Source: Alphaproteobacteria bacterium (GTDB lineage: Bacteria; Pseudomonadota; Alphaproteobacteria; RF32; CAG-239). From it: a stretch of 64,000 nucleotides of DNA. Where the stretch lies: NCBI GenBank assembly GCA_017444525.1, contig JAFSWL010000022.1, forward strand, positions 73,879-137,878. Direction: 5' to 3'. This document shows positions 1 through 64,000 of the stretch, piece after piece. The stretch's first letter is position 1; each line of letters begins with the position of its first letter. Below the pieces are notes generated by a model. That model was not told the origin of the DNA, ran no database searches, and saw nothing but the letters and a program-made list of their open reading frames with translations. The translations under genes and the position numbers were made by a program.

Positions 1-105
1 CGATAGCAAGTTATGCCACCCGCGATAAATGTATATCCGGCAACAACACGGTTATATGGACTTTTCGGTAAAAACCGATAATATCATACATCTCTCAGAG
101 AACAT

Positions 106-1071
106 TTAATTTTCCGAAGCGTCGAACAATGGACGACCTTGTCTCATACGCGTCATCTGCATTTCAATAGTAGTGGCCAAATTAATTTTACCGGTTTTGA
201 TAATATTACGTGTTTGATCGCCTTGAGTGGTAATCGGATTAGCAAAAAGGAATTGCACCACCGGACGCTTTTTGCCGGCTCCGATGAGTTGTTGGTGTAT
301 AACACCCAAAATACCGCGTGAAAGTAAGTCGAAGGCTAATTCCTCACTCATTTCTCCAGCGGAAGCATGCTTAACTATGGCATCAATAGCATCGGCAACG
401 TTATTAGCGTGAATTGTAGATAACACTAAGTGTCCGGAAGTGGCAGCACGCAAACATTCGCTGGCGGCTGCCGGAGTACGAATCTCTCCAACCAGAATGT
501 AACGTGGACGCGAGCGCAATGCCGAACGCAACGAAGCCCCCCAATCATCGTTTATTGGCTGAGTTTGTTTACACATTCCGATAGAACCGTTCATAGCTCT
601 ATATTCGCCGTCAAGCGGCATTTCGAACGGGTCTTCAATGGTATATGCGAATCCCCCGTTGCGGATTAAATATTCACGCAATAAACTAGATACTGTTGTG
701 GTTTTACCGGAACCTGTAGCCCCGCCAAGCAAAATAAGCCCCGAAGCATTACCAAGTGTCGCCAAATAATTAATCAATGCCGGAGGATAGCCCAAAGCCG
801 TCAAATCCGGCACCTTTTTCGGCATTTTACGCATACAAAACAAAACACCGTACATTGAAACGGTACGTTCCACACGGAAGAAAAAGTCTTCATATGTTAT
901 GGAATAGCTGGAACGGCCGGTAAATGAGCGTTCCAATAAATCATAAAAAACGTCAAAATCATCCGGCATTATTTGTTTTAAGCCGTTTTCCGTGCGCGAA
1001 TCCGGAACAAACACTTGTTTATCAGGTGTTATGTATATATCTGGATAAAATTCATCATTAATGCGTGCCAT
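106..1071 (-). CDS. PilT/DotB-family secretion or pilus-retraction ATPase, AAA+
   Basis: It has a Walker A motif GATGSGKTTT and a PilT-like C-terminal block GEIRTPAAASECLRAATSGHLVLSTIHANN. I moved the start to the ATG at 1071 (MARINDEF...), which has a GGAG Shine-Dalgarno upstream; the track ORF extends 39 codons further with no RBS. Confidence 0.7.
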   Translation of the reverse strand: MARINDEFYPDIYITPDKQVFVPDSRTENGLKQIMPDDFDVFYDLLERSFTGRSSYSITYEDFFFRVERTVSMYGVLFCMRKMPKKVPDLTALGYPPALINYLATLGNASGLILLGGATGSGKTTTVSSLLREYLIRNGGFAYTIEDPFEMPLDGEYRAMNGSIGMCKQTQPINDDWGASLRSALRSRPRYILVGEIRTPAAASECLRAATSGHLVLSTIHANNVADAIDAIVKHASAGEMSEELAFDLLSRGILGVIHQQLIGAGKKRPVVQFLFANPITTQGDQTRNIIKTGKINLATTIEMQMTRMRQGRPLFDASEN

Positions 1072-1152
1072 TTTTTTCTCCTTGTCTGCTGTGCAGTATA
1101 GATTGTATTTTGTAAAATATCCATTAAAAAGCAAAAAATTAATATTCTTATT

Positions 1153-1181
1153 GTCAGCGCATAAAAAATATTTTATACTGT
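1153..1181 (+). promoter_or_regulatory. sigma70-like promoter upstream of the ABC transporter gene
   Basis: The sequence is TTGTCA, a 17-nt spacer, then TATACT, about 45 nt upstream of the ATG at 1225. Confidence 0.35.
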
Positions 1182-1224
1182 CCGTCATAATTAAACGGAA
1201 TCAAAAAACAGGGTAAAAAACAGG

Positions 1225-3180
1225 ATGAAAGCCATACGCTTTTTTGCAGTCTTTATCATCGGTTTGTTGCTGATTGCAATATTGAGTCGCTCTTTATGGT
1301 ATGTTGCACCGATTAAGTTTCCGCTCGAATTCGTTATTGATGCGGTAAAGTTTGATATTTTATGCATTATCGTCGGTTTTTATGTTTTATTCTGGGGAAT
1401 CGTTGCTATCATTTATTTGGCACGACACAAAATTTATAATAAATTATCCGCACAAAAATCCTTACATAGCTATATGTTTATATTGCCCTATGCCAAACCG
1501 TATTGGATCCGCACCTTATTGGCCATTGTTATTACCATACCTATTGGCACTATGGACGCAGTTATTGCTTGGTCTCTCAAACCTTTTATGGATGTAGTTT
1601 TGATAGAAAAACAAACCGGTTGGACAATGTATATTCCGCTGATGATTGTGGTTTTCAGCATTTTGCAGGCAGTTTTCACTTATATTGCAACTTATCTGAA
1701 TACTTGGGTAGGAAGCCGAATATCTTTGGATTTAAAGCGCAAGCTGTTCAATACTTTACTGCATCGCGATGCTACTTTTTTTGATAAAAACAATTCCGGA
1801 TTTGTCTTGATGCGTTTCAATCAAGATGCCGAATCGGCATGCGGCGGCCTCTTAAACAGTATGCGTCTGTTTTCAACGCGTTTCTTTTCTTCATTATCGC
1901 TCTTGGTTGTGCTTTTTTATAACTCATGGAAATTAGCTATTGTAGCAACTATCGTGTTATTCGGAGCATTGATGCCGCTGACAAAAGTCAAAAAGAGGCT
2001 CAATGCTGTGGTTTCCAAAGATACGGATTTGATGGCAAAAATTTATCGCGATTACAATGAAATTTTCAGTGGTAATCGTATCGTTACCGCCTATAATTTA
2101 TTTGATTTTTGTAAGAAGAAATTTACAAACAATATAAATAACGCCTTTGATATGACTCTACAGATGAAGAAGAAAACCGGAATAATTTCTCCGTTGATGC
2201 ACGTCATATCTTCATTCGGCATCGCCTTTGTTATATGGTTCGGTAGTTATTTAATAGTTTCTCATCAAATTACCGTCGGTAATTTTGCCTCGTTTGTTAC
2301 CTCACTTGTAATGTTGTACAATCCGCTCAAATCCATCGGTAACAATGCAAGTAATATCGCTGTTTCTTTAATGGCTGTAGACCGTGTGTCAGATCAATTG
2401 AGCGCTGTCGATAAAATCAAAAACAAACCTGATGCCGTGGAGCTGAAAAAATGCCGCGGTGAAATCAGTTACAAAGATGTTTCTTTTGCCTACGTTAAAA
2501 ATAAACCGGTTTTACGCCATATTAATCTTGAGATAAAATCCGGAGAAACCATTGCATTGGTAGGTAATTCCGGCGGAGGAAAATCGACCATTTCCGTATT
2601 GTTGCCGCGTTTTTATGATGTTACCGCAGGTTCCATAACAATCGATAATATTGATATACGTAATATCCGATTAACTGATTTGCGTGATAATATCTCTATT
2701 GTATTTCAGGATAATTTCCTATTCGGCGGCACAATCAGAGAAAATATTTTACTTGGTCGTACCGATGTATCGGAAGAACGATTGAATGAGGTGATTAAGG
2801 CGGCATGTCTGGACGAGTTTATCGACTCTTTGGATAATGGTTTGGATACCGAAATCGGGGAGCGCGGTGTTCTAGTTTCGGGCGGACAAAAGCAGCGAAT
2901 CGCCATCGCGCGTGCGTTTATAAAAAATGCGCCGATTCTGATTTTGGATGAGGCTACGTCGGCGCTTGATAACAAATCGGAAAAAATCGTGCAGCAAGCA
3001 ATTGATAATTTGATGAAAAACCGCACCGTGTTGGTTATAGCACACAGGCTTTCTACGGTTCGCAATGCCGATTGTATTGCCGTGATTAACAACGGAGAAA
3101 TTGTTGAACGCGGCACTCATGAAGAGCTGTTGGCCAAGGGCGGAGAATATGCCGCACTTTATAAAACACAATTGAGCTAA
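1225..3180 (+). CDS. MsbA-like ABC exporter with fused permease and ATPase domains, and an N-terminal membrane extension
   Basis: Hydrophobic segments are followed by a Walker A motif GNSGGGKST, an ABC signature LSGGQKQRIAIARA and a Walker B motif [12 protein letters not shown]. Confidence 0.8.
   Translation: MKAIRFFAVFIIGLLLIAILSRSLWYVAPIKFPLEFVIDAVKFDILCIIVGFYVLFWGIVAIIYLARHKIYNKLSAQKSLHSYMFILPYAKPYWIRTLLAIVITIPIGTMDAVIAWSLKPFMDVVLIEKQTGWTMYIPLMIVVFSILQAVFTYIATYLNTWVGSRISLDLKRKLFNTLLHRDATFFDKNNSGFVLMRFNQDAESACGGLLNSMRLFSTRFFSSLSLLVVLFYNSWKLAIVATIVLFGALMPLTKVKKRLNAVVSKDTDLMAKIYRDYNEIFSGNRIVTAYNLFDFCKKKFTNNINNAFDMTLQMKKKTGIISPLMHVISSFGIAFVIWFGSYLIVSHQITVGNFASFVTSLVMLYNPLKSIGNNASNIAVSLMAVDRVSDQLSAVDKIKNKPDAVELKKCRGEISYKDVSFAYVKNKPVLRHINLEIKSGETIALVGNSGGGKSTISVLLPRFYDVTAGSITIDNIDIRNIRLTDLRDNISIVFQDNFLFGGTIRENILLGRTDVSEERLNEVIKAACLDEFIDSLDNGLDTEIGERGVLVSGGQKQRIAIARAFIKNAPILILDEATSALDNKSEKIVQQAIDNLMKNRTVLVIAHRLSTVRNADCIAVINNGEIVERGTHEELLAKGGEYAALYKTQLS
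2921..3180 (+). repeat. direct repeat copy 1: the 3' end of the ABC gene, duplicated at 6905-7165
   Basis: About 260 bp are near-identical to 6905-7165. The central roughly 140 bp are identical and the 3' tail has diverged. Confidence 0.8.
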
Positions 3181-3273
3181 AATTCACAATTTTTATATAT
3201 AAATAATAACTTGATTCGACGATTTATTTTGCCTTTTTTAGTTAAGACAAAATAAAAATTTTTCGGATATATA

Positions 3274-3302
3274 TTGACAAATTGGATAAAATATTTTATA
3301 CT
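3274..3302 (+). promoter_or_regulatory. near-consensus sigma70 promoter
   Basis: The sequence is TTGACA, a 17-nt spacer, then TATACT, lying upstream of the truncated surface-protein paralog. Confidence 0.4.
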
Positions 3303-3335
3303 GACCTTGTCATTAACAAATATGGAGGCAAAAAA

Positions 3336-3638
3336 ATGAGTGATGACCCCCACCCCTGTATGAAGGTGACGAGCCACATTCGCAATCTTATTAAAATGTC
3401 CGCCACGGCGGTTCATATTCAGGAACAAAACGTTTCGCTGATTTTTTCTGATGATAACAATTCATCAAATTTAATTCTGAATGCGGAAAATATTGCCGCG
3501 AAAAATCTTAATCATAATCAAAAACTTTCTTTCGATGATTTAAGACCGTATCTGCTTGCGCCTAAAAATTCGGTGCAACACTTGCGCTTGGTTATCAATA
3601 AATACGGTGTTTGTACTCGTAGATTTTCGAACAATTGA
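3336..3638 (+). pseudogene. truncated N-terminal paralog of the two downstream surface-protein genes
   Basis: It shares the RBS and the N-terminus MSDDPHPC with the gene at 3739. It aligns over about 90 aa (NAENIAA versus GAENISA, and FDDLRPYL versus YNDLRPNL) and then terminates. Confidence 0.5.
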
Positions 3639-3738
3639 AAATCGCGACAAATCGGCAATGCTCCGATAACCACAGATTACTGATTAAGATAGGAATTATG
3701 TTTTTGGATTAACATTATCATTCACATAGGAGGAAAAA

Positions 3739-4734
3739 ATGAGTGATGACCCCCACCCCTGTACGCAGGATAATAATTTTGACTTATGCAAACTTATATT
3801 GAAAACTTTGCTTTTAACCGCGACTACCGCGGCTTTTGCTCAGGAACAAAAAGTTCCGACAATTAAATCCGATGTCCGTTCGGACAGACTGACTTTGACG
3901 CTCGGCGCGGAAAATATCTCCGCCTTGACCATCGAACAAGATAAAACCGTATTCTACAACGATTTAAGACCGAATCTGACGGCGCGTGCCTGCAACAGGC
4001 GCGGCGATTACGCACAGCTTAAGGCGATGGAAGTCTTAATTCTGGAAGATAAAAACTTTACCCCGATTACTTCTAAATTTATGCTGGAACTCGGTAAACT
4101 GACCGGCAACGGCGGCACCGTTATTTTCAAGGCCGGCCGCGAAAAAACCGAAGGTGCGACCCTGTTTGACCACGCCCTCGAATATTATGCCGACTCCCGC
4201 GATGCCTATCAATTTGCCAACAGCGCGGAAAGATTGGTTTTCGGATATCAGAAAAATAATAAATTCATCGAGCTAGGTATTATCGGCAAAAACGGCGACG
4301 GATTTTTCGTTATACCGAATCCGAAACACGCAGATTTTTGGGCTAAAAGCGGTTTAACCCTCTTGGGAAAGAGCGGTGTTAGACTCAATGTAACCGGAGC
4401 AATGCGCTTCGGCAGCAAACACAAGCATTTACTGAGTTCCATCGGCATATCCGAGCGTTCCGGTTTCGGTATCAGAATGTTGGGTAATTATGATTTTGCC
4501 GAAAAGAAAGGCAATCTCGGATTGCGTGTATGGAAAGATTTTATGCACGGCTGGAAAATGATTACCGAAGCAGTATTCGATCAAAACCGCGATTTATATA
4601 TTCGCAACGGAGCTAACAAAGGCAGAGTGCAATTTTCCATAGAATACGGTAAACCGAAAAACCGGTCGAATTACTTTAATTTTACCGTTGCAGCCAATCT
4701 TGCAAGATCGCACATCGTGAGCGGCACCAAATAA
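3739..4734 (+). CDS. putative secreted or outer-membrane protein, paralog A, unknown family
   Basis: A strong RBS AGGAGG precedes it. A charged N-terminal extension of about 25 aa is followed by a hydrophobic region LLLTATTAAFA and then QEQ. It is about 45% identical to the next gene. Confidence 0.6.
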   Translation: MSDDPHPCTQDNNFDLCKLILKTLLLTATTAAFAQEQKVPTIKSDVRSDRLTLTLGAENISALTIEQDKTVFYNDLRPNLTARACNRRGDYAQLKAMEVLILEDKNFTPITSKFMLELGKLTGNGGTVIFKAGREKTEGATLFDHALEYYADSRDAYQFANSAERLVFGYQKNNKFIELGIIGKNGDGFFVIPNPKHADFWAKSGLTLLGKSGVRLNVTGAMRFGSKHKHLLSSIGISERSGFGIRMLGNYDFAEKKGNLGLRVWKDFMHGWKMITEAVFDQNRDLYIRNGANKGRVQFSIEYGKPKNRSNYFNFTVAANLARSHIVSGTK

Positions 4735-4765
4735 CTTATGCAATTTTATCAATATAGGAAAAAAA

Positions 4766-5758
4766 ATGACTGATACTTTAAACTTAAAAAACAATGATTT
4801 TCAACTTTTCAACGTTCGTAACTTTGTTATCAACACTCTGTTGCTGACGGCTACGGCGGCGGTTGCTCAGGAACAACAGATTACGCAAACAAATTCCGAT
4901 GATACCAAGGATCGGATGACCTTAGTTCTTGACGCAGCTAATATTGCTGGTTTGACTGTGGAAGAAGGAAAAACCACTTTCTATAATGACTTTGCTCCGT
5001 CATTTTTGGCGAGAGCCGAAAACAAACGCGGTGATTATGCCCAACTTTCCGGTCAAGAAGGCGTTATCTACAATAACGATTCATTCAAATCCTTAACCAT
5101 TAAGTTTATGGTTGAACTGGGTAAACAACTCGGCAATGGCGGCGTGATTACCTTCAAAACCGGTCGTGCCGCTACCGAAGCTGGAGCCGTATTTGATAAT
5201 CCGCTCAGTTATTATGCTGATGCTTATGATATCGGTCGTTTCGGTAATGCCAGCGACCGTATCGTTTTCGGCTACGAAAAAGGTGGACAATTTATTGAGC
5301 TCGGTATGATAGGCAGTGCCGGCGACGGCTTCTACGTTATACCGAATCCGAACAAATCAGATTTTTGGGCTAAGTGCGGCTTGACCCTCTTGGAAAAAAG
5401 CGGTGTCAGACTGGATATGACCGCCGCGGTGCGTACCGGTAGCAAACATCGCCAGTTGCTCAGTTCCATCGGTATTCATAGTCGTGCTTACGGCGGTACG
5501 ATTTTCGGTCATTACGATGCCAAACAGCATTGCGGCAACTTGGGCGCACGCGCTTGGTACGACTTGCGCCGCGGCTGGAAAACCATTGCCGAATCGGTAA
5601 TCACACAAAATCGTGATTTGTCGGTACGTGCCGGTGTCGGCAAAGGCGGAATGCAGTTTTCGCTGGAAATTTCCAAACCGCGCGAGCAACCGGTTGCCGT
5701 AAACTTTACGGTGGCCAGCAATTTGGCGCGTTCTCATACTATATGCGGTCACAAATAA
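4766..5758 (+). CDS. putative secreted or outer-membrane protein, paralog B
   Basis: It has the same architecture and is colinear with 3739-4734. Shared motifs include GDYAQL, FYVIPNP..DFWAK.GLTLL and NFTVA.NLARSH. Confidence 0.6.
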   Translation: MTDTLNLKNNDFQLFNVRNFVINTLLLTATAAVAQEQQITQTNSDDTKDRMTLVLDAANIAGLTVEEGKTTFYNDFAPSFLARAENKRGDYAQLSGQEGVIYNNDSFKSLTIKFMVELGKQLGNGGVITFKTGRAATEAGAVFDNPLSYYADAYDIGRFGNASDRIVFGYEKGGQFIELGMIGSAGDGFYVIPNPNKSDFWAKCGLTLLEKSGVRLDMTAAVRTGSKHRQLLSSIGIHSRAYGGTIFGHYDAKQHCGNLGARAWYDLRRGWKTIAESVITQNRDLSVRAGVGKGGMQFSLEISKPREQPVAVNFTVASNLARSHTICGHK

Positions 5759-5777
5759 TAATTTAAGGGGTAAAATC

Positions 5778-6041
5778 ATGTTAGAAAATTTGAAAAACAA
5801 ACTCATTCAAAGTGCAATCGTCGTCAGCGGTTTATTTACCGTCGGTACGGCACTGTCAAGCTGTGATGAGCTTAAATCACCGCAGCAAAAAGGTAAGGAA
5901 TTGGTGCAAAAGCGCAACCCGACAGCCGACTCAATTAAGGCCGCACCATATAAAATATGTCGGTACGAGAGGAATATGCCGAGCGCCGTACAGATTCTGC
6001 CAAAATCAAACTGTTACGAGAAAAGTATCAGTTTCGGCTGA
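5778..6041 (+). CDS. lipoprotein signal peptide and N-terminal segment; possibly the 5' part of a frameshifted gene continuing in 5957-6877
   Basis: An RBS AAGGGG precedes it and it has a lipobox LSSC. Its frame overlaps the next ORF by 85 nt. Confidence 0.35.
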   Translation: MLENLKNKLIQSAIVVSGLFTVGTALSSCDELKSPQQKGKELVQKRNPTADSIKAAPYKICRYERNMPSAVQILPKSNCYEKSISFG

Positions 6042-6877
6042 CGCAATATCAGCAAGCTCTCGACAGCTTGAAACAAATGCAACAGACGGTTGATGCCGAG
6101 TTATTGCAGGCGGCAGCTTGCGGCGACTTGGATGGCGTTAAAACCGCACTTGAAAACGGTGCAAATGTCAACGCTCAAGGCGAAAAATCCGGCAACACCG
6201 CCTTGATGAACGCAATTGAGCATTGTTCCGACACGCAAAAAGCCTTTGATGTTGCCATGTATTTGTTGGGCGAGTCGAGCATTCGTACCCAAATTGAAAA
6301 CAAACGCGGTATCAGCGCCGTAGATTTACTTAAAGCCAAACTCAACAGCGGTGAGGCCGAATGGGAAACGATTGCCCGCAAATTCGGCGAGCCGACGACC
6401 GACAATTCGCGCCAACGCGGCAATTCCGAAGTGGATAAATTTGCGGCTGAAGTTAAGCAAACTTATAAACAACTGGTCGAAAGCTACGGCAAGGAAATGC
6501 GTGCCGCTTTGGGTTACGTTTACATGGGTAAAGATGTTCACCAAAACGAAAAAGGCGAGCAAATTTACTTTATCGGCGGCTATGGTGACGAATATCCTTG
6601 CGGAGTTGAAATTACCACCAATGAAGACGGCAGCAAAGACACCACGGCGGTCAATCCTTATGCCGTGCATCCGACGGTTAAGGCAAAACTATTGTTGCGC
6701 GAGCCGCATGAAAAGTATTTGGTACCGGAAGAAATCGGCACGCAAGTCGTGCATAAAAGTCGGCGCAAAGGTTACGGTATCGGCCATCGCTATCACAAAA
6801 CGGTTATCGATACATACACCGTAACCACAACCCGCGACGGCCAGCAACACTGGGTAAAAACTCGTGAAGGCCGGTAA
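5957..6877 (+). CDS. ankyrin-repeat protein with a coiled-coil N-terminus and a C-terminal domain of unknown function
   Basis: It contains ANK-like repeats LLQAAACGDLDGVKTALENGANVNAQ...GNTALMNAIEH. The frame opens only at 5951, immediately after a TAA stop. Confidence 0.6.
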   Translation: MSVREEYAERRTDSAKIKLLREKYQFRLTQYQQALDSLKQMQQTVDAELLQAAACGDLDGVKTALENGANVNAQGEKSGNTALMNAIEHCSDTQKAFDVAMYLLGESSIRTQIENKRGISAVDLLKAKLNSGEAEWETIARKFGEPTTDNSRQRGNSEVDKFAAEVKQTYKQLVESYGKEMRAALGYVYMGKDVHQNEKGEQIYFIGGYGDEYPCGVEITTNEDGSKDTTAVNPYAVHPTVKAKLLLREPHEKYLVPEEIGTQVVHKSRRKGYGIGHRYHKTVIDTYTVTTTRDGQQHWVKTREGR

Positions 6878-6904
6878 TTATTTTGTTGCTTATTAACACA
6901 CCCT

Positions 6905-7165
6905 AAAAAAAATGCACCGATTCTGATTTTGGACGAGGCTACGTCGGCGCTTGATAACAAATCGGAAAAAATCGTGCAGCAAGCAATTGATAATTTGATG
7001 AAAAACCGCACCGTGTTGGTTATAGCACACAGGCTTTCTACAGTTCGCAATGCCGATTGTATTGCCGTGATTAACAACGGAGAAATTGTTGAGCGCGGTA
7101 CCCATGAGGAACTACTCGCCAAAGACGGCGAATATGCCGCGCTTTACAAAACTCAAATAGCTTAA
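6905..7165 (+). pseudogene. orphan duplicate of the ABC exporter 3' end, forming direct repeat copy 2
   Basis: It translates to [40 protein letters not shown]..., matching the C-terminus of the 1225-3180 product. It has no N-terminal part and no RBS. Confidence 0.65.
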
Positions 7166-7495
7166 TCGGTGTTTATATTGATATCCGCTAATTTTTACTA
7201 GACACTTTTAAATATCTGTCTTATGATGTTGACAGACAGGGAGGCCTGTTCGGGGTGTGGTAGCCTCTGCAATAGAAAGTATATAAAGACGTAAGGTTGC
7301 ACGTCTACCGGTCATGTATATATGATATGTGGCTGGAAGGCGGCAAAATACGCCGTTTTAAAACTACATATATATGCTCGAGCGATATGTGCCGGTTATG
7401 GCTAATATGTCGCACAATCCTATTGCATTGTTACCAACTTCCAGTCGCTTTTTTAAGCGGCTTTTTGTTTGTGGCTTGAACTAAAGGAAGTTGTG

Positions 7496-10447
7496 ATGAA
7501 AAAAAATAACAAAAAGATAAATTCAAATATAATCACCGTTCAAAACGCGGAAGGCGATGCTAATACAAAAGCGGAAATTGTGGTACAAAATCAGATAAAT
7601 TACACACCGAAAGTATCGGTGATTATTCCGGTGTATAATGTGGAACAATATCTGCGAGAGTGTCTGGACAGTGTGGTTAATCAGACACTGCGTGAAATAG
7701 AAATTATCTGCGTTGATGACGGCTCAACGGATTCTTCTTTGGATATTTTAAAAGAGTATGCTGCAAAAGACAAGCGCGTTACCGTTATCAAACAAGAAAA
7801 CTTGCATGCCGGAGTCGCACGCAACGCCGGTTTAGCAGTGGCTAAGGGAGAATATATTCATTTTTTGGATTCTGATGATTGGATTGATTTAGATACATAT
7901 CAACAACTGTATAACCTTATTCAGGAGAAACAAGCTGATTTTGTAAAATTTAAATCTTATACCTATGATAATGAAGAGCGCAAAATAGTTAGTTCCTATT
8001 TTACGAATATGAGCGCAGTTAATGACAATCATTTCGGAAGATTTAATGATTGGAAAACGGAATATCAGACATTAGTAAATGTTTCTGATGCCCCTTGGTC
8101 TGGCATATATAATCGTGATTTTTTGATTTCAAATCATATTTTATTTGATAATTTGTTATGCGCAAATGATACGTCTTTTTTCTATAGATGTCTAGTTTCT
8201 GCAAAAAAGATATATCTGGAGCAAAGACGTTTTGTTTATTATCGAATAAATAACTCTGCATCTTTAATAAATATCAGAGCATATAATTTTGATTGTCAAA
8301 TCAAGCAGTTTTTCATCATCCAAAATATTGTTAAAGATGTTCCAGATAAAATAAAAGAAGTATTTCGCAAACATTTAATAAGTGCTTTATTTTACAGATA
8401 TTCTCAATATAAAAATAATACGGAATTAGCTCCCAAAGCAAAACGAGAAATATATAGACAAATTAAAAGATTTATTTATTATGTATCTGAGATAGAAATT
8501 CCAGCGAAATATTTACCTTATTACTATGAAATACTGGAAAGACCTTTAATTTCTGTTATTATTCCTGTCTATAATGCAGAAAATTATTTGCACGAATGCT
8601 TAAACAGCGTTGTTAACCAGACTTTAAGAGAAATTGAAATCATTTGCGTTGATGACGGTTCTTCCGATTCATCTTTGAAAATATTGCAAAAATATAAAGA
8701 TATAGATTCTCGTATTAAAATAATTTCACAAAAAAATAAAGGCTCCGCATCTGCTCGAAATAATGGTATGAAAAACGCCTTAGGATGTTATATTGGATTT
8801 ATAGATAGTGATGATGTTGTTTCTGCAAATTATTTTGAAGCACTTTTAAATTGTGCTTTATCCAAAAGAGCAGACATCGCAGCAACATCCAACGTTCAAC
8901 TATTTAATACTCATGGTTTTCAATCCTTAAAAAACATGGGATTTCAAGGTAAAAAAATCATAGAATCGGTTGAAGATAAAGGCAATATTATTATAACCAC
9001 TGGGGTATCTTGTAATAAGATATATCGCAAAGGATTTCTAGATACTGCCGATATAAAGTGCTTAGAGATAAAGAATGCTGCAGAAGATAATTACTTTACT
9101 GATACAGCTATAATCGCTTCAAATAAAATAACCGTAGTAGATAATGCTATCTATTATTATAGAATTAATCAGACATCACAAACTCAAGTGCTTAAAAATA
9201 GAACACAATTTTTAATGACTAAAATTTATCAAATGATAGATAATTACATTATAAATCAGCATTTAACTCAAACAGAAAAAGACCAATGGTTAGAAATTAT
9301 AAACAAACGAAAAGTTAAAGACTTTATTTACTTTAAAAATACTATGCAATCCATATATATAAAAGATTTTCGAAAACATTTTATTTCAGTGTTTCCAAAT
9401 TTGAAAAAATATGTAGCAGAAATTATAGTTTCTCTCACTTCATATCCGGCGCGAATAAAGACCGTGCATCAAACAATTTATTCCTTGTTGACACAGAGTG
9501 TCAAAGCCGATAAGGTTATTTTATGGCTTGCAGAAGAACAATTCCCGAATAAAGAGAAGGATTTACCACAAGAATTGTTGTCTTTGACCAAAATAGGCTT
9601 AGAAATTGATTGGTATCATGATATAAAAAGTTATAAAAAATTAATTCCGTCGCTTAAAAAATATCCTGACGCAATCATTGTAACGGCTGATGATGATTTG
9701 CTTTATGATAAAAATTGGTTAGAAAAATTACTCCTTTCATATTGTAAAACAACAAATGCAATACATTGTCATCGCGCACATATGATGAACTTTGAGAAAG
9801 GAGTAGTATTGCCATATCGGCAATGGACGCAAAACATCAAACAAAACAAAACTCTTTATAATACGTTCCAGACCGGAGTTGGCGGTGTCCTTTATCCACC
9901 GCACAGTTTGTATAAAGATGTTTTAGATGAAGAAAAATTTATGCGCTTATGCCCGCAAGCCGATGATATATGGTTTTGGGCAATGGCTGTAAAAAACAAT
10001 ACACCTATTAAAGTGGTGGAAAATAATATTACAAAGCTTAACTATGTTGACGGCACACAAAAAACTGCTTTATGGCATAGCAATGTTATTGAGGGACAAA
10101 ATGATATACAACTGCAAAATGTATTAAAAGAATATCCCGAAATATTAGATAAACTGGATAAAACCATATCACCGACACAACCGAAAAATATTGAACAACC
10201 GCATAAAGCTGTTGTTTTATCAGCACATGTTCAGTCCGAACCACTTATTGCGCCGCAATTGAAAAAATATGTTTTATCGTACAATTTGTTCGGTTTTTTA
10301 CCACTTTTTACATACAGACGTCGGGGAGGAAAAGAGGTTTGGAAAATTTTAAGTATTCCATTCTGGAAAGTGCGTAAAGTGGAAAACGGCACAATCAAAA
10401 AATACTATTTTCTCAATTTACCACTGCTGAAAATATCCGATATGTAG
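7496..10447 (+). CDS. multidomain glycosyltransferase: two tandem GT2 (GT-A) domains plus a third transferase-like domain
   Basis: I moved the start to the ATG at 7496, which has an AAGGAAG RBS. Two paralogous blocks VSVIIPVYN..CL.SVVNQTLREIEIICVDDGS occur at aa 47 and aa 355. A third domain carries SLTSYPARI and ADDD. Confidence 0.75.
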   Translation: MKKNNKKINSNIITVQNAEGDANTKAEIVVQNQINYTPKVSVIIPVYNVEQYLRECLDSVVNQTLREIEIICVDDGSTDSSLDILKEYAAKDKRVTVIKQENLHAGVARNAGLAVAKGEYIHFLDSDDWIDLDTYQQLYNLIQEKQADFVKFKSYTYDNEERKIVSSYFTNMSAVNDNHFGRFNDWKTEYQTLVNVSDAPWSGIYNRDFLISNHILFDNLLCANDTSFFYRCLVSAKKIYLEQRRFVYYRINNSASLINIRAYNFDCQIKQFFIIQNIVKDVPDKIKEVFRKHLISALFYRYSQYKNNTELAPKAKREIYRQIKRFIYYVSEIEIPAKYLPYYYEILERPLISVIIPVYNAENYLHECLNSVVNQTLREIEIICVDDGSSDSSLKILQKYKDIDSRIKIISQKNKGSASARNNGMKNALGCYIGFIDSDDVVSANYFEALLNCALSKRADIAATSNVQLFNTHGFQSLKNMGFQGKKIIESVEDKGNIIITTGVSCNKIYRKGFLDTADIKCLEIKNAAEDNYFTDTAIIASNKITVVDNAIYYYRINQTSQTQVLKNRTQFLMTKIYQMIDNYIINQHLTQTEKDQWLEIINKRKVKDFIYFKNTMQSIYIKDFRKHFISVFPNLKKYVAEIIVSLTSYPARIKTVHQTIYSLLTQSVKADKVILWLAEEQFPNKEKDLPQELLSLTKIGLEIDWYHDIKSYKKLIPSLKKYPDAIIVTADDDLLYDKNWLEKLLLSYCKTTNAIHCHRAHMMNFEKGVVLPYRQWTQNIKQNKTLYNTFQTGVGGVLYPPHSLYKDVLDEEKFMRLCPQADDIWFWAMAVKNNTPIKVVENNITKLNYVDGTQKTALWHSNVIEGQNDIQLQNVLKEYPEILDKLDKTISPTQPKNIEQPHKAVVLSAHVQSEPLIAPQLKKYVLSYNLFGFLPLFTYRRRGGKEVWKILSIPFWKVRKVENGTIKKYYFLNLPLLKISDM

Positions 10448-10479
10448 CAACTTTATGACGGCTCAAAATAAAGGAGAAG

Positions 10480-10905
10480 TTTTATGAAATTTCATAAAAA
10501 TATGATTTTGATAAATTAACCATGTGTAGATTGTTTAGGCTGGTGATAAACCATAATGCTTCCCAAAAAGAAAGAACAACAATCTATAAATGTTTGGGAA
10601 TTCAAGTGTGGAAAATATATGAAACCACCGGAGAATCGGATAATATTGTAATTAAAACATATTACTTTTTGGGAATACCTGTTACCCAAATCACCGATGT
10701 TTCGGAATATTATTGTAATGAATACGATGAGCTAGATGAGATTTAGGTGCTATTGTCGCTTTATACTTACAAAAAGCGCTGTGGAAATCAGGTGTGGAAG
10801 ATTTTTGGGTTGCCAATATGGCGGATTTGTAAGATTTCTGATTCCGTAGCCATCAAATACTATTTATTTGACTTGCCGCTTTTTACAATTGAACAACAAG
10901 GCTGT
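10480..10905 (+). pseudogene. two decayed tandem copies of the glycosyltransferase 3'-terminal module
   Basis: The translations IYKCLGIQVWKIYE..IVIKTYYFLGIPVTQI and LYTYKKRCGNQVWKIFGLPIWRICKISDSVAIKYYLFDLPLFTI both match the GT C-terminus LFTYRRRGGKEVWKILSIPFWKV..IKKYYFLNLPLLKI. Confidence 0.5.
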
Positions 10906-10999
10906 AAATTTTAACATTATTAGAAAGTCATAAGTTCGTCACTTACAAAAAAGCACGTCATCATTGTTGATAACGTGCTTTTTGCTAATAAAGAGCCCT

Positions 11000-11980
11000 T
11001 TATTTTTTCAGCGTCAGTTTGCCGTTGTCCATTATGGCTCTGCCGCCGAGCGGAATGGTGATAATCGGTGTTGTATGACCGTAATCGACATTTGCCAGCA
11101 CCGGAATATTTTTCAGTTCCGGCTTATTGTTGATAATAAACTCCAGCATTTCACGCGACATTTTCGAGCCTTTTTGAAAGCGTCCGATAACCAAACCTTT
11201 AACGTTTTTAAAATCCGGTTGATGGCACAAGGCCTGCAAGTCGCGGTCAAACACCACATCACTGGTGTCGCAGGCATCTTCAATCATCAAAATCGTATCT
11301 TTAGGAAATTCCGGTCGATATGACGTGCCGAGCAGCAAATTAAAGGTGCATAAATTACCGCCGACAATCGTACCCTCGGCCTTGCCGTTGTGAATATTCC
11401 AAAAGCCTTCATTTTTGATAAAATCGCGTTTTTCTTGATCCAAAAACCACAAATCATCGCTCCATTCGACAGACGGACTTACTTCCACCGGCGAATCGGC
11501 AAACAGCATTTTTTGCAAATAGTCAAGTGTGTATTCGCAACCTTTTTTCATACCGATTGAGCTGAAATGCGGCCCGTAATAGGTTTCTAATCCGGTGCGG
11601 GCGGAAATAGCGTCCAGCACTGCCGTAATATCCGAAAAGCCGCAAATAATCTTCGGGTTAGCTTTAATCACATCATAATCCAAATGCGACAAAATCTGAT
11701 TGCTGTTAAAGCCGCCGATAACCGTAAAAATCGCCTTAACCGACCTATCCTTAAAGGCGGTCATAATATCCGCGGCACGCTGTTCAATCGAGCCGCAGCC
11801 TTGCATATTCCAATTTTCGTCGGTGGTATTCGGGGCAAATTCGACTGTCAGTCCCATATCATTAAAGCGTTTGACGGCAATTTCCCGACAATCCTGTCCG
11901 ATAAGTTTAAGCCCGCGTGACGGAGCAATTATCATTATTTTATCACCTTTTTGCAACTTCTCCGGAATAATTTTTTGCAT
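11000..11980 (-). CDS. ldcA: LD-carboxypeptidase (muramoyltetrapeptide carboxypeptidase, peptidase S66)
   Basis: The N-terminus reads LQKGDKIMIIAPS, there is an S66-like core, and an AGGAGG RBS sits inside the 3' end of the upstream queH gene. Confidence 0.7.
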   Translation of the reverse strand: MQKIIPEKLQKGDKIMIIAPSRGLKLIGQDCREIAVKRFNDMGLTVEFAPNTTDENWNMQGCGSIEQRAADIMTAFKDRSVKAIFTVIGGFNSNQILSHLDYDVIKANPKIICGFSDITAVLDAISARTGLETYYGPHFSSIGMKKGCEYTLDYLQKMLFADSPVEVSPSVEWSDDLWFLDQEKRDFIKNEGFWNIHNGKAEGTIVGGNLCTFNLLLGTSYRPEFPKDTILMIEDACDTSDVVFDRDLQALCHQPDFKNVKGLVIGRFQKGSKMSREMLEFIINNKPELKNIPVLANVDYGHTTPIITIPLGGRAIMDNGKLTLKK

Positions 11981-12541
11981 CTATTTTTCCTCCTGTTGAT
12001 GGTTAAGCGGTTTACAGCCGCAATAATTTTGATTGTATAAGTTTAATTCTTTGATAAGTGCAGCGCGTAGTTCCTGCATTCCGTGTTTGCGCCCCTCAAT
12101 TTCCAAATACGGAAAATCCGTTTCCGCCGCCGCTTTATATGCCGCCTCATTAACCTGTGCCAGATTTTTCCAGCGCGACACGCCTAAAACCGATGCCACC
12201 GCTGTATAACCGCTGGCTTTGGCATATTCCATTGCTCTTTTCAGGCGCATATAAAAGCAAATTGAACAGCGTTTGCCACGCTCCGGTTCGTTTTCCAAGC
12301 CGCGGGTTAATTCACACCATCGTTCGTTATCGTATTCCAGCTCAACAAACGGCACACCATAAAGTTTGCACAAACGCTCATTTTCATTGCGGCGCTTAAG
12401 ATATTCAGCATAAGGGCGAATGTTGGGATTATAAAACATCACCGCAAAGTCTTTCTTCTGTTCTGCCAGCGTTTTAATCACGGCGCACGAACACGGTGCA
12501 CAGCAAGAAAGCAGCAATATTTTTTCGGTTTTATCAGTCAT
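11981..12541 (-). CDS. queH: epoxyqueuosine reductase QueH (DUF208 family)
   Basis: The N-terminus LLLSCCAPCS and the conserved cysteines of the QueH family are present. The stop codon abuts the ldcA ATG. Confidence 0.65.
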   Translation of the reverse strand: MTDKTEKILLLSCCAPCSCAVIKTLAEQKKDFAVMFYNPNIRPYAEYLKRRNENERLCKLYGVPFVELEYDNERWCELTRGLENEPERGKRCSICFYMRLKRAMEYAKASGYTAVASVLGVSRWKNLAQVNEAAYKAAAETDFPYLEIEGRKHGMQELRAALIKELNLYNQNYCGCKPLNHQQEEK

Positions 12542-12625
12542 AATTCAAACATATAAAAAAAGCTAAAAAATGCAAGTCTAAAATTTTTGCTTGCCCTTTT
12601 ATTGCAAATTGTTTAGTATAATCTT

Positions 12626-12775
12626 GCAGGCAAGAGATTGTCTGCGGAGTGTCGAAGCTCCCAAGAAGAAAATAGCTCCTCATTGGTGGGGAGCCGGCGG
12701 AATATATTGAATACGCCGGACTGACTTCTTGCAGTTTCGAACTCCCGACCACTTTTTTGAGTGGTCTTTTTGTTT
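12626..12775 (+). ncRNA. structured small RNA, family copy A1
   Basis: A -10 TATAAT lies at 12617-12622. A 5' hairpin is followed by closing helix P1, variable helix P2, hairpin 2 and hairpin 3 with the invariant loop GAATATATTGAATA. An intrinsic terminator GACCAC-loop-GTGGTC plus a T-run ends it. Confidence 0.55.
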
Positions 12776-12854
12776 TAATTACAGAGTATGTAACAAAAAC
12801 ACCGCGTTAAATATTTTCGTTGCTTTTTGTTATATTTTCTGTAATATGGGAGTC

Positions 12855-13003
12855 GCAGGCAAGAGATTGTCTGCGGAGTGTCGTAGCTCCTTAAGAGAAA
12901 ATAACTCCTCTATTATGGGGAGCTGATGAATATATTGAATAAATCAGACTGTTCTCTTACAGTTACGAACTCCCCACCTTAAAGAAATTTAGGGTGGTTT
13001 TTT
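12855..13003 (+). ncRNA. structured small RNA, family copy A2
   Basis: The upstream promoter is TTGCTT, a 16-nt spacer, then TAATAT at 12830-12848. The architecture matches A1, with compensatory changes in P1, P2 and the hairpin 3 stem. The terminator is CCACC-loop-GGTGG plus a T-run. Confidence 0.55.
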
Positions 13004-13029
13004 AATATAACAAAAAGGAGTTCAAAAAT

Positions 13030-13254
13030 ATGAGTTCACATAATTTGCTTAGTAAAAAAGTTTTAACAGATATTTGTTCGCGGCTTAAACAATTGCGTCT
13101 TGAGCGTCAACTCAGCATAGAGGATTTGCAAGCCGCCACCCACCTTAAACTCAAAACATTAAAACGTATGGAAAATGGTAAGTGCTTACCTTTCAGATAT
13201 TATCGGCGTTTACTCAATTTTTACGGCAAAGAAATACGAATCGTGATTGAATAA
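13030..13254 (+). CDS. 74-aa XRE-family helix-turn-helix protein
   Basis: An AAAGGAG RBS precedes it. The HTH_XRE-like segment is LRLERQLSIEDLQAATHLKLKTLKRMENGK. It has a paralog at 16590-16814. Confidence 0.6.
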   Translation: MSSHNLLSKKVLTDICSRLKQLRLERQLSIEDLQAATHLKLKTLKRMENGKCLPFRYYRRLLNFYGKEIRIVIE

Positions 13255-13260
13255 AGCCAT

Positions 13261-16080
13261 TTATTTCAACTTGCCTTTCAGATATTTGCCGGTGAAGCTT
13301 TTTTTATTTTTCGCCACTTCCTCCGGTGTGCCTTGGGCTACAATCGTACCGCCGCCATCGCCGCCTTCCGGTCCGACATCAACAATATAATCCGCCATTT
13401 TTATCACATCGAGATTATGTTCAATCACCACTACGGTATTACCCTGTTCTACCAACATTTCCAAAACGTCAAGCAAATGTTGAATATCTTCAAAATGCAA
13501 ACCGGTTGTCGGCTCGTCTAAAATATACAAAGTTTTACCGGTGGCTTTTTTGCTAAGTTCTTTAGAGAGTTTGATGCGTTGCGCCTCGCCTCCGGAAAGT
13601 GTCGGTGCCGGCTGTCCGAGTTTAACATAACCCAAACCCACACGGCGCAATAAATCCAACCGCCGTTTTATTGCCGGAATATTCTCAAAAAACTTGTAAG
13701 CGTCGTCAATTGTCATATCCAAAACATCGGCAATCGACTTATCCTTAAATTTGATTTCAAGAGTTTCGCGGTTGTAGCGGGTACCATGGCAGGCATCGCA
13801 CGGAACATACACGTCCGGCAAAAAGTTCATCTCGATTTTCATTACGCCGTCACCTTTGCAGGCCTCGCAACGACCGCCGGCAACATTAAACGAAAAATAG
13901 CCCGAAGTATAGCCGCGCGCTTTAGCCTCCGGCAATTCGGCAAACCAATCGCGGATATTGGTAAACACACCGGTATAAGTTGCCGGATTAGAACGCGGCG
14001 TGCGCCCTATCGGCGATTGGTCAATATCAATCACCTTATCGATATTTTCCAAGCCGATGAGTTTATCATACGGCCCCGGCGGCACACGAGAGCCGTTCAT
14101 TTCTTTATCCACCGCCTTAAACAGCGTTTCTAAAATCAGCGAAGATTTACCGCTGCCGGAAATACCGGTAACACAAGTAAACGTGCCAAGCGGTATTTTT
14201 AAATCAACATTTTTCAAATTGTTGGTGCGCGCACCTTTGAGCTCCAAAAATTTACCGTTTCCCTTGCGGCGAATCGGCGGCAAGGCAATTTCTTTTTCAC
14301 CATTCAAATATTTGGCAGTGAGGCTGTTCGGATTATGCAAAACCTCGTCAACCGTGCCGGCGGCGGTAACTTCCCCGCCCAAAGTGCCGGCAAGCGGTCC
14401 CATATCCACCAGATAATCGGCGGCGCGCATGGCATCTTCATCATGTTCCACTACAATCACGGTATTGCCGATATCACGCAGACGGCGCAGACTGTCGAGA
14501 AGTTTATCATTATCGCGCTGGTGTAAACCGATGGAAGGCTCATCCAAAACGTACATCACGCCGGTTAAACCCGTACCGATTTGTGAAGCCAAGCGAATCC
14601 GTTGAGCCTCACCGCCGGAAAGAGTTCCCGACTGGCGCGACAAAGTCAGATAATCAAGCCCGACATTATTCAAAAAGCTTAATCTTTCGCGGATTTCTTT
14701 TAATATTTTGCGGGCAATTTCCTGCTTTTGCGGAGTTAATGTTGCCTCAACATTATCAAACCACTCCAACGCTTGTTTAATTGACATATTGCTGGCATCA
14801 ATAATATCTAAACCGGCAATTTTAACCGCCAAAGCCTCCTGTTTAAGCCGTTTGCCGTGGCAAACTTCACAAGGAGCGGCCGATTGATAATGCGAAAGCT
14901 CATCACGCACCGCTGCCGAATCGGTTTCCACAAAACGGCGTTCTAAATTAGGAATCACTCCTTCAAACGGTTTATCCGATACCCATTTGGAATAAACCAT
15001 CGGCACGCAGCGATTACCTGAGCCGTAGAGTATTGTTTCTTGTGCATACTCTGGCAAGTCTTTCCACGGAGTTTTGTTGGATATATCAAGATATTCACAT
15101 AAAGAATTTAAGGTCTGGCGATAAAAAATCGAATGACTGCTGACCGACCACGGGGCAATCGCTCCGCCTGCCAGACTCAGATTTTCATTCGGCACCACCA
15201 ACTCCGGATCCATATATAAACTGGCGCCCAAACCACCGCAATGCGGACAAGCCCCCTGCGGATTGTTGAACGAAAACAACCGCGGTTCAATCTCCTCGAT
15301 CGTAAATCCCGATACCGGACAGGCAAATTTAGAAGAAAACGTAGTGCGTGATTTATCACTCATATTTTCGACATACAATAAGCCGTCACTCAATTTTAAG
15401 GCGGTTTCCACCGATTGCGCCACGCGGGTTTGAATCCCCTCTTTTATCACAATGCGGTCAATTACCACTTCAATATTATGTTTAATATTTTTGTTCAAAT
15501 TCGGCAATTCTTCAATGTTATAAATCTCGCCATCTATATCTAAGCGCTGAAAGCCTTTTTTCTGCAATTCGGCAAATTCTTTTTTAAACTCGCCTTTTTT
15601 ACCTCGAGCAATCGGCGAAAGTAAAATAAGTTTTGAGCCTTGCGGGTATTCCAAAATTTTATCAACCATTTGGGTTAAAGACTGAGCTTCAATCGGCAAT
15701 CCTGTTGCCGGCGAATACGGAGTGCCGGCACGCGCCCACAGCAAACGCATGTAGTCATATATTTCCGTTATAGTACCGACCGTTGAACGCGGATTATGAG
15801 AAACAGTTTTCTGTTCAATTGAAATTGCCGGAGATAGACCCTCTATCGAATCGACATCAGGCTTATTCATCAAATCTAAAAATTGTCGGGCATAAACCGA
15901 AAGACTTTCAACATACCGACGTTGTCCTTCCGCATATATGGTATCAAATGCCAAAGAAGACTTACCCGAACCGGATAAGCCGGTAATAACCGTCAGCTTG
16001 TTTTTCGGAATATTAACATTCACGTTTTTCAAGTTGTGCTGGCGTGCGCCTTTGATTTCGATATATTTACTTTCTGCCAT
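13261..16080 (-). CDS. uvrA: excinuclease ABC subunit A
   Basis: It has two ABC ATPase modules ([10 protein letters not shown] and [10 protein letters not shown]) and zinc-finger cysteines. I moved the start to [11 protein letters not shown] at 16080, which has a GGAG RBS. Confidence 0.93.
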
Positions 16081-16181
16081 TTTTTTCTCCGTTGCGATTG
16101 ATATATACCAATTACATGCGTTTCGCAACTGTTTAATAAATAAAACTTGCTTTTTTAAGCAAACTGATTACAATGACTGTT

Positions 16182-16329
16182 GCAGATAAGAGATTGTTTG
16201 CGGAGTATCCTAACTCCTTCCATAATATATAAACTCCTCAATGGTGGGGAGCCGGTTGAATATATTGAATAGACCGGACTGTTTATGGACAGTTAGGAAC
16301 TCCCGACCACTTTTTTGAGTGGTCTTTTG
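16182..16329 (+). ncRNA. structured small RNA, family copy B1
   Basis: It has the same architecture as A1 and A2. P1 carries a C-G versus G-C swap and P2 is a new but still complementary pair UCCAUAA/UUAUGGA. The terminator GACCAC...GTGGTC is followed by a T-run. Confidence 0.55.
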
Positions 16330-16411
16330 TTTTGATTACAGAACGTCTAACAAAGGTGATACCTTAAATATTTTCGTTGCTTTTTGTTATATTTTCTGTA
16401 ATATGGGAGTC

Positions 16412-16558
16412 GCAGATAAGAGATTGTCTGCGGAGTGTCGAAGCTCTACCAATAGAAAATAACTCCTCGCTGGTGGGGAGCCGGTTGAATATATTGAATA
16501 GACCGGACTGACTATTGGCAGTTTCGAACTCCCGACCACTTTTTGAGTGGTCTTTTTG
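16412..16558 (+). ncRNA. structured small RNA, family copy B2
   Basis: Its promoter TTGCTT, a 16-nt spacer, then TAATAT is identical to that of A2. P2 is CCAAUAG/CUAUUGG. It ends in the same terminator. Confidence 0.55.
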
Positions 16559-16589
16559 TTTTGATAACTGCAAAAAGGAGTTCTGAAAA

Positions 16590-16814
16590 ATGAGTACGCA
16601 TAATCTGCTCAGCAAAGAAGTTTTAACGGAAATTTGCGCACAATTTAAACAGTTAAGAATTGAACATCAACTCAGTATCGAGGAATTGCAAATCGCCACA
16701 AACCTTAGCCTCAAAGTATTAAAACGCATGGAAAACGGCAAATGTATGCCTTTCAGATATTATCGACGTTTGCTGGAATTTTATGGTAAAAAAGCTCGAG
16801 TTGTAATTGAATAA
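16590..16814 (+). CDS. 74-aa XRE-family helix-turn-helix protein, paralog of 13030-13254
   Basis: It is about 70% identical to the product of 13030-13254 over its whole length, and it has the same RBS and the same upstream RNA pair. Confidence 0.6.
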   Translation: MSTHNLLSKEVLTEICAQFKQLRIEHQLSIEELQIATNLSLKVLKRMENGKCMPFRYYRRLLEFYGKKARVVIE

Positions 16815-17012
16815 AGTCATAAAAAAAGGCTCGGATAACGCATTTTTTTACGTCATTCTGAACGGACACTTAGTGTCATCGTGAAGAATCCATTTCGTTC
16901 CGACAGAACGAAACAACACCTGATGGCGTTGCCGGATACTTTGCCTGTCGGCTCAGTATGACGGGGAAAACAACACTTTTTTTAATCGAGCGTATTTTTA
17001 GCAGCAATCCGT

Positions 17013-18263
17013 CTATTTAATGAGTCCAAATTTTTTCTTACCCTGAGCGATTTTAACCGCACCATCAACCATATCGGCGACGGTAATAACGTAGTTCTCA
17101 TCGCTCACCGGTTTGCCATTAATCTTCAATCCGGCCTGCTTAATCAGACGACGCGCTTCGCCTTTACTCTCCACAAAACCGATTTGCAAAAACGCATCCA
17201 AAACCCCGATACCGGCATTTAAGTCGGCATTAAGCGTCGGCAGATCATCACCGGCCGTGCCTTGTTCAAAAGTTTTGATCGCCGTTTCCTGCGCCGATTT
17301 GGCTTCTTCTTCGCCGCGACAAATTTTGGTAGCTTCAAAGGCCAAAATCTTTTTGGCTTCGTTGATTTCCTTATCCTGTAATTTTTCCAAACGATAAACT
17401 TCATCCATCGGCAAATCGGTGTATATTCTCAAGCATTTTCCGACTTCGGCATCGCCGATGTTGCGGAAATATTGATAGTAGTCGTACGACGGCAGTTTAT
17501 CTTCATTAATCCATACGGCATTGCCCTCGGATTTGCCCATTTTTTTGCCGGCCGAATCGGTAATAATCGGGCTGGTGAAGCCAAATAATTCGGTATCGTA
17601 ACGACGGCGGCCGAGTTCGGTTCCTGAGGTTATGTTGCCCCATTGGTCAGCACCGGCAATCTGTGCACGGCAACCATATTTTTGCAACAGCACACAAAAA
17701 TCATAGCCTTGCAAAAGCATATAGTTAAATTCCAGAAAAGACATCGGCTGTTCGCGTTCCAAACGACTTTTCACACTATCCATGGTAAGCATACGGTTTA
17801 CCGAATAGCAAGTACCGATATCGCGCAAAAATTCAAGATAATTAACGTTTTTGAACCAATCCCAATTGTCAACCATCAAAGCATCAGTCGGGCCATCACC
17901 GAATTTCAAAAACTTGGAAAACGACTTTTTAAGCCCCTGTGCATTGTGTGCCAAAGTAGCTTCATCCAAAAACGGGCGCAACTTATCTTTGCCAGATGGA
18001 TCGCCGATACGCGCGGTTGCGCCACCCACCAATGTCAGAGGTTTATGCCCGCATTTTTGAAACCAGCGCAACATCATCAGCGGCACAATATGCCCCACAT
18101 GCAAACTATCGCCTGTCGGATCGGAACCTAAATATCCCACTGCCGGTTTGCCTGTCTTTTCGCACTCATAAAGGTAGATATCAAACCCCTCTTCATTGGT
18201 GCATTGATTATAAAAACCGCGCTCCTGCATAATATTCAAAAATTCCGATTTAAATTTTGTCAT
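17013..18263 (-). CDS. tyrS: tyrosine--tRNA ligase
   Basis: It has a class I HIGH motif HVGH and a KMSKS motif KMGKS, plus a C-terminal S4-like domain. Confidence 0.9.
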   Translation of the reverse strand: MTKFKSEFLNIMQERGFYNQCTNEEGFDIYLYECEKTGKPAVGYLGSDPTGDSLHVGHIVPLMMLRWFQKCGHKPLTLVGGATARIGDPSGKDKLRPFLDEATLAHNAQGLKKSFSKFLKFGDGPTDALMVDNWDWFKNVNYLEFLRDIGTCYSVNRMLTMDSVKSRLEREQPMSFLEFNYMLLQGYDFCVLLQKYGCRAQIAGADQWGNITSGTELGRRRYDTELFGFTSPIITDSAGKKMGKSEGNAVWINEDKLPSYDYYQYFRNIGDAEVGKCLRIYTDLPMDEVYRLEKLQDKEINEAKKILAFEATKICRGEEEAKSAQETAIKTFEQGTAGDDLPTLNADLNAGIGVLDAFLQIGFVESKGEARRLIKQAGLKINGKPVSDENYVITVADMVDGAVKIAQGKKKFGLIK

Positions 18264-18350
18264 GGGTTATCCTCTGTCCTTTCGTATTTATACCAATTTT
18301 TAACGTATACTAGCATATTATTTTACCATTGCAACAGGATTTAATTTTTA

Positions 18351-19454
18351 ATGATAATAAAAAGTTTAAACGCACTCGGTGTTTACGGCAATGCCTCATT
18401 GAATACGGCGGATTTGGCACTTATTGCCACCGACGGTGTCGATGTACAGCAATTTATAAAAACACAAACAGTACATTATCCGGAAGAATTATGTATAAAA
18501 ATCAGAGAGATTGCAGCGCATCGCAGTTGGAATTATAGCGAGCTCAAATGCAATCCTGAAGTGCAGAAAATACGAGAAAACATAAGTCTGTTTTATGCTG
18601 CTTGCATAAAAGATTTCGCAGATGATATCAAAGTCGATTGCTGCGGTGTTGACGGGTTGACAATCTTCAGTAATCCCGACGAAAAGTGTTCGTATCAGCT
18701 GGAAGACGGGCATATTTTAGCGAATAATTCCGAGTACGAGATTATCACACATTTTCATAGAGCGGATTTGCTTTCCGGAGGACAGGCATCTCCGTTATAT
18801 CCGGCTTTTATCAACTGTTTGGGACAAATGATAGAAAAGCCGGCACTATTTATTACGGTAGATACGGTTGCCAGTCTGGTTTATCTCGGTCAATCCGGTG
18901 AAATTGCGGCTTTTGACTGTGCACCGGCAACCGCTATGATAGAAGACTGGTGCTTCCGCCATGCCAATATGCAAACAGATTATAAAGGCAAGTTGGCTAT
19001 TACCGGCAAAGCTGATACGCAGATTATGGAATTGCTGCTTAAACATAAATTGCTGAAAAAAATGCCGCCGAAAGCACTCGATATTATGTGTTTTGCCGAT
19101 AAAAAAGAACATCTGGAGGGATTATCGCTTGAAGACGGTGCCGCCACCGCTACTGCATTTATTGCCGAAGCAATTTATCAGGCGGCTTTTGATTTTCTGC
19201 CAAACATTCCATCAAATATTTATATCTGCGGCGAAGGGTGTAAAAATCCTACCTTATTGCGTTTTATCAAACAGAATTTTGCCCCGCGGCAGGTTCTTCC
19301 GATTACTGAACTGAATGAAAACTTAACGGCTGCCGGCGCGCAATCTACAGCTTTTAATGCCGTGCGACGTCTATACGGACTGTCTTTAACTTACCCTACA
19401 ACAACCGGCGTAATTGAGCCGATGAGCGGAGGAGAAATTTATGAAAAAATCTGA
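18351..19454 (+). CDS. anmK: anhydro-N-acetylmuramic acid kinase
   Basis: Its length is typical of the family and it has the C-terminal ICGEGCKNPTLL motif of the AnmK family. Confidence 0.65.
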   Translation: MIIKSLNALGVYGNASLNTADLALIATDGVDVQQFIKTQTVHYPEELCIKIREIAAHRSWNYSELKCNPEVQKIRENISLFYAACIKDFADDIKVDCCGVDGLTIFSNPDEKCSYQLEDGHILANNSEYEIITHFHRADLLSGGQASPLYPAFINCLGQMIEKPALFITVDTVASLVYLGQSGEIAAFDCAPATAMIEDWCFRHANMQTDYKGKLAITGKADTQIMELLLKHKLLKKMPPKALDIMCFADKKEHLEGLSLEDGAATATAFIAEAIYQAAFDFLPNIPSNIYICGEGCKNPTLLRFIKQNFAPRQVLPITELNENLTAAGAQSTAFNAVRRLYGLSLTYPTTTGVIEPMSGGEIYEKI

Positions 19455-20178
19455 AAAATCAACCATCATTGTTAAAGATTTATGCAAAAATTACGGTAAT
19501 ATTCATGCCTCGGATAAATTGAATCTTAAGGCTCAGACCGGCGATATTATTGCCCTATTGGGACCTAATGGTGCCGGTAAATCGACTCTAATGAACATGA
19601 TAGCGGGCTATTTGGCTCCGACTTCGGGTACAATTGAGATTTTAGGCAAGGATATCAGGCAATTTTCGATTTTTGCCAAAGCCCATATCGGTTTTTTGCC
19701 GGAAGGAGCCCCACTTTATGCCGATATATCGGTCAAACGCTTTCTCTGTTATATGGCGGAGTTACGCGGTCTCGATAAAGATGCGGTACTCACTGCGGCT
19801 AAGACGGCAAATATAGTCAATGTTATGTCGCAAAAAATAGAAACATTGTCCAAAGGCTATCAGCGCCGCGTAGGATTTGCTCAAAGCATCTTAAGCAACC
19901 CGCCGATTTTGCTTTTAGATGAACCTACCGACGGACTTGATCCAAACCAAAAAGATTATATCCGCTCCCTTATCAAAAAAATGGCTAAGGATAAAACCAT
20001 AATCATTTCCACTCATCTGCTGGAAGAAGCAGAGTCCGTATGCAACCGCATAATCGTTTTGGACAAGGGCAAAATCAAATCAGACGGTACTCTCGACGAT
20101 TTATTAAAGCAAACAAAAACTCGTTCTATTGCTGATGCCTTCCGTAAATTAACTCACAAGGAGAACCATGATGCTTAG
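19441..20178 (+). CDS. ABC transporter ATP-binding protein
   Basis: Walker A GPNGAGKST, an ABC signature LSKGYQRRVGFAQ and Walker B LLLDEPTDGLD are present. It overlaps both neighbours, which indicates an operon. Confidence 0.85.
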   Translation: MKKSEKSTIIVKDLCKNYGNIHASDKLNLKAQTGDIIALLGPNGAGKSTLMNMIAGYLAPTSGTIEILGKDIRQFSIFAKAHIGFLPEGAPLYADISVKRFLCYMAELRGLDKDAVLTAAKTANIVNVMSQKIETLSKGYQRRVGFAQSILSNPPILLLDEPTDGLDPNQKDYIRSLIKKMAKDKTIIISTHLLEEAESVCNRIIVLDKGKIKSDGTLDDLLKQTKTRSIADAFRKLTHKENHDA

Positions 20179-23100
20179 TAAAATTATGACAGTTACCAAA
20201 AATGAGCTTATCCGTTATTTTGTTTCACCGCTTGCTTATGTTTATTTGTTTTGTTTTGTTTTGTTGAATGCATCTTTTACAACTTATTTCGGTGATTTTT
20301 TCAATCGAGGACAAGCTGATTTGTTAGCAATGTTTGCTTTTATACCATGGCTGTATTTGTTGTTTATTCCTGGTATATCCATGCGCTTGTGGTCAGAAGA
20401 ATTTCGCTCCAAGACCATCGTGCAAATTGCAACAATGCCGATATCAATTACGGCTTTGGTATTGGGCAAATTTTTTGCCGCGTGGATTTTTTGCAGTTTG
20501 GCATTGTTATTCACTTTTCCGTTTTGGATTACGGTTAATGCTCTCGGTGTTCCCGATAATTTTGTAATTTTCATGGGATATTGCGCCGCTTTTATTTTGG
20601 CCGGATGTATGCTGGCAATTTCACAGATTATGTCGGCTCTGACTAAAAATCAGATAATTGCTCTGGTACTTTCGGTTATTGCAAACCTGATGTTCTTTTG
20701 GAGCGGAATGGAATACGTGTTGTCGTTTTTCAGAATGTTTCTGCCGGATTCAATGATTGATGTCGTGGCTTCTTTCAGTTTTATAACACATTTTGACAAG
20801 CTTACTCACGGTTTACTTGAACTGCGTGATATTATTTTCTTTTTATCACTGATCGTATTCGGTAATTATACAACCATACTGATTATTAACTTCAAGACCG
20901 CCGGCACTTCAGGCTGGCTCAAATCAAGCAGCCATATTTATACGGTTTCGGCATGGTTGATGCTGCTGATTGCATTTTTTGGCATTAATATTCTTGCCAA
21001 TAATCTTACAACAAACTTTCAATATGACGGCACCGCCGAAAAAAACTACACCTTAACGCAAAGCACCGTGGATATTTTACAAAACATAAAAGAACCTATT
21101 GTCGCCAGACTGTATTTTTCTCCGATTTTAGGACAACGCAACCCAGATTTACGAGAACAATTCGACAATATACGCATTTTGCTGCATAAATATAAAAGTA
21201 ACAGCAACGGTAAATTTGATTATAAAGTTTATTATCCGGAATTCTTAAGCAAAGAAGAAGATCTTGCCATAGCCGACGGTTTACAATCAATTCCGCTGAT
21301 AGATTTGAATCAGAGCGCCTTATTCGGTATGACTCTTGAGGATAGTTTGCAAAACAAAGAGGTTATCGCATTTTTTGCAACCGATCAGTTCGGTCGTCTG
21401 GAACAGGATATTTCAACCAAAATTCATCAGCTCGGCAAAGTTAAGAAAAATTTAGGAATATTAACAAGTCTGCCGATTTTCGGTAGAAATTCCGATGATC
21501 CAAACATTATGCTGGACGGCGCTTGGGAAATTATAAATATTTTGGATAAAGATTACCGTATTCACCATATTACCGCACCTCAAGATTTTGAAAAATATCA
21601 ATTTGACGCCGTGTTGATTTTTTACCCAAAATTTTTAACCGAAGAAACATTAGAAAAAGTTAAAATCTATGCCAATCAGGGAGGAAAAATTGTTTTGGTG
21701 CTTGATCCGGCAAACGAAGCCTCACGATTATATGCTCCGATTCAACAGTTTCTTTCCGCATCGCACTCCGACTTTTTTGAAAAAATATGGAATTTTAAGT
21801 TTTACAAAGATTTTGTGGTCGCAGATTTGCAAAATTCAATTACGGTTGATGCTACGACGGATTATACTCAAAATCCTGTATTTTCCCAAGACGTAATCCA
21901 ATTCCGCCTGCATCGGGACTCCATGAATCCAAAACACCCGATTACTAAAAATCTGCAAGAGGTTATGTTGGCTTCCGCTTCGGCAATTATGCCTGATTTA
22001 CAAAAATACAAAGACGGGAAAATTGCCTTTTATCCGTTGCTCAAAGCCGGAGATATCTCGGCAATGGTATCATCAAGTGTTGTTATAGACGGCTTGAATC
22101 CGCAGGAAGTACTGAAAGATTTTCAGCCTGATAATAACAATAAATTTATGGCAGCGGAAATTATCGGTCTGGAGCCGGATAATCCCTATGACGTGGTTGT
22201 TTTTACCGATTCCGATTTTTTGTACGACAGATTTTGGATGGATAAAATATATTTGCTTGACAGCGAATATGTTACATCTGTGTTTGATAATGCCAATATC
22301 TTGCTCAATGCTCTTGACTATCTGACCGGAGATAAATCACTTATCGGTCTTCGCGGCAAACGTGTTCCGGCGCGAAGATTCGAAGATATTGAGCTGATTC
22401 GGCGCTTGGATTCATTGCAATACAAACAGCAAGAAGAAAAAATTTTCGAGCAAATTGACGCAGCCAAAAAAGCTATTCAGGAAGTTTGGGGCAAAAAAGA
22501 ATTTGAAGGGCGTGATAATTTCACGGCCGACGAGATGGCTGCCATCTCCAAAATAAGAAACCAGCTTAATGACTATAAAAAACAGTTGAGCGAAGCACGT
22601 ACCAGAGCTTATGAGAGTATCCGTACCGTGGCGGCCCGTGTCAATTTTATCAATATCTGGCTATTGCCTTCAATCGGCGGTATTATTTTGCTATTGTTTT
22701 TGATTGTTCGTTTGCTGCAACACAAATCAGCTTATTCATTTACTCTTAAGATTAATCGGCAATTACTGATTTTGAGCGGTATCTGCCTGCTGATTTTTGC
22801 AGGGGCATTGCTTTCAATTTATGCGGTTAATCGCAGCAGTATAGATGCTTATGAAAATAAACAGGTATTTCCGGAACTGTCAAAAAATTTGAATAACGTA
22901 AACCATATTGTGCTAAAAACGAACAAAACCGAATTGAGTTTTCGTTATGATAACGGTGCTTGGACACTCGATAGCATGCCTGATTTACCGGTATATCAGG
23001 AACGTATTCGCCGTTTATTGACCACACTTGCCGATGCACGCTATTTTGCACGTAAAAGCAATAAGGCGGAAAATCTGGCACTTTTCAATCTGTTGCCGCT

Positions 23101-23647
23101 TGAAGATGAAAACTCCGGTGTTATTTCCGTAAATCTGCAAAACGGTGATGACTTGATTCTCAGTTTTTTGCTCGGAGATATCAATATTGATATCGGGCGC
23201 AGTGCTAAAGCTGCATATATGCGTTTTGACAATCAATTTCAGGTTTGGGAAATAAGTGCCGATTTTGTAGATATGGATTTGGATTGGCATAAATGGACTT
23301 ATTCCAATGTGTGGGATTTGCGTTATGGCAGGCCTTATGATCGTAGCCAAAATCCGGAAGATGATATGTATTTAACCGATTTAATGAAGGTTTTGCTCAA
23401 TGTGCCGTTTATTGAAATAACCGATAAGCCAACCACAACACCGCAAAAAACTCTGCATTTAGATATCGAAGGCGGAAATTATGCTGATATTGAATTTTAT
23501 AAAACATCTGATAAATCTTATGTGGCTTATCGCCTTGATAAAAATAATCCGAACAAGCACTTGAAACTGTTGGCGCAATTTTTAGGTAATAAAGCTGCGG
23601 TAATTGATAATGATAAAATGGAGATGCTTCTTGAAATCATCAAATAA
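20168..23647 (+). CDS. fused ABC-2 family permease, GldG-like auxiliary component and DUF4340-like C-terminal domain (1159 aa)
   Basis: About 250 aa of N-terminal multi-pass membrane sequence are followed by a long soluble region with a late transmembrane segment. It is translationally coupled to the upstream ABC ATPase. Confidence 0.6.
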   Translation: MMLSKIMTVTKNELIRYFVSPLAYVYLFCFVLLNASFTTYFGDFFNRGQADLLAMFAFIPWLYLLFIPGISMRLWSEEFRSKTIVQIATMPISITALVLGKFFAAWIFCSLALLFTFPFWITVNALGVPDNFVIFMGYCAAFILAGCMLAISQIMSALTKNQIIALVLSVIANLMFFWSGMEYVLSFFRMFLPDSMIDVVASFSFITHFDKLTHGLLELRDIIFFLSLIVFGNYTTILIINFKTAGTSGWLKSSSHIYTVSAWLMLLIAFFGINILANNLTTNFQYDGTAEKNYTLTQSTVDILQNIKEPIVARLYFSPILGQRNPDLREQFDNIRILLHKYKSNSNGKFDYKVYYPEFLSKEEDLAIADGLQSIPLIDLNQSALFGMTLEDSLQNKEVIAFFATDQFGRLEQDISTKIHQLGKVKKNLGILTSLPIFGRNSDDPNIMLDGAWEIINILDKDYRIHHITAPQDFEKYQFDAVLIFYPKFLTEETLEKVKIYANQGGKIVLVLDPANEASRLYAPIQQFLSASHSDFFEKIWNFKFYKDFVVADLQNSITVDATTDYTQNPVFSQDVIQFRLHRDSMNPKHPITKNLQEVMLASASAIMPDLQKYKDGKIAFYPLLKAGDISAMVSSSVVIDGLNPQEVLKDFQPDNNNKFMAAEIIGLEPDNPYDVVVFTDSDFLYDRFWMDKIYLLDSEYVTSVFDNANILLNALDYLTGDKSLIGLRGKRVPARRFEDIELIRRLDSLQYKQQEEKIFEQIDAAKKAIQEVWGKKEFEGRDNFTADEMAAISKIRNQLNDYKKQLSEARTRAYESIRTVAARVNFINIWLLPSIGGIILLLFLIVRLLQHKSAYSFTLKINRQLLILSGICLLIFAGALLSIYAVNRSSIDAYENKQVFPELSKNLNNVNHIVLKTNKTELSFRYDNGAWTLDSMPDLPVYQERIRRLLTTLADARYFARKSNKAENLALFNLLPLEDENSGVISVNLQNGDDLILSFLLGDINIDIGRSAKAAYMRFDNQFQVWEISADFVDMDLDWHKWTYSNVWDLRYGRPYDRSQNPEDDMYLTDLMKVLLNVPFIEITDKPTTTPQKTLHLDIEGGNYADIEFYKTSDKSYVAYRLDKNNPNKHLKLLAQFLGNKAAVIDNDKMEMLLEIIK

Positions 23648-24563
23648 AAATTTAAGCGAATCGCAGTATAAGCGTGCAGCGGCAATTGCCAGTGTTACGA
23701 CAGCTTGTTTATTAACCATAATAAAAGCTGCGGCAGCTTTTACAACCGGTTCTCTGTCAATACTTTCTTCAACGGCGGACAGTTTGGCTGATGTACTTTC
23801 TTCCGTTATTACTTTCATGGCCGTAATATATTCGGACAGGCCTTTGACCTGTGATCACCGATATGGCTACGGCAAAGCGGAATCCGTGAGTGCACTCATT
23901 CAGGCGGCTTTTATCAGCGGCTCTGCTTGTTTTATCTTATATGATGCCTTCTATCGTTTTTTTCATCCGGTTATTCTTACACAAACTTTTATCGGTGTGT
24001 GTGTTATGATCGTAAGTTTGTTGATAACCTTACTTTTGATTATGTTTCAAAAATATGTTATTCGGCGCATTCATTCGCAGGCAATTGAGGCCGACAGTTC
24101 TCATTATGTTATAGATTTGGCTGCTAACATTACAGTTTTATTTTCATTATCGGTAGTACACTGGTTAGGCTGGACATGGTTTGATATATTGGCTGCTGTG
24201 CTTGTGTCGTTTTATTTGATTTTTACCGCTTTCAAAATTGCCGAAAAAGCTTTGGCTGAAATTACCGACAAAGAAGTAGATAATTCAATAAAAGCCATAA
24301 TCGTACGTGAGATTCTTAAGATAGACGGAATAAAAGGATATCATGATTTGCGTTCCCGCATTTCCGGCTCCAGATTATTTTTCGAAATTCATTTGGAATT
24401 TGACGGCGAGCTTTCACTGTTAAAAACACACGAAATAGCCGAGCGCGCCGAACATAAAATCGTCCAAATGTATCCGAATGCCCAAGTCATTATCCACCAA
24501 GACCCTTATGGAATTGAAGAAAAACGCATAGACAATGATATTATCGGTCCATGTGCTTTATGA
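23604..24563 (+). CDS. cation diffusion facilitator (CDF) family metal efflux transporter
   Basis: A six-transmembrane core carries the TGSLSILSSTADSLAD motif, followed by a C-terminal cytoplasmic domain. The start is uncertain because the 5' end overlaps the upstream gene. Confidence 0.7.
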   Translation: MIMIKWRCFLKSSNKNLSESQYKRAAAIASVTTACLLTIIKAAAAFTTGSLSILSSTADSLADVLSSVITFMAVIYSDRPLTCDHRYGYGKAESVSALIQAAFISGSACFILYDAFYRFFHPVILTQTFIGVCVMIVSLLITLLLIMFQKYVIRRIHSQAIEADSSHYVIDLAANITVLFSLSVVHWLGWTWFDILAAVLVSFYLIFTAFKIAEKALAEITDKEVDNSIKAIIVREILKIDGIKGYHDLRSRISGSRLFFEIHLEFDGELSLLKTHEIAERAEHKIVQMYPNAQVIIHQDPYGIEEKRIDNDIIGPCAL

Positions 24564-26222
24564 TTTTTTGCGCTTACCATGGCGAAGCGGTATTCTTATT
24601 TTAAACTCCGTACCTTTACCGACGTTGCTTTTTACCGAGATCTTACCATGAACTTTGGAAACTAAGCTGTTGACGATAGCTAATCCCAAACCTGAGCTTT
24701 TAATTTTGCTGTTTGCTGAATAAAAAGGCTCAAAAATACGTTTTAATTTTTGCGGCTCGATTCCAATACCAGTATCGCTAATGGTTATTACGGCATTACT
24801 GCGTTTATTTGCCGCGGTAACAGTAAGTTTACCTCCGTCAGGCATTGCTTTCAATGCGTTCTGAATTAAATTTAAGAGCATCATCTTAAAATCAGTTTCA
24901 TTGCCGCTGAATATTAAACCGTTTTCTATTTCTTGCACACATTCAATACCGTTGCGTTTAGCTTCATAATCAACCATCAGAAGAATATCCTTAACGGCCG
25001 CAGCAACATCTATGGTATCTATTTCTTTATCCGAATATTGCGCAAGTTTCAATAATCTCTCCGGTATTTGAATGACTTCATCCATCTGCTTATAAGCCAT
25101 TTGTAGGTATTTTTTATATTCTGCATTGATTATATCTTTGTTTTCATCTTCACTTAAAACAGCCTCCAAAATCAAGCGAATTGCCCCTAAATTGTTTTTC
25201 ATCTCATGTGCCAAAGAAGTAGAAAGGAATGCCAAAGAAGATACCTTTTGCTGATGTGAAAAACTTACATCACGGCTTAAATCATGTATAGCTTCAATAA
25301 TATAGTATTCATTATTCTTTTTACCGAAATGCAATTTTGCCGCATTGACATACAACGGCATTTTACCAACTTCGTGAATGGCATGAAATACTTCTTCTTT
25401 ATCTTTAGTATATTTTATTGGACAATCATAATGGCTTTGCGGGCAAGTATCACATTTATAACCGTAGGCAATATGGCATTTTTGCCCAATACAGGATTGT
25501 CTCAATTCAAACAATTTATAAAATGCCGCATTGGCTATGACTACGTTATAATTTGTATCTATCACACGAATACCGTCGGGAATGGCATCAATAAGTTGTT
25601 GCAAAAATTTTTCACGCATCTTGGTTTCTTCAATATTATTTTCGATGCTGTCCAACATTTGGTTAAAAGTTTTATAAAGTATATCAAATTCGTCTTGAAA
25701 CAGGCGATGTTTTTGCTCCGGCAAACGGCTCGAGAAAATTCCTGAAGAAACTGCGTTACTGATACTGATAAGTCCGGTTAAAGGATGTATTACCCAGCGG
25801 TTCAGAAATATCAAAATGATCAGAACCAATAATAATACCACCGATAAACCGATTACGACGATTTTAGCTCCGATTATCACGGCTTCTTGATTGCTGCTAT
25901 AATTTTTGCGCAATTCTTCACTTAATTTTTGTTCTTTAGTCAGCTCACGCTGAGCCAAATCAATTTTTTCACCGCTGATATTATAATATTTGTTTTGCAT
26001 CAGGTGCGGACTTCGCTGTGCAATTTCGGAAATAATGCTTTGCATCTGAATATTGTCCATCAGCAACTCAACCACATATTGATTCCGTAAATATACCGAA
26101 TTCCGACTATCTTGCATTTTTTGATTATAAAAGTTTATGAAGATGACAAAAAATACGATTATCAGTAAAACCGTAAAAATTGATAAACTGTATAAAATTT
26201 TTTTATTCAAACTGATAAACAT
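24558..26222 (-). CDS. sensor histidine kinase (two transmembrane segments, a HAMP-like region, a Cys-rich PAS-like domain, and HisKA plus HATPase domains)
   Basis: The H-box is LAHEMKNNL and G-boxes DTGIGI and GLGLAIV are present. A cysteine cluster CIGQKCHIAYGYKCDTCPQSHYDCP lies in the sensor domain. No response regulator gene is adjacent. Confidence 0.8.
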   Translation of the reverse strand: MFISLNKKILYSLSIFTVLLIIVFFVIFINFYNQKMQDSRNSVYLRNQYVVELLMDNIQMQSIISEIAQRSPHLMQNKYYNISGEKIDLAQRELTKEQKLSEELRKNYSSNQEAVIIGAKIVVIGLSVVLLLVLIILIFLNRWVIHPLTGLISISNAVSSGIFSSRLPEQKHRLFQDEFDILYKTFNQMLDSIENNIEETKMREKFLQQLIDAIPDGIRVIDTNYNVVIANAAFYKLFELRQSCIGQKCHIAYGYKCDTCPQSHYDCPIKYTKDKEEVFHAIHEVGKMPLYVNAAKLHFGKKNNEYYIIEAIHDLSRDVSFSHQQKVSSLAFLSTSLAHEMKNNLGAIRLILEAVLSEDENKDIINAEYKKYLQMAYKQMDEVIQIPERLLKLAQYSDKEIDTIDVAAAVKDILLMVDYEAKRNGIECVQEIENGLIFSGNETDFKMMLLNLIQNALKAMPDGGKLTVTAANKRSNAVITISDTGIGIEPQKLKRIFEPFYSANSKIKSSGLGLAIVNSLVSKVHGKISVKSNVGKGTEFKIRIPLRHGKRKKS

Positions 26223-26239
26223 TGTTTATTCCTTGTGTT

Positions 26240-27142
26240 CTATTTTTGCTCATCGGCGATAAAATCAACCAATCGCGGAGACGAATCCGTATATTCCAAT
26301 TTATAGAAAGAAAGCGTGTAATCAATCATACCACTGATGTTTTTTACGTTACTGTCAAACATCATCTGTGCAGCCAAACTTACACCGTTGGGATCTTTTC
26401 CCATTTTCCGCTGATGTAAACGCGTATGGCGAAAATAATCATAATTGATATGAGAATTTATCTTTAAAGCGCGCGCTCTGATACAATCTTCCAGATCGGT
26501 ATATATTTTATATCGGTAATCACCGTCATCGTCATCCTGCGGTTTGCGCCCTTGATTGGTGTACCAAACTTCATCTTTATAAAGAGAATTATCTTCCACA
26601 GCTAATTTTGAAGTTCCCCAATTTGAATAAATTACAGCAGTCGAAATCATAATTGAAGGAGGCACGGAATCTACTTTATTTATCAGCTGCTTTATTAGAA
26701 TTTTCAGTCCTTCAGTGCCTTTCATAGGCGTATAAGCATCGTATGCCACAGCAAGTTTTCGAATATATTCCTCGTCTTGCTTAGAAAGTTGGCCTTCTAT
26801 ATCAAGCTTACCGTAAAGTTCAATAATTTTATTTCTGTCTTGTAATATTTCTTCATTTACTTTTAAGACAAGCGGCAGCAGAATTCGAATAAAAGTACGG
26901 TTTTTAGCTGCATTTTCCGGTGTTAGATTCCAATCGTACGGCAACTTCTTAAAATAAATTTTAGGTATTTCCGCCTGTTGCACTGCATATTCATAGGGGT
27001 AGCGCCGAAAAAAATCTTTGGCTTCATTTGTTGAGGCTTTCTTTATAATCAAAGCGCCATCTTCATATTCTGTGATCATTTCTGCCGAAGCGGTTCCGAT
27101 GATAAAAGGGAAAGAAAGCAAACATACGATTAGTGTTTTCAT
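26240..27142 (-). CDS. secreted protein with a glucosaminidase-like (Bax/FlgJ-type) domain
   Basis: It has a signal peptide and a YSNWGTS motif resembling the glucosaminidase catalytic region. The family assignment is tentative. Confidence 0.4.
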   Translation of the reverse strand: MKTLIVCLLSFPFIIGTASAEMITEYEDGALIIKKASTNEAKDFFRRYPYEYAVQQAEIPKIYFKKLPYDWNLTPENAAKNRTFIRILLPLVLKVNEEILQDRNKIIELYGKLDIEGQLSKQDEEYIRKLAVAYDAYTPMKGTEGLKILIKQLINKVDSVPPSIMISTAVIYSNWGTSKLAVEDNSLYKDEVWYTNQGRKPQDDDDGDYRYKIYTDLEDCIRARALKINSHINYDYFRHTRLHQRKMGKDPNGVSLAAQMMFDSNVKNISGMIDYTLSFYKLEYTDSSPRLVDFIADEQK

Positions 27143-27681
27143 TTTTTCTCCCGTAATTTTATTTCCGTTATCTGCGGCAAGTAGCGCATAAAAGTTTTTG
27201 CAACCACATTATGTAATGTGTTTTGTGCATAAGGGCAACCGGCACAATGCCCGGCAAAAGACATTTCCATTGTTCCGTTATCGATATTGTGAATGATGAT
27301 ATCACCTTTATCGCGCTTTAAGGTGGGACGAATTATGGCATCTGCCAAAGCTTCGGCATAATCTTTTATGGGTAAATTATCAGCCGGACCTGATACGCAA
27401 TAAGGAATGGTAAAATAGTCATCAATTTCCGCCATAATCAGCATCTTGAAAGTTTCAATATCCGTTGCGGTATGCTTTACGGAAATTAAATCTGCTGTCA
27501 GCAAAATCCGCATTGCCGCATCCAGTTCCAAAATATTACGACACAATGCGGCAGACGGTATAATATTTTTGTTTGCCACTAAAATTCTACCATCAACATC
27601 AATTGTCTGCTGCGGATAGAAATTTATGATATCACTAAGTTCTTCTACTTTAATCTGCATTTGTTTCTTCCGATAATCCAA
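27139..27681 (-). CDS. Nfu/NifU-like Fe-S cluster assembly protein
   Basis: The C-terminal NifU motif GHCAGCPYA follows an Nfu_N-like domain. Confidence 0.6.
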   Translation of the reverse strand: MDYRKKQMQIKVEELSDIINFYPQQTIDVDGRILVANKNIIPSAALCRNILELDAAMRILLTADLISVKHTATDIETFKMLIMAEIDDYFTIPYCVSGPADNLPIKDYAEALADAIIRPTLKRDKGDIIIHNIDNGTMEMSFAGHCAGCPYAQNTLHNVVAKTFMRYLPQITEIKLREKK

Positions 27682-28786
27682 GGCGAATTCTCTCGGCAGA
27701 GATTATCGCCCGTTGCAAATAAAAATTCTGCATCAACAGATGATTCGGCACAAATGTACTGTCCGAAGTTCCGTTACGTACTACAAAAGGATCAAGTTCC
27801 GCAGCTTTTTTGAGAGAATTAACCAAATATGTCCACTCGATATAAAGATTATTTTTCAAAATTATCTCCTTAAAATCAGCACCTGCCGTTTTAGAAATTT
27901 GCCACAGCGCAAAAGCATACCCCTTACCAAAATAAAACAAATCGTCCGAAGTGGTATCAATCCAGTCTGATGACTTTTCGCGTTGTTGTTCTGCATTGCG
28001 AGTCACTATATTTTGCAAGTTTTTACTGATTTTTTGTAACAAAATATCTAAATCTTTGCTTATCGAAAAAAATGCTCCGTCTTTACCGAAACGATGTAAT
28101 TCCGCTGCAGCTTTGCGATATTGCGCATTAGACGACGGAGCCAAATTAAAATTGCCTTTGCGTGACATCAACCATATATCAGGTGGATAAGCGAGCAATT
28201 TATAAGCGTACTTTATATCTTTTCTCTGGGCATCGGTATTGCGCTCAAAATTGCGAATCGCCGGAATTACTTCTTTTACTCCGCGGACAATTCCAATTTG
28301 AAAATTAGGCATATTATCCAGTACATAGGCCGGAAAGATAAATGGCAAATTCGGGGTCCACATTTTATCATCAACTTCTCGTTTGAGTAAAAAAGACATC
28401 GTTTCTGCCGTTTCAAACATCGGCAAATGCTTGGATTGCGGTTTATATTCGGTAGAAACGTCTATTTTTTCGGCGATCATACTTCCCGTTAAGTAGTAGA
28501 AAAATATAAATGACGGCAAAAATATCGTTAAGAATCGCCAATGGCGAATCAGTTTAAGCAACCATTTTTCAGCGCTTAGAAATTTCAGTTTTATTTTGCC
28601 GGAATAATTTCGAACAGAATTAGCTGCGTTTGGCCAATAGTCTTGCCGAAGCCTTTTACCGAAATCAATAAACTTTCGCCGAACTTTAGCAAAAGACAGC
28701 GTTTTTACAGCCAAGAAATTGATATCAAACCTATCTTTCCAAGTCGCAGTATTCTTATTATTATCGCGTTTTGTTGCTTTAGTCAT
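27650..28786 (-). CDS. hypothetical membrane-anchored protein
   Basis: It has a single transmembrane segment and no motif I recognise. It is co-directional and overlapping with its neighbours. Confidence 0.45.
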   Translation of the reverse strand: MTKATKRDNNKNTATWKDRFDINFLAVKTLSFAKVRRKFIDFGKRLRQDYWPNAANSVRNYSGKIKLKFLSAEKWLLKLIRHWRFLTIFLPSFIFFYYLTGSMIAEKIDVSTEYKPQSKHLPMFETAETMSFLLKREVDDKMWTPNLPFIFPAYVLDNMPNFQIGIVRGVKEVIPAIRNFERNTDAQRKDIKYAYKLLAYPPDIWLMSRKGNFNLAPSSNAQYRKAAAELHRFGKDGAFFSISKDLDILLQKISKNLQNIVTRNAEQQREKSSDWIDTTSDDLFYFGKGYAFALWQISKTAGADFKEIILKNNLYIEWTYLVNSLKKAAELDPFVVRNGTSDSTFVPNHLLMQNFYLQRAIISAERIRLGLSEETNAD

Positions 28787-30350
28787 GCTTTCTCCTTGCC
28801 ATATTCAACAACTGCCGAAAATCTATAATATGCAATATTTTAACCATTATCAGCAAAATTACAAGTGCAATTATACCGTCAACCGCCAAACCGCAGAAAA
28901 GATACATTTTGCTCTTAAGAAACAGCGAAAAGTGCTGCAATAATAAGGCGTTTGATAACCAAACCCCTACTCCCATAACAAACGATGCGACGATAATTTT
29001 TATCGTTTGCTTGATAAGTGGCGCCGTAAAATGCCAATAACTGCGTTTTTTAAGTCCGACAATATATTGTCCGAGCGAAACAAAGGCCGCAATCGTCGTT
29101 GCCATGGCAATCCCGACATGTCCGAACTTTTGCATCAAAATAATATTGAATACTAAATTGGTAACAAAGACCCAAAAGCTGTATTTAACCGGTGTTACCG
29201 TGTCGCCTCTGGCAAAAAAATTAGGCATCAAGGCTTTGGTCAAAACATAGCACGGCAACCCTATAGAATAGGCTATTACCGCATATGCCGTCATCTTTGC
29301 ATCATTTGCGGCAAACGCTCCGTGTTGAAACAAAAATTTTACCACCGGGTGAGCCAACACAATCAGCAGCACAGCCGCCGGCAGTGACAGCAACAAGCCG
29401 TATTCGATTGCTTGGTTTTGAGTGGCACGCGCATTTTCTAAATCATCCGTTTTCAAATACTTTGAGAGAATCGGTAAAAGAGCAACACTGATTGCTGCTC
29501 CGACCACACCGAGAGGTAGTTGTTGCAAACGGTTGGCATAGTACAGCCAAGAAATTGCTCCGGTTCCGGCAAGCGATACCAAAATCGTATCAACAGCCAT
29601 ATTGATTTGATATATACCTGCCCCGACAACTCCGGGTGCTATGCGCTTGAATAATGTTTTAATTTCCGGATTACGCATAATTTTAATCAAATGCAAATAC
29701 GGATGCAGGGTAACTCCAATACGCCGCAAATTAAAATACAACCAAAGCATTTCCAAAACACCGGCAGCCGTTATACCGAGTGCGAATCCGTGTGCTGCAG
29801 TCGGCATGAAAGGCACAAACACAAATGCCGATAAAATCATAGTTATGTTCAGAATTACCGGCGCCACTGCCGGTGCCGCAAATTTTTCAAACGAGTTAAG
29901 TATTCCACCCTGAAAAGATACAATGGAAATCAACAGTAAAAACGGAAAAGTGATGCGGCAAAGCTGTACCGCCAATTCGATTTTGCCAGCATCATCATGA
30001 AAACCGGGTGCCAAAACTATTACGACATAAGGCATCAGTAATTCAAACAAAAGCACCAACAGACCGACAATCACCGCCAAAATCATCATCGCCTGCGCAG
30101 CAAAAAACACCGCTCTTTTTTTGCCTTCCCCCACCAATTTTTGTGAAAAAAGCGGCACAAACGCACTGGTAAAAGCACCTTCGGCAAACAGACTGCGGAA
30201 TAAATTAGGCAATTTAAACGCTACCACAAAAGCATCGGCCATGGCACCGGCTCCCATAAAATATGCCAACACCATATCACGCACAAAACCGGTAACGCGG
30301 CTGACAAGGGTAAATCCACCAAAGGTGGCAATCGACTTAAATAAAGACAT
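28779..30350 (-). CDS. murJ: lipid II flippase MurJ (MviN)
   Basis: It has a 14-transmembrane MOP-superfamily profile and the N-terminus LVSRVTGFVRD, which is typical of MurJ. Confidence 0.85.
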   Translation of the reverse strand: MSLFKSIATFGGFTLVSRVTGFVRDMVLAYFMGAGAMADAFVVAFKLPNLFRSLFAEGAFTSAFVPLFSQKLVGEGKKRAVFFAAQAMMILAVIVGLLVLLFELLMPYVVIVLAPGFHDDAGKIELAVQLCRITFPFLLLISIVSFQGGILNSFEKFAAPAVAPVILNITMILSAFVFVPFMPTAAHGFALGITAAGVLEMLWLYFNLRRIGVTLHPYLHLIKIMRNPEIKTLFKRIAPGVVGAGIYQINMAVDTILVSLAGTGAISWLYYANRLQQLPLGVVGAAISVALLPILSKYLKTDDLENARATQNQAIEYGLLLSLPAAVLLIVLAHPVVKFLFQHGAFAANDAKMTAYAVIAYSIGLPCYVLTKALMPNFFARGDTVTPVKYSFWVFVTNLVFNIILMQKFGHVGIAMATTIAAFVSLGQYIVGLKKRSYWHFTAPLIKQTIKIIVASFVMGVGVWLSNALLLQHFSLFLKSKMYLFCGLAVDGIIALVILLIMVKILHIIDFRQLLNMARRKHD

Positions 30351-30537
30351 ATTAATCGTTCCTTTTATAGGTTTATTTTACGCAGATTTTACGCATATTT
30401 CGTAACAAAATAGTTACTTTTATCACAAATTATAATTTTTTTTCGATTTCTCTTGACAAAATATTTTATACATGTTAAAGTTAGACAAAAGGATGAATTA
30501 GTTTCATCAAATGTTGTTTTTAAAAGGAATTTGAGAG

Positions 30538-31152
30538 ATGAGTGGAGAGAAAGCACATATATTTTCGTTAGGAGGTGCGAAATTAGTCGAAACCAATATT
30601 TCGACAGCTGAGAGAAAGCTATCCGGTGCGCCCAAAGAAGCATTGGAAAGTAATTACGAATTACCGTTAACACCGATGAAGGATTATGCACAGGCAGTTG
30701 AACAGTATTCCGGTGCAAGTTTGAATGCGTTCAAAAAGATTTTTGCTCAGCCGATGGTGCCGATGCAGGAAGCAGAAAATGTTCCGTCTTTACAAAATCC
30801 GCTGGTGGAGGCTATTGAACGCGGCTTTAACAATCCGCTGCTGATTAGTGAGCAAAATGATTCTCTCAGTTTATCAGAAAAAGCAAGAGCTGCCATTGAC
30901 GTTCTCTTTGCCACTCCAAAATCTTTAGCTAAGTATGTTGAAGGCAAAGCGGCTGAATTTCTGGTTAACAAAACACCGGTAGGAGCATTGGTAAAGGCTT
31001 TGCAAATTGGTTTATCCTCAGGATTGCCGTCAGATATTAAACAAATTTCACACGGAAGAGTTGAAGCTCTAAGCTTGAGAGAAATTGTGGCAACAAATGT
31101 CAGCGATTCAACGAAACAGGTTATGTCTCAGTTATCCAAACGCTCCAGATAA
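30538..31152 (+). CDS. hypothetical soluble protein (204 aa)
   Basis: An AAGGA RBS precedes it. It has no signal peptide or transmembrane segment and is followed by a strong intrinsic terminator. Confidence 0.45.
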   Translation: MSGEKAHIFSLGGAKLVETNISTAERKLSGAPKEALESNYELPLTPMKDYAQAVEQYSGASLNAFKKIFAQPMVPMQEAENVPSLQNPLVEAIERGFNNPLLISEQNDSLSLSEKARAAIDVLFATPKSLAKYVEGKAAEFLVNKTPVGALVKALQIGLSSGLPSDIKQISHGRVEALSLREIVATNVSDSTKQVMSQLSKRSR

Positions 31153-31175
31153 AAAAGAGAGCAGACTATTGCGTG

Positions 31176-31198
31176 GCCCGCACTTGCGGGCTTTTTTT
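31176..31198 (+). terminator. rho-independent terminator
   Basis: The hairpin GCCCGCACTTGCGGGC is followed by a run of seven T residues. Confidence 0.7.
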
Positions 31199-31366
31199 AT
31201 TGATTTATTCTGTAGATTCCGCTTGCAATTCAAAAATTTATGTGGTACGAAGACTCTCGAAAAACGAATCGCTTTTATGTATGAGCCATTACGGCATCCG
31301 TAGTAAAAGCACTGTATTAATCCGCTTTGTCATGCAAAGCATAGAGAAAATGAAAGGAAAACACCA

Positions 31367-31825
31367 ATGAGACATGGTGATGCACATAGAAAATTTAATA
31401 TGCCGAAAAGCCAAAGAAGAGCTTTGTTCTCTAATTTGACCGGTGCATTGTTGACGCACGAACAAATTACCATTACTTTGACCCGTGCAAAGGAACTTCG
31501 TACTTTTGCCGATAAAATGATTACTTATGCAAAAAAAGGTGATTTAAACAGTCGCCGTTTGGCTGCAGGTTTCTTGCGCAACGATGAAGTTGTTTCCAAA
31601 CTTTTCTCTACTTTAGCCGAACGTTATAAGGAACGCAACGGCGGTTATACCCGTGTTCTGAAGTCAGGTTTCCGTTATGGCGACTGCGCTCCGATGGCAA
31701 TTATTGAATTGGTTGATCGTGATATTAACGCTAAAGGTGCTAAAGATTTGGCTCGCGTTGCTGCTGAAAAAGCTGCTGCAGCCGAAGCCGAAAAAGCAGA
31801 GAGCGAAGTTGCGGAAAGCAAATAG
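31367..31825 (+). CDS. rplQ: 50S ribosomal protein L17
   Basis: The N-terminus [24 protein letters not shown] and an Ala/Glu-rich C-terminal tail match L17. No rpoA lies upstream. Confidence 0.9.
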
Positions 31826-31846
31826 TTTTCTGAAACAAATGTATAA

Positions 31847-31876
31847 AAATGCCGCTTAAATAAAGCGGCATTTTTA
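31847..31876 (+). terminator. terminator hairpin after rplQ
   Basis: The hairpin GCCGCTTTAAATAAAGCGGC is flanked by an A-run and a T-run. Confidence 0.55.
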
Positions 31877-31887
31877 ATTACTCAAGT

Positions 31888-31922
31888 AAAATCCGCAAAC
31901 AATTCTCTTGCCTGCGGATTTT
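31888..31922 (-). terminator. trxA terminator hairpin carrying the 5' hairpin module of the RNA family
   Basis: A perfect 10-bp stem AAAATCCGCA/TGCGGATTTT is present. On the minus strand the sequence reads GCAGGCAAGAGAATTGTTTGCGGA, which matches the 5' module of the A1 and B1 RNAs. Confidence 0.45.
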
Positions 31923-31956
31923 ATATCAGTACACCTGCTAAAAATTGCAAGTATTT

Positions 31957-32274
31957 CTATTTATATGATTGAACCCAATCCTGAATGGCAGATTGAGTAT
32001 TTAAGCCTACTTTAACGTCTACCTGTTTGCCATCCTTAAACAGATACATAGTAGGAATACTGCGAATCCCCAGTTGTCCTGCAATTTCCGGTGAATCATC
32101 AACGTTCATTTTATAGATTTTAACATCTTTGCCAATCTCATTATCTATTGCTTCCAAAATAGGACCGAGCTGACGACAAGGTCCGCACCATTCCGCCCAA
32201 AAGTCCACTAAAACCAATCCTTTGGCATTCAATACATTTTCGCTGAACTGGCTGTCTGTTAAAGGTTGTGTCAT
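31957..32274 (-). CDS. trxA: thioredoxin
   Basis: It has the WCGPC active site and the length of a thioredoxin. Confidence 0.9.
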   Translation of the reverse strand: MTQPLTDSQFSENVLNAKGLVLVDFWAEWCGPCRQLGPILEAIDNEIGKDVKIYKMNVDDSPEIAGQLGIRSIPTMYLFKDGKQVDVKVGLNTQSAIQDWVQSYK

Positions 32275-32362
32275 TTTTTTCTCCTTATATGATTAATTTT
32301 GCAATATATATAGTTCGTTTTTTTATTATATTAAATATAATCAAAATAATTACAACACTTTT

Positions 32363-35300
32363 TTACGCAACCCGCATTAATCTGGTTTCATTGGTCCATA
32401 ATATATAGGTTTCTATCGGCTTTTGCGGATATATTTCAGCCGTCAGCTTTGCATAAGTTTCAAGCTGGTTTATATATACTCGAGGCGTATCTTCGATTGA
32501 TTGACCGGCTGGACGATTGGTTTTAAAATCGACAATCATTATTTTATCCGGCAACACCACCAAACGATCTAGCTGCGCCGAAATAATCTTACCATCAACT
32601 TCGCCCATAATCGGCACTTCAGCTCTTGAATATTTACCAAACAATTCAGAAAATTCCGGATTATCAATTAGAGTCATAACTTCAGTTTTTATTTGCCGAC
32701 ATTCCGACATACTGAAATCAGCGGCGTATTTTTGCAAATATAAATCAACTGCCTTTTCACGATCTCCGGTGTTTTGCGGCAAAAACTGCAGCAAACGGTG
32801 AATAAGTGTTCCGCGACGATAAAAATTTTGCCCCGAGGTCAAAGGAGATGACGAATCCGGTTCTTCATCATTGTCTTCTTTAGACGGAGTATACGGTTTA
32901 GCCAAAGCTCTTTCCGGTTCCATATTTGCAAAAATCCAAGATTCAAACGGAGTTTCACTATTGGCAATTGTTTTTTTGTGTTTGTGCTTTTTGGGTATAT
33001 ATTCTTTTGATATTTTTATAATTTCATCACTATCTGCATCATCAGCTGAAGCAAGGGCGTTGCGGCACAATTCATACCATGATTCTGCATTTTTCTTACC
33101 GTATGCTCCAATAATGAGCTGATCTTCAGCACGAGTTAAGGCCACATATAGCAATCGATGATATTCTTTCATCGACTTTTGCCGATTTTTTCGGTTGATT
33201 TCGGTACATATATCATCATAATATCCTGAATTAAGTGGATAATAACCTAAATCATCATCTTGCAAAAAATCATTGGATCTATCATTTTGCGGTACAGTTC
33301 CGGTATCCGGCAAAAAAACTACAGGAGATTGTAATCCTTTAGAGTGATGTACCGTCAATAAGCGCACGGCATCGGTTTCCTGATCATCGCTCTCGCGTTT
33401 TATTTCACGCTTATATTCACCAAACCACGCAATAAACCCTTGTAAACATGGTATTTGATGCTGTTCATAATCAATGGTTAAATTCATAAATTCATCGAGT
33501 GCATCTTCGACTTCGCGTCCCATTCTTTCAATAAATTTGCGTCTTCCCCCCATCTGCGATAACACCAAATTAAATAACTCATACGGTCGTACATAGTCCA
33601 AATTATTTAGGAGAGTTGTCAACTGACTGTATATTTCAGCACAACGCGGCTCTTTCCGCATTCTGTCCCATAGTTCTTCTCCGCACTCACGTCCGTAACA
33701 CAAATCCTCCAACAATTCTTCATTTATGGAAAATAGAGGAGAAGTCAGAACCTCGGCTAATGAAAGACTATCTTGCGGAAATAATAAAAACTTGCCGAGG
33801 GATATTAAATCCTGAATAGCAATATGTTCAGAAAGAACCATTTTATCTGCACCGGATATATTTATATGTTCCTTTTCGCAAGCACGGATAAATTCTTCAA
33901 CAAAATCGTTTCTGGTGCGAACCAAAACCATAATATCGCGGTAATGCAAAGGTTTTAAAGAATCTGCACTTTCATCAATCATCTGCCGTATTTTGTGAGC
34001 AGTTTTTTCAGCCATCTGTGTTACTAATGCAGTTTGATAAACTCGTTCTACCGGCGGTCGCAAATATTCGTTTTCAGTATGCACCTTTTCGTTTTTTTCC
34101 GGTTCGAGCAGCGGCATTATCGTAACTTTGGCAAACTGCCCGACGCGATACGGTTTATGCGCAACTTTATGATTTTCAATTACCACACCATCAGCAGCTT
34201 GTTCGGTAGCAAAAATTTGATTAATCGAATCCAAAATCGCCGGCGCAGAACGAAACGAAATTTCCAAATTTACTCGTTTAAACGGTTTATCGGCTTGCTT
34301 TGATTTGTCGGCAAATTTTTGGGACATTATATCGAATTTATCCGGATCCGCTCCTTGAAAACTATAAATGGATTGTTTGCGATCGCCAACCACAAACAGG
34401 GTACGATTAATATCACGCTGTCCGATACCGCTGAAAAAATCTTCACTCAGGCTACCGATTATATCCCATTGCTCCGGCGAAGTATCTTGCGCTTCGTCTA
34501 CCAAAATATGGTCAATACCGCCATCAAGCTTATACAAAACCCATTGTCTGGAATCGGATTTTTCCAATAAATTACGCGTATGATAAATCAGATCTTCAAA
34601 GTCCATTCCGGACTGTGATTTTTTATATTCCTCGTAGCGGCGATTAATTTCCTGTGCCAATATAAAAGCAGCCTTGGTTGACTGATAAAGTTTCAGTTTC
34701 AAACGTTTTTGCTCAAAATTTTCCAAACGTATTGCTTCCTCTTTTAATCTTTCCAGTACATTTGCATCAATCTTTTGTGCTTTTTGCGAAGCGATAAATT
34801 TTTCATCTGAGAATACGTGGTTATCTGCCTTTAAGAAACAGCCTTTATAACTGTCATAATCGTCAGTGCTAAAGTTTCCGGCCACTATATCCGCCAATTT
34901 ATTTGCTTTGGCAACATCACGTACACCGCCAAAATTTAAAGCGGAGATATTGGCGCGTATCTCCGACAGTTTTTCACGAAGCGAATCCATAAAATCTCGC
35001 ACATAACTTTCGTCGGTATCATCATCTTTAACACCTAATTTGACTGATAATGCCTCTAAGAATCCGGATAAACCCCTATAATTTGCCATAACTTTTCCCA
35101 TCTTGCGGCGATTGAAAATAATTTTCTGAATCATGGTGGCAAATGTAAATTCCGAAGTATTGTTCATAAGATAGGTGCGCGCATTGACAAGCAACTGATC
35201 TGCTGCTGTTTCATCCTCGCTTGCTATTTCTGCTTTAATCTGCGTCAAAACTTTTTGCACCTCTTGCTCCTCCAAGACGGTAAAATATGGAGAAATGCCG

Positions 35301-35758
35301 GCCTCCAGCGGAAAGCGTTTCAGCACATCGGTACAAAAGCTATGCAGCGTTTGAACTTTGATTCCGCCCGGGGTATCCAACAGCTTGGCAAACAACGTCC
35401 GAGCTTTTTGCCGATAATTGCATAATTCCGCAGCAGACTTAATTTCTTCTCCCAATAATTCATTCAGACTCTTTTCCAACTCGACTTCATCTTCCACCGC
35501 CCATTCGCTCAAACGTTGAGAAATACGAGATAACATCTCGACAGCAGCAGCCTTGGTATAAGTGAGACACAGCAAACGAATCGGATTAACATCATTTAGG
35601 AGCAAACGTAAAACTCTGTCCGTCAAAACTTTGGTTTTACCGGTACCGGCAGAAGCTTCTACCCATACCGATTTAGCCGGATCTGCCGCATCTCGCTGAT
35701 CTCGGGTAGCATACTTTTCAAGCTCTTTTTTTTGTTCGGTAAAATATTGTTCGTCCAT
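32363..35758 (-). CDS. addA: double-strand break repair helicase-nuclease AddA (UvrD-like helicase plus C-terminal nuclease)
   Basis: It has Walker A ASAGTGKT, UvrD-type helicase motifs and the length typical of AddA. It sits immediately downstream of addB. Confidence 0.8.
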   Translation of the reverse strand: MDEQYFTEQKKELEKYATRDQRDAADPAKSVWVEASAGTGKTKVLTDRVLRLLLNDVNPIRLLCLTYTKAAAVEMLSRISQRLSEWAVEDEVELEKSLNELLGEEIKSAAELCNYRQKARTLFAKLLDTPGGIKVQTLHSFCTDVLKRFPLEAGISPYFTVLEEQEVQKVLTQIKAEIASEDETAADQLLVNARTYLMNNTSEFTFATMIQKIIFNRRKMGKVMANYRGLSGFLEALSVKLGVKDDDTDESYVRDFMDSLREKLSEIRANISALNFGGVRDVAKANKLADIVAGNFSTDDYDSYKGCFLKADNHVFSDEKFIASQKAQKIDANVLERLKEEAIRLENFEQKRLKLKLYQSTKAAFILAQEINRRYEEYKKSQSGMDFEDLIYHTRNLLEKSDSRQWVLYKLDGGIDHILVDEAQDTSPEQWDIIGSLSEDFFSGIGQRDINRTLFVVGDRKQSIYSFQGADPDKFDIMSQKFADKSKQADKPFKRVNLEISFRSAPAILDSINQIFATEQAADGVVIENHKVAHKPYRVGQFAKVTIMPLLEPEKNEKVHTENEYLRPPVERVYQTALVTQMAEKTAHKIRQMIDESADSLKPLHYRDIMVLVRTRNDFVEEFIRACEKEHINISGADKMVLSEHIAIQDLISLGKFLLFPQDSLSLAEVLTSPLFSINEELLEDLCYGRECGEELWDRMRKEPRCAEIYSQLTTLLNNLDYVRPYELFNLVLSQMGGRRKFIERMGREVEDALDEFMNLTIDYEQHQIPCLQGFIAWFGEYKREIKRESDDQETDAVRLLTVHHSKGLQSPVVFLPDTGTVPQNDRSNDFLQDDDLGYYPLNSGYYDDICTEINRKNRQKSMKEYHRLLYVALTRAEDQLIIGAYGKKNAESWYELCRNALASADDADSDEIIKISKEYIPKKHKHKKTIANSETPFESWIFANMEPERALAKPYTPSKEDNDEEPDSSSPLTSGQNFYRRGTLIHRLLQFLPQNTGDREKAVDLYLQKYAADFSMSECRQIKTEVMTLIDNPEFSELFGKYSRAEVPIMGEVDGKIISAQLDRLVVLPDKIMIVDFKTNRPAGQSIEDTPRVYINQLETYAKLTAEIYPQKPIETYILWTNETRLMRVA

Positions 35759-35760
35759 CT

Positions 35761-38661
35761 TTATTCCTCCGTTTTATTGCCGTGAACGCACCATTCATCC
35801 AAACGCGACAGATGATCATAATCGGAATAGCCATCAACATCAGACGGACGAGGCTTTACCAAATACGGCTGTTCTTCTTTAGCATAAGCATTTATCAGAT
35901 TTTGGATGGTTTGTTCGATTATTTCCATTGATTTAAGACAATCTGCATCTTTAACCTCATATAAGGTTTCATCTTTCAGCGCCCAGTATTGTAAACTGCT
36001 GATTTGTGCCGGCGCAATATCCTTAAAGCCTCCCTTTTGTGCTATAAGGCCTTCTATCGGCAACTGTGGTGCTTTTCCGCCGATTACTTCATTTGTTTTA
36101 CGACTGTCATTTCCGGTTTTATAATCAATAATATTAAGTGTGCCGTCTTTTAGTTTTTCGATTCTATCGGCATCGGCGAAAACTTCGAAGCTCCCCAGCG
36201 GGCCGGACATAGATATCTCTCCGCGGCGCTCATTGTATAGCTGCGCAATATTTCCGCGGCGGACTCGTTCTTGAGCTACTACCCATTCCATATTTTTAAC
36301 ATAGCGCGGCCACCAAAAAGCCATGTTTTCAGGCGGAATTTCATCTGCGGCAAACGCTTCCCTGCCACGCTCAAGTAACTCTTTAAGCGCATTATCGGGA
36401 TATTTGTCTTTATCGTGCGAATTGTTGTATTCTTTTAAAATATTATGGACAATTGTGCCATAGTTTCTCATATCGCGTTCAGTATCCAGCTCATCCAGCG
36501 GACGCAAATTCAAAATATATTTAGCGTAAATCTCATACGGATTGCGCATCCAACGCTCAATATTGGTTGCAGACAATTTTTTAGGTCGCCGCTCTACTTT
36601 CGGACACGGACGCGGCGCGGATATAGGATGATATTCTTCCATACGATCAAGCATCTTAGCCCAATATGCATAAGGCTGTTCATAAATAAATGAATAAGCA
36701 TCATCTTTGGTGCCGAAATTTGCCTCTAACACCGTTTCAAAGCGCAACCACCACCGCGATTTATTTGTAGGATCTTTACCTACTTTTTTGGCACGAGTTA
36801 TATATACCTCCGGTGCATTCAACAAGTGAGCAAAATCAGCGGCCATTACACCGATTTGACGCTCCGGCAGCGGAAAACCGAAACTTTTTTTCATCGGACG
36901 CGACATCCACATATCAGCTTCCGGTATTTTCGGCCATATACCCTCGTTGGCCTCACCGATAATGGTAACGTCATATTGAGTGAGTCTGGCTTCAATCGGT
37001 CCTAAAATCTTAACCCGCGGATGCGTTCCGTAACGTGCACGAACACTTTTTTCCGAAAGCATCATTCTTATAAACGCGCTGTATTCAGATGTTTTTATGG
37101 TTTGCAATTCAGCACTGCGTATCGCAAAATCGCTTACCCATTCGGCTGCGACATTACCGGCATCATTCTTCCAAATAATCTGCGCACCTTTTTTATTGTC
37201 GGTGTCAGCCAAATTCTCGGCAACCCTGATATGAGTTTTAAATATGGTTTGTAAATTGACAACAGGCTGTTCATATAAGTCAATCAATGGCCTGATACGA
37301 GCGCAGAAATCATCATAAAAGTTTTGAAGCTCATCATCAAAATCGATACCTGAACGCAAAGCATACTCTAACTTGCGCACATTATGATAAAATATCGGCA
37401 CAGCTTTTCCACATGCCGTAAACGGATGCTTAAGCAATGAAATCATCGCCGTATCGGTACGTTCTTCCATATATTTGCATATAAGCTGCAAATAAATACC
37501 TATCGGCGACAGGCTCAGCGGTTTTCCGGCAGAATCATCGGCGGCAATATTCCATTTTTGCAATTCGGAAACAACACGGCGTGATAAATTTCTATCCATT
37601 GTAACAAGTGCCGCAGTTTTTTCCGGAGTTTCCAAAGTATGACGGATTATCAGCGCAATAGCCTGCGCTTCTTGTCTGACATCATCGCAATTGACCAGTT
37701 TTATATGCGTAAATGCCTCTGCGGGCAGCGGATGTAAAGTTAAATCACGCCATGCTGCGGTTGTTTCGGCCGGACGCATGGTCTCAGCCGCAATTTTTTC
37801 ACGAACGGTAAAAAACGCGGTATCGATATTTTCCACTGCATCACGTGATATATGAAGATATTCCAACAATTCTTTAAGCTCATACTGCGGATGATTCTCA
37901 TCTATTTTATCCCAATCTTCCGCCGATAAATATTTATCCAATCCGTATAAATAAACTTCTCCGTTCGGTAAGTTCAATACTGTATTGGTAAGTTGTTTCA
38001 ATATCGGAAACGCTGCCGTAGTTCCGGCAACAACAATCCGCTGAGAAGTTTGCATTTTTTGCCATAAGTCCATCTCTGCAGATAACAATAAATTACGCCG
38101 TTCCGCCACATCATTTTTTTTGTTTTCGCGCAATATTTCCGGCCAATTTCGGATAATAATTTCCAACAATTCCAACGTCTGTTGCCAATGCGCCGCATAC
38201 TCGGCATCTACCAACTCTTTGATTTTATCAAATTTAAGCTGTTCGTTATAAGTCATATCAATCAAAGAAGCAAGATTTCGTGCCAAAACATATGCTTGAG
38301 CCAACGTTACTTTATCTAGCCCAAGCTCCGATTTTTTCATAATCAGCTTGGTAAATTGCAAAACCCTATCGGTTTCATTGATTGCCGGAAGCAAATTTTC
38401 CAACACCGAAGAATCCAAAGTCAGAAGAACTTCATCTTCATCAGCCTCGGCAATAGGTTTTATTTGCGGCAAAATGGTCGGTGTTAAACCGCGGCAGCGT
38501 ACAAACGCATCGGATAAACTCTGGCATGCCCGGCGGTTTGGCAATAAGAACAAAACATTAGCCAAGCCTTCTGGATTGCCTTCATATTCTTTCAGATAAC
38601 GCTCAGCCAAAACATCAACAAATGAGCTTCCCGCATTGATGTTAAAAATCTTTCGTTTCAT
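35761..38661 (-). CDS. addB: double-strand break repair protein AddB
   Basis: At 966 aa it has the inactivated-helicase plus C-terminal nuclease/Fe-S architecture of AddB, and it lies upstream of addA. Confidence 0.75.
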   Translation of the reverse strand: MKRKIFNINAGSSFVDVLAERYLKEYEGNPEGLANVLFLLPNRRACQSLSDAFVRCRGLTPTILPQIKPIAEADEDEVLLTLDSSVLENLLPAINETDRVLQFTKLIMKKSELGLDKVTLAQAYVLARNLASLIDMTYNEQLKFDKIKELVDAEYAAHWQQTLELLEIIIRNWPEILRENKKNDVAERRNLLLSAEMDLWQKMQTSQRIVVAGTTAAFPILKQLTNTVLNLPNGEVYLYGLDKYLSAEDWDKIDENHPQYELKELLEYLHISRDAVENIDTAFFTVREKIAAETMRPAETTAAWRDLTLHPLPAEAFTHIKLVNCDDVRQEAQAIALIIRHTLETPEKTAALVTMDRNLSRRVVSELQKWNIAADDSAGKPLSLSPIGIYLQLICKYMEERTDTAMISLLKHPFTACGKAVPIFYHNVRKLEYALRSGIDFDDELQNFYDDFCARIRPLIDLYEQPVVNLQTIFKTHIRVAENLADTDNKKGAQIIWKNDAGNVAAEWVSDFAIRSAELQTIKTSEYSAFIRMMLSEKSVRARYGTHPRVKILGPIEARLTQYDVTIIGEANEGIWPKIPEADMWMSRPMKKSFGFPLPERQIGVMAADFAHLLNAPEVYITRAKKVGKDPTNKSRWWLRFETVLEANFGTKDDAYSFIYEQPYAYWAKMLDRMEEYHPISAPRPCPKVERRPKKLSATNIERWMRNPYEIYAKYILNLRPLDELDTERDMRNYGTIVHNILKEYNNSHDKDKYPDNALKELLERGREAFAADEIPPENMAFWWPRYVKNMEWVVAQERVRRGNIAQLYNERRGEISMSGPLGSFEVFADADRIEKLKDGTLNIIDYKTGNDSRKTNEVIGGKAPQLPIEGLIAQKGGFKDIAPAQISSLQYWALKDETLYEVKDADCLKSMEIIEQTIQNLINAYAKEEQPYLVKPRPSDVDGYSDYDHLSRLDEWCVHGNKTEE

Positions 38662-38671
38662 TTTAAAGTCC

Positions 38672-39265
38672 TTACATGGAAGTCAAAAAATCTTTAAACT
38701 GACGCATAGCTCGACCGCGATGCGATATTTTATTTTTATCTTCTTTAGACATTTGGGCGAAACTGACATCATAACCGTCTGGGATAAACAGCGGATCGTA
38801 TCCGAAACCTTCGGCTCCGGGCATTTTATGTTCAGCAATAACACCATCAACACGACCTTCAAACAAATTATATTTACCATCGGGATAAGCCAACGATATA
38901 ACGCAAGAAAAGTGAGCTTTGCGACTTTTATTCTCACTTTGCGCCATTGCTGCCAAAAGTTTATCCATACCCTTATCAAAATCACGATTGGGAGCATAGC
39001 GTGCCGAATATACTCCGGGAGCACCGTCAAGAGCATCAACACACAATCCCGAATCGTCGGCAAGACAAGGAATACCGATAGCTGCAGCAATAGTTTGAGA
39101 TTTCAAAAGCGAATTTTCGGCAAAGGTTGAGCCGGTTTCTTCAACGTCGGGAAAATCCATATCCGCTGCGGTTTTAACACTGATACCCAATGGTTCCAAC
39201 ATTTGCTTTATTTCTTTTATTTTTCCGGCATTATGACTGGCAAACAAAATTTCGCTTATTCTCAT
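38672..39265 (-). CDS. rdgB: non-canonical purine NTP pyrophosphatase (RdgB/HAM1 family)
   Basis: The N-terminus ILFASHNAGKIKE and a Ham1 fold are present. Confidence 0.85.
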   Translation of the reverse strand: MRISEILFASHNAGKIKEIKQMLEPLGISVKTAADMDFPDVEETGSTFAENSLLKSQTIAAAIGIPCLADDSGLCVDALDGAPGVYSARYAPNRDFDKGMDKLLAAMAQSENKSRKAHFSCVISLAYPDGKYNLFEGRVDGVIAEHKMPGAEGFGYDPLFIPDGYDVSFAQMSKEDKNKISHRGRAMRQFKDFLTSM

Positions 39266-39266
39266 T

Positions 39267-39977
39267 TTATTCTCCTAAAACTTTTTTCTGCGCGCGAATA
39301 ATTTGGTGAATCCCTGATTTAGCCAAGCGCAGCAATTCGTTAAACTCAGGTTCACCGAACGTAGCACCTTCAGCTGTTGCTTGAATTTCCACAATCCTTC
39401 CACTTTCGGTCAACACAAAATTTGTATCGGCTCCGGCACGCGAATCCTCAATGTATTCCAAATCGAGAATCGGTTCTCCGTCATAAATCCCGCAAGAAAC
39501 CGCCGCCATATATTCGCAAATCGGATTACGAGGCAACTCACCGTCTTTTACCATTTTTTGCATTGCTTTATATAAAGCCACAAATGCGCCGGAAATTGAC
39601 GCAGTTCTGGTTCCGCCATCTGCCTGCAGCACATCGCAATCTATTTGCACACACATTTCCGGCATTGCCTCCAAATCCGTAACCGCACGTAGGGAACGTC
39701 CGATAAGGCGCTGAATTTCATGAGTACGTCCACCAACTCCTTTGGTTTCTCTTGAAACACGGGTTTGCGTGGCACGCGGCAATAGTGAATATTCTGCCGT
39801 TATCCAACCGCGATTTTGTCCTTTCAACCAAGCCGGTAGGCTGCGCTCAACGGTTGCGGTGCATAAAACCTGGGTGTTACCTACTTTTATTAAACATGAT
39901 CCCTCGGCATAAATATTAACGTCAGGAATAATTTCCAACGGTCGCATTTGTTCGGCCGTGCGATTGCTCGGGCGCAT
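39267..39977 (-). CDS. rph: ribonuclease PH
   Basis: The N-terminus MRPSNRTAEQMRPLEI...AEGSCLIKVGNTQVLCTA matches RNase PH. Confidence 0.9.
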   Translation of the reverse strand: MRPSNRTAEQMRPLEIIPDVNIYAEGSCLIKVGNTQVLCTATVERSLPAWLKGQNRGWITAEYSLLPRATQTRVSRETKGVGGRTHEIQRLIGRSLRAVTDLEAMPEMCVQIDCDVLQADGGTRTASISGAFVALYKAMQKMVKDGELPRNPICEYMAAVSCGIYDGEPILDLEYIEDSRAGADTNFVLTESGRIVEIQATAEGATFGEPEFNELLRLAKSGIHQIIRAQKKVLGE

Positions 39978-40530
39978 TTTCTTTCCTCTGCTGTTTGTTA
40001 CGTTTATAGAATTTGTTTATGGCGGCAACCACATGACGCACGGTATTTTCCACTCTTTCATCACTGGTTTCCACCACAATATCAGCTTCGGAATAATACG
40101 GATATTCTTCTTTGATATATTCCTGAAGCTTATTTTTTACGGTATTATTATCACCCAGCAAAAACGGACGACGGGTACGGCCGGCAGTGCGATGATAAAG
40201 TGTATCTATGTCAGCTTTAAGCCAGATTGTCAGTGCTTTTTCTCTAGCCAATCTGCGAGTTGCTTCGGCAACAAACGAACCGCCACCAGAAGCGAGCACA
40301 CACGGTGCTCCTTGCAACAAACGCTTCATCACACGCTCCTCACCGGCACGATACTCCTTTTCGCCGAAACACTTAAGTACATCAACAAGTGATAAACCGG
40401 CGGCTTTTTCAATTTCCTGATCGCCGTCAACAAACGGTAAAGACAATCTTCGTGCCAAACGCTTTCCGACACTTGTCTTTCCGCTCCCCATCAACCCGAC
40501 CAGAAGTATTATTTTATTTATTTCTGGCAT
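39922..40530 (-). CDS. aroK: shikimate kinase
   Basis: The Walker A GLMGSGKTSVGKRLA and a shikimate-kinase core are present. I moved the start to MPEINK at 40530. The 3' end overlaps rph by 56 nt. Confidence 0.75.
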   Translation of the reverse strand: MPEINKIILLVGLMGSGKTSVGKRLARRLSLPFVDGDQEIEKAAGLSLVDVLKCFGEKEYRAGEERVMKRLLQGAPCVLASGGGSFVAEATRRLAREKALTIWLKADIDTLYHRTAGRTRRPFLLGDNNTVKNKLQEYIKEEYPYYSEADIVVETSDERVENTVRHVVAAINKFYKRNKQQRKENAPEQSHGRTNATVGNYS

Positions 40531-40622
40531 TTTCATTTCTTTTATATTCTTAACTATTGACCTCAGCATATAACATTGTTAATATATAATCAATCTTTTT
40601 TAATACTTATAGGAAGGATAAA

Positions 40623-40778
40623 ATGAAAAGCTATTACAACAAATCAAATAATTCACGCATTATTGCATATACCGTTTTAATCGCGCTCGTGTTAGGCATA
40701 GGCTTTGTTGTTATTCAAGATATACAGGCGCCTACCGAACATATTTTGCAAGAGGTTACTGTCAGTTTAGATAAATAG
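40623..40778 (+). CDS. candidate 51-aa single-pass membrane protein
   Basis: An AGGAAGG RBS precedes the ATG. The translation MKSYYNKSNNSRIIAYTVLIALVLGIGFVVIQDIQAPTEHILQEVTVSLDK stops 2 nt before the Xer ATG. It is below the ORF-track size cutoff. Confidence 0.3.
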   Translation: MKSYYNKSNNSRIIAYTVLIALVLGIGFVVIQDIQAPTEHILQEVTVSLDK

Positions 40779-40780
40779 AC

Positions 40781-41710
40781 ATGCTCGGACAAGATATTGA
40801 TAATTTTTTGCAAATGATGGCGGCTGAAAAGGGCGCTGCCTGCAACTCAATTGCTGCATACGAACATGACTTGCAGCAATTTTTGCAGTACGGTAATTTT
40901 GAAAATGCAGTCCAAATTACCAAACAAAGCATTGAAACATATATACAATATCTGCATACACAACTGTTCGCTCCAAAGTCTATTGCTCGAAAACTATCTG
41001 TAATAAAAGAATTTTGCAAATTTTTATATTCTGAGAAGATTATTAACGAAAATCCGGCGCAAAATATTTTAACTCCTAAGCAGGAAAAACCGCTACCGAA
41101 ATATTTGACAGTAGATGAAATTAAGCTACTAACCGAAACCGCAGCTGCAAGCAAAGACTATCGCATTCAGCGAATCGCAGTTATGATAGATTTGATGTAT
41201 GCAACCGGAATGCGTGTTTCCGAATTGGTGGCACTACCGCTGACGGCAATCAATTTCAGCAAAGGTCAGGTTACAATTTTCGGTAAAGGCAGCAAAGAGC
41301 GCATCGTACCGGTTGCAGCTCGCTCCGTCGACACATTGAAGAAATACGAAAGTTTACGGCAAAAATTTATGGCAAAAAATGCACCATCCAACTATCTTTT
41401 TCCATCATTAACCGCTGCAGACAAGCATTTTACCCGCGATGCTTTCTACAAGGACTTAAAAAAATTGGCTGCGGAATGTGGTATTTATCCGTCACGAATT
41501 TCCCCACACGTATTGCGTCATTCGTTTGCCACGCACTTGCTCAATAATGATGCTGATTTACGCTCAGTACAAAAAATGCTCGGACACGAAAACATAACAA
41601 CCACGGAAATTTATACCCATATTACGTCGCAAAAATTATTTAATACAATATGCCAAAAGCATCCGCTGATGCGGTACACCGAAACAATCACGAAAAAGGA
41701 TACAGAATAA
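40781..41710 (+). CDS. tyrosine site-specific recombinase, XerC/XerD family
   Basis: The C-terminal catalytic region HVLRHSFATHLL...LGHENITTTEIYTHI includes the active-site Tyr. Confidence 0.8.
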   Translation: MLGQDIDNFLQMMAAEKGAACNSIAAYEHDLQQFLQYGNFENAVQITKQSIETYIQYLHTQLFAPKSIARKLSVIKEFCKFLYSEKIINENPAQNILTPKQEKPLPKYLTVDEIKLLTETAAASKDYRIQRIAVMIDLMYATGMRVSELVALPLTAINFSKGQVTIFGKGSKERIVPVAARSVDTLKKYESLRQKFMAKNAPSNYLFPSLTAADKHFTRDAFYKDLKKLAAECGIYPSRISPHVLRHSFATHLLNNDADLRSVQKMLGHENITTTEIYTHITSQKLFNTICQKHPLMRYTETITKKDTE

Positions 41711-42238
41711 ATGGCTCGTAAAATTACCATAAATACGGAGCACAATGCCAAAGGCTTGACCAGCATTGCCCAGACAGCACTGCCAATTACCCGTCAGCTT
41801 TTGGGGGCAAACGGATTTATGCAGGCAGAACTGTTGTCTTCATGGGACAGTATTGTCGGTACGGAAATAGCTCAATACAGTTTGCCGCAAAAATTGGTTT
41901 TTACCCCAAACATGCGGAGCGACGGCTGTTTGACAATTGCGGTTCCAGCCGGTGCTTTTGCTATGGAAATAAAACAAAACGAAGCAAAAATCATAGCTCA
42001 AATCAATGCTTTTTTCGGTTATCAAGCCATAAGCAAAATTAAGATACTGCAAAATGACAACCCTGAGAACTTTTCCATCGGTAAAAAACCGATTGATAAA
42101 GTAAAAAAAACTGTTGTATCTGCCGATGAAGAATCATATATTACCGAATTAGTTAAAAACATTGAGCGTCCCGAACTGCGCGAGGCAATCGAAAATTTGG
42201 GACGTGCCGTTTATGCCGATAACAACCATCAGGAGTGA
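41711..42238 (+). CDS. hypothetical protein translationally coupled to the Xer recombinase (TAAATG junction)
   Basis: The ATG overlaps the upstream stop codon. The family is not recognised with confidence. Confidence 0.45.
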   Translation: MARKITINTEHNAKGLTSIAQTALPITRQLLGANGFMQAELLSSWDSIVGTEIAQYSLPQKLVFTPNMRSDGCLTIAVPAGAFAMEIKQNEAKIIAQINAFFGYQAISKIKILQNDNPENFSIGKKPIDKVKKTVVSADEESYITELVKNIERPELREAIENLGRAVYADNNHQE

Positions 42239-42243
42239 TATTG

Positions 42244-42971
42244 TGGAGGAAATAGTAAAGAAAATAAGTAGCACACTTTCTTTGATTGTAATGTTCTTTT
42301 TATCCGCCGTGATTTATTTTAATTACAAAGGGTTTGTTTATGAAAACGGGACGGTTGTCTTAAAAAAGCAAATAGCTGATGCCGCTGAATACAACGGTAT
42401 TGCTGTTGTTTTACCAAAAGACATTGCTATCAACGTTTCACAAAAATATGCAGTAGGTTCTGCAAGTGCTCCGTTGACAATGTTTGAATATTCCTCACTT
42501 ACCTGTCCGCATTGTGCCGATTTTCATTTGGATATAATGCCTTTCATTGTCAGAGAATATGTTGATAAGGGATTGCTGAGGGTAATATTTGTTAATTTTC
42601 CTCTTGATAAAAATTCGATGAAAGCGGCATTGTTGTCGGAATGTATGACTTATGATAATTATGCCGGTTTCTTAAACGAACTGTTTTATAATCAGCGTTC
42701 TTGGTGGATGGATGACAAAGACGAGCGTTTGCTACGTTACGCAGCGCAATTCGATTTAAGCTATGACGAAGCTCAGGCATGTATTAAAGATAAGAAGAAA
42801 GCAGCTGACATCGTAACAACCAGACACGAAGCACTTAAGCAACTGAACATGCAGGGTACACCGGCATTTTTAATCAGTGGTGCGGACGGAAATGAAATTA
42901 TTTACGGTGCTGTCAATTATTCATCATTTAAAGAATATTTGGACAGCAGACTGATACGATTGCATAATTAG
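42244..42971 (+). CDS. DsbA-like periplasmic thiol:disulfide oxidoreductase
   Basis: It has a signal anchor and the CPHC active site. I set the start to the GTG at 42244, which has an AGGAG RBS. Confidence 0.65.
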
Positions 42972-42980
42972 GAATCAAGA

Positions 42981-43286
42981 ATGAACAACTTACCGAATGA
43001 CATTCAAGAGATAGATAAACGCATTCGCAATCTGAAAACAAAATCGTCACAAAACGCGAAGCCTAAATATTCTCGTCTGCGTTCGTTCTGTGAATACGCA
43101 TTTCGAATGGCAGCAGATTTTGCCGCACCGGTTATCGTTGGCTTGTGCATCGGTTATGTATTTGATAGACTTTTAGGCTCAAAACCTATAGGAATGCTGG
43201 TTTTGGCAATGTTTGGAGTTGCGGCCGGAACGCTTAATTTATATCGTGCGGCACAACAAGTTGATAAAGATATGAATAAGGAGTAG
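42981..43286 (+). CDS. atpI: ATP synthase protein I (AtpI/AtpZ-like)
   Basis: It is a small two-transmembrane protein immediately upstream of atpB. Confidence 0.55.
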   Translation: MNNLPNDIQEIDKRIRNLKTKSSQNAKPKYSRLRSFCEYAFRMAADFAAPVIVGLCIGYVFDRLLGSKPIGMLVLAMFGVAAGTLNLYRAAQQVDKDMNKE

Positions 43287-43291
43287 TTCAG

Positions 43292-44017
43292 ATGGAAAAC
43301 CCTTTGGAACAGTTCGAAATTAAAAAAATATTTCCGATTGATATAAACGGGACTGATATATCTTTCACAAACTCTTCTTTATGTATGGTAATTACGGTAG
43401 CAGTGATATTTTTCGGACTGTGTTTGTGTTTGCGAAAACGTAGTATAGTACCGACAATGGGGCAAGCATTTTCAGAGGCTATTTATGATTTTGTTCAAGG
43501 TATTATCGGCGAAACATTGGGCAAAGAGGGTGTTAAATTCGTAGCGTTTGTATTTACGTTATTTGTGTTTGTAGCTTTCGGTAATCTGTTGGGATTGTTC
43601 CCATACAGTTTTACCTTTACTTCGCATATTGCCGCTGTCGGCACACTTTCGATGTTTTGCTTTGTATTGAATATAATTTTGGGAATTAAGCATCGAGGTC
43701 TCTCCTATTTTCATACTTTTTGTCCGGAGGGATTGCCGATATTTATGGCTCCAATGATTATTCCGGTAGAAACTCTTTCACTTTTGGCCAAGCCATTCAG
43801 TCTGACGCTGCGTCTTGCCATAAATATGTCTGTCGGTCATATTATGCTGAAAGTTTTGGGTACATTTATCATTGCTATGCAATTTTTCGGTTTTGTACCG
43901 TTAATTGCGGATATGTGTATCATTATGTTTGAAATGTTTATAGCTTTATTGCAAGCTTACATATATACAATTTTGAGCTGCGTTTACCTGAGCCAGGCAA
44001 TCAGCAACGAAGAATAA
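43292..44017 (+). CDS. atpB: F0F1 ATP synthase subunit a
   Basis: It has multiple transmembrane segments and a conserved Arg in LTLRLAINM. Confidence 0.9.
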   Translation: MENPLEQFEIKKIFPIDINGTDISFTNSSLCMVITVAVIFFGLCLCLRKRSIVPTMGQAFSEAIYDFVQGIIGETLGKEGVKFVAFVFTLFVFVAFGNLLGLFPYSFTFTSHIAAVGTLSMFCFVLNIILGIKHRGLSYFHTFCPEGLPIFMAPMIIPVETLSLLAKPFSLTLRLAINMSVGHIMLKVLGTFIIAMQFFGFVPLIADMCIIMFEMFIALLQAYIYTILSCVYLSQAISNEE

Positions 44018-44047
44018 TTTAACTAACTTTAATGAAAGGATAAAAAA

Positions 44048-44284
44048 ATGGAAAACGAAATTTTACAAGACAAGTCTTTGGCATTCATCGCCGCCGGTAT
44101 CTGCGCTTTAGGTATGAGTGTTGCTGCTTGGGGTTTGACTAAACTTTGGACTTCTTTGATTGAAACGGTTGGTCGCAACCCGCAAGTCAAGAAAGACGTA
44201 ACCGTTTTCGGCTTCCTCGGAATGGGTACTATCGAATCCATTGCTTTATACATTCTGGTTATCGCTCTGTTGATGATTTTGTAA
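44048..44284 (+). CDS. atpE: F0F1 ATP synthase subunit c
   Basis: It is 78 aa with a hairpin of two transmembrane helices and the conserved carboxylate (IESIA). Confidence 0.9.
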   Translation: MENEILQDKSLAFIAAGICALGMSVAAWGLTKLWTSLIETVGRNPQVKKDVTVFGFLGMGTIESIALYILVIALLMIL

Positions 44285-44305
44285 TAAATAGCCAAAGGAT
44301 ATACT

Positions 44306-44794
44306 ATGCCGCAATTAGATCCGTCATCGTATATTTCGCAGTTCTTTTGGATGCTCGTCTGCTTTTGCACCCTGTGGGCTCTGCTTTCGCTTTTTGTGAT
44401 TCCGAAAATCGCTGATATAATAGAGCAACGCAAGCGCAAAATAGATGAGTATATCCAGAAGGCCGATGCTTTGAATAAGCAAGCAAAAGAATCGCTTGAA
44501 AAATATCACGCGGTTTTGGTACAGGCAGAACAAACATCGCAAGCCGAAATGCAAAAGGGCAAAGATGAATTAAATCGCTATTTGCACAATGCCGAGGCTG
44601 ATTTATCGCAGCGGCTCAATAAGAAAATTGCCGATAACGAATTCACTTTGGCGAAAGAAAAAAAGGACACCTTGCAACAAATTGAAACCATTGCCGTTGA
44701 TTTGGCATACGAAATTGTGCAAAAACTCGGTTTCTCGCAAATCAGCAAAAAGGATGTTTATACGCAAGCTCTAAAGGAAAAAACGCATGAATGA
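44306..44794 (+). CDS. F0F1 ATP synthase subunit b'
   Basis: It has an N-terminal transmembrane segment followed by a long coiled coil. It is the first of two b-type genes, as in alphaproteobacteria. Confidence 0.7.
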   Translation: MPQLDPSSYISQFFWMLVCFCTLWALLSLFVIPKIADIIEQRKRKIDEYIQKADALNKQAKESLEKYHAVLVQAEQTSQAEMQKGKDELNRYLHNAEADLSQRLNKKIADNEFTLAKEKKDTLQQIETIAVDLAYEIVQKLGFSQISKKDVYTQALKEKTHE

Positions 44795-45434
44795 AGAAAT
44801 TATATCGGAAACAGATGGCGGTGCTACTGCCATCTCAACCGGTCAAGAAATAATTGATGCCACACAAAATATCATTATGGATGCGGCCGAAAACGTATCC
44901 GAAGTAATTTCTGTAGGCAAAAACGTGGCTACGGAAATTCATGAGGTTCCATTTTATGCCGAAGTGGAATTTTGGGTGGCAATGGCATTTGTGCTTGCGG
45001 TATTACTTTTGCTGAAACCGCTGTCAAAAGTTATACGGAGTTCATTGCATAATCGTATCAATAAGGTTTTGCAAGATATTGATGATGCTTCTAAACTGCG
45101 TGATGATGCTCAAATTCTGTTGGCAAACTACGAACGAAAATTTGTTGACGCACAAAAAGAAGCAGAACAAATTGTACAGAAATCAAAAATCAGTTTAGAA
45201 AACCTAAAAAAACGCGAGTTAGCAAACTTGAAAAATGAGTTAAAAGACAAAGAAAAAGAAGCGGAACGACGCATATTAGCCTCTACTCAAAAAGCACAGG
45301 GAGAAATAAATCTTTCTGCAAGCAAAGTCTCTGTGGAGCTGGCACAGAAAACCATTAACCGCTATTTACAAAACACCGATAAAAGCAAGCTGATTGATAA
45401 TGCAATTGCCGATTTGGATAAATTTGTTTCTTAG
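44787..45434 (+). CDS. atpF: F0F1 ATP synthase subunit b
   Basis: It has a transmembrane segment followed by a coiled coil, and it overlaps the b' gene. Confidence 0.7.
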   Translation: MNEEIISETDGGATAISTGQEIIDATQNIIMDAAENVSEVISVGKNVATEIHEVPFYAEVEFWVAMAFVLAVLLLLKPLSKVIRSSLHNRINKVLQDIDDASKLRDDAQILLANYERKFVDAQKEAEQIVQKSKISLENLKKRELANLKNELKDKEKEAERRILASTQKAQGEINLSASKVSVELAQKTINRYLQNTDKSKLIDNAIADLDKFVS

Positions 45435-45794
45435 AAGAGTGTTCTCTAAAAAAATCCCGCCATAATGAGCGGGATTTTTTAGCATATAATATTCCGTCCT
45501 TTGTTAATATCTTCCGCATTATATTGCCGTTGCCGCTCGCGCCCGTCTATCATACAGACAATATCAATAATCAAATCACTGCGTTCCTGTTCATTCAAAA
45601 AAGGTGCTAACTGTTTCAGTCATCTATCCATTGTAATCAACGCAATATTATCCTGTTCTTGTTTAGAAAAAGTATCTTGTTCTTTCAGTTCACAATCATT
45701 GGTGATTTGCTGTATTTTTTTCTTGGCCATTTTTTTCTCCGTAAAAATTAAAGACTATGACGTCATCTGACGCGCATAGTCCGATTGTTAAACA

Positions 45795-46005
45795 AAAAAA
45801 GACCACTTAAAAAGCGGTCGGGGAATTCAAACAATCCTAATCAACAAGAACCGTTGCGGTTTTTAGGTATACCTTGGACATAGCCGCAACTCCCCCGACC
45901 ATATTGTCGAAGAATTTATCCCTACTTTATAGTCGGGGATTATTTAATGTTGATTAAGGGATGTTTGAAGTCCCCGAGTGATAAATCCTTCGGGTTCATC
46001 ACTCT
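45795..46005 (-). ncRNA. divergent fifth member of the structured RNA family, downstream of fba
   Basis: On the minus strand a 5' hairpin GAGTGATGAACCCGAAGGATTTATCACTC precedes P1 GGGGACUUCAAA/UUUGAAUUCCCC. P2 CUUAAUCAACA/UGUUGAUUAGG and two internal hairpins follow. The terminator GACCGC-loop-GTGGTC is followed by seven T residues. Confidence 0.4.
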
Positions 46006-46159
46006 AAACAAAGTATTGACTACTTTGCCTGTAAAAACTTATAACAAACAAAGAAACAAAATGCAATAATAATCTTGCGTGTATTTTAAATATTTTTGTT
46101 TTATTAAGAGAAAACCGCCGGATTGCTCCGACGGTTTATATTGTTACTATCCGCTAAAA

Positions 46160-47209
46160 TTAAAGCTCACCGGCGGCATAACGCTTTGCCATATCCGAAA
46201 GTTTTATTGCCTTAATTTTATCACCATGTCCGGCTGCACCGAAAGCAATATAACGTTCTTCGCAAACTTTCTGCATTTCCTCAATTGCCGGTTTGAGATA
46301 TTTACGCGGGTCAAATTCGGAAGGTTTTTCGGCATAAACCTTACGGATTGCACCGGTGATAGCCATACGCGAATCCGTATCAACGTTAACTTTGCGTACG
46401 CCTGATTTAATACCGCGGACGATTTCTTCCATCGGCACGCCATAAGTCTGCGGAATCTGCCCGCCGTAAGCATTGATTAAATCCTGCAATTCCTGCGGAA
46501 CGGAAGAAGAACCGTGCATTACAAGGTGTGTATTCGGCAATTTGGCATGAATTTTTTCAATCACGTCGATGGCTAAGATTTCGCCGTCAGGCTTGCGCGT
46601 GAATTTATAAGCACCATGCGAAGTACCAACAGCCACAGCCAAAGCGTCCAAGTGCGTCAGAGCAACAAATTCCGCTGCTTCATCAGGATCGGTCACAAGG
46701 CGTTTTTTATCAAGTTTACCTTCGGCGCCGATACCGTCTTCCTTATCCGCCTTACCGGTTTCCAAAGAGCCGATAACTCCCAACTCGCCTTCTACCGAAG
46801 CACCTACAGCGTGAGCTCGGGCAACAACTTCTTGAGTTACGCGAACATTATATTCAAAAGAAGCCGGAGTTTTACCGTCAGTTTCAAGCGAGCCGTCCAT
46901 CATAACAGACGAATAACCGTTAACAATTGCCGATTGGCAAATATCAACCGAAGTTCCGTGGTCTTGGTGAACACATACCGGAATATTCGGAAACATTTCG
47001 ATAGCTGCTGCCATCATATGGCGAATCATCGGATCGCCGGCATATTTGCGCGCGCCGGTTGAGGTTTGCATAATCACCGGAGCATTAACCTTTTGCGCCG
47101 CCTGCATTACAGCGATAATCTGTTCCATATTATTGATATTAAATGCCGGAACACCGTAGTTATGTTCGGCTGCATCGTCAAGAATTTGACGCATAGAAAC
47201 TAAAGCCAT
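46160..47209 (-). CDS. fba: class II fructose-bisphosphate aldolase
   Basis: The N-terminus MALVSMRQILD..AAEHNYGVPAFN and metal-binding His residues are present, and the length of 349 aa fits the class. Confidence 0.9.
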   Translation of the reverse strand: MALVSMRQILDDAAEHNYGVPAFNINNMEQIIAVMQAAQKVNAPVIMQTSTGARKYAGDPMIRHMMAAAIEMFPNIPVCVHQDHGTSVDICQSAIVNGYSSVMMDGSLETDGKTPASFEYNVRVTQEVVARAHAVGASVEGELGVIGSLETGKADKEDGIGAEGKLDKKRLVTDPDEAAEFVALTHLDALAVAVGTSHGAYKFTRKPDGEILAIDVIEKIHAKLPNTHLVMHGSSSVPQELQDLINAYGGQIPQTYGVPMEEIVRGIKSGVRKVNVDTDSRMAITGAIRKVYAEKPSEFDPRKYLKPAIEEMQKVCEERYIAFGAAGHGDKIKAIKLSDMAKRYAAGEL

Positions 47210-47296
47210 TTTTATCTCCTAAAAAATATTTAACTGGCTTGAATATATGCCATTTGACTCTTTTTGCAAGCATTATTTATTTTGCATTGCGTATGT

Positions 47297-48124
47297 CTAG
47301 TCTCCTCTCATATCGTTGTTAAGCGTTATCTTTATGCCTAATACACGGATAATCGTACGTCGATATGATTTTTTAACGGAGAAAAAATATTCATACCATC
47401 TATCGACTGTTTTGCTTGCTAAACAATCTCTGATGCGCTCCAAACCGAAAAGGCTGTTCCAATTTCCGCTGCCGCAATCGGTTTTATTATAAAATTTATC
47501 TTCGTCTGATAAATCATATAAATTTTTATACCACGGCAGATGGCGCGCTTCATACGGATATCCGGTGCGAATCGCTTTATAAAAGTCTTTATTTTTCCAT
47601 TCTTTCTGCGGGCGATACATCGCAAAAGTAGTATCGATTGAAGAGTCAAAAATATATGGTTTTAGCCGATTTAACCGCTTTTTGTAGAATATTTTTTCCC
47701 ATTTGATTAGCAATTCCTTAGCTTCCGGTGTTCCTGTTATATCATCTGTTTTAAGAGAAAAACCTACCTTGTTGAACTCAGGATATTGTTGCAGAAGCAA
47801 ATAAAAATAGTCCATAAAATCCGGCGGACAATCTTCTATTGCAATAACATCCGGATCGGTTAAGACATAATATTCATTTTCGCGCACACTTTTAAATTCA
47901 TCATCCCAAAAGAACACCATGTGTCCTTGATTTTTTTGCATATAATGCACTGTGTACGGTGTTTGTTTTAAATATTTCAACATCGGCGGATAAGTTGAAG
48001 TGTTGTCTATGATGTGAATATTGTGTAAACCGTATTTTTCAAGCGTTTCTATCATCTTTTTCAAATAAGACAAACGATTAAAATTGATTATATAAATTTG
48101 TAAAGTCGACGCGTCAAAAGTCAT
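47297..48124 (-). CDS. hypothetical protein, possibly a glycosyltransferase
   Basis: The start is uncertain. The track ORF overlaps the upstream GT2 gene by 52 nt, so I placed the start at MTFDASTLQIYIINFNR. A GT-like N-terminal motif is present. Confidence 0.4.
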   Translation of the reverse strand: MTFDASTLQIYIINFNRLSYLKKMIETLEKYGLHNIHIIDNTSTYPPMLKYLKQTPYTVHYMQKNQGHMVFFWDDEFKSVRENEYYVLTDPDVIAIEDCPPDFMDYFYLLLQQYPEFNKVGFSLKTDDITGTPEAKELLIKWEKIFYKKRLNRLKPYIFDSSIDTTFAMYRPQKEWKNKDFYKAIRTGYPYEARHLPWYKNLYDLSDEDKFYNKTDCGSGNWNSLFGLERIRDCLASKTVDRWYEYFFSVKKSYRRTIIRVLGIKITLNNDMRGD

Positions 48125-48273
48125 TATCGGCTCGTGATAAGTCCTTTTAATCAGTCCGCAATAAGAATCCTTAATGATGCAACCTTTATATTTGCGCTTA
48201 TACAACGGAACACCGCATAACTTATATGATTGAACAAGATTGCTTCTTTGGGCTAATTGCGGATGTTCCTGAA

Positions 48274-48972
48274 TTAAGAGCTTATGAATCTTAAGGGTGG
48301 ATTCCCGCATTTTTCGAGCCTGCATTTGAGAAGTATACCGACATATTCGCGATATTTTTGCAAAACCTCAGGAATGTTGGCAAATTTAGTTTTACCGATG
48401 AGCCGTGTCCATAACCGGTAGTCTTCCGCCGGAGAAAACTCAGACTCATAATGAATATTATTGACCGTCAAAACCGATTTTCTAATCATCGCCGACGGGT
48501 GTAAGATACTGCAATTATACATTAAATCGCGCTCAATTTGACTGTTTATAATGTATCTTTTTTTAATTTTTGTACGCGGAAAGCGTTCATACCAAGTACC
48601 GACAACACCTATTTCCGGATGAGAATCCAAAAATGCCACTTCTTTGGCAAAGCGCTCCGGCAAGGCTATATCATCATGGTCCATCACCGCTATATACTCA
48701 CCGCGCGACATAGATAACAATTTGTTGCGCGTAGCCGATATACCCATATTATGCAGATTTTTAGCATATATTATACGTTTATCTTTATATGACTTTACAA
48801 TATTTTCGACTGATTGCTCGGGACAATCGTCCAGAATTAAAAATTCAAAGTCGGTATATGTTTGATTTAAAATACTCTCTATTGCTTCTTTCAAATAATT
48901 TTCCGGTGTGTTATATACCGGCATTAAGACGGAAACTTTTGGTTTTCCGATTTTTTCACTGTCTATACTCAT
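48274..48972 (-). CDS. family 2 glycosyltransferase
   Basis: The sequence VSVLMPVYN....L.EAIESILNQTY.DFE.LILDD and a DHDD motif are present. Confidence 0.8.
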   Translation of the reverse strand: MSIDSEKIGKPKVSVLMPVYNTPENYLKEAIESILNQTYTDFEFLILDDCPEQSVENIVKSYKDKRIIYAKNLHNMGISATRNKLLSMSRGEYIAVMDHDDIALPERFAKEVAFLDSHPEIGVVGTWYERFPRTKIKKRYIINSQIERDLMYNCSILHPSAMIRKSVLTVNNIHYESEFSPAEDYRLWTRLIGKTKFANIPEVLQKYREYVGILLKCRLEKCGNPPLRFISS

Positions 48973-49270
48973 TTCTAACGTCCTTTTTGGTTACAAAAAA
49001 GCCCGCATTTTGAGGCGGGCGGATGTTAGAAAACCGTATACAACCAGACGGCTCGACGTTTTCGCGCGCAAAGCCTTATTAAGCCGACATCCGTCCAACA
49101 AAGACGTATTGTCAGTTACTGTTATTTAAAGTCATGGATCCATGACTGGTTGTATAAAGGGTTTTCTAAGCCCTCGGTCGTATTCTTTTCTAAGGAACAC
49201 AACCTGTTTATAAGTTATTTTATTTTTTTATGATTGGCAAGAACGATTTTAAGTATGCGCATAATAATAA

Positions 49271-49294
49271 GAAAAAAGCCCTCAAAAGAGGGCC
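49271..49294 (-). terminator. greA intrinsic terminator
   Basis: On the minus strand GCCCTCTTTTGAGGGC is followed by a T-run. Confidence 0.6.
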
Positions 49295-49302
49295 TTAAAG
49301 GT

Positions 49303-49776
49303 TTATAACCATTTGACTTGCAAAATTTCATACGAGCGCTTGCCCGATGGTGCCAGATATTCGGCAATATCGCCGATTTCTTTGCCGATAAGCGCCTTAG
49401 CCAGCGGCGAAGAAAGCGAGATTTTATTCTTTTCAATATCTGCTTCATAATCGCCGACAATTTGATATTCGCGTTCTTCATCATTATCGATGTTTGCTAC
49501 CAGAACCGTAGCGCCGAAACGCACAATATTGCCGCTCATCTGGGTCGGATCAATCACTTGAGCGCGGCTGATAACCGCTTCCAATTCCTGAATACGGCCT
49601 TCGTTAAAACTCTGTTTTTCTTTTGCTGCAGAATATTCGGCATTCTCCGACAAATCGCCTTTTGCTCTGGCTTCGGCAATTTCTTCAATAATACTCGGGC
49701 GATCTTCTCCCTTACGTCTCTTTAATTCTTGTTCCAACATGGCATAACCTGCCTTTGTCAACGGAAACTTTTCCAT
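49303..49776 (-). CDS. greA: transcription elongation factor GreA
   Basis: I moved the start to MEKFPLTKAGY at 49776, which has a GGAGG RBS. A coiled-coil N-terminus and an FKBP-like C-terminus are present. Confidence 0.9.
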   Translation of the reverse strand: MEKFPLTKAGYAMLEQELKRRKGEDRPSIIEEIAEARAKGDLSENAEYSAAKEKQSFNEGRIQELEAVISRAQVIDPTQMSGNIVRFGATVLVANIDNDEEREYQIVGDYEADIEKNKISLSSPLAKALIGKEIGDIAEYLAPSGKRSYEILQVKWL

Positions 49777-49930
49777 TTTATCCTCCAAAAATCAAACAAA
49801 AAACACCTATATTTGTTATATAGGCATCCTCTTTAAGGTTAAAAAATCCGACTGCAGAATCACTTCGCAGTCGCAACATATTGACTTTATAATATGAAGT
49901 TTTGCACAAAAATCAAGTATTTTTTTGTAT

Positions 49931-51667
49931 TTATTTGTTCAAACTTTGGATTTGATAAAATTCGTAATAAGCACCTTTGGCTGCCAACAGTTTATCGTGA
50001 CTTCCCTCTTCTATGATTTTGCCGTTATCCATCACCACCAACCTATCCATCTCGCGCAAAGTGGAAAGCCGATGGGCAATCGCAATAACAGTTTTACCTT
50101 TCATCAATTTTCTAAGCGACTTTTGAATATATTGCTCGCTTTCGCTGTCGAGTGCCGAAGTTGCCTCATCCAAAATCAGAATCGGCGCATTTTTCAAAAT
50201 AGCTCTGGCAATGGCAATGCGCTGCCGTTCACCGCCGGAAAGCATTACCCCGCGCTCGCCGACCCTGCTGTCGTACCCGTGCGGAAGGCGGCGAATAAAT
50301 TCATCAGCATAGGCCATTCGAGCTGCCTTTATTACTTCTTCATCGGTAGCGTCTATTCTGCCGTAGCGAATATTTTCCATTATGGTACGGTTAAACAACG
50401 TGGTATCTTGCGGAATCACGGCAATTTGTGCGCGCAAGCTGTTTTGACGCACTTTTGATATATCTTCGCCACCGACTGTAATTTTGCCGCCGTTTACATC
50501 ATAATAACGCACCAAAAGCTTTATCAAGGTCGATTTACCGCTGCCGGAATGACCGACCAGTCCGACTTTTTCGCCGGTTTTTATTTTGAGATTGAATTTA
50601 TCAAACAAGTTTTCCTTACATTCATAATGATAGGTAATTTTATTAAAATTGATGGCATTGCCGCGCATTTGAATATTACGGGCATCAGGCGCGTCTTGAA
50701 CCTGATACGGCTGAAAAATCAAATTCAATCCGTCTTTTACCTGTCCGTAATCCTGTGAAAATTCGCCGGCAAAAAAGCCGATATTAGTAATTTCCATCAT
50801 CAAACCGTTCATCAGCGATGTCGACATTACTACATCAGCCAATTCCAACCGACCGAGATACCAAAAATAAAAAACACAAATGCACGATGCCAAATATACG
50901 ACATAGAACAATGTTTTGCCTTGCAAATCGTATAATGCGTCTTTGGTGCGTTCTTCCTGTTCGGACCGTACGGCTGTGCGTAAAACACGATAAAAATAGC
51001 TTTTTTCATAAAAATAATTGGCAAAACTTTTAACCAAATCGGAATTAGTTACCGTGTCGATAAAAACTCCGTCGGCTTCAGCATGAAAACGAGCACGTTT
51101 TTCCGAATAAGAACCGATTTTTTTGCGAATAGCGATATTTACACCCAAAAAAATCAGATTCAAAACGCTGATAATCCCTCCCATCAATAAATCGGCACGG
51201 CAAATCAAAAATAAACTGGCAATTATTCCGGTTATTGGTCGCAATAAACCAAACAAAACGCTGGCATAAATATCACGAATTCCGGATACGATATTTTTGG
51301 CTTTAGAAGCGACTTTTCCCGACATTTCTATATTAAAAAAGTTGATAGATTGATGATGTACGGCGGCAAAAAGATCTTTATAAATCAAACTCGAAAAATA
51401 CGGCTGAAATTTGCCGCCGAAATAACGCCAAATATAATTGGTAGTACCTTCCAACAGCAAAAAGAAAGCCATAAGCCCGATATAAAATATAATCTTGTTC
51501 AAAATGCTTTTATCGGTGGCATAATCCGGCAATATACCTATTGTCTGCGACATGGCATAAACTTCGCCTCTGTCGGCAACACTGCGGACAATCATCGCCG
51601 CAACGATGACCGAAGCCATAAATTTGGTTTTGCGCAAGTATTTTAAGATAAAGGCAAATACATTCAT
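49931..51667 (-). CDS. ABC exporter with fused transmembrane and ATPase domains
   Basis: Walker A GHSGSGKST, signature LSGGERQRIAIARA and Walker [13 protein letters not shown] are present. An ATGA start/stop overlap joins it to the upstream LOG-family gene. Confidence 0.85.
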   Translation of the reverse strand: MNVFAFILKYLRKTKFMASVIVAAMIVRSVADRGEVYAMSQTIGILPDYATDKSILNKIIFYIGLMAFFLLLEGTTNYIWRYFGGKFQPYFSSLIYKDLFAAVHHQSINFFNIEMSGKVASKAKNIVSGIRDIYASVLFGLLRPITGIIASLFLICRADLLMGGIISVLNLIFLGVNIAIRKKIGSYSEKRARFHAEADGVFIDTVTNSDLVKSFANYFYEKSYFYRVLRTAVRSEQEERTKDALYDLQGKTLFYVVYLASCICVFYFWYLGRLELADVVMSTSLMNGLMMEITNIGFFAGEFSQDYGQVKDGLNLIFQPYQVQDAPDARNIQMRGNAINFNKITYHYECKENLFDKFNLKIKTGEKVGLVGHSGSGKSTLIKLLVRYYDVNGGKITVGGEDISKVRQNSLRAQIAVIPQDTTLFNRTIMENIRYGRIDATDEEVIKAARMAYADEFIRRLPHGYDSRVGERGVMLSGGERQRIAIARAILKNAPILILDEATSALDSESEQYIQKSLRKLMKGKTVIAIAHRLSTLREMDRLVVMDNGKIIEEGSHDKLLAAKGAYYEFYQIQSLNK

Positions 51668-52614
51668 TCCATCATCTCTTTGCGGCGTTTTTTCAAAGCG
51701 GCCAATTTTTCGCTGACAATACCGGTATCTTTGCCGGCCTGTGCCAAGCGATTATACATTTTTTCGATTTCGTTTTCAAAATAAGCTGTGCGAACTTCGT
51801 CCTGCAATACCTGTCTATCAAAATCCGTGCCGTGCTCTTTGATAAAATCCATCCGTTCGGTGCAAGTTTCTACATCCATATCATAATTTTCTTTTTGTTT
51901 GATATAATACGGCAACTCATAAATCAGCTTTCGTGCCATTACAAAAACTTCCTTACTGTTGTGGCAATCTATTTTTTTGAGCTTCAGCCAGCGAAAAGCT
52001 ATTTCCATCTCATCGGCATTATCCACCACAATAAACGGCACCGGATCGGCAAATCCTTCTTGCGCAATATGTTTCAAAAATTCGAGCAGGTGGTGGAAAA
52101 AACCGTTGATATTATAGATAATAAATGGTTTAATCGGCAACATTTCATCTTGCATAGCCACACAATCGTATGCCAACTCATCCAAAGTGCCGACACCGCC
52201 TGGGGTAAACACCACAAAATCGGCTTTCAGAAGTTTGCGCTTGCGTTCTTCCAACGTGCGCGCCACCACAATATCCATTTTGCGAATAAGGTCATCATCG
52301 CTCGGATATAAATCAAAATATTTTTTGGTGGTAATACCCTGTATCGGGAACTCACCTTTTCCTTCTTGTTTATCGTTCCACCCGTCGATAACTCCTCTGG
52401 CCACCGCCCCCATAATCCCTCTGTTAGATAGTCCGAAGTCAAGTTTAAATTCCATTTCAACAATTTTACGCCCCAGAATATATGCTTCATGAGCATATTG
52501 TTTTTCGTTGCCGGAACGCGAACCACCGGCGACAAATACTCTGATACCGGCCTTTTTATTCTCTTTTTTAAAACTTTCCAGATACTTTTCATTAACTTCG
52601 GTTTTATTTGCCAT
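51664..52614 (-). CDS. LOG-family (TIGR00730) nucleotide-binding protein with a C-terminal extension of about 100 aa
   Basis: It has a PGGVGTLDE motif and a Rossmann-like core. Confidence 0.65.
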   Translation of the reverse strand: MANKTEVNEKYLESFKKENKKAGIRVFVAGGSRSGNEKQYAHEAYILGRKIVEMEFKLDFGLSNRGIMGAVARGVIDGWNDKQEGKGEFPIQGITTKKYFDLYPSDDDLIRKMDIVVARTLEERKRKLLKADFVVFTPGGVGTLDELAYDCVAMQDEMLPIKPFIIYNINGFFHHLLEFLKHIAQEGFADPVPFIVVDNADEMEIAFRWLKLKKIDCHNSKEVFVMARKLIYELPYYIKQKENYDMDVETCTERMDFIKEHGTDFDRQVLQDEVRTAYFENEIEKMYNRLAQAGKDTGIVSEKLAALKKRRKEMME

Positions 52615-52615
52615 A

Positions 52616-53743
<1,128 letters not shown>

Positions 53744-54889
53744 CTATCCCTTAAAAACATGGCTTCCGGCAGGTACCGATGTGCCGAAACCTTTTTCTAA
53801 ATCATTCTGACGGACATATCCTATAGCTCCGTCATCCATAATAATCTGATACCACTTCTTGTCAACAGTATATCCGACAATCCGAACAGTTTGCATTTTA
53901 TAAGCATGACGCAGTGGCGAGTAACGTGCATCTGGACCGTAATAAACCACGCAATCATCTGCAATATGCCAAATATCATCTTGTTCATAAGGGTTGCTGC
54001 CTGTTTTTATAATGTGAGATTCCACCATATCAGACGGCACAAGATATCCTCCGATTTGTCGCACTTCATAATACTCGTTTTCCGTAGCTGTGCCGCGTAC
54101 AAATATGCCGTTTCGCTCCATAACATATAAGGTCGATAAAAGTACACATAAAAAAATTATCAGTGGAAAAATCATCTGTTTGCGCTTTAATTCGGCGGAA
54201 TTCCAGTACGGCAAAACAACTTTTTTATCCGGATGAAAATCCAGCATTTCTATAAACTTACCGATATATAACAGTGTATGCTCATCGGTAATCTGCATTG
54301 ATTCGGCCTGTTTGGCATAAATCCATGCCATTTCTTTATTGTTTTCCTGTTCATAAGCCACAGCGTTATGTATCAGCAATTTCAAATTATCTCTATCATC
54401 GGCAGACACTGTTTGCATATTATAGCGAATCACCGACAATGTTCGATTAAATCCGTTTTTGTGCCACCAACCTTTAAGCCAGTTGTTTACTGAAGTGGTC
54501 AACACCATATTGCCGGCTTCACTGATATTGCATATATCTTTACGTTCCTGCAAACTTTTACCAACGCAAATACGCTGCTTTAAAACACGAAGTGCCTTAT
54601 CATCATTATCCTTTTGATTTTTATAAATTTTCAGTGAACCGATAAGCGGAAAATCTTTGGCTGTGTAAATGCATGACAGCAGATCATAAATCAATCTGGT
54701 TCGCGGATTTTGCAAAATACCGTATGCTACCGATGTCATCTGAAACATATCCTGAGCGTTGGGACTGGTATTATGATCAGGATGCCAATATTTTGCTTTC
54801 TGATAATACTGTTTTTTTATTACGGAAATATCTTCAGCATAATCAACCCCCAAAATTGCATAATACCCAAGCGCATCAAAATTTGACAC
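53744..54889 (-). CDS. membrane-anchored J-domain protein with a C-terminal SH3-like domain
   Basis: An N-terminal J-domain carries HPD (YWHPDHN). A central transmembrane segment is IFPLIIFLCVLLSTLYV and the C-terminus has an SH3b-like domain. Confidence 0.55.
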   Translation of the reverse strand: MSNFDALGYYAILGVDYAEDISVIKKQYYQKAKYWHPDHNTSPNAQDMFQMTSVAYGILQNPRTRLIYDLLSCIYTAKDFPLIGSLKIYKNQKDNDDKALRVLKQRICVGKSLQERKDICNISEAGNMVLTTSVNNWLKGWWHKNGFNRTLSVIRYNMQTVSADDRDNLKLLIHNAVAYEQENNKEMAWIYAKQAESMQITDEHTLLYIGKFIEMLDFHPDKKVVLPYWNSAELKRKQMIFPLIIFLCVLLSTLYVMERNGIFVRGTATENEYYEVRQIGGYLVPSDMVESHIIKTGSNPYEQDDIWHIADDCVVYYGPDARYSPLRHAYKMQTVRIVGYTVDKKWYQIIMDDGAIGYVRQNDLEKGFGTSVPAGSHVFKG

Positions 54890-55671
54890 TATTTCTCTCC
54901 TTTTGGCAGTATTTTGCGAGCAATTTGCATAATATCGGCCGCGGCCTCGGAATTCGGATAGCGGTTCAGCAATAGAAAGCGATTGCGGATAGCGTCTCTC
55001 ACTCTGGTATCACGGCGGACGACTCCCAACAATAAAGGGGTTTGCGTAATATATTCTTCACAAGCGCGGCGTAAAATATTATAGGTTTGCAAACCTTCTT
55101 CATAGGATTGAGCATAATTAACGATAATCTGCATGTTCTTATAACGCTCGGAAACCGCCGCGGTCTGCAAAAACTTATATGTAGATACCAAATTTGATGG
55201 TTCTTTGGTACACACCAAAATCAAATTACTTTCCGGCGGCAAAATATTTTGCGCTATCTTTTCCGATGCCGGCAGATCCAACAATAAATAATCATAATCG
55301 CAAGCAAGACACATTACGTCATCCCGCAAAATTTGCAGGCGACCGACAGGAGTACTCTCCAATATATTGCCTCCCGTATCACCTGATATAACATCAAATT
55401 TGCGCCGATTTACAGAGATTATTGCTTGATTGAGCGTTGCCGTCGATGACACCACGTCATTCAGTGAAAAAGGTGCCTTTTGTTCAATCTGCGCGGAAAC
55501 ATTTAATAAACCATTGTCCGCATCAAACAGTAAAACCGATTGTTGTAGCATATTCAGAGCGTGCGATAATGTAACCGCGAGCCATGTTTTACCCATACTG
55601 CCCACACCCGAGGTTATGGCAATTACATTGTTCTTTCGCTGCAAAAATAAGTTTTTATTTATATTTATCAT
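54889..55671 (-). CDS. MinD/ParA-family P-loop ATPase
   Basis: It has a deviant Walker A SGVGSMGKT and overlaps the downstream J-domain gene by 1 nt. Confidence 0.6.
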   Translation of the reverse strand: MININKNLFLQRKNNVIAITSGVGSMGKTWLAVTLSHALNMLQQSVLLFDADNGLLNVSAQIEQKAPFSLNDVVSSTATLNQAIISVNRRKFDVISGDTGGNILESTPVGRLQILRDDVMCLACDYDYLLLDLPASEKIAQNILPPESNLILVCTKEPSNLVSTYKFLQTAAVSERYKNMQIIVNYAQSYEEGLQTYNILRRACEEYITQTPLLLGVVRRDTRVRDAIRNRFLLLNRYPNSEAAADIMQIARKILPKGEK

Positions 55672-55811
55672 CTTGTACTTTTCATTTTTCTTTTGTATTA
55701 TGTTACAAAATAATTGTTTTTATGCAATCGGTTAAAATCTTTTTAACACAATTTATTTATGTTTAAAGAGACTTATGTGGCAATATCGGAGATATAAAAC
55801 AGGTGCGGACA

Positions 55812-56801
55812 ATGAAAAATTTTTGTTTTTTTATCTTTTTGTTAATTTTCGGTTTTATTGCATCCGTTTCGGCGGAAGAAACCTCGGGTATGGTTAAAGT
55901 GGAAAATTATTTCAGCACGCCTCTTTTAACCGTAGGGTTGGTAGATTATCCTCCTTTTTCTCGCTATGTTTCAAAAAGAAAAAACAGTTCAATGCTTGAT
56001 TTAGAAAGTGCTTTATTGCAGCCGACAATAGACGTTTTAAAAAAACACGGTATCAACATAGTGCCTCAACTACTCACGGCAGATGAATTAGATCCCAAAA
56101 TGCTGACACTTGCTGTTCGCAGCGGTAAATATCATTTATATATAGGTGCTTATTCAAACACACATCTATACAAAGGCTTACAATTGATTTTTCCGGCGAG
56201 TATTGCCAACCCGATACATCTGATTACAATAAAGGAAAACACCTCTAACATTAAGAATCGTAATGAATTGAAAAATTTGCGCGGTGTAATGTCTAAAACC
56301 GAACAAATAAGCGATTTTATAGCGCAGCAAATAAAAGAATTGGGTGTAGAATACGTAGATACTCCTTATGAAGGTTATGAAAAACTTATTATGGGAGATG
56401 CAGACTATATGCTGGGTGGGCTGTATTATAACCGTATGATGGCCAGCCATTACGGATTAGGCAGCTTTTTAGCTTATTCTCATCAACCGCTATTTAAAAT
56501 TCCGTTATTTATTGCTATATCCAAAGTAACACCGCGACTTTCTCAATATATGGAAATTTTTCAGGAAGAATTTTCTAAACCGGATTATGCCAATGCCGTA
56601 AAGAAAGAAATTTTGCGACTGGTTACTGAGGAAGAAAAATTTTATGCCGGAGCGGTTCCTCCGTCCTTTGCACGGCATAATATTGAAGAAAAACAGGAAG
56701 AATATCTTGATGTCGACGATGATGTAACGGTTAATTCCGGACACATTATCGAGCAGCAGGTCAAAGAGAGATCAATTGATGATGTTTTGGAAGGAATTTA
56801 G
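55812..56801 (+). CDS. periplasmic protein of unknown function (possible solute-binding fold)
   Basis: I set the start to the ATG at 55812, which has an AGGTG RBS. The signal peptide is MKNFCFFIFLLIFGFIASVSA. Confidence 0.45.
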   Translation: MKNFCFFIFLLIFGFIASVSAEETSGMVKVENYFSTPLLTVGLVDYPPFSRYVSKRKNSSMLDLESALLQPTIDVLKKHGINIVPQLLTADELDPKMLTLAVRSGKYHLYIGAYSNTHLYKGLQLIFPASIANPIHLITIKENTSNIKNRNELKNLRGVMSKTEQISDFIAQQIKELGVEYVDTPYEGYEKLIMGDADYMLGGLYYNRMMASHYGLGSFLAYSHQPLFKIPLFIAISKVTPRLSQYMEIFQEEFSKPDYANAVKKEILRLVTEEEKFYAGAVPPSFARHNIEEKQEEYLDVDDDVTVNSGHIIEQQVKERSIDDVLEGI

Positions 56802-56809
56802 GAGGTTAT

Positions 56810-57475
56810 ATGGTTCTTTTGGTGCATAGCAATATTTTACCGCACTGCCGTAAGATTCGGATTTTGATGGCCGAAAAAAGGATGCTGTATGTTTTAAAGG
56901 AAGAAACACCATGGGCATTATCAACAGATATAAAGAAAATCAATCCGGCAGGTGAATTACCTGTGTTTATTTTTGACGGCAATATTATCGCCGGTAATTA
57001 TGCCATTACCGAATTTTTGGAAGAAACTTATACCCAAAACCGCTTAATTAACGGTAACAATAAAGAACGCGCCGAAACCAGAAGATTGATCGATTGGTTT
57101 GACAACAAGTTTTATCGCGAAGTTTATCAATATATTGTAGGTGAAAAAGTTTATAAGCGTTTTGCTTTGCATCAACCTCCCGAATCTAAACGAATCCAAG
57201 TCGGAATCAATAATCTGCGCTTTCATTTGGAATATATTGATTGGATGGTTGAGCGCAATAATTATCTTGTCAACGGCGGTTTTTCGCTGGCAGATATAAG
57301 TGCGGCAGCGCAGCTTTCCGTCATTGATTATTTGGGCGATGTGCCGTGGGAAGATTTTAAGAACGCCAAGCAATGGTATTCACAAATTAAATCACGACCG
57401 AGTTTTAAAGAGATTTTAAATGATCGAATCAAGAATATTTATCCGTCAACCCATTATACAAATTTGGATTTTTAA
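56810..57475 (+). CDS. glutathione S-transferase family protein
   Basis: An AGGAGG RBS precedes it. It has a thioredoxin-like GST N-domain and a GST C-domain. Confidence 0.7.
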   Translation: MVLLVHSNILPHCRKIRILMAEKRMLYVLKEETPWALSTDIKKINPAGELPVFIFDGNIIAGNYAITEFLEETYTQNRLINGNNKERAETRRLIDWFDNKFYREVYQYIVGEKVYKRFALHQPPESKRIQVGINNLRFHLEYIDWMVERNNYLVNGGFSLADISAAAQLSVIDYLGDVPWEDFKNAKQWYSQIKSRPSFKEILNDRIKNIYPSTHYTNLDF

Positions 57476-57476
57476 T

Positions 57477-57935
57477 ATGAGATATTTATTGATTTTAATG
57501 AGTTTCTTTTTAGGTGCCTGTTCCTCCTACGGCGGTAAAGGTCAAATTATTTATCACTGGGAACGCGAAAATACCGGTGTTGCCAAATTTTCACGCGACC
57601 ATTCCGAATGTTTGAAGCAGGCCGAAGGCTGGTTTCATTGGCCGCACATATCAAACTGGTTTTATTCGGAAGAATATCGCTATAATATCCATGTCGATTG
57701 GCATAAAGAAAAAGGTATTTGGGCCAGTTATGTACCATACCGCGGGGCTTCGCCGCTGCTAGTAAATTCTATACGAGATTCTGCCGAGTCAAATCCGAAA
57801 GATTACCGTTTATGTATGGAAAAGAAAGGCTATTGGCATCGCAGATATGATATTCCGACAGTGAGTAACGTATTTGTTTATAAACCGCAAAGACCGGCAG
57901 ACAGAATTCCGTTTGAGGATCTTAATTATCGATAA
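57477..57935 (+). CDS. lipoprotein (152 aa)
   Basis: I set the start at MRYLLILMSFFLGAC, which contains the lipobox LGAC, immediately after the GST stop codon. Confidence 0.5.
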   Translation: MRYLLILMSFFLGACSSYGGKGQIIYHWERENTGVAKFSRDHSECLKQAEGWFHWPHISNWFYSEEYRYNIHVDWHKEKGIWASYVPYRGASPLLVNSIRDSAESNPKDYRLCMEKKGYWHRRYDIPTVSNVFVYKPQRPADRIPFEDLNYR

Positions 57936-57939
57936 AGCT

Positions 57940-59322
57940 TCACTGTACAGGGGCTCCGATAGCTTTATAAAAAGCGACAAGACTTTGCAAAATCTGAGCC
58001 TGAGAGGCAATATACTCTTGCTGTGCGCTTAAAAGATTTTGTTGGGTGCGGGCAACCTCTGAAAATTCTATCAAACCATTGATATATTTTTGCTGTGTCA
58101 GTTTTGCTGCGGTTTGCATATTGGTTACGGCAGCACATTTGCGGTCAGCGGCAATTTGATTTTGCTTAAATGAAGTTTGGGCATTTTTTATTTCTGCTAT
58201 CGCATTAAGCACCGTTTGTTTATAGTTTTCCGATATTTCCTGACGGATGTGCTCTTGCAGCTCAATATTGTTTTGCAACTTATTCCAATCCAATAAAGGC
58301 ATAGTTAACAAAGGTGCATAATTATATGTCTGACTGCTTGAGCGAATCAATTTACTGCCACCTGATGCCGCATATCCCCATAAACCGCTGATACTTATAT
58401 CCGGATATAATTCGGCCACAGCTTTGCCGACCAAAGCATTTTGTGCTATCAACTGCTGTTCGACAGCCGCTACATCAGGTCGCAGTCGTATAACATATAG
58501 TGGGAAGGAATTGAGTTCCGGCTCAACTTTTTTATGTAGCAACTTATGAGCATCGGCTTTTTTCAGGGACAATTCCGACGGAATTACTCCAACAACCGTT
58601 GCCAAAGCATTTCTATATTTTTCTATCTGCTCACGATAAACAGGAAGCTGTGCTTTAGTATTCTCAAGCAAATATTGTGCTTCGCTATAAGCTGTTTCAT
58701 CGCTTAGCCCATTTTGATATTTGGTCTTTACCGTATCTAAAATATCTTGTTGTAGACGAACATTTTGTTCTGCTATACGTAAATTTTCCATATTTTGCAG
58801 CAAATACACATAGTCTGCAACAACTTCAGCAGCTACCGTTAAGCGCACATCACGTACCGTATATTCTGCCGCCGATAAAGTTGCAGCATCTGCTTTGATT
58901 TGTTGTCTTCCTTTACCCCATAAATCAAGTTCCCATGATGCATCGAATCCGGCAGAATAATAATGTGAATCTGCTGCTAATCCGATATTTTTACTGGTCT
59001 TATTATAATTATATCCGCCTTTCAAACCGACTTGCGGCAAATAATCAGCCTGATTTATCTGTAATGAAGCCCGTGCTTGCCGCAATCGAGCTATGGCAAT
59101 ATTAACATCTGTGCTATTTTGCAAACCTTGTTCCACCAATCCGGTTAATTGCGAATCGGCAAACTGCTTATACCAATTGCATGGTAAAGAAGCGGTGTTT
59201 TGGAGATTGAGTTCTTGCGCTATAGTTGCTTCATTATAAAACAGCGGACGCTCGTAGTCAGGTCCGACACTGCAAGATAAACATAATAGGCAAACTACGC
59301 TGCATAATAAGGCTTTATACAT
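57940..59322 (-). CDS. outer-membrane efflux factor (TolC/NodT-family lipoprotein)
   Basis: I moved the start to MYKALLCSVVCLLCLSC, which contains the lipobox LSC and has an AAGGAG RBS. It has the two-repeat OMF architecture and overlaps the end of the acrB-like gene by 8 nt. Confidence 0.8.
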   Translation of the reverse strand: MYKALLCSVVCLLCLSCSVGPDYERPLFYNEATIAQELNLQNTASLPCNWYKQFADSQLTGLVEQGLQNSTDVNIAIARLRQARASLQINQADYLPQVGLKGGYNYNKTSKNIGLAADSHYYSAGFDASWELDLWGKGRQQIKADAATLSAAEYTVRDVRLTVAAEVVADYVYLLQNMENLRIAEQNVRLQQDILDTVKTKYQNGLSDETAYSEAQYLLENTKAQLPVYREQIEKYRNALATVVGVIPSELSLKKADAHKLLHKKVEPELNSFPLYVIRLRPDVAAVEQQLIAQNALVGKAVAELYPDISISGLWGYAASGGSKLIRSSSQTYNYAPLLTMPLLDWNKLQNNIELQEHIRQEISENYKQTVLNAIAEIKNAQTSFKQNQIAADRKCAAVTNMQTAAKLTQQKYINGLIEFSEVARTQQNLLSAQQEYIASQAQILQSLVAFYKAIGAPVQ

Positions 59323-62300
59323 CGGCAATCTCCTTGATTTCTGGTTGTTTTTGAAAATATTCTTTAATTGTTTCAAAAATTGCAAAAAGCGCCGGAATAA
59401 AAATTATGCCGATAACCGTTGCAAAAATCATACCGAAGAATACCGCTGAACCAATAGCTATTTGAGAACCGGCACCGGCTCCCTTAGCTATGATCATCGG
59501 AAATACGCCCAAAATAAAAGTAAATGCCGTCATCAACACCGCCCGATAACGTTCATCTGCTCCCTTTTGCGCAGATTCGGCTATACTGTATCCTTGCTCA
59601 CGGTACATTTTAGTAAATTCAACAATCAAAATTGCATTTTTTGCTGACAGACCGATGAGCATTACCAAACCGAGCTGAGCATAGATACTAAGTGCTTCTC
59701 CCATGAAAAATAAGCCTATTAACGCGCCCAATATGGCAAAAATCGTCGAGAAAATTACAGAAAGAGCCAAAAACCAACTTTCATACAATGCCACCAAAAA
59801 CAGATAGCAAAATACGGCTGCCAAAGCGATGAGAATACCGGCAACTCCACGATTTTCTACCTCTTGCAAGCTTAATCCGGTCCAAGCAATATCATAATTG
59901 TCTCCGCCTTTTTCCTGAATATTTTCCAACGTATCAAGTGCCGTACCGCTACTGACTCCATTTCGCGATAAAGCAGTTACTCCGGCTGATGTATATTGAT
60001 TGAAGCGGTAAACAATTTTAGGAGAAAGCTCAGTTTTGATATCCGCAAAACTATCTATTCTGATGAGCTTTCCATCTTGTGTGCGCACCTGTAAGCGTCC
60101 AATATCATCTATGCTGCCACGGTACGCGTAGTCCGCTTGCAATATGACTTTGTTCACCTGTCCGCTTAATGTGATATTATTTATATAACGTGAACCGAGA
60201 TTATTCTGCAAAACTGCAAATAAGTCTGCCACACTTATTTTATAATATTCGGCTTTTCGGCGGTCTATATCGAGGTAAATATGTGGTGTGTCGGCAGTAA
60301 AAGTGGAAAAAGCATAGCTGAAATCAGGTGAGCTGTTTACTTCCAACAGATATTTATTTAATTGCTGCGCTAATTCTGAAGCGGATATTTCATTGTCGGT
60401 TGCCAAATATTCAAAGGAAATACCGTTACTCTGTCCCACTCCGACAATTGCCGGCGGAGCAAAAAAGTTTATTTTGGCTTGATTAAATCCGATAAATTCC
60501 TGACTCAATCTATTACGAATCGCATCGGCTGAAAGTTTTTTATCGGTGCGATCAGCCCAAGGTTCCAAACCCACAACACCGAAAGCTACATTTTCCCCTC
60601 CGGCCCCGAGCATACTATAACCAGCAACTGTCATAAAGTATTTTACACCCTGCGTTTTTTGAATGCGTCGGTTCATTTCACTGATTACTTCATTGGTTTG
60701 GTTGATGCCGGCAATGTCCGGTAATTGGATATTTGCAAATAAAATTCCCTGATCTTCCTCCGGCAAAAATGATGTGGGCATGAACTTAAACAACAATCCG
60801 ATAACACCTATCGTTATCAAAACGAGCAATGATGTTATCTTTAGCCGCCCGGCTAAATAACCGACAAAACGCAAATAATGACCGCGCGTCCAATTCAGGA
60901 ACATATCGAATTTTTGAAAAAAGATACCGACGGCTCGGGTTGTCTTGTTACGCAAAAATATCGCACACAATGCCGGACTTAAGGTCAATGCGTTAATTGA
61001 AGAAAAACTTACCGAGGTGGCAATAGTAACCGCAAATTGTTGATATATTTTTCCGGTAATGCCAGCCATTAAGCCGACCGGAATAAATATCGCCAACAAA
61101 ACAAACGTTGTGGCAATTACCGCTCCGCCGATTTCATGCATAGCCTTAACTGCTGCATCATGCGCATTTAGGCTTTCTTTAGAAATAAGATATTGTACCC
61201 GCTCAACTACGATTATAGCATCATCAACCACTAAACCGATGGCTAAAATCATGGCAAATAGAGTCAAAATATTGATGTTATATCCCAAAACATAAATCAC
61301 GGCAAAAGTGGCTATCAGTGAGACCGGTATCGTCAGCAGAGGGATCATGGTTGTAGTTATTTTTTGTAAAAATACATATGTTACCAATACCACTAAAATA
61401 AACGTAATAATTAAAGTATCTAAAATACTTTTGATTGAAGCCCGCACATAATCGGTTGAATCATATAAAACACGGAATTCAATGTCCGGAGGTAAACGTT
61501 TGCTTATTTCCGCCATTTTTTTACGAATATTTTGCATAATCTGTAAAGAATTCGAGTTAGGTGTTTGATTAATAGCCATAATTAAAGCAGGTGAATCATT
61601 ATAGGCTGATTTCAAATTATAAATATCTGCCCCCAGCTCAATATGTGCCACATCTTTTAAATAGACGATACCTCCGGCCATGTCCGAAGTAACCACAATA
61701 TTTTCGAAATCCTCCACTGTTTTCAATAAACCTTTGGCTGTCAGCGACAAGACTATTTTATTATCACTGCTGCTCGGTGCCGCACCGACACTTCCGACAG
61801 AAGCCTGAACATTTTGCGTTTTGACGGCATTCATAACATCATCGGCCGTCAATCCCAGGCTATAAAGTTTATCGCTGTTAAGCCATATCCGCATACTATA
61901 TTGCGGGCCGAAAATTTGTACATCTCCAACCCCTTTGACACGCGATAACGTGTTTTTTAAATTTGTGTAAGCATAATTACTTAAAAATAAATCGTCGTAA
62001 GTATGATTGGGCGAACGCAGCACCAGCATTGCCAAGATATTGGAATTTTGTGTTTTGACATTCACACCGTATTGCGTTACTTCTTGCGGTAATTCCGACA
62101 TTACCTGCTGCAAACGGTTTTGTACTTTTACCTGTGCTATATCTGCATCGGTTCCCACCTCGAAAGTTACCGTCAGTTTATAAGCTCCGTTGTCATCAGA
62201 AGATGATGACATATAAAGCATATTGTCCACTCCGTTAACTTCATTTTCTATTGGTATGGCAACCGTATCTGCCAGAACTTGAGCATTGGCACCAATGTAA

Positions 62301-62446
62301 TTTGTGGAAACTACAATTTGCGGCGGAGTAATTTCCGGATATTGCGCTACCGGCAAAACCGCTAAGGCCAATAATCCGAGCAATATCATTACTATGGAGA
62401 CAACAATCGCAAAACGCGGTCGATTTATAAAAAATTCAGAAAACAT
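59315..62446 (-). CDS. RND multidrug efflux transporter (AcrB family)
   Basis: At 1043 aa it has a 12-transmembrane RND profile and two large periplasmic loops. Confidence 0.9.
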   Translation of the reverse strand: MFSEFFINRPRFAIVVSIVMILLGLLALAVLPVAQYPEITPPQIVVSTNYIGANAQVLADTVAIPIENEVNGVDNMLYMSSSSDDNGAYKLTVTFEVGTDADIAQVKVQNRLQQVMSELPQEVTQYGVNVKTQNSNILAMLVLRSPNHTYDDLFLSNYAYTNLKNTLSRVKGVGDVQIFGPQYSMRIWLNSDKLYSLGLTADDVMNAVKTQNVQASVGSVGAAPSSSDNKIVLSLTAKGLLKTVEDFENIVVTSDMAGGIVYLKDVAHIELGADIYNLKSAYNDSPALIMAINQTPNSNSLQIMQNIRKKMAEISKRLPPDIEFRVLYDSTDYVRASIKSILDTLIITFILVVLVTYVFLQKITTTMIPLLTIPVSLIATFAVIYVLGYNINILTLFAMILAIGLVVDDAIIVVERVQYLISKESLNAHDAAVKAMHEIGGAVIATTFVLLAIFIPVGLMAGITGKIYQQFAVTIATSVSFSSINALTLSPALCAIFLRNKTTRAVGIFFQKFDMFLNWTRGHYLRFVGYLAGRLKITSLLVLITIGVIGLLFKFMPTSFLPEEDQGILFANIQLPDIAGINQTNEVISEMNRRIQKTQGVKYFMTVAGYSMLGAGGENVAFGVVGLEPWADRTDKKLSADAIRNRLSQEFIGFNQAKINFFAPPAIVGVGQSNGISFEYLATDNEISASELAQQLNKYLLEVNSSPDFSYAFSTFTADTPHIYLDIDRRKAEYYKISVADLFAVLQNNLGSRYINNITLSGQVNKVILQADYAYRGSIDDIGRLQVRTQDGKLIRIDSFADIKTELSPKIVYRFNQYTSAGVTALSRNGVSSGTALDTLENIQEKGGDNYDIAWTGLSLQEVENRGVAGILIALAAVFCYLFLVALYESWFLALSVIFSTIFAILGALIGLFFMGEALSIYAQLGLVMLIGLSAKNAILIVEFTKMYREQGYSIAESAQKGADERYRAVLMTAFTFILGVFPMIIAKGAGAGSQIAIGSAVFFGMIFATVIGIIFIPALFAIFETIKEYFQKQPEIKEIADV

Positions 62447-62449
62447 TCG

Positions 62450-63580
62450 TTATTTCTCCGCTTGAGGTAGATGTATTGCCACTTTTTGATTAAGCATGCG
62501 CGGTTCAATATTTTCATTAACCAAATAGGTATCAGCCGCAAAATCGTTGCGTAATACATATTGGTTATTATAAGTACCGTAAATATGGATCTTCTGAGTT
62601 TTTAAAATTCCGTTTTGCACCACATTGATATAATTACCGTCGGAGCGCATATCTACATAATTTTTGGGATAAAGAACGGCATCGTCGTAAGCTCTTTCCA
62701 ACAGAATCTCAACATAGGCATTAGGCATCAACTTGCGTTTGGGATTGGCAAATTCAGCATAAACTGCGACAGAACCGGTTTGATTATTCACAACATTTTC
62801 CGTATATTGTATCACACCGGTATTTTCGTATATATCACCGTTTGCCATCTTTAATCTGACCACCAAATTCTGCACTGTCTCATTTTGAAAGTGATTTAAG
62901 TATTCTTTATCCGAAATGGAGAATACCACGCGAATCGGATCATATTGTACCACTTCCATTAAGTTACGGCTTTGCGGAGAAACATATTCTCCCACTGACA
63001 TATTTATATTTCCCAAAACTCCGTCAAAAGGTGCGGTTAAATTTGTATATTCCAATTCGGTCTGCGCCGTTTCTTGGCCGGCTTCGGCCTTTTTTAAGGC
63101 AGCTGCAGCCGTCAAATATCCAGCTTCGGCATTATCCAAATCGGTTGGAGAAACAGCCTTATTACCGGCTTTTTGCATCCTTTCGTATTTTATTTTTGCA
63201 TTATATAAATCTGCCATGGCCGAAGATACATCTGCTTCTGCCTGCGCAAGAGCGGCAACATATTCCGATTGTTTGATAGTTGCCAATACTTCACCTTTTT
63301 TCACAAATTGGCCGCCGGTTGCAGATATTTTGATAATATAACCGCTGATATACGGAACAATTTGCGCTTGATTAATAGCATCAACCCTCCCGATATAATT
63401 ATCAGTCAAAGTTATATTCTGCGACTCTGGCAGTAAAACCGATATTTGCGGCAAATCGGTATTTGTAACAGATATCGGAGAATGTCGATGATGATAAGTC
63501 CAATATCCTGCATTTAAAATAATAACCAACAGAGCAAATGCTCCCACTCTTGAGATAATTTTTTTATGCTGTTCTTTCAT
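62450..63580 (-). CDS. RND efflux membrane fusion protein (AcrA family)
   Basis: An N-terminal anchor is followed by coiled-coil/lipoyl/beta-barrel MFP regions. It lies upstream of the RND pump. Confidence 0.8.
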   Translation of the reverse strand: MKEQHKKIISRVGAFALLVIILNAGYWTYHHRHSPISVTNTDLPQISVLLPESQNITLTDNYIGRVDAINQAQIVPYISGYIIKISATGGQFVKKGEVLATIKQSEYVAALAQAEADVSSAMADLYNAKIKYERMQKAGNKAVSPTDLDNAEAGYLTAAAALKKAEAGQETAQTELEYTNLTAPFDGVLGNINMSVGEYVSPQSRNLMEVVQYDPIRVVFSISDKEYLNHFQNETVQNLVVRLKMANGDIYENTGVIQYTENVVNNQTGSVAVYAEFANPKRKLMPNAYVEILLERAYDDAVLYPKNYVDMRSDGNYINVVQNGILKTQKIHIYGTYNNQYVLRNDFAADTYLVNENIEPRMLNQKVAIHLPQAEK

Positions 63581-63639
63581 AATTTTCTCCGCATTGATGA
63601 CTTCTTAAATAAGTGCAATCAAATCTTTTTCAATATTGT

Positions 63640-64000
63640 TTACTGCATTAATTCTATGGCCTTGGTGATTTTACGAATCGAATTAAGTTCAATTTGGCGC
63701 ACTCTTTCTTTCGAAATGTTGTAGACTTTACTCAAATCATCCAGCGTAATATTATCTTCGCACATACGGCGTTTATAGAGAATATCCTTTTCACGCGGAT
63801 TCAGTACCGTAATTGCCCGACGAAAAAGTTTACGGCGATAATTCATGGTTTCACGGTATGAAAATTGTTCTTCCTGATTAGGTTTTGTATCATATATAAA
63901 ATCCATCCATTCCGTACCGCCGTCGCCGTTTTGGCTGTCTACCGATACATTAAGCGAACCGTCATGAGCTTTAAGTCGTGTATTCATATCGGTTACTTCC
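63640..64000 (-). CDS. rpoH: RNA polymerase sigma-32-like factor, 3' part; the gene continues beyond the window edge
   Basis: Sigma-70 region 4 reads LDDLSKVYNISKERVRQIE, and region 3-4 has RpoH-like spacing. The N-terminus lies outside the window. Confidence 0.5.
   Translation of the reverse strand, partial: EVTDMNTRLKAHDGSLNVSVDSQNGDGGTEWMDFIYDTKPNQEEQFSYRETMNYRRKLFRRAITVLNPREKDILYKRRMCEDNITLDDLSKVYNISKERVRQIELNSIRKITKAIELMQ

What the first reader, a model, noticed from the sequence alone, without database searches (positions are those of the whole stretch)
2921..7165. A roughly 3.7-kb insert bounded by a direct duplication of the 3' end of the msbA-like gene
The last 260 bp or so of the ABC exporter gene (2921-3180) recur at 6905-7165. 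The central 140 bp or so are identical and the tail has diverged, leaving a 78-codon orphan fragment. Between the copies lie a consensus promoter, a truncated and two intact paralogous surface-protein genes, and a lipoprotein/ankyrin gene. Duplication of a gene 3' end flanking foreign-looking DNA is the signature of site-specific insertion at that 3' end, as with tRNA-end islands. The surface-protein paralog genes (3739-5758) look visibly GC-richer than their surroundings. No integrase remains.
Basis: partly seen in the sequence, partly recalled or inferred. Interest (0 to 1): 0.6.

Follow-up and report, generated by a model that had tools for sequence, protein, structure and literature searches.

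The report
Recombination scar duplicating msbA's end
The duplicated end of the lipid-exporter gene is real, but it is a scar left when two alternative surface-structure gene modules were stacked by ordinary recombination, not the footprint of an integrase-borne island.

Summary
The repeat is real: window 2919-3180 recurs at 6904-7165 with 22 mismatches, 19 of them in the last 70 bp. The organism is an uncultured gut or rumen alphaproteobacterium. In five related lineages the "insert" (small ORF, two porin-like genes, sometimes a lipoprotein-ankyrin gene) follows msbA directly, with no repeat and no glycosyltransferase (GT). In three other lineages msbA is followed by a conserved 330-nt leader and a GT gene. 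The window holds both modules in tandem. The orphan copy belongs with the leader-GT module. It is 78/78 aa identical to the sister species' MsbA end and continuous with the same leader. The novel joint (about 6903/6904) fuses the terminator A-run downstream of the cassette to an internal msbA site at the microhomology AAAAAA(T)GCGCC. There is no integrase, no remnant and no second case of the duplication in the relatives retrieved (98 loci, window-lineage contigs included). The GT gene, not the cassette, is the compositional outlier. One contig is identical in both flanks, lacks the cassette and has a single hybrid msbA end, so the repeats recombine. Best reading: homology-facilitated illegitimate recombination, then gene conversion and repeat-mediated deletion. 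Which module arrived second is unresolved. Ordinary in kind; modest interest.

The parts
1225..3180 (+). Intact MsbA-like ABC exporter gene (651 aa)
   Evidence: Pfam ABC_membrane + ABC_tran. Best NCBIfam match is TIGR02203 MsbA_lipidA, 521 bits, below its 602-bit cutoff. 95% aa identity to the sister species L003.
2919..3180 (+). Left repeat copy (aL): the 3' end of the intact gene
   Evidence: Positions 2919-3124 are 98.5% identical to L003. They are embedded in sequence 17-25% divergent from L003 on both sides (2571-2918 and 3125-3180).
2950..3056 (+). Longest perfectly identical block between the copies (107 bp); crossover interval of the cassette-less variant L102
   Evidence: L102 has aL alleles at 2931 and 2949 and aR alleles from 3057 onward. 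It has no other mismatch in 1-3056 or 6935-9737.
3181..3335 (+). Spacer holding the near-consensus sigma-70 promoter (3274-3302) of the cassette
   Evidence: Promoter scan 11/12. The spacer is colinear with msbA-cassette genomes from the 'ATTCACA' just after the stop codon onward.
3336..3638 (+). Conserved 100-aa ORF that shares its N-terminus with the porin-like genes
   Evidence: 99-101-aa ORF at the same position in L003, L083, L085, L089, L091 and L101. No Pfam or NCBIfam hit.
3739..4734 (+). Porin-like outer-membrane protein paralogue 1 (331 aa)
   Evidence: Signal-peptide-like N-terminus. The AF2 model is low confidence (pLDDT 48) but all-beta with about 18 strands; top Foldseek hits are OmpU, OmpC and FadL. 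Lineage-restricted family of 34 clusters.
4766..5758 (+). Porin-like paralogue 2 (330 aa)
   Evidence: 53% aa identity to paralogue 1. Same order in all relatives.
5778..6877 (+). Lipoprotein-ankyrin gene, frameshifted (5778-6041 and 5957-6877)
   Evidence: Intact 367-369-aa gene in L003 and L089; 1-nt deletion in the window near 5949. Ank_4 hit.
6878..6915 (+). Novel joint: 5' flank of the cassette's terminator fused to an internal msbA site at an A-run/GCNCC microhomology
   Evidence: L089 and L003 read ...CCCTAAAAAAAGCGCCATCG...CGGTGGCGTTTTT after the ankyrin stop. The window reads ...CACCCTAAAAAAAATGCACCGATT, which is msbA TTTATAAAAAATGCGCCGATT.
6904..7165 (+). Right repeat copy (aR): orphan msbA 3' end (78-codon ORF 6929-7165)
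   Evidence: 78/78 aa identical to the L003 MsbA C-terminus. 6904-7507 is 96% identical to L003's msbA 3' end plus leader.
7166..7495 (+). Conserved non-coding leader 'i' upstream of the GT gene
   Evidence: 84-95% identical in L003, L004 and L108, partly in L015. Promoter-like site 7199-7227; terminator-like hairpin 7443-7462 followed by a T run.
7496..10447 (+). Two-domain family-2 glycosyltransferase (983 aa), low GC
   Evidence: Pfam Glycos_transf_2 x2. GC 31.7%, z -2.6. No homologue above 58% identity outside its own cluster.
10448..10999 (+). Post-GT spacer with two small ORFs resembling the GT C-terminal motif, plus a terminator
   Evidence: 79% identical to L004 upstream of ldcA. Motif alignment. 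Inverted repeat 10943-10988.
11000..11980 (-). ldcA (LD-carboxypeptidase): conserved right boundary of the variable interval
   Evidence: Pfam Peptidase_S66. Convergent neighbour of msbA at 43 bp to 7.8 kb in relatives.

Best explanation
The msbA-ldcA interval is a variable surface-structure locus. In this clade it normally holds one of two modules directly downstream of msbA.
- Cassette module: promoter, 100-aa ORF, two porin-like genes, sometimes a lipoprotein-ankyrin gene.
- Leader-GT module: a structured 330-nt leader and a glycosyltransferase gene.

The window carries both. I propose three steps.
1. A DNA fragment came from a genome with the msbA-leader-GT layout. It began inside msbA at the position equivalent to 2919 and ran through the leader and GT gene towards ldcA. 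It entered a genome with the msbA-cassette-ldcA layout by homology-facilitated illegitimate recombination. The right end was anchored by homology at ldcA. The left end was joined at the 12-13-nt microhomology AAAAAA(T)GCGCC, shared by msbA and the A-run/stem of the cassette's terminator. The msbA 3' end travelled along as a passenger and became the orphan copy. msbA itself stayed intact.
2. Gene conversion from the orphan overwrote 2919-3124 of the intact gene. This made the core of the repeat nearly identical.
3. RecA-type recombination between the repeats deletes the cassette in part of the population, giving contig L102.

Shown: the repeat, the two alternative layouts, the joint and its microhomology, the absence of a recombinase, and the isogenic cassette-less variant. 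Inferred: the direction of the event, the gene conversion, and the enzymology.
For: Layouts.
- msbA-cassette-ldcA with no repeat and no GT occurs in L083, L085/86, L089, L091 and L101. The window's left junction is colinear with them.
- msbA-leader-GT occurs in L004, L108/109 and L003.

The orphan belongs with the GT side. It is 78/78 aa identical to L003's MsbA end, and 6904-7507 is 96% identical to L003's msbA end plus leader.

The joint. The cassette's terminator is cut in its A-run and fused to msbA at the microhomology.

No mobile machinery.
- Pfam on the ORFs and on the minus-strand frames finds none. The neighbouring genes include none.
- No match to phage or plasmid collections.
- Among the 98 retrieved loci with an msbA 3' end, only window-lineage contigs carry the duplication.

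The two copies are alleles, not decaying duplicates. Of 22 differences, 19 lie in the last 70 bp, most are synonymous, and only 3 amino acids change.

The window-versus-L003 divergence profile along msbA is 5% (1225-2570), 18% (2571-2918), 1.5% (2919-3124) and 25% (3125-3180). The drop begins within a few nucleotides of the orphan's left end.

L102 has 0 mismatches to the window in 1-3056 and 6935-9737, no cassette and one hybrid msbA end. It keeps the window-type 2571-2918, so it is a deletion derivative.

Composition. The GT gene is the GC outlier; the cassette resembles ldcA, uvrA and tyrS.

Precedent for this kind of mechanism is described in PMC5361080.
Against: - The direction is not settled. 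No msbA-cassette-ldcA genome of the same species was found, and no donor carrying this leader-GT module.
- The cassette's porin-like genes are closer to those of distant lineages (87-90% to L083/L101) than to the sister's (78-81%). The cassette has therefore itself been exchanged horizontally, which fits the rival explanation equally well.
- Three single differences remain inside the supposedly converted tract (2931, 2949, 3057).
- A cluster of 5 differences at 7093-7114 is unique to the orphan and unexplained.
- The cassette-less variant rests on one 10.4-kb contig from one sample, whose contig ends carry adapter sequence.
Confidence: 0.5

Rival explanations
1. Same kind of event, opposite direction ('3'-end displacement'). 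A genome with msbA-leader-GT received a block from a cassette-type relative, about 2571-6903: the msbA NBD-coding part with a new tail, plus the spacer and cassette. The left end was anchored by homology in the conserved NBD-coding region. The right end was joined illegitimately to msbA at 2919, or the block integrated as a circle by single crossover. The old msbA 3' end with its leader-GT was pushed downstream as an orphan.
For: - One event would account for the whole block 2571-6903 that diverges from the sister L003, with its right edge at the illegitimate joint.
- The orphan and leader are the L003-like, apparently native, sequence.
- The cassette alleles are phylogenetically incongruent with the core genes.
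- It is the same logic as orphan 3' ends in rhs and T6SS arrays.
Against: - The block is not uniform in origin. Only the two porin-like genes are close to a sampled donor clade. Positions 2571-2918, the tail and the 100-aa ORF are at background distance from every lineage.
- The sister L003 switches to the shared msbA core at 2913-2921, the same place as the orphan's left end. That is easiest to explain if L003's ancestor had the cassette layout and received leader-GT from a stacked donor, which implies a cassette-type common ancestor.
- The only same-species msbA-leader-GT contig, L102, carries the window-type 2571-2918 and so looks derived.
Confidence: 0.3
2. A local tandem duplication of [msbA 3' end + cassette] formed at the same microhomology. 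The second cassette copy was then replaced by a leader-GT module through double homologous recombination, with arms in the orphan msbA end and in ldcA.
For: The joint (cassette end | msbA 2919) is exactly what a tandem duplication of that segment would create. Module replacement between msbA and ldcA clearly happens in this clade.
Against: It needs two rare steps where one suffices. No intermediate with two cassette copies was seen in any contig.
Confidence: 0.08
3. Integrase-mediated genomic island. A mobile element carrying a copy of the msbA 3' end as its attachment site integrated site-specifically and later lost its integrase.
For: Direct repeats of a gene's 3' end that restore the gene, with an isogenic empty site whose crossover lies inside the repeat.
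Against: - No integrase or remnant, and no room for one, since the gaps are at most 155 bp.
- The 'cargo' is the stable neighbour of msbA, without repeats, in five lineages.
- No other occupancy of the site in the 98 retrieved loci.
- The repeat edge is a microhomology join to the cargo's own terminator.
- No similarity to phages or plasmids.
Confidence: 0.03
4. Assembly artefact: a chimeric join of two strains across the shared msbA 3' end.
For: Metagenomic contig. The cassette-less and cassette-bearing forms co-occur in sample ERZ28018675.
Against: The joint 6903/6904 is a novel sequence that cannot arise from a graph mis-join. It was assembled independently in several samples and by different pipelines (L001, L094, L098). 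The longest exact repeat (107 bp) is shorter than the k of 141 used.
Confidence: 0.02

Closest known systems
Homology-facilitated illegitimate recombination (HFIR), as described for Acinetobacter, Streptococcus pneumoniae and Pseudomonas stutzeri transformation (references listed in PMC5361080; also PMC3240628)
   Same: One end is anchored by homology and the other is joined at a short GC-containing microhomology. The result is net insertion of several kb with no recombinase and no target-site specificity.
   Different: Here it is inferred from sequence only. The microhomology is unusually long (12-13 nt with one indel). The competence or conjugation route in this uncultured bacterium is unknown.
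C-terminal (3'-end) displacement leaving orphan gene ends in rhs, CDI and T6SS effector-immunity arrays (PMC5361080 and the references it cites)
   Same: An intact gene is followed, further downstream, by an orphan fragment. The orphan retains part of the conserved coding region and is still attached to its former downstream partner genes. The retained homology permits later recombination.
   Different: There is no toxin-immunity logic. The gene is an essential-type lipid exporter, and the modules are porin-like proteins and a glycosyltransferase. There is a single orphan rather than an array.
Genomic islands integrated at the 3' end of tRNA, tmRNA or protein genes by tyrosine integrases
   Same: A direct duplication of the gene's 3' end flanks a segment that is absent from an isogenic variant, and the gene stays intact.
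   Different: There is no integrase and no recurrence of the site. The flanked segment is the clade's ordinary msbA neighbour, and the repeat edge is an illegitimate join.
Polysaccharide/O-antigen-type variable loci flanked by conserved genes and exchanged by homologous recombination
   Same: A low-GC glycosyltransferase cassette sits between conserved flanks (msbA, ldcA) and differs between close relatives.
   Different: The module carries a conserved structured leader. In this genome it sits behind a duplicated flank fragment instead of replacing the resident module.

Membership tests
Integrase-mediated island at a gene 3' end | Direct repeats formed by duplication of the target gene's 3' end | tested here: met
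   2919-3180 versus 6904-7165, 92-93% identity.
Integrase-mediated island at a gene 3' end | Integrase/recombinase gene, or a remnant, next to one attachment site | tested here: not met
   Pfam on all ORFs and on the minus-strand frames of 3181-7500 finds none. The gaps are at most 155 bp. The neighbouring 20 kb holds none.
Integrase-mediated island at a gene 3' end | Cargo foreign to the lineage; the site is reused by other elements in relatives | tested here: not met
   The cargo is msbA's neighbour in five lineages without repeats. Only window-lineage contigs among the 98 retrieved loci show a second msbA end. No phage or plasmid similarity.
Integrase-mediated island at a gene 3' end | Empty site in close relatives | tested here: met
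   L102 (isogenic), L003, L004 and L108 have msbA followed directly by leader-GT. L102 appears to be a deletion derivative.
HFIR / 3'-end displacement scar | Orphan 3' fragment in the same orientation, still attached to its original downstream sequence | tested here: met
   The orphan plus leader is 96% identical and colinear with L003's msbA end plus leader.
HFIR / 3'-end displacement scar | Illegitimate joint at a short microhomology | tested here: met
   AAAAAA(T)GCGCC is shared by the cassette terminator (L089, L003) and msbA 2923-2935.
HFIR / 3'-end displacement scar | The two copies are alleles from different genomes rather than a duplicate decaying in place | tested here: met
   19 of 22 differences are clustered in the tail, mostly synonymous, with 3 aa changes. 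The orphan matches the sister species' allele.
HFIR / 3'-end displacement scar | Homologous anchor on the other side of the imported DNA; donor and recipient identified | tested here: inconclusive
   Identity to L003 recovers within about 100 bp inside ldcA, and at 2571 in msbA. No donor or pre-event genome was found.
Repeat-mediated (RecA-type) deletion polymorphism | Isogenic variant lacking the segment, with one hybrid repeat whose crossover lies in the longest identical block | tested here: met
   L102 has 0 mismatches in the flanks and switches allele type between 2949 and 3057. This rests on a single contig.
Repeat-mediated (RecA-type) deletion polymorphism | Reciprocal circular product, or a measured deletion frequency | not testable with these tools
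   Needs the raw reads.
Simple tandem duplication | The second copy is followed by the same sequence as the first | tested here: not met
   After the stop codons the sequences are unrelated: spacer-cassette versus leader-GT.

The most novel reading that the evidence does not exclude
The orphan msbA 3' end may not be a dead scar. It could act as a portable homology arm that lets leader-GT and porin-like modules be stacked, swapped and dropped between lineages without any recombinase. That would be a surface-structure counterpart of rhs/T6SS orphan arrays.

Two hints point this way. The sister species L003 switches to the shared msbA core at the same nucleotide position (2913-2921) as the orphan's left end. 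The small ORFs after the GT gene look like displaced GT 3' ends.

Separately, the conserved 330-nt leader ahead of the GT gene may be an undescribed riboswitch-like regulator.
Probability: 0.25. Interest if true: 0.55.

Novelty: new member of a known kind. Interest (0 to 1): 0.3.

Why it matters
A duplicated gene 3' end flanking a gene block need not mean an integrase island. Comparison with relatives can reverse which side looks "inserted". The locus gives a worked example, in an uncultured gut or rumen alphaproteobacterium, of how outer-membrane-protein and glycosyltransferase modules next to the lipid A exporter are shuffled by homologous plus illegitimate recombination. It also shows how the resulting repeat creates a within-population presence/absence polymorphism of two porin-like proteins, which are candidate phage or host-interaction targets. 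This is useful for annotating islands in MAGs. It does not change current understanding.

Tried and rejected
- Integrase remnant search. Pfam on all ORFs and on the three minus-strand frames of 3181-7500: nothing.
- tRNA/tmRNA and Rfam on the whole window: nothing.
- Phage and plasmid collections with the 3.7-kb cassette: no match.
- Metagenome scan with MsbA: the tool returned an error and the cap was consumed. Broader sampling of same-species variants was therefore not possible.
- Exact-protein look-ups of GT983, ank306 and omp330. These were meant to find a pre-event genome (msbA-cassette-ldcA of the same species, or the donor). They found only window-type contigs and L102.
The homologue search shows it on a single contig.
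- Search for a close GT homologue that might reveal the donor: nothing above 58% identity.
- Structure prediction of the porin-like protein gave only a low-confidence model (pLDDT 48). The 'porin-like' label is tentative.
- L102 as the ancestral empty site: rejected. It carries the window-specific 2571-2918 and a hybrid repeat.
- Duplication followed by decay of the orphan: rejected. The differences are mostly synonymous, and the orphan equals the sister species' allele.

Full report
OBSERVATION. The last 262 bp of the MsbA-like ABC exporter gene (window 2919-3180) recur at 6904-7165. Identity is 93% without gaps, or 92.0% over 263 columns with E 8.5e-104. A 60-nt core probe finds exactly these two copies in the window, against none expected by chance.

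Similarity starts at the AAAAAATGC motif (2919-2923) and stops at the two stop codons. The downstream sequences are unrelated. Only 3 mismatches fall in 2922-3107, and the identical blocks are 107 and 50 bp. The other 19 fall in 3108-3177. They are mostly third-position changes: the two 78-residue ends differ at 3 residues...[15 protein letters not shown] versus ...[15 protein letters not shown].

Between the copies lie:
- a near-consensus promoter at 3274-3302;
- a 100-aa ORF;
- two 330-aa paralogues;
- a lipoprotein-ankyrin gene split by a 1-nt deletion.

The window has no tRNA and no Rfam family.

WHERE IT COMES FROM. The window is part of a 179-kb metagenomic contig. Its relatives are MAGs labelled uncultured gut, rumen or faecal Alphaproteobacteria. 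The nearest species representative is L003 (RUG10918), with 95% MsbA identity and 93-95% DNA identity in pilT, msbA 5', ldcA and queH.

THE SURROUNDINGS IN RELATIVES. Five lineages share the order pilT, msbA, 99-101-aa ORF, porin-like gene, porin-like gene, sometimes ankyrin, then ldcA and queH. They are L083, L085/L086, L089, L091 and L101, with MsbA 76-79% identical. None has a glycosyltransferase (GT) or a repeat.

The window's left junction is colinear with theirs. This covers the stop codon, the 'ATTCACA' just after it, the spacer and the promoter. The "insert" is therefore the ordinary neighbour of msbA in this clade. The "truncated" paralogue is a small ORF of conserved length.

Three other lineages (L004, L108/L109 and L003) have msbA followed directly by a conserved leader of about 330 nt (here called i) and a family-2 GT gene. 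L003 has both modules, in the order msbA, i, GT', cassette', ldcA, with a single msbA end.

The distance from msbA to ldcA ranges from 43 bp to 7.8 kb among relatives. One lineage, L015, has a Thoeris defence pair there. This interval is a hotspot for accessory genes.

WHICH COPY BELONGS TO WHAT. The orphan is 78/78 aa identical to L003's MsbA C-terminus. Positions 6904-7507 are 96% identical and colinear with L003's msbA end plus leader. The orphan is therefore the 3' end of an msbA that used to sit in front of a leader-GT module. The intact gene's tail is a different allele, and it is continuous with the cassette-type spacer.

THE NOVEL JOINT. In L089 and L003 the ankyrin stop codon is followed by ...CCCTAAAAAAAGCGCCATCG...CGGTGGCGTTTTT, an intrinsic terminator shared with the convergent ldcA. 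In the window the sequence runs ...CACCCTAAAAAAAA and then continues as msbA, TGCACCGATTCTG... The msbA site itself reads TTTATAAAAAATGCGCCGATT. The join lies in a 12-13-nt imperfect microhomology, AAAAAA(T)GCGCC. That is the hallmark of illegitimate recombination. It also explains why the repeat starts where it does. By inference, the join removes the cassette's terminator, so transcription from the cassette promoter may now read into the orphan and the GT gene.

NO MOBILE MACHINERY.
- The ORFs hit only ABC, ankyrin and GT families.
- The minus-strand frames of 3181-7500 hit nothing.
- Gaps inside the cassette are at most 155 bp.
- The genes called within about 10 kb on either side are pilus/secretion genes, ldcA, queH, HTH regulators, uvrA, tyrS and anmK.
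- The cassette matches no phage or plasmid record.
- Among the 98 retrieved loci with an msbA 3' end, only contigs of the window's own lineage show a second copy.

COMPOSITION. The window is 40.1% GC. The cassette genes are 45-49% GC, z +1.2 to +2.2. They are at the upper end of the range, like the adjacent core genes ldcA, queH, uvrA and tyrS (44-45%). The GT gene is 31.7% GC, z -2.6, the lowest of 45 genes.

A CASSETTE-LESS TWIN. Contig L102 (10.4 kb, sample ERZ28018675) has pilT, msbA, leader and the same GT gene, with no cassette and one msbA end. It has no mismatch to the window in 1-3056 or in 6935-9737. Its msbA end carries the intact-copy alleles at 2931 and 2949 and the orphan alleles from 3057 onward. 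The crossover therefore lies in the 107-bp identical block.

The same sample also yields a cassette contig, L099. L102 keeps the window-specific sequence at 2571-2918, described below. I therefore read it as a deletion derivative, not as the ancestral empty site.

Caveats: this is a single contig, and contig ends in that assembly carry Illumina adapter. The hybrid junction cannot come from a graph mis-join at k = 141.

MOSAIC STRUCTURE OF msbA. Window-versus-L003 identity along msbA is as follows:

| Window positions | Identity to L003 |
|---|---|
| 1225-2570 | 94.6% |
| 2571-2918 | 81.6% |
| 2919-3124 | 98.5% |
| 3125-3180 | 75% |

There are 28 differences in 2751-2916, 3 in 2917-3125 and 14 in 3126-3177. 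Other lineages differ by 14-20% in 2919-3124, so this core is not intrinsically invariant.

The nearly identical core starts within a few nucleotides of the orphan's left end. The simplest reading is gene conversion from the orphan into the intact gene, which cannot extend beyond the shared homology.

L003's msbA also switches to this shared core at 2913-2921. This would follow if L003's leader-GT module was acquired from a donor in which homology to msbA began at the orphan's edge. That step is inference.

HORIZONTAL EXCHANGE OF THE CASSETTE. The window's porin-like genes are 87-90% and 83-85% identical to those of L083/L084 and L101. They are only 78-81% identical to L003's, whose alleles are 89-90% identical to L085's. 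The core genes group window with L003 (94-95%) and L083 with L085 (91%). Cassette alleles therefore move between lineages.

MECHANISM. Two one-step histories give the observed order.
(a) A fragment [msbA from 2919, leader, GT, post-GT, ldcA...] from a leader-GT genome entered a cassette-type genome. It was anchored at ldcA and joined at the microhomology.
(b) A fragment [msbA from about 2571, new tail, cassette] entered a leader-GT genome. It was anchored in the conserved NBD-coding part of msbA and joined to msbA at 2919. This displaced the old 3' end.

Both are homology-facilitated illegitimate recombination. History (b) is the "C-terminal displacement" logic known from rhs and T6SS arrays.

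I prefer (a), at about 0.5 against 0.3, for four reasons. Five of the related lineages have the cassette layout. L003's breakpoint implies a cassette-type ancestor for the window-L003 pair. The window's 2571-2918, tail and 100-aa ORF sit at background distance from all sampled lineages, as expected for native sequence. The only same-species leader-GT contig looks derived. No pre-event genome or donor was found, so the direction remains open.

A tandem duplication followed by module replacement (0.08), an integrase island (0.03) and an assembly artefact (0.02) are less likely. That the feature is a recombinase-independent recombination scar between two alternative modules I hold at about 0.85.

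WHAT THE GENES ARE. The two 330-aa proteins belong to a lineage-restricted family of 34 clusters with no Pfam or NCBIfam match. The AlphaFold model is poor (pLDDT 48) but all-beta with about 18 strands. Its best Foldseek matches are OmpU, OmpC and FadL. "Porin-like outer-membrane protein" is a tentative label. The GT gene has two GT2 domains and no homologue above 58% identity outside its own cluster.

VERDICT. It is wrong on mechanism and on which DNA looks foreign. This is a new instance of a known kind of event and of modest interest. The side observations on the leader RNA and the repeated breakpoint are the more promising leads.

Noticed in passing
window 7166-7495; also L003 11957-12285, L004 3544-3845, L108 7692-7998, L015 13465-13660: Conserved non-coding leader upstream of GT genes (of an unknown 227-aa ORF in L015). 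It has a promoter-like site at 7199-7227. A long-range helix pairs GGGGUGUGGUAGC with GUUACCAACUUCC, and a terminator hairpin at 7443-7470 sits just before the start codon. Seven predicted pairs show compensatory changes among 5 lineages. No Rfam match. Candidate riboswitch-like or attenuator RNA.
   Followed up: partly
window 10522-10746 and 10747-10914, compared with GT C-terminus 10290-10447: Two small ORFs after the GT gene repeat the GT's C-terminal motif of about 50 aa (…GxxVWKI…KYYxxxLPL…). One is 73% aa identical to sequence before ldcA in L004. They may be displaced 3' ends of earlier GT genes, the same process as the msbA orphan.
   Followed up: partly
window 3331-3366 and 3734-3769: The 100-aa ORF and the first porin-like gene share a nearly identical stretch of 30-36 nt (ribosome-binding site plus MSDDPHPC...). 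It is conserved in all related lineages although the rest of the genes diverges by about 22%. This points to gene conversion or a regulatory element.
   Followed up: no
window 5778-6877 (frameshift near 5949): The lipoprotein-ankyrin gene is split by a 1-nt deletion relative to L003 and L089. The 306-aa call recurs in all 12 contigs of this lineage, so the gene is probably decaying.
   Followed up: yes
window 7093-7114: Five differences within 22 bp are unique to the orphan copy (and L102), against both the intact copy and L003. They sit just upstream of the point (3126) where the intact copy diverges from L003. Unexplained; possibly a mismatch-repair patch at a recombination junction.
   Followed up: partly
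L003 msbA 11347-11694 (equivalent to window 2571-2918) and cassette 15553-19195: L003's msbA segment 2571-2918 (86.5-87% identity) and its porin-like genes (89-90% to L085) are both closer to the L083/L085/L101 clade than its other genes are. L003 switches to the window-type msbA core at 2913-2921, the position of the window orphan's left end.
   Followed up: partly
L015 11784-13119: A Thoeris defence pair (ThsB TIR, ThsA Macro) sits directly downstream of msbA in this relative. This shows that the msbA 3' flank is a general accessory-gene hotspot.
   Followed up: no
window 12626-12750 and 12855-12978; HTH genes at about 13030-13254 and 16590-16814: A 125-bp direct repeat (81% identity) lies downstream of queH. 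Two 74-aa HTH_31 genes flank uvrA. L004 has similar repeats.
   Followed up: no
L099 1-18 and L102 10357-10390: Contig ends in assembly ERZ28018675 are Illumina adapter sequence, so the reads were untrimmed. Contig ends from that assembly should not be read as biological.
   Followed up: yes

Follow-up and report, generated by a model that had tools for sequence, protein, structure and literature searches.

What are the four similar repeats of about 150 nt that stand in two pairs on this stretch of alphaproteobacterial DNA, and how are they connected with the small XRE gene that follows each pair? A sequence-only reading of the window (the whole stretch of DNA that was analyzed, 64,000 nt) had taken them for four units, A1, A2, B1, and B2, of a novel structured small RNA. 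It drew the feature from 12600 to 16820, a span that takes in uvrA, which is no part of it. The elements concerned are the following.

12591-12619, + strand: A1 promoter-like site (TTGCCC, 17 nt, TAGTAT), matching the family promoter logo
12626-12771, + strand: unit A1 (covariance model R1, 179 bits; terminator scan match)
12626-12645, + strand: hairpin H0 of A1
12646-12659 and 12733-12745, + strand: 5' and 3' strands of P1 of A1
12662-12668 and 12725-12731, + strand: 5' and 3' strands of P2 of A1
12675-12694, + strand: hairpin 2 of A1
12695-12718, + strand: hairpin 3 of A1, loop GAAUAUAUUGAAUA
12747-12766 (plus U run), + strand: terminator and U run of A1
12820-12847, + strand: A2 promoter (TTGCTT, 16 nt, TAATAT)
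12855-13004, + strand: unit A2 (model R1, 139 bits; terminator scan match)
13017-13023, + strand: SD region of XRE_A, GGAGUUC, complementing the P1 3' strand GAACUCC (from the sequence)
13030-13254, + strand: XRE_A, 74-aa HTH protein (Pfam HTH_31, HTH_25, HTH_3)
13261-16128, − strand: uvrA, between the two pairs and outside the feature
16147-16174, + strand: B1 promoter (TTGCTT, 16 nt, TACAAT)
16182-16329, + strand: unit B1 (model R1, 160 bits)
16377-16404, + strand: B2 promoter (TTGCTT, 16 nt, TAATAT), the same as that of A2
16412-16557, + strand: unit B2 (model R1, 170 bits; terminator scan match)
16577-16583, + strand: SD region of XRE_B, GGAGUUC (sequence, family pairing statistics)
16590-16814, + strand: XRE_B, 74-aa HTH protein, member of the small-protein family encoded downstream of the RNA
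31842-31917, − strand: partial relative (model R1, 25 bits; sequence; pattern search)

The MFE and centroid structures from RNAfold agree on one architecture for all four units, which are about 146 nt long and lie on the + strand: a 5' hairpin, P1, P2, two inner hairpins, and the terminator (fold A). Their fold energies range from −61 to −69 kcal/mol with z from −6.6 to −7.8 (A1, −68.7 kcal/mol and −7.7; A2, z of −7.8; B1, −6.6; B2, −7.0), whereas the reverse strand is weaker by 14 to 17 kcal/mol, with z about −4.8. The swaps in P1, the four different P2 sequences, and the invariant hairpin-3 loop are all as first described. P2 is UAAGAGAA/UUCUCUUA in A2, UCCAUAA/UUAUGGA in B1, and CCAAUAG/CUAUUGG in B2; an orthologous single unit (L001) has a P2 identical to that of A2, and two relatives of B1 (L005 and L006) keep the helix as CGCAUAA/UUGUGCG and UCCGCAA/UUGUGGA.

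The claim that selection acts on RNA structure, with P1, P2, and hairpin 3 covarying, is supported by about 120 homologues. When 59 of them were aligned, 95.1% of the fold A cells were paired, compared with 67% after shuffling and about 42% after sliding; double changes were present in 38 of the 44 pairs, and all seven helices covaried. The 3' strand of P2 has 86 distinct sequences among 126 units, and at least 7 complementary nt were found at the expected place in 106 of these units but in only about 3% of mismatched partners. G-U intermediates occur along the pairing changes in units and homologues. In paralogues whose RNA is 90 to 95% identical outside P2, the promoter spacers are near-random (0.42) and protein identity is only 67%, indicating that the RNA is under tighter constraint than its gene. 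Nearly everything in fold A is paired except the 14-nt loop of hairpin 3, which includes the DNA palindrome AATATATT and whose invariance is partly due to the search pattern itself. The four repeats are genuine copies of a strongly structured RNA selected for pairing.

Judged by sequence signals, every unit carries a conserved promoter of its own and a predicted intrinsic terminator. The terminator scan was positive at the end of all four units (for A2, CCACCUUAAA-GAAA-UUUAGGGUGG). The family promoter logo consists of CTTGCAATTT at −36 to −27, TAATAT at −13 to −8, and G at +1, which is the first base of H0, and the promoter stands at a fixed distance in 113 units. The identical promoters of A2 and B2, which the sequence-only reading had noted, fit this motif conserved in 113 members; in a generic sigma-70 scan they fell below threshold. 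At A1, a TATAAT (12617-12622) overlaps the promoter-like site. A supposed fifth copy at 31896-31915 (− strand) has only the promoter and first hairpin in common with the others: the partial relative there has a promoter of the family type (CTTGCAATTT), a hairpin resembling H0, GCAGGCAAGAGAAUUGUUUGC, and, after a short A/U linker, a terminator, but sequence reading and pattern search showed neither core domains nor a gene in it.

The search of other genomes that the sequence-only reading had proposed revealed more than 116 further loci in gut and rumen alphaproteobacterial MAGs, several per genome. The family is chromosomal, belongs to one alphaproteobacterial clade, and splits into two subfamilies, type II among them; module positions vary between related genomes, and the viral contigs searched yielded nothing beyond one chance match. 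Tandem pairs are present in the window but do not define the family; most loci consist of a single unit immediately before the gene. The orthologous loci likewise have one unit directly before an XRE gene, and tandem pairs are the exception; other such pairs (L053 and L078) lack a gene directly behind. The same is true of A1 and B1, which are followed by A2 and B2, respectively. The pairs of the window are probably local duplications, with A1 and B1 as extra upstream copies.

The position upstream of a small XRE gene holds both in the window and in the family. The genes downstream of the RNA encode 64 distinct small proteins of one family, to which XRE_A belongs. The start codon lies 54 to 67 nt past P1 in 100 of 122 distinct units. 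Among the 73 cases that were scored, it opened a small HTH protein, mostly of 70 to 86 aa, in 67 and a secreted protein of roughly 270 to 320 aa in another five. The recognition helices of the XRE proteins are highly variable while the hairpin-3 loop is invariant. In the window, the terminator ends about 26 to 33 nt before the start codon and about 12 to 19 nt before the SD, not 25 to 30 nt before the ribosome-binding site as had been stated. This distance is too short for a promoter, and the XRE gene therefore probably has none of its own. Like an attenuating leader, each such unit has a promoter in front and, behind it, a gene of the same orientation with no promoter room. Of the two analogies drawn earlier, that to a leader is consequently the better one, and that to PrrF/Qrr is weakened because the downstream gene lacks room for its own promoter. 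We suggest, at about an even chance of being right, that the RNA would function in cis as a leader switch and, when terminated, would be a small RNA.

The supposed novelty of the RNA stands in that no Rfam family matched the window at gathering score; nevertheless, the RNA has a distant known relative. sRNA-Xcc1 (RF02221) was the only recurrent match, in both subfamilies, with 25 to 34 bits against a gathering score of 53 (A1, 32.1 at 12685-12758; B2, 27.5; B1, 25.4; L033, 33.6; L118, 33.1), whereas genuine sRNA-Xcc1 members score 53 to 74.5 bits. Conversely, a core-only model of the XRE-leader family placed genuine Xcc1 sites at the top in three of four loci, with E values of 0.027 to 0.21. 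In Xcc, Northern blots showed sRNA-Xcc1 as a discrete RNA of 88 nt, which by its mapped ends starts at the closing stem (PMC2996969); the predicted +1 of the XRE-leader RNA lies about 62 nt upstream of the Xcc1-like core, at H0.

The likeness appears not in the MFE fold but in an alternative structure, fold B, which has the closing stem, two hairpins, and U-rich tail of sRNA-Xcc1. The two RNAs have in common the closing stem (GG..GGGAG/CUCCC..CC), the GAAUA...(G/A)AAUA loop of the first hairpin, the variable loop of the second, and the joiner UUUCGAAC(C)UCCC. The layout is also shared (promoter, RNA, U run, 30 to 45 nt, SD, gene for a small DNA-binding protein), tandem modules are seen in sRNA-Xcc1 too, and its POCJ13 copy 2 is followed by a similar terminator, CACCAC...GUGGUG. 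However, the XRE-leader RNA measures 146 nt against about 88 nt; it alone has an extra 5' arm of about 65 nt, made up of H0 and the 5' strands of P1, P2, and hairpin 2 and folded back onto the core, and it lacks the mini-hairpin inside the first loop of sRNA-Xcc1. The downstream gene is XRE in one family and KilA-N, Bro-N, antirepressor, or SymE in the other, and sRNA-Xcc1 resides on phages, plasmids, or integrons while the XRE-leader family is chromosomal. Judged from sequence and predicted structure, the XRE-leader RNA is a distant, enlarged relative of sRNA-Xcc1.

The second-hairpin loop also has different partners. In five genuine Xcc1 RNAs, this loop complements the SD region of the gene 30 to 45 nt downstream, and no two of them use the same sequence (CUUUGUA/UACAAAG, UUUUCCUUGU/ACAAGGAAAA, CUGACG/CGUCAG, CUUUUGG/CCAAAGG, and CCUUGUAC/GUACGAGG); the present analysis noted this in the five members, and it is no criterion from the literature. 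The genes behind these five are KilA-N, Bro-N, or antirepressor genes, and in integron cassettes with sRNA-Xcc1 the gene is symE (10.1101/2025.06.18.660453). In the XRE-leader RNA, by contrast, the partner is the P2 5' strand in the 5' arm, and no complement of the variable loop was seen on reading the XRE start region.

Fold B excludes fold A, and its pairing is also conserved across the family. Its helix joins the hairpin-2 3' strand with CUCC and the first 3 to 5 nt of the terminator 5' arm, and in its sRNA-Xcc1-like core the closing stem encloses hairpin 3 and a further hairpin, ACUG/CAGU. The closing helix occurs in 31 distinct variants, such as GGCGGAG/CUCCGCC, GAGUGGAG/CUCCACUC, UAAGGGGAG/CUCCCCUUG, and UGAGGGAG/CUCCCUCA, and has at least 7 contiguous pairs in 64% of units compared with 17% of mismatched partners. 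In a MAFFT alignment, five of its nine pairs show double changes and 83% of cells are paired, compared with 33 to 50% when slid; there is covariation in hairpin 3 as well, together with an invariant ACUG/CAGU. The structural switch through the hairpin-2 3' strand that had been surmised is thus borne out at the level of covariation. When the helix was enforced, the 5' arm was predicted to form a local GGAG...CUCC hairpin. Nevertheless, fold A is favored by 6 to 16 kcal/mol over the best fold with the alternative helix, so switching would need a factor. In A1, B1, and B2, a G-G mismatch caps the contiguous alternative helix at 5 bp, which does not prevent the terminator from forming; in A2, the helix takes no more than 3 of the 10 bp of the terminator. 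For this reason, antitermination may be weak in the units of the window.

Among known systems, terminator/antiterminator leaders (riboswitches and protein-dependent attenuators such as trp, pyr, and bgl RAT) are likewise 5' leaders that start from a promoter of their own and have an intrinsic terminator immediately ahead of the SD. Their 1:2/2:3/3:4 arrangement is present in the XRE-leader RNA with all three pairings covarying, and the terminated product would likewise be a stable small RNA. Unlike in these leaders, the closed fold is far more stable, the alternative helix covaries yet overlaps the terminator by only 3 to 5 nt, and the same leader recurs at least six to eight times per genome. 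There is also a likeness to the phage leader-derived immunity RNAs C4 of P1/P7, CI of P4, and IsrK of Gifsy-1, small RNAs that come from the 5' part of a transcript and control the gene downstream on it, with variable complementary segments inside one transcription unit. C4 and IsrK adjoin an Xcc1 copy in Xylella (PMC12189769), and the Xcc1 relatives have antirepressor-type genes downstream, as phage immunity RNAs do. The Rfam search found no similarity, in sequence or family, of the XRE-leader RNA to C4 or IsrK, and its variable segment has its partner upstream in the same RNA and its context is not a prophage.

It could be proposed that the P1 3' strand blocks translation directly, as an antisense element of the Xcc1/C4/IsrK style. 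In this view, the anti-SD GAACUCC would cover the ribosome-binding site of XRE, a decoy contained in the RNA itself, the 5' arm, would neutralize the repressor, and the whole would be an immunity- or addiction-like cassette with a small DNA-binding protein harmful once derepressed. This is consistent with the Xcc1 loops, which complement the downstream SD region with a different sequence in each of five members, and with the KilA-N, Bro-N, antirepressor, and symE genes behind them (10.1101/2025.06.18.660453), as well as with the multicopy modules at differing positions in related genomes. The P1 3' strand complements the GGAGUUC or GGAGCU of the SD: there are 40 cases of AACUCC/GGAGUU, 23 of AGCUCC/GGAGCU, and 11 of AGCUCC/GGAGUU, which includes a G-U pair, whereas the mismatching AACUCC/GGAGCU never occurs. 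In addition, the P1 3' strand pairs with the SD region when the read-through transcripts of two type II members are folded. However, the complementarity is just 6 to 7 nt, essentially SD/anti-SD, and barely exceeds that of mismatched controls (7.0 versus 6.7 nt), and the single covarying position tracks the split into two subfamilies and may thus reflect shared descent. Considering also that the anti-SD is sequestered in the dominant fold, that the variable loop has no complement at the XRE translation start, and that there is no sign of toxicity of the XRE proteins, we find this reading rather unlikely.

We hold equally doubtful that the units are mainly trans-acting sibling sRNAs of the Qrr, PrrF, AbcR, or cuckoo RNA type, with the hairpin-3 loop or another exposed segment pairing with distant mRNAs or titrating a global RNA-binding protein and the XRE gene a neighbor or coregulated partner. 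The conserved promoter and terminator of each unit, the many near-identical copies per genome, the lack of a gene directly behind A1, B1, and the tandem pairs L053 and L078, and the discrete 88-nt sRNA-Xcc1 (PMC2996969) agree with it, and an invariant 14-nt loop in an RNA that is, outside P2, more conserved than the protein would suit a common cellular partner. Yet the start codon keeps its fixed distance from P1 and leaves no promoter space, so that read-through must feed the XRE gene, and nearly everything but the hairpin-3 loop is paired in fold A. The invariance of that loop is itself partly imposed by the search pattern, and its complementary sites in the window (up to 2 mismatches) number 16 non-self versus 7.9 ± 3 expected, which is marginal for an AT-rich motif; none of the 16 is linked to a start site. 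A purely DNA-level role, as XRE operators or a MITE- or REP-like mobile repeat with incidental RNA structure, is very improbable. The copies are dispersed at varying positions and the hairpin-3 loop contains a palindrome, but the pairing changes pass through G-U intermediates without loss of the helix, and G-U is meaningless in duplex DNA; moreover, the + strand folds better than the − strand by the margin given above, and seven covarying helices are framed by a fixed promoter and terminator. Neither terminal inverted repeats nor a transposase were seen, the viral contigs hold no copies apart from the chance match, and variable XRE recognition helices do not fit an invariant loop.

For a cis-acting leader, the folds suggest a choice between termination and read-through. 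Transcription would begin at the first base of the capping hairpin H0; the 5' arm would then close onto the 3' half through P1 and P2 around the two hairpins, and the terminator would form, giving fold A, which would stop transcription and free a stable small RNA. Some factor may push nascent transcripts to fold B, which would loosen the terminator and let RNA polymerase enter the XRE gene. This factor could be a ligand, a further RNA, or a protein, for instance a general RNA-binding protein or the product of the XRE gene itself. Pairing of the P1-held anti-SD GAACUCC with the SD GGAGUUC, for which the pair counts and the read-through folds given above also speak, would add a translational layer. 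Such an RNA may have originated from an Xcc1-type core that acquired a 5' arm mimicking its target. The XRE-leader RNA is an undescribed family of uncultured gut and rumen Alphaproteobacteria, in which the same leader is reused at least six to eight times per genome before paralogous regulators.

The RNA units and XRE genes are arranged in the window as follows.

12626-12771, + strand: RNA unit A1
12855-13004, + strand: RNA unit A2, followed by XRE_A
13030-13254: XRE_A, 74-aa HTH gene after the pair A1/A2 (Pfam HTH_31, HTH_25, HTH_3)
13261-16128, - strand: uvrA, between both modules and not part of the feature
16182-16329, + strand: RNA unit B1
16412-16557, + strand: RNA unit B2, followed by XRE_B
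16590-16814: XRE_B, 74-aa HTH gene after the pair B1/B2 (Pfam HTH_31, HTH_25, HTH_3)

Column identity among A1, A2, B1, and B2 is 79-85%, and RNAfold returned one common architecture as both the minimum-energy and the centroid structure. It is composed of a 5' hairpin (H0) capped by a GAGA tetraloop, a long-range helix P1 of 13 bp with one bulge, a second long-range helix P2 of 7-8 bp, hairpin 2 (CUCCUC/GGGGAG), hairpin 3 with the loop GAAUAUAUUGAAUA, and an intrinsic terminator. The drawing of the units in the sequence-only reading was accurate except for small spacing points. Folding energies are -61 to -69 kcal/mol (z of -6.6 to -7.8), no shuffled sequence folded equally well, the reverse strand folds 14-17 kcal/mol more weakly, and a terminator scan found an intrinsic terminator at the 3' end of each unit.

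XRE_A has just 10 detectable homologues, whose contigs carry a single unit directly 5' of the gene. When one genome per species was scanned, a 21-base pattern derived from hairpin 3 and the segment after it matched at least 116 family loci outside the window. Among the matches listed, all hosts are uncultured gut, rumen, or faecal Alphaproteobacteria MAGs; BRZ_MQ_bin8 carries at least 8 units, BRZ_CI_bin98 at least 7, and UMGS63, UBA3307, and BRZ_RM_bin80 at least 6 each. A covariance model of the four units in the window retrieves loci among the matches listed at 45-177 bits. Across 59 homologues, standard pairs make up 95.1% of cells, compared with 67% for shuffled controls and about 42% when partners are slid; both-sided changes occur in 38 of 44 pairs, and every helix covaries, as expected from the earlier claim that RNA structure is under selection. 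This alignment was fitted to the model, and P2 was therefore also tested alignment-free. Two subfamilies can be distinguished: type I, to which the window units belong, has P1 strands GGAGUGUCGAAGCU / AGUUUCGAACUCC, and type II has GGUGUCUCAAAAAC / GUUUUUGAGCUCC with CCUCCGC/GGCGGAG or CCACC/GGUGG in hairpin 2. One member, L030:7737-7882, lies before its XRE gene without H0 and the 5' strands of P1 and P2; what is left resembles the Xcc1-like core alone and could be a natural intermediate or a decayed copy.

Among the matches listed, 126 units have 86 distinct P2 3' strands (8 nt), and at least 7 contiguous complementary bases stand at the expected upstream place in 106 of them, compared with about 3% when partners are swapped. 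The proposal that P2 differs between copies yet stays complementary is borne out well beyond the window, where, for example, the related genomes L005 and L006 keep the pairing with other sequences (CGCAUAA/UUGUGCG and UCCGCAA/UUGUGGA). In paralogues 90-95% identical in the RNA outside P2, P2 identity is just 0.54; the same pairs show 0.42 for the promoter spacer, 0.42 for the upstream flank, and 0.62 for third codon positions, and their proteins are 67% identical. We rejected the idea that diversifying selection makes P2 a fast-evolving "barcode", because neutral flanks and third codon positions are similarly diverged. Being about as diverged as flanks, spacer, and third codon positions, P2 seems to be a helix in which only the pairing is constrained, inside an RNA that, by these comparisons, is unusually conserved, more so than the protein encoded downstream. 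No association was found between P2 type and XRE subfamily, and UUCUCUUA-type units precede very different proteins.

Alignment of 113 upstream regions on the first H0 base (among the matches listed) gave a promoter logo with an AT-rich stretch at -45 to -39, CTTGCAATTT at -36 to -27, TAATAT at -13 to -8, and G at +1. It is matched in the window by TTGCTT-16-TAATAT (A2, B2), TTGCTT-16-TACAAT (B1), and TTGCCC-17-TAGTAT (A1), none of which was picked up by a generic sigma-70 scan. Together with the terminators found at the four window units, the logo points to a separate promoter and terminator for every unit. Among the matches listed, 100 of 122 distinct units are followed by an SD and a start codon, the latter lying mostly 54-67 nt past the P1 end, or about 25-40 nt past the terminator. 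The placement upstream of a small XRE gene, first seen in the window, recurs among the matches listed: in 67 of 73 cases with a complete ORF, the gene encodes a member of a single divergent family of small XRE proteins, mostly 70-86 aa long. This family comprises 64 distinct sequences with a variable recognition helix, and PHROGs and PDB gave generic HTH matches only. A scan of viral contigs gave a single match, by chance, inside a radical-SAM-like ORF. Five units instead precede a Cys-rich secreted protein of about 270-320 aa without a match in a Pfam search, indicating that the leader is not exclusive to XRE genes. The Cys-rich-protein loci have type II units (L040:4255, L092:1552, L095:1247, L096:3101, L107:5690, and L119:5459), and the signal peptide reads MKIK.LLLGTSLSLIP...

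The tandem layout is present twice in the window, as described in the sequence-only reading, but it is an exception in the family, in which a single unit is usual; among the matches listed, only the loci L053 and L078 share it. The second unit of tandem pairs has its own promoter. No convincing internal XRE promoter was found by eye or by generic scan within the unit or the terminator-to-SD spacer. As there is no space for a separate promoter, we infer that XRE expression would depend on read-through of the unit's terminator.

Some type II units have a conserved insert of 50-135 nt within the terminator loop (GCCUGCCU...[AAAUUGGGGAGAAUG...CACAAUUU]...AGGCAGG), found at L051:1054, L055:2034, L078:7581, L094:104, L100:7223, L110:188, L118:4632, and L122:2979, with a short form at L033:3338. 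The terminator stem is retained, with the XRE start displaced to a distance of 90-175 nt. Imperfect inverted ends and internal hairpins mark the insert, which has no match in Rfam; it may be a MITE or an additional RNA domain.

The two modules of the window (12578-13260 and 16134-16820) form direct repeats of about 680 bp, 77-96% identical in parts, which flank uvrA and could in principle delete it. The related genome L001 has a module at the queH-uvrA site only, and L005 and L006 have one only upstream of tyrS. In RUG10918 (L053), a CCAAUAG-type unit and then a CAAGAAG-type unit precede XRE_B, a combination different from those in the window, which suggests that modules exchange parts by recombination. 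Three other elements of the window were observed.

31842-31950, - strand: located downstream of trxA, in convergent orientation to rplQ; family-type promoter CTTGCAATTT and H0-like hairpin GCAGGCAAGAGAAUUGUUUGC, followed directly by a short A/U linker, then a terminator; either a mini-RNA of about 75 nt or a module remnant
45796-45911, - strand: structured, terminator-ended element located 3' of the fructose-bisphosphate aldolase gene; an SD and ATG follow the element after about 55 nt; P1-like pairing GGGGAGU.../...GAAUUCCCC; terminator GACCGC-UUUUUAA-GUGGUC, nearly that of type I units; 21.9 bits with the family covariance model (CM R1)
2919-7156: several direct repeat families just upstream of a 992-aa glycosyltransferase ORF (253 nt, 93% identity, at 2919 and 6904; 212 nt at 4237 and 5264; plus 54-nt and 36-nt repeats)

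The XRE homologue P0010 adjoins the L17 gene in another genome.

The earlier statement that no known family matches holds at the Rfam gathering threshold, at which the whole window gave no hit, but not below it, where sRNA-Xcc1 (RF02221, gathering score 53) is the only recurrent hit: A1 scores 32.1 bits, B2 27.5, B1 25.4, and the type II units of L033 and L118 33.6 and 33.1. Other weak hits (ctRNA, snoRNAs, MIR2119, and SIB) are isolated and look like chance. The sRNA-Xcc1 match spans only the 3' half of the unit and implies a different fold (fold B) from the closed form with P1, P2, and terminator (fold A). In fold B, the hairpin 2 3' strand GGUGGGGAG pairs with CUCCCGACC, that is, the P1 end and the start of the terminator stem. 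Inside the resulting helix stand hairpin 3 and an ACUG[8 nt]CAGU hairpin, in which the P2 3' strand forms the loop. The sequence-only reading had proposed this alternative pairing, and it covaries: 31 distinct variants occur (e.g., GGCGGAG/CUCCGCC, GGUGGAG/CUCCACC, GAGUGGAG/CUCCACUC, UAAGGGGAG/CUCCCCUUG, and UGAGGGAG/CUCCCUCA), at least 7 contiguous pairs are present in 64% of units among the matches listed versus 17% with swapped partners, and in a MAFFT alignment 5 of 9 pairs show double changes, with 83% of cells paired versus 33-50% when slid. Once freed, the 5' arm can fold locally into a hairpin, GGAG...CUCC in type I and GGUG...CACC in type II; as this change is one evolutionary event, it is weak evidence. 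Folds A and B are mutually exclusive at hairpin 2, the P1 end, and 3-5 nt of the terminator, giving a 1:2 / 2:3 / 3:4 layout, and fold A is the more stable by 6-16 kcal/mol. Of four test loci searched with a model of the fold B core alone, three had a genuine Xcc1 RNA as the top hit (E of 0.027, 0.11, and 0.21). The likeness to sRNA-Xcc1 is weak but reciprocal, at exact boundaries.

Although sRNA-Xcc1 is widely annotated in phages, plasmids, and integrons, we know of no mechanism for it. Five members above the gathering score were fetched for comparison.

Genuine sRNA-Xcc1 RNAs: location, score, gene 30-45 nt downstream, and RNA plus SD region with complement
Kingella potus plasmid, L123:2456-2538; 56.4 bits; KilA-N gene; L123:2456-2600
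Vibrio phage VPBES, L124:1189-1277; 61.4 bits; 80-aa protein, then DNA-binding protein; L124:1189-1320
Shigella phage POCJ13 copy 1, L125:311-395; 53.0 bits; antirepressor gene; L125:311-440
Shigella phage POCJ13 copy 2, L125:846-931; 74.5 bits; antirepressor gene; L125:846-975
Pasteurella plasmid, L126:1189-1275; 59.3 bits; Bro-N gene; L126:1189-1325

RNA and downstream gene are co-oriented in all five, and the two POCJ13 copies are tandem modules. In each case, the second-hairpin loop has its complement in the SD region of the gene that follows, with a different sequence each time (loop / SD: CUUUGUA / UACAAAG, UUUUCCUUGU / ACAAGGAAAA, CUGACG / CGUCAG, CUUUUGG / CCAAAGG, and CCUUGUAC / GUACGAGG). 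This complementarity suggests that sRNA-Xcc1 may be a leader-encoded, cis-acting antisense regulator of the adjacent gene, a role that we did not find stated in the literature examined; it would then act in the manner of P1/P7 C4 or IsrK. In published cases, Xcc1 lies beside symE in Xanthomonas integron cassettes (10.1101/2025.06.18.660453) and an ORF6N gene in APSE phages (10.1101/2020.03.17.996009), and Xylella has five copies about 380 bp apart (PMC12189769).

The Xcc1 joiner and 3' strand UUUCGAACCUCCCGAC are close to UUUCGAACUCCCGAC of the window-type family, and POCJ13 copy 2 has a comparable terminator. In the XRE-leader family, however, the P2 5' strand upstream is the partner of the homologous loop, which in Xcc1 matches the downstream SD, and the P1 5' strand (GGAGU.UCGAA), which resembles the real SD region (GGAGUUC), is the partner of the joiner. 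With loop and joiner both paired to it, the extra 5' arm looks like a built-in target mimic that would close an Xcc1-like core on itself.

The comparative data establish a compact RNA with two conserved, mutually exclusive predicted folds and its own putative promoter and terminator, followed at a fixed short distance by a small putative regulator gene with no space for a promoter of its own. We give about an even chance that this arrangement is a cis-acting leader switch. Fold A with its terminator would be the default state, releasing a stable RNA of about 146 nt; some factor would shift nascent transcripts toward fold B, which would weaken the terminator and allow read-through into XRE. In A1, B1, and B2 the fold B helix is limited by a G-G mismatch, so the terminator would survive there. 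SD/anti-SD pairing may add translational control of XRE: among the matches listed, AACUCC occurs with GGAGUU 40 times, AGCUCC with GGAGCU 23 times and with GGAGUU 11 times, and the mismatching combination never, and both segments are paired in predicted type II read-through folds. The SD covariation tracks the type I/type II split, and between the SD region and the P1 3' strand covariation beyond one position was no better than control.

A released, terminated RNA could also be mainly a trans-acting small RNA, which we consider unlikely. Similarly improbable is a translational antisense cassette like Xcc1 or C4. Explanations of the repeats at the DNA level are hardly credible beside the covariation in all helices. 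Returning to the leader switch, we tentatively propose two more specific forms, both rather doubtful: a novel class of leader that senses an effector, in which one conserved sensor RNA would gate an entire set of paralogous XRE regulators specific to the lineage, at least 6-8 per genome, or an Xcc1-type antisense RNA turned into a self-closing switch by gaining a 5' target mimic. A bolder version, just as speculative, would make the free-to-vary P2 a private address, so that each terminated RNA would affect nascent transcripts from no locus but its own, much like P1/P7 C4 hetero-immunity.

The family is absent from Rfam 15, and no description was found in the literature examined. Fremin & Bhatt 2021 describe many unnamed structured RNAs near HTH-XRE genes; a search of 200 of the 408 supplementary files of that study did not find the family motif string. 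This is a well-supported new RNA family but not a new category; it fits best as an enlarged new version of the sRNA-Xcc1 kind, with a candidate function as an attenuator-type leader.

To our knowledge, uncultured gut and rumen Alphaproteobacteria have almost no characterized regulatory RNAs, and a large family with very strong covariation support is now added for them. The comparison gives the poorly understood sRNA-Xcc1 a testable function. The effector, if one exists, would control many XRE regulators together. With two solutions on one core, an open antisense RNA in Xcc1 and, in the XRE-leader family, a self-closed RNA that conserves two folds, the comparison is a good model of how RNA switches arise.

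Follow-up and report, generated by a model that had tools for sequence, protein, structure and literature searches.

The window analysed here, a stretch of 64,000 nt from an Alphaproteobacteria bacterium, contains two cassettes, A and B. Each of them consists of two repeated units of about 150 nt (U1 and U2 in cassette A, U3 and U4 in cassette B) located 5' of an open reading frame (ORF) for a 74-aa XRE-family HTH protein. Both ORFs begin with ATG on the forward strand, and their coordinates in the ORF list were exactly those given for the two paralogs in the first-pass annotation. Every unit ends with a terminator-like hairpin and a T-run. The promoter-like elements and the Shine-Dalgarno (SD) sequences were assigned by reading the sequence, the RNA units were scored with a covariance model, and the features are as follows:

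12591-12619, forward strand: presumed promoter-like element of U1 (TTGCCC, 17-nt spacer, TAGTAT), ending 6 nt before H1
12626-12772, forward strand: RNA unit U1, the distal unit of cassette A (140 bits), with its terminator stem at 12747-12766
12820-12847, forward strand: promoter-like element of U2 (TTGCTT, 16-nt spacer, TAATAT), ending 7 nt before H1
12855-13003, forward strand: RNA unit U2, the proximal leader of copy A (133 bits), with its terminator stem at 12974-12997 and a T-run
13017-13020, forward strand: Shine-Dalgarno sequence GGAG of XRE copy A
13030-13254, forward strand: XRE-family HTH protein, copy A, 74 aa (ORF list, Pfam, pairwise alignment, AlphaFold)
13261-16128, reverse strand: uvrA, a housekeeping gene between the two cassettes and outside the module (ORF; UvrA Pfam domains in the orthologues of relatives)
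16147-16174, forward strand: promoter-like element of U3 (TTGCTT, 16-nt spacer, TACAAT), ending 7 nt before H1
16182-16329, forward strand: RNA unit U3, the distal unit of cassette B (136.7 bits), with its terminator stem at 16305-16324
16377-16404, forward strand: promoter-like element of U4 (TTGCTT, 16-nt spacer, TAATAT), ending 7 nt before H1
16412-16558, forward strand: RNA unit U4, the proximal leader of copy B (140.1 bits), with its terminator stem at 16534-16552
16577-16580, forward strand: Shine-Dalgarno sequence GGAG of XRE copy B
16590-16814, forward strand: XRE-family HTH protein, copy B, 74 aa (ORF list, Pfam, pairwise alignment)

The cassettes are surrounded by queH, uvrA, tyrS, anmK, and an ABC transporter, and the next genes after the XRE ORFs are the convergent uvrA (7 nt away) and tyrS. 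The metagenome contig L132 matched the window at 99.9% identity and the rumen MAG RUG10918 at about 89%, and in RUG10918 the same two cassettes are located around uvrA. Among other close relatives, the cassettes are present in some genomes and absent from others.

The protein copies A and B were 76% identical and 91% similar in an ungapped alignment. Copy A exceeded the Pfam gathering scores of HTH_31 (31.5 bits, cut-off 27), HTH_25 (29.1 bits, cut-off 24.6), and HTH_3 (28.3 bits, cut-off 23), and copy B was slightly under the same cut-offs (25.0, 23.3, and 17.3 bits, respectively). XRE membership was tested with HTH_3 (PF01381) and HTH_31 (PF13560). The AlphaFold model of copy A (pLDDT 78.8) comprises a compact four-helix XRE domain (residues 9-25, 30-37, 41-48, and 55-64) and a short C-terminal segment of low confidence. 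The best structural matches found by Foldseek were HipB and HigA antitoxins and restriction-modification (R-M) controller proteins, with TM values of 0.66-0.76 to HipB, C.Esp1396I, C.AhdI, and the N-terminal domain of DdrO. Structure modelling thus gave a typical small XRE domain, most similar to HipB and the R-M controllers. The motif PFRYYRRLL.FYGK..R.VIE, which had been described as a conserved tail following the HTH core, is indeed present in both proteins; it is, however, no addition to the domain, since the HTH_3 alignment extends to residue 70 and the AlphaFold and Foldseek results place the segment at the end of an ordinary small XRE domain. According to the model, the 'tail' is predicted to be the last helix and the C-terminal strand of that domain.

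All four units of the window were predicted to fold unaided into a nested structure with a terminator. The minimum free energies (MFE) were -68.5 kcal/mol for U1 (z -6.4), -61.8 for U2 (z -7.9), -61.0 for U3 (z -6.6), and -61.9 for U4 (z -7.1). U1 carries the elements H1, P1, Pv, P3, and P4, a CUCC tail, and an intrinsic terminator. The 19-mer core of the repeat was matched four times in the window against 0.02 expected matches. A fifth candidate copy on the reverse strand (31797-31917) was rejected, its 26-bit match covering only an H1-like hairpin and a terminator. The T-run of the proximal terminator ends about 26 nt before the ATG of copy A and about 27-32 nt before that of copy B, in agreement with the distance of about 25 nt noted earlier, and the spacer in between contains the SD sequence only. 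With 26-30 nt, the spacer appears too short to hold a separate sigma-70 promoter between the terminator and the ORF. The 83-nt block at 12807-12889 (family D3) was 96% identical to 16364-16446, compared with 77% for the XRE ORFs. The promoter-like element of U4 falls inside this block (16364-16446).

In the first-pass annotation, the RNA was treated as a local pair; it belongs in fact to a large multi-copy family. One genome per species was scanned with the exact core pattern GGAG-N5-9-AATATATTGAATA-N4-6-GACTG, and at least 117 stretches in about 47 assemblies (counted by contig prefix) were obtained among the matches listed. Almost all of these listed matches were in uncultured rumen or gut Alphaproteobacteria MAGs, with up to at least 9 loci per assembly; some of the RNA-bearing MAGs are of human gut origin (UMGS63, HGM16772, and HGM16780). 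The single core match outside the Alphaproteobacteria group, in a Gracilibacteria sequence (L089), had no covariance-model match and was attributed to chance. The insertion sites of the element vary. Most loci carry a single unit, so the pairing of units seen in each cassette proved to be the exception. Tandem arrays of 2-4 units were found in the window lineage (L079 and L132), in L110, and in L120, the last having four. Every unit of an array carries a promoter-like element of its own, and no ORF lies between the units. The P4 loops are not uniform in the tandem arrays, two units having AAUAUGUUGAAUA and a third an enlarged P4, and the upstream units retain compensatory changes.

No Rfam 15 family matched at gathering scores anywhere in the window, and none overlapped the RNA in eight diverse loci. 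A permissive scan aligned U1 with sRNA-Xcc1 (RF02221) at 32.1 bits, under the gathering score of 53, and in eight other diverse family members sRNA-Xcc1 was not matched at E<=1. A description of the RNA motif was not found in the searchable literature. Leaders of the attenuator or riboswitch-like type are already known; the RNA family, its regulon, the promoter-bearing tandem units, and the hypervariable helix are new.

The order of elements was established by an anchored parse of 109-111 non-redundant units. The 5' part includes H1, GGNG, the P1 5' strand, CNCC, the Pv 5' strand, and an A-rich joiner. The middle part includes the P3 hairpin (UCCNC...GNGGAG), the P4 hairpin with the loop AAUAUAUUGAAUA, and ACUG. 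The 3' part is composed of the Pv 3' strand, CAG, the P1 3' strand, the CUCC tail, the terminator, the SD sequence, and ATG. In this parse, which is independent of the covariance model, every helix paired far better than mismatched-partner controls. The offset of Pv varies between units, which made a fixed-register MAFFT alignment unsuitable; instead, a covariance model was built from 31 same-register units, found the copies again, and aligned 106 of them. In these 106 copies, 95.5% of helix cells were paired, compared with 67.3% in shuffled sequences and 33-45% with slid partners, and changes on both sides were observed in 29 of the 31 pairs of the H1-P1-Pv-P3-P4 fold. The covariation score was 0.724 vs. 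0.216, and none of 500 shuffles matched the observed value on any measure. The P4 loop is near-invariant across the family, and the stem presenting it covaries, which indicates selection at the RNA level. Pv is hypervariable yet always paired. A helix of this kind is unusual, as are tandem units with their own promoter-like elements. Two roles considered for Pv were rejected: its strands showed no excess complementarity, relative to mismatched partners, within 450 nt downstream or about 300 nt upstream, as would be expected of locus-specific antisense seeds, and the same Pv precedes proteins only about 25-30% identical, which does not fit an address for the cognate XRE protein.

The position of the RNA as a leader is evident from the genes that follow it. 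Nearly every evaluable copy is followed on the same strand by an ORF or another unit. An XRE-family HMM matched the ORF after 69 of the 101 copies having enough downstream DNA, and the stop codon of this XRE-like ORF is mostly 303-325 nt past the core. The small downstream ORFs (n = 72) start 70-90 nt beyond the core. Of 90 downstream ORFs, about 72 formed one cluster of small XRE-like proteins (65-101 aa), with a median identity to copy A of 31%; these paralogs keep the generic XRE positions and a C-terminal FYGKK..IV.E, and their recognition helix is variable. At least 19 downstream genes encode a secreted Cys-rich family of 240-330 aa that had no Pfam or NCBIfam match, and two encode a 164-aa HTH_3 (XRE) protein. 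One leader family in front of many XRE paralogs and Cys-rich proteins implies a regulon that would answer one common signal.

The reverse association was examined starting from the protein, by a protein-only search (10 clusters), a profile search (64 clusters, 44-99% identity), and a metagenome scan (5 loci). Relatives with at least about 130 nt of upstream sequence were taken as evaluable, and P0006 and P0051 were left out. The RNA was located directly upstream of P0001 (as a tandem pair), P0002, P0003, P0004, P0007, P0008, and P0037, and of the metagenome loci L127, L128, and L129. It also precedes P0010, with the loop variant AAUAUACUGAAUA, P0044, where it is cut by the contig end, and P0009 (L135), where only the 3' half of a unit is present on a 711-bp contig. 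All 13 evaluable relatives (44-99% identity) thus have the RNA upstream, and homologs occurring widely without an adjacent RNA, which would have pointed to coincidence, were not encountered. An exclusive association of the proteins with the RNA is consequently upheld for this narrow protein family (13 of 13); the converse is not true, as the RNA also precedes non-XRE genes. The marginal match L131 (43% over 37 residues) had no RNA upstream, and generic XRE-like genes without the RNA exist, e.g., L032 1120-1336.

The 3' arm of P3 is complementary to two partners. In addition to its partner within P3, it can pair with the CUCC tail and the bases after the tail. Column 97 of the P3 3' arm forms UG 54, GC 20, AU 14, CG 7, and UA 4 with its P3 partner, and GC 61, CG 19, UA 13, and AU 3 with tail column 163; 95% of the cells of the latter helix are paired, and the model-independent parse agrees on this pairing. 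The helix between the P3 arm and the tail is 6-10 bp long (7 contiguous bp in U2), and in most units the 5' arm of the terminator starts 4-5 nt downstream of the C of CUCC, so the base of the terminator stem is overlapped by at least 2 nt, mostly 2-6 nt. As judged from these pairings, P3, the antiterminator, and the terminator are mutually exclusive helices, and the overlap with the terminator stem has the geometry of an antiterminator. The covariation of the alternative fold depends mainly on two or three variable positions, the rest of the antiterminator helix being invariant. The alternative fold also permits a GGNG/CNCC pairing, in which position 3 covaries (AU 58, UA 31), and an ACUG/CAG pairing, which is invariant; the loops of the two hairpins would expose the P1 5' strand and the Pv 3' strand. 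At the decision point, the antiterminator conformer was calculated to be 7-9 kcal/mol less stable than the nested fold. Termination would therefore be the default, and read-through would depend on an effector or on kinetics. In 98% of units, the SD flank (GGAG, U/C, U) is complementary to A-A/G-CUCC immediately before and within the tail (AU 56, GC 33, GU 13), which hints at an added translational layer; this evidence is weak because the covariation is essentially two-state.

These data are best explained, in our opinion, if each cassette is a transcription-attenuation module, in which a riboswitch-like leader with a putative effector gates the XRE gene; we consider this reading of the sequences probable. 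Transcription would begin from a sigma-70-like promoter at H1 of a structured leader of about 130 nt. In the nested fold, the long-range P1 together with Pv would close a junction bearing the P3 and P4 hairpins; the CUCC tail would then be free, the terminator would form, and transcription would end some 25 nt short of the XRE start codon. The alternative fold would instead join the P3 3' arm to the CUCC tail and to the 2-6 nt at the start of the terminator 5' arm, so that the polymerase would read through into the SD sequence and the XRE ORF. For the gene to be turned on, the antiterminator would have to be favoured, either by a putative effector, be it a small molecule, a protein, or an RNA, or by the kinetics of folding during transcription. 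The extra upstream unit would supply free RNA with a possible role in trans or in titrating the effector. Judging by the modelled structure, the XRE protein is likely an ordinary small dimeric DNA-binding regulator, i.e., the output of the switch and no structural partner of the RNA. Of the two roles suggested earlier, RNAs as attenuators of the protein or the protein as a repressor of the RNA promoters, the former is favoured by the leader position, the near-constant spacing to the start codon, and the covarying antiterminator over the terminator base. The latter is possible and is not required by the data.

The promoter-like elements bear on how far each unit acts on its own. In all four units of the window, they consist of TTGCYY, a spacer of 16-17 nt, and TAnnAT, and end 6-7 nt before H1; across the family, 50 of 94 members have a -10 element that ends at 6-9 nt from H1. 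Their consensus scores across the family were no better than those of shuffled sequence, so the assignment as promoters is tentative, the score alone not being significant. Every unit, including the upstream ones, resembles a stand-alone sRNA gene with promoter-like hexamers and a strong terminator, an observation that speaks against an attenuator.

The units might accordingly be independent trans-acting sRNAs or sponges, with the XRE gene expressed by incidental read-through. In each unit, the promoter-like hexamers keep a fixed distance of 6-7 nt to H1 and the intrinsic terminator is strong, which would suit such RNAs, as would the very stable nested, terminated form and the tandem promoter-bearing units, which have no ORF between them and of which the upstream ones keep compensatory changes. 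The conserved P4 loop is a possible candidate for an sRNA seed. Independent sRNAs would not, however, account for the constant spacing to the start codon with no room for a separate promoter, for an ORF or a further unit after nearly every evaluable copy, or for the covariation of a tail pairing that overlaps the terminator; moreover, the variable strands have no complementary targets in the flanking DNA. We regard this explanation as rather unlikely, also counting its milder form, in which a cis leader additionally yields free RNA. On the other hand, an upstream unit with its own promoter-like element and terminator would have to give free RNA, and the upstream tandem units cannot gate an ORF yet remain under structural selection; for this reason, a free-RNA role of the upstream units, as a decoy or in trans, is likely beside the leader function. 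The attenuation reading has its own difficulty, as the antiterminator is less stable than the terminating fold, which leaves read-through hypothetical without an effector.

HipB, C proteins, and small XRE proteins like them regulate their own genes, and the fold matches to them raise another explanation, namely that the XRE protein autoregulates its cassette, binding either an operator in the promoter or the near-invariant AATATATTGAATA element, the latter in DNA form or in an RNA loop. The proximal promoter blocks, more conserved than the ORFs (96% over 83 nt vs. 77%), and the P4 loop, nearly invariant across the family, are consistent with a binding site. Nevertheless, the same leader and loop are located before genes encoding no HTH protein, and where the loops are identical, the XRE paralogs that follow have a median identity of 31% and an unconserved recognition helix. 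The covariation of the loop-presenting stem points to selection on RNA, and the identity of Pv does not track that of the XRE protein. The palindrome of the loop is broken in real copies (AAUAUACU in L130 and AAUAUGUU in L120), and the palindrome AAUAUAUU was rejected on the same ground as a kissing-dimer site or palindromic operator. Autoregulation as the explanation of the cassettes is therefore judged unlikely.

The top structural matches to HipB and HigA antitoxins and R-M controllers, and the presence or absence of cassettes between close relatives, could also suggest a toxin-antitoxin antitoxin or a remnant of a prophage Cro/CI or R-M controller, with the RNA as part of a mobile element. 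The gene context contradicts this reading. A partner toxin ORF was found beside the XRE genes neither in the window nor in the relatives examined, the convergent uvrA and tyrS being the next genes, and an R-M operon was not found around them, where queH, uvrA, tyrS, anmK, and the ABC transporter are located. Housekeeping genes adjoin the RNA/XRE loci in every context examined, and the RNA core had no match in 2.9 million viral contigs. This origin is largely excluded, and we assign it a very low probability. Non-functional dispersed repeats of the MITE-like type with a coincidental XRE adjacency would explain the multiple copies per genome (up to at least 9) and the variable insertion sites, but are scarcely credible given compensatory changes in every helix, the fixed orientation and spacing to the downstream ORF, and the empty site in UBA3307, where no terminal repeats or target duplications were evident.

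If the attenuation reading is correct, one uncatalogued switch, present in up to at least 9 copies per genome, controls small transcription factors and secreted Cys-rich proteins, and a search for the effector of this new orphan switch would be worthwhile. A broader proposal, which we offer only tentatively, is a new class of effector-sensing RNA switch, either a riboswitch or one responding to a protein or an RNA, with conserved, covarying elements specifying each of its two folds. It would jointly gate rapidly diversifying small XRE regulators and secreted Cys-rich proteins, promoter-bearing extra copies would serve as free decoy or trans-acting RNAs, and selection would keep Pv different between paralogous copies as an 'identity' feature. 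To our knowledge, there is no precedent for an RNA 'identity' feature of the Pv type. The covariance model can be used for annotating MAGs of rumen and gut Alphaproteobacteria, a lineage that is uncultured but common.

In comparison with known systems, the XRE protein resembles the HipB antitoxins and C proteins in its size of about 70-80 aa and its helical XRE fold (TM 0.66-0.76). In HipB, the C-terminal segment after the last helix forms a dimer strand, and copy A also has a C-terminal segment after its last helix. The sequence identity to these proteins is 14-26%, toxin or R-M genes are not adjacent in our case, and an upstream RNA leader of the kind proposed to gate the XRE gene is not known from those systems. 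sRNA-Xcc1 (RF02221) is an integron-borne sRNA of Xanthomonas. The part of U1 aligned with it consists of a closing stem and two hairpins and coincides with the antiterminator conformer; the conserved loops differ, however, and identity with sRNA-Xcc1 was rejected in favour of a chance resemblance of architecture, with 32.1 bits under the threshold of 53 and no recurrence in eight members. Tandem homologous sRNAs with C/U-rich, CUCC-type motifs are also known from Alphaproteobacteria as AbcR1/2 and the CcsR1-4 'cuckoo' RNAs. The CcsR RNAs are linked to a small ORF, lie downstream of it, and have anti-SD motifs in their loops. The units described here are likewise tandem structured RNAs with CUCC-type motifs in Alphaproteobacteria, but are located upstream of the ORF, with their own terminators and a covarying antiterminator, and match neither family, both of which are in Rfam.

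In a survey of candidate structured RNAs in 5' UTRs of human microbiomes (Fremin and Bhatt 2021, PMC8040213), the domain most often encoded immediately after such RNAs was HTH_XRE, which accounted for 15 candidates. The present family shares with that survey the position before HTH_XRE genes and, for some MAGs, the human gut origin; the XRE-linked candidates shown there are from Firmicutes, and no mechanism is proposed for them. The signature sequence of our RNA was absent from the 200 files searched among the 408 supplementary files of PMC8040213, a coverage that makes a prior listing under an anonymous identifier possible. If the attenuation reading is correct, the cassettes would provide a worked mechanistic example for the prevalence of XRE genes behind candidate structured RNAs in microbiome surveys.

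The closest analogy is with terminating riboswitches and attenuators. As in these, a conserved structured leader immediately precedes an intrinsic terminator, an SD sequence, and an ORF, and one strand has two exclusive covarying partners, one of which invades the terminator stem. Terminating riboswitches also form multi-copy regulons, and tandem units are possible in them, such as in the glycine and tandem TPP riboswitches. Unlike riboswitches, the fold described here has no Rfam 15 match, each tandem unit has its own promoter-like element, the alternative fold reuses conserved elements of the 'aptamer' (the GGNG/CNCC and ACUG/CAG hairpins), Pv is hypervariable, and the controlled genes encode regulators and secreted proteins, not metabolic functions. 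If the proposed mechanism is true, such multi-copy control of regulators and surface or secreted proteins would resemble second-messenger riboswitches more than metabolic ones.

Two features associated with the leader RNA, a structured RNA of about 130 nt, were located in the window at the following positions:
12663-12669 with 12726-12732: the two strands of the long-range helix Pv in unit U1 (columns 44-50 with 138-145 of A4, the alignment of leader-RNA units)
13017-13022 and 16577-16582: SD regions, each considered together with the bases before the CUCC of the leader tail

The Pv helix was hypervariable, yet paired in every case. Among 109 units, 96 distinct 5' strands of Pv were counted, and for pairs of units with an identity of 95% or more outside Pv, the identity of Pv was only 61%, versus 98% for the other helices. 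No target of the Pv strands was found in the flanking DNA searched, and a comparison of Pv identity with XRE identity revealed no link between them. In 98% of units, the SD flank, GGAG(U/C)U, was complementary to the A(A/G)CUCC that spans the P1 3' end and the tail, with the pairing states AU (56), GC (33), and GU (13). Judged by this complementarity, the flank may form an additional SD-sequestering pairing.

The promoter-proximal blocks of the two ORF-proximal units, 12807-12889 (U2) and 16364-16446 (U4), were 96% identical, compared with 77% for the ORFs, which suggests either gene conversion or a conserved operator. In locus L120 (2396-3569), a tandem array of four leader units lay upstream of a single XRE ORF, and every unit had a promoter-like element and a terminator of its own. 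Three of these units belonged to the GGUG subtype and the last one to GGAG; the loop AAUAUGUUGAAUA was present in two units, and an expanded P4 in one. In another locus, L142, the leader RNA of the XRE homolog P0044 was interrupted by the contig end, and an IS110-family transposase (879-1592) was located about 500 nt 3' of this homolog.

A weak covariance-model match (26.4 bits) was obtained on the reverse strand of the window at 31797-31917. On inspection, it consisted of a lone hairpin resembling H1, GCAGGCAAGAGAAUUGUUUGC, with the loop AAGAGA(A)UU that is also present in H1 of all four window units. It was flanked by a promoter-like hexamer (TTGCAA) on the 5' side and by a strong terminator, GCCGCUUUAUUUAAGCGGC followed by a T-run, on the 3' side. 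The hairpin may represent either an independent small RNA or the remnant of a unit that has decayed.

Besides XRE genes, the same leader RNA also preceded genes for secreted cysteine-rich proteins, which form a multi-copy family. In 17 loci (L015, L022, L036, L053, L056, L058, L065, L066, L072, L077, L078, L086, L096, L100, L102, L113, and L123), the ORF starts about 85-90 nt past the RNA core. The proteins, of 240-330 aa, begin with a signal peptide, MKI[RK]FLL[IL]GTSLSLIP, followed by AQCVATQDCATLGYTETSC..G.KCPFGN.WAC, and had no match in either Pfam or NCBIfam. One assembly, BRZ_AG__bin71, contained at least nine such loci.

Other repeats and related ORFs in the window were as follows:
2919-3171 with 6904-7156: direct repeat, 253 nt, 93%
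4237-4448 with 5264-5475: direct repeat, 212 nt, 75%
3400-3453, 3821-3874, and 4848-4901: three-copy family of 54-nt direct repeats
7469-10447: glycosyltransferase-like gene, 992 aa
10522-10914: two short ORFs directly after the glycosyltransferase-like gene

All three sets of direct repeats lie in the first 7 kb and probably correspond either to domains that are repeated or to genes that are paralogous. The short ORFs were similar to the C-terminal ~40 residues of the glycosyltransferase-like protein (GKEVWKILSIPFWKVRK...KKYYFLNLPLLKI versus GNQVWKIFGLPIWRICK...IKYYLFDLPLFTI) and look like duplicated tail fragments.

The genome of UBA3307 (locus L108) was about 90% identical to the window in queH and uvrA, but lacked cassette A. 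In the empty-site comparison (L108 1240-1320 versus window 12513-13265), the queH-uvrA distance in UBA3307 was 53 nt, and this spacer contained the RNA-like fragments TCTGCGG and CTATATTGAAT. At the cassette-B-like site, a different XRE paralog was found downstream of a similar leader. The absence of cassette A together with this different paralog indicates that the cassettes turn over among close relatives.

Follow-up and report, generated by a model that had tools for sequence, protein, structure and literature searches.

The best described RNAs with which the present locus can be compared are the Brt RNAs of Bartonella and sRNA-Xcc1. Brt1–9 are multi-copy RNAs of 194–203 nt, which are abundant and have silent trp genes downstream, and which were reported to be Bartonella-specific (Tu et al. 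2016, PMC5387305). Bartonella species carry 0 to 34 copies each, with copies also found on plasmids, and in this genus the Brt RNAs control adhesin and biofilm regulators. According to a review that cites the primary study (PMC8070961), deletion of the Brt1 3′ stem-loop turns on the downstream gene trp1, and a reporter responded to heme. The second system, sRNA-Xcc1 (Rfam RF02221), is an 88-nt RNA of Xanthomonas campestris, integron cassettes, plasmids and phages, and it is located upstream of symE in integron cassettes; in APSE phages it precedes an ORF6N-domain gene.

The window, i.e. the whole 64,000-nt stretch of DNA analysed here, contains a real, conserved structured RNA of approx. 240 nt on its minus strand (~46033–45794, referred to as the element), which lies between fba and a small ORF. 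The first-pass annotation had described a series of helices and a terminator with seven U residues at this site, and all of these are present on the minus strand as judged from the sequence, the MFE (minimum free energy) fold and a terminator scan. The MFE of 45795–46010 is −87.9 kcal/mol, compared with −50.9 ± 4.4 kcal/mol for dinucleotide shuffles (z = −8.4, with none of 200 shuffles as good), and reaches −96.8 kcal/mol for the full-length element. In its predicted default form, the RNA would fold into two 5′ hairpins, a long P1/P2 stem that encloses a junction carrying H3 and H4, and the terminator, the positions of which are given in Table 1. The range originally assigned, 45795–46005, holds for the core helices, but extension of the fold to 46033 adds one extra, also conserved, hairpin at 46030–46006, so that the RNA probably starts ~28 nt further 5′, at ~46033–46031. 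The inner part of H3 is an expanded, subtype-specific insert, and the inner motif of H4 recurs in L086/L147 as well as in the Brt RNAs of Bartonella.

Table 1. Positions in the window of the element, its parts, its flanks and the other family copies
Feature	Position	Strand	Basis
Family copies A1, A2, B1, B2	~12620-12772, 12851-13003, 16178-16332, 16408-16560	+	named in first-pass annotation
fba terminator-like hairpin, ACCGUCGG-AGCAAU-CCGGCGGU + UUUCUCUU, separate from the element	46106..46135	-	read from sequence
Promoter-like hexamers TTGCAT (46066-46061), 17-nt spacer, TATAAG (46043-46038)	46038..46066	-	read from sequence; putative
5′ hairpin 1, GGCAAAGUA-GUCAA-UACUUUGUU	46006..46030	-	MFE; outside the range originally assigned
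5′ hairpin 2, GAGUGAUGAACC..GGAUUUAUCACUC, abutting P1	45976..46004	-	MFE
P1 5′ strand, GGGGA.CUUCAAAC; first bases are segment a (GGGG)	45962..45975	-	MFE; R2 and R3 alignments
Segment b, AUCCCU; local hairpin with a possible in alternative fold	45956..45961	-	constrained fold; RNAalifold
P2 5′ strand, CCU.UAAUCAACA	45948..45959	-	MFE
H3, UCCCCGAC..GUCGGGGGA	45893..45938	-	MFE
Segment c, H3 5′ strand (UCCCCGAC)	45893..45938 (H3)	-	MFE
Segment d, H3 3′ strand (GGUCGGGGGAG), extending a few bases beyond H3, to where H4 begins	45900-45890	-	MFE; aligned to family H3 3′ strand
H4, GUUGCGG..CCGCAAC, inner motif GCUAUGUCCAAGG..CCUAAAAA	45853..45890	-	MFE
P2 3′ strand, UGUUGAUUAGG	45836..45846	-	MFE; orthologue alignment
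P1 3′ strand, GUUUGAA.UUCCCC; start of segment e	45820..45833	-	MFE; R2 and R3 alignments
Segment e (UUCCCCGACC), including the first four terminator bases GACC	45826-45817	-	duplex computation
Intrinsic terminator, GACCGCUU-UUU-AAGUGGUC + U7	45794..45819	-	terminator scan
Second hairpin, GGACUAUGCGCGUCAGAUGACGUCAUAGUC, then UUUAAUUUUU, in spacer before ORF	45753..45782	-	fold z = −3.9
Downstream ORF: RBS GGAG, ATG at 45730, 36 codons, TGA 45622-45620, then 46 in-frame codons	45479..45730	-	ORF list

Orthologues of the element could be reached only by way of the downstream ORF, read through its stop codon; a metagenome pattern scan returned other long-type members and no orthologue of the element. 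The orthologous contigs carry fba, a spacer of ~430 nt and then an 83-aa gene, with the RNA situated in that spacer. Orthologues in L149, L150/151 and L154-157, at this same position between fba and the 83-aa gene, score 82–86 bits with the R3 covariance model described below, and the element is therefore present in four lineages, its own and three further. In the orthologue alignment 97.4% of cells are paired and eight pairs are changed on both sides, compared with 2.3 ± 1.2 in shuffles, and a slide control peaks at 0, with ~52% paired at ±1 column and 35–41% at ±2–3. The variable parts of this four-way alignment are P2, H4 and the 5′ hairpins. By eye, 6/9 P2 pairs are rewritten on both sides (UACAAGUAA:UUACUUGUA for UAAUCAACA:UGUUGAUUA), while H4 displays five pairs with compensatory changes, 5′ hairpin 1 has one compensatory pair and one G-U change, and 5′ hairpin 2 has 97.9% of its cells paired with three one-sided changes. 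H3 is paired in 97% of cells, P1 is invariant among the four orthologues and a single G/A change in the terminator leaves the pair intact, as G-U or A-U. The pairing of the distant P1 and P2 strands, which had been proposed from the one sequence, is borne out by the compensated P2 pairs and by P1b, which covaries across the family.

The same plan recurs in the four copies A1, A2, B1 and B2 on the opposite strand, each A/B pair of which is followed by a 74-aa XRE-type HTH gene. MFE folds of all five copies have an identical helix order, in agreement with the element order first proposed: a 5′ hairpin, P1/P2, H3 (YCCC..GGGRAG), H4 and a terminator starting GACC immediately after the P1 3′ strand, with P1b, P2 and H4 covarying among the A/B copies. 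Altogether at least five, and probably seven, family copies are present in the 64-kb window. The 3′ module had been called near-identical among the copies; it is indeed shared with A/B but differs by one C (CUCCCCGACC in the element compared with CUCCCGACC in A/B), and owing to this 1-nt indel an ungapped search with the 3′ module returns this copy only. BLAST and nhmmer searches of the window with the element gave only terminator-sized matches to the A/B copies, and a search of the plasmid collection found nothing similar to the element itself.

Family membership was assessed with three covariance models. R1, built from 18 A/B-type sequences only, gave the element 25.6 bits, for the terminator module only and in the wrong register, and because of this misalignment broader models were needed. 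R2, built from 27 diverse members with the element excluded, recognized it over its full length with 74.5 bits (E = 1.4e-20), which is above A2, itself in the training set; R3, built from 35 sequences of other genomes only, gave 78.4 bits (E = 1.4e-21), also over the full length (model positions 1–160) and again above A2. As R1 recognizes just the 3′ module, the element is no closer to A1–B2 than to other subtypes, and the R2 and R3 scores set against that of R1 indicate that it is a true member of the broader family and not specifically of the A/B group. The A/B subtype is marked by the H4 loop GAAUAUAUUGAAUA and by a downstream XRE gene of 74–77 aa; neither this loop nor an HTH domain in the downstream ORF was found here. 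The suggestion that this is a divergent member and a second subtype of a structure-defined family thus stands, and on comparative grounds we assign the element to a ‘long’ subtype of a multi-copy, terminator-ending family of apparent leader RNAs in uncultured gut Alphaproteobacteria.

A 3′-module scan of one genome per species produced many chance matches in high-GC genomes, together with a distinct cluster in low-GC MAGs, the labels of which were Alphaproteobacteria, Rhodospirillaceae/Rhodospirillales, Candidatus Enterousia and the like. On folding, these loci comprise several subtypes with one plan, and further ‘long’ members were added by a metagenome scan. For 50 distinct family sequences, in an alignment that was fitted to the model, the helices are 79.8% paired compared with 70.6% in shuffles, the slide control is sharp at zero and there are 151 double-change cells compared with 68 in shuffles. 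The other members have a same-strand RBS and ATG ~15–40 nt past the terminator, and the genes behind them encode XRE regulators, PLD-family nucleases, secreted/adhesin-like proteins and others. Such a diverse set of genes does not fit a typical metabolite riboswitch regulon. At gathering thresholds, Rfam 15 yielded no match anywhere in the window and no Rfam model covers the MAG members or the Brt loci, which leaves the family outside Rfam 15 detection at gathering score; at E ≤ 10, the region of the element gave only noise.

The first-pass annotation had also raised the possibility of a decayed copy, and a non-functional paralogue of the A/B copies would be in keeping with the missing A/B H4 loop, the low score with the A/B-only model and the stop codon in the ORF behind the element. 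We find this barely credible, as every helix is intact at the z-score given above, the whole-family models rank the element above A2, orthologues in four lineages (82–86 bits) retain the pairing through compensatory changes, and the H4 motif corresponds to the one in other long subtypes and in the Brt RNAs, and does not match a degraded A/B loop.

The element is on the fba strand, 128–155 nt past the fba stop codon, and had been suggested to be a 3′-UTR-derived RNA with no clear promoter. Upstream of it we find the hexamers TTGCAT-17-TATAAG, which are invariant in the alignment of the four orthologues, and transcription is predicted to start at ~46033. These hexamers were not flagged by a strict promoter consensus scan, and the best hexamer scores upstream of family members, in AT-rich DNA, equal those of shuffles; for both reasons the promoter is one that we infer. 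Between fba and the element there is a hairpin with a U-run (46135–46106), which was not listed by a simple terminator scan and which is retained in the orthologues apart from one substitution in the four-way alignment. An RNA derived from the fba 3′-UTR by read-through or processing, with no promoter of its own, would be compatible with the common strand, the short distance from the fba stop codon and the failure of the hexamers in the consensus scan. It is nevertheless highly improbable in view of the conserved fba hairpin and U-run, and of an fba synteny search in which the fba genes of relatives (83–87% identical) were followed by a ferritin gene, with no model match for the element. Members elsewhere, moreover, follow unrelated genes and have similar hexamers upstream.

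A fifth lineage, L152/L153, also argues against an origin from the fba transcript, as it retains the fba terminator, the −35-like hexamer, the spacer hairpin and the ORF with its leader, and only the RNA module is absent. The junction in L152/L153 coincides with an 8-bp direct repeat, TTTTGTTT; in the present genome the two copies of this repeat, at 46061–46054 and 45797–45790, border the module. Because these genomes are without exactly that module and have their flanks preserved, we regard the element as a self-contained module within the leader of the small gene, set apart from fba by the terminator of fba. The same junction bears on whether the element is instead a mobile or repeated DNA module, MITE-like or spread by recombination, in which the P1/P2 inverted repeat would serve DNA mobility. 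The presence or absence between otherwise identical flanks with the 8-bp repeat at the borders, the number of copies in the window, and the variable number of Brt copies among Bartonella species and their occurrence on plasmids all suit such a module. However, P2, H4 and P1b differ between copies and orthologues and yet stay complementary, unlike terminal repeats recognized by a transposase, and it is because the stems covary instead of keeping their sequence that the MITE idea was set aside. In addition, the orientation with respect to the downstream gene is fixed, and a deletion between short repeats would account equally well for an AT-rich 8-bp direct repeat. Taken together, we consider a mobile DNA module very unlikely.

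The ORF starts 70 nt past the terminator of the element, with a second conserved hairpin and its U-rich tail in between. In relatives the homologous ORF is intact, with 83 codons and 74–83% identity, and has a Cys residue at the position of the stop; in this genome the 83-codon gene carries a premature TGA. The ORF is truncated in L154-157 and L152, and cis-regulation at this locus may be vestigial. The 83-aa product has no Pfam domain and no HTH. Among the four orthologues, only three positions vary in the ~70 nt of spacer from terminator to ATG, none of them in the spacer hairpin, and this hairpin (45753–45782) is also retained in the lineage that lacks the element.

Five segments, a to e, recur in every subtype of the family. 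Segment a is the GGGG at the start of P1, b is a CCC ~10 nt further on, c and d are the 5′ and 3′ strands of H3 (d being GGUCGGGGAG in the element), and e (CUCCCCGACC) joins the end of P1 to the four bases that open the terminator. The stable fold has a paired with e and c with d, and here the terminator would form. Strand d can also pair with e. This d:e duplex comprises 10 bp at −20.9 kcal/mol in the element, and nearly all members can form one of 8–10 bp (−17 to −23 kcal/mol). The pairing takes in the four bases with which the terminator stem begins, and four sequence variants show it covarying with the terminator. As the subtypes lie in different registers in the model-fitted alignment, covariation of d:e was read from an alignment-free duplex table. 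The pairs in that table are GGUCGGGGAG:CUCCCCGACC in the element, GGUCUGGGAG:CUCCCAGACC in L086/L147, GGUUGGAGG:CCUCCAACC in L100:1575 (terminator AACCGC..GCGGUU), GGCCGGGUG:CACCCGGCC in L077:5213 (terminator GGCCUCUC..GAGAGGCC) and UUCCGGGAG:CUCCCGGAA in Brt. RNAalifold on a broad MAFFT alignment picks a:b, a GGG..CCC hairpin, together with d:e, and the a:b hairpin of the element forms in a constrained fold.

Two mutually exclusive, covarying pairings of the conserved strand d point to a terminator/antiterminator attenuator, and a terminator followed at short distance by an RBS and a start codon is the layout of an attenuator. We therefore favour, as the probable role of the element, a functional attenuator leader of the 83-codon gene that is terminated by default and uses d:e as its antiterminator. 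In the default and thermodynamically dominant fold, an RNA of ~240 nt would be released and the downstream ORF would be off. If H3 and P1 were blocked or opened, d would pair with e and the 5′ end of P1 would fold on itself (a:b); with d:e formed there would be no terminator, and read-through would follow. The computed energies are −96.8 compared with −68.1 kcal/mol for the terminated and d:e folds at full length, and −86.5 compared with −67.0 kcal/mol before the 3′ half of the terminator is made. As the terminated fold is thus ~20–29 kcal/mol the more stable, we expect termination by default, and read-through would call for a strong effector or for kinetic control. A U-run, that of the terminator loop, still follows d:e, so that the alternative fold might also terminate, as the 3′ end of sRNA-Xcc1 would suggest.

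These energies bear equally on a stand-alone, trans-acting sRNA, which would always terminate and have no cis role on the downstream ORF. The strong terminator, with its 8-bp stem and seven U residues, which was flagged by the terminator scan, and the overwhelming preference for the terminated fold would both serve such an RNA. Conservation of the RNA is, moreover, good, in contrast to that of the ORF that follows it, which is interrupted in this genome and truncated in L154-157 and L152, and A1 and B1 directly precede another RNA copy and not a gene; a trans action has also been proposed for Brt1 and sRNA-Xcc1. On the other hand, the family terminator almost always lies at a short, fixed distance from the RBS of a same-strand gene, and the covariation of d:e with the terminator would have no reason in a pure sRNA; the 3′ end of Brt1, according to PMC8070961, acts as an attenuator of trp1. 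We accordingly judge an sRNA devoid of any cis role to be unlikely. The sRNA and attenuator roles are not mutually exclusive, and the maintenance of the RNA even where the gene behind it decays hints at a second, trans-acting role for the RNA that an attenuator leader would release.

A more tentative proposal, which we put forward as a possibility that may well prove wrong, is that A1–B2, at least five further gut subtypes, the Brt RNAs and sRNA-Xcc1 form one class of switch RNAs, either an orphan riboswitch or a protein- or RNA-controlled leader, in which a common signal would gate accessory genes and the terminated product would be an abundant sRNA. Such a class, if real, would travel with accessory genes for XRE regulators, nucleases, surface proteins and toxins. 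If this were upheld, Brt, sRNA-Xcc1 and previously undescribed gut-alphaproteobacterial leaders would appear on one scaffold with a covarying antiterminator. Brt had been thought to be restricted to Bartonella and sRNA-Xcc1 to be an isolated integron-borne RNA, and the element and its relatives suggest a wider alphaproteobacterial family, with the subtype of the element indicating that the scaffold tolerates large insertions. The three-strand terminator/antiterminator logic would offer a mutational handle on Brt-type switching, and the comparative alignment of the family a basis for an effector search.

The comparison with Brt was made with two plasmid-borne copies, for which the primers in PMC5387305 established that the sense strand is the reverse complement of the retrieved loci. 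Like the family described here, the Brt RNAs are alphaproteobacterial, multi-copy, highly structured and ~200 nt in length, and they share its layout of a 5′ hairpin, P1 (AGGGAUUAAAAG / CUUUUAACUCCC), H3 (UUCCCGG..CCGGGAG), H4 and a 3′ stem-loop directly before a gene. The Brt H4, UUAUGUCCA..CUAAAAG, resembles that of the element, GCUAUGUCCA..CUAAAAA, and small XRE HTH genes follow the A/B copies in the window, as they do the Brts (here behind A2 and B2). R3, which contains no Bartonella sequence, matches the two Brt copies on the sense strand, across P1-H3-H4-P1′ and with the correct helices, giving 20.6 and 19.3 bits with rough E-values of 1.6e-4 and 4.1e-4; as sequence similarity is weak, the call of homology depends on these modest scores. 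These data are suggestive, but not conclusive, of a relationship between the family and the Brt RNAs. Where Brt is followed by an XRE ‘Trp’ gene, the element is followed by an 83-codon ORF that encodes no HTH domain; the element also differs in its second 5′ hairpin and its expanded H3. The Brt 3′ stem-loop differs in sequence, has no U-run and does not overlap the d:e pairing. The two also differ in range, Brt being reported for Bartonella and the present family being found in uncultured gut Alphaproteobacteria and other MAGs.

The sRNA-Xcc1 model has 87 positions and consists of two hairpins enclosed by a 9-bp stem, with a U-run behind it, and its consensus fold is that of the 3′ domain of the family when closed by d:e (d, H4, a second hairpin and e). 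In common with the family, sRNA-Xcc1 is located directly upstream of small genes on mobile DNA; it differs in having neither the 5′ domain (the 5′ hairpins, the P1/P2 5′ strands and the H3 5′ strand) nor a separate terminator hairpin. No family member reached the RF02221 gathering score of 53, and the element gave no match at E ≤ 10; the highest scores were those of L077 (51.1, E = 3.4e-6), L009 (44), a second copy in L077 (33.5), L114 (32.6) and the 3′ domain of A1 (32.1), with the near-threshold members L077 and L009 being higher-GC.

With respect to classical attenuators and riboswitches, the element has no leader peptide, no T-box features and no match to an Rfam riboswitch model. The heterogeneous downstream genes of the family argue against a simple metabolite riboswitch. 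With these systems it shares a leader built on a multi-helix junction, the 3′ strand of P1 abutting an intrinsic terminator, and a conserved strand with two mutually exclusive pairings.

In the minus-strand region downstream of fba, the structured RNA module measures approximately 264 bp, counting its -10-like hexamer and its terminator, and is bordered on both sides by the direct repeat TTTTGTTT (46054-46061 and 45790-45797). In two contigs of relatives, L152 and L153, the module is precisely missing and a single copy of the repeat is present (L152:2328-2506). Either a deletion between the short repeats removed the module from that lineage, or the module was inserted and its target duplicated in the process. 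The spacer that separates the element's terminator from the following ORF, together with its hairpin, is kept in this lineage that has no RNA module. Across four lineages, the spacer is near-invariant, with three variable positions in approximately 70 nt and none in the hairpin, indicating that it is conserved more strongly than the element's own stems. The hairpin, or palindrome, in this spacer is GGACUAUGCGCGUCAGAUGACGUCAUAGUC; it has 13 bp and precedes UUUAAUUUUU. It could be a protein operator, an additional terminator or an element that exerts control at the RNA level.

The ORF behind the spacer is interrupted, and intact 83-amino-acid homologues have a cysteine residue at the position of its in-frame TGA. 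At least five contigs, L127-L131, which come from different samples, have the ORF called in its 36-amino-acid version, and in other lineages the ORF is altered at the N-terminus (53 amino acids) or at the C-terminus (79 amino acids). No known domain was found in its product by a Pfam search. A related lineage has a 6S RNA on the minus strand of contig L149 (3529-3685), downstream of the 83-amino-acid gene; its score of 52 bits exceeds the gathering score. An Rfam scan gave no 6S RNA match anywhere in the 64-kb window, and the corresponding place there is taken by an ATP synthase b' gene converging on the ORF.

Features of the window and of other contigs (L-numbers)
Feature	Position	Strand	Remark
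ORF downstream of the element	45479-45730	minus	in-frame TGA at 45622-45620
Spacer hairpin	45753-45782	minus	within spacer 45731-45793
Divergent family member	48995-49205	minus	R2 and R3 scores, fold
Candidate family member	7236-7468	plus	weak model scores, strong fold
Short unit	31844-31921	minus	promoter-like hexamers, A-type 5' hairpin (GCAGGCAAGAGAAUUGUUUGC)
First paralogous locus	12620-13254	plus	one side of uvrA
Second paralogous locus	16178-16814	plus	other side of uvrA
uvrA	13261-16128	minus
Additional family member	L072:6484-6659	plus	model match
Additional family member	L100:1575-1734	plus	model match
Additional family member	L077:5213-5403	minus	model match
Additional family member	L011:1953-2095	plus	model match

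A further, more divergent member of the family lies directly upstream of a glycosyltransferase gene (48972-48274), which heads the cluster that ends with fba. This RNA has a 5' hairpin, then a multi-hairpin junction closed by the long-range stem P1 (GGGCUUAGAAAACC / GGUUUUCUAACAUCC), and a terminator (GCCCGC..GCGGGC) followed by six U residues. It scored 26.9 bits with R2, the covariance model of 27 diverse members without the element, and 30.8 bits (E = 1.6e-7) with R3, which was built from 35 sequences of other genomes only, and its fold energy against shuffles gave a z value of -6.4. Two same-species contigs (L127 and L128) also carry this member.

In addition, a candidate member immediately precedes a 992-amino-acid glycosyltransferase ORF (7469-10447). 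Besides a 5' hairpin and several inner hairpins, it has a P1 (GGGGUGUGGUAGC / GUUACCAACUUCC) and a terminator (AGUCGCUU..AAGCGGCU) with a U-run; its scores with R2 and R3 were weak, 15.6 and 18.9 bits (E approximately 5e-4 to 5e-3), and its fold was strong (z = -5.5). In the short unit, the A-type 5' hairpin is followed, after a gap of approximately 23 nt, by an unrelated terminator (AUGCCGCUUUAUUUAAGCGGCAU plus a U-run); it looks like a member of the family that was truncated or has recombined, or else like a small RNA of its own that reuses the 5' hairpin.

Each of the paralogous loci flanking uvrA consists of two tandem RNA copies, every one with its own promoter-like hexamers and its own terminator, and then a gene for a 74-amino-acid XRE protein. 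The same tandem arrangement is found in contig L093. The model search also recovered the four additional members in other contigs, which adjoin seeded members and do not carry the exact 3' pattern of the scan, indicating that several genomes have neighbouring copies of different subtypes, often divergently oriented.
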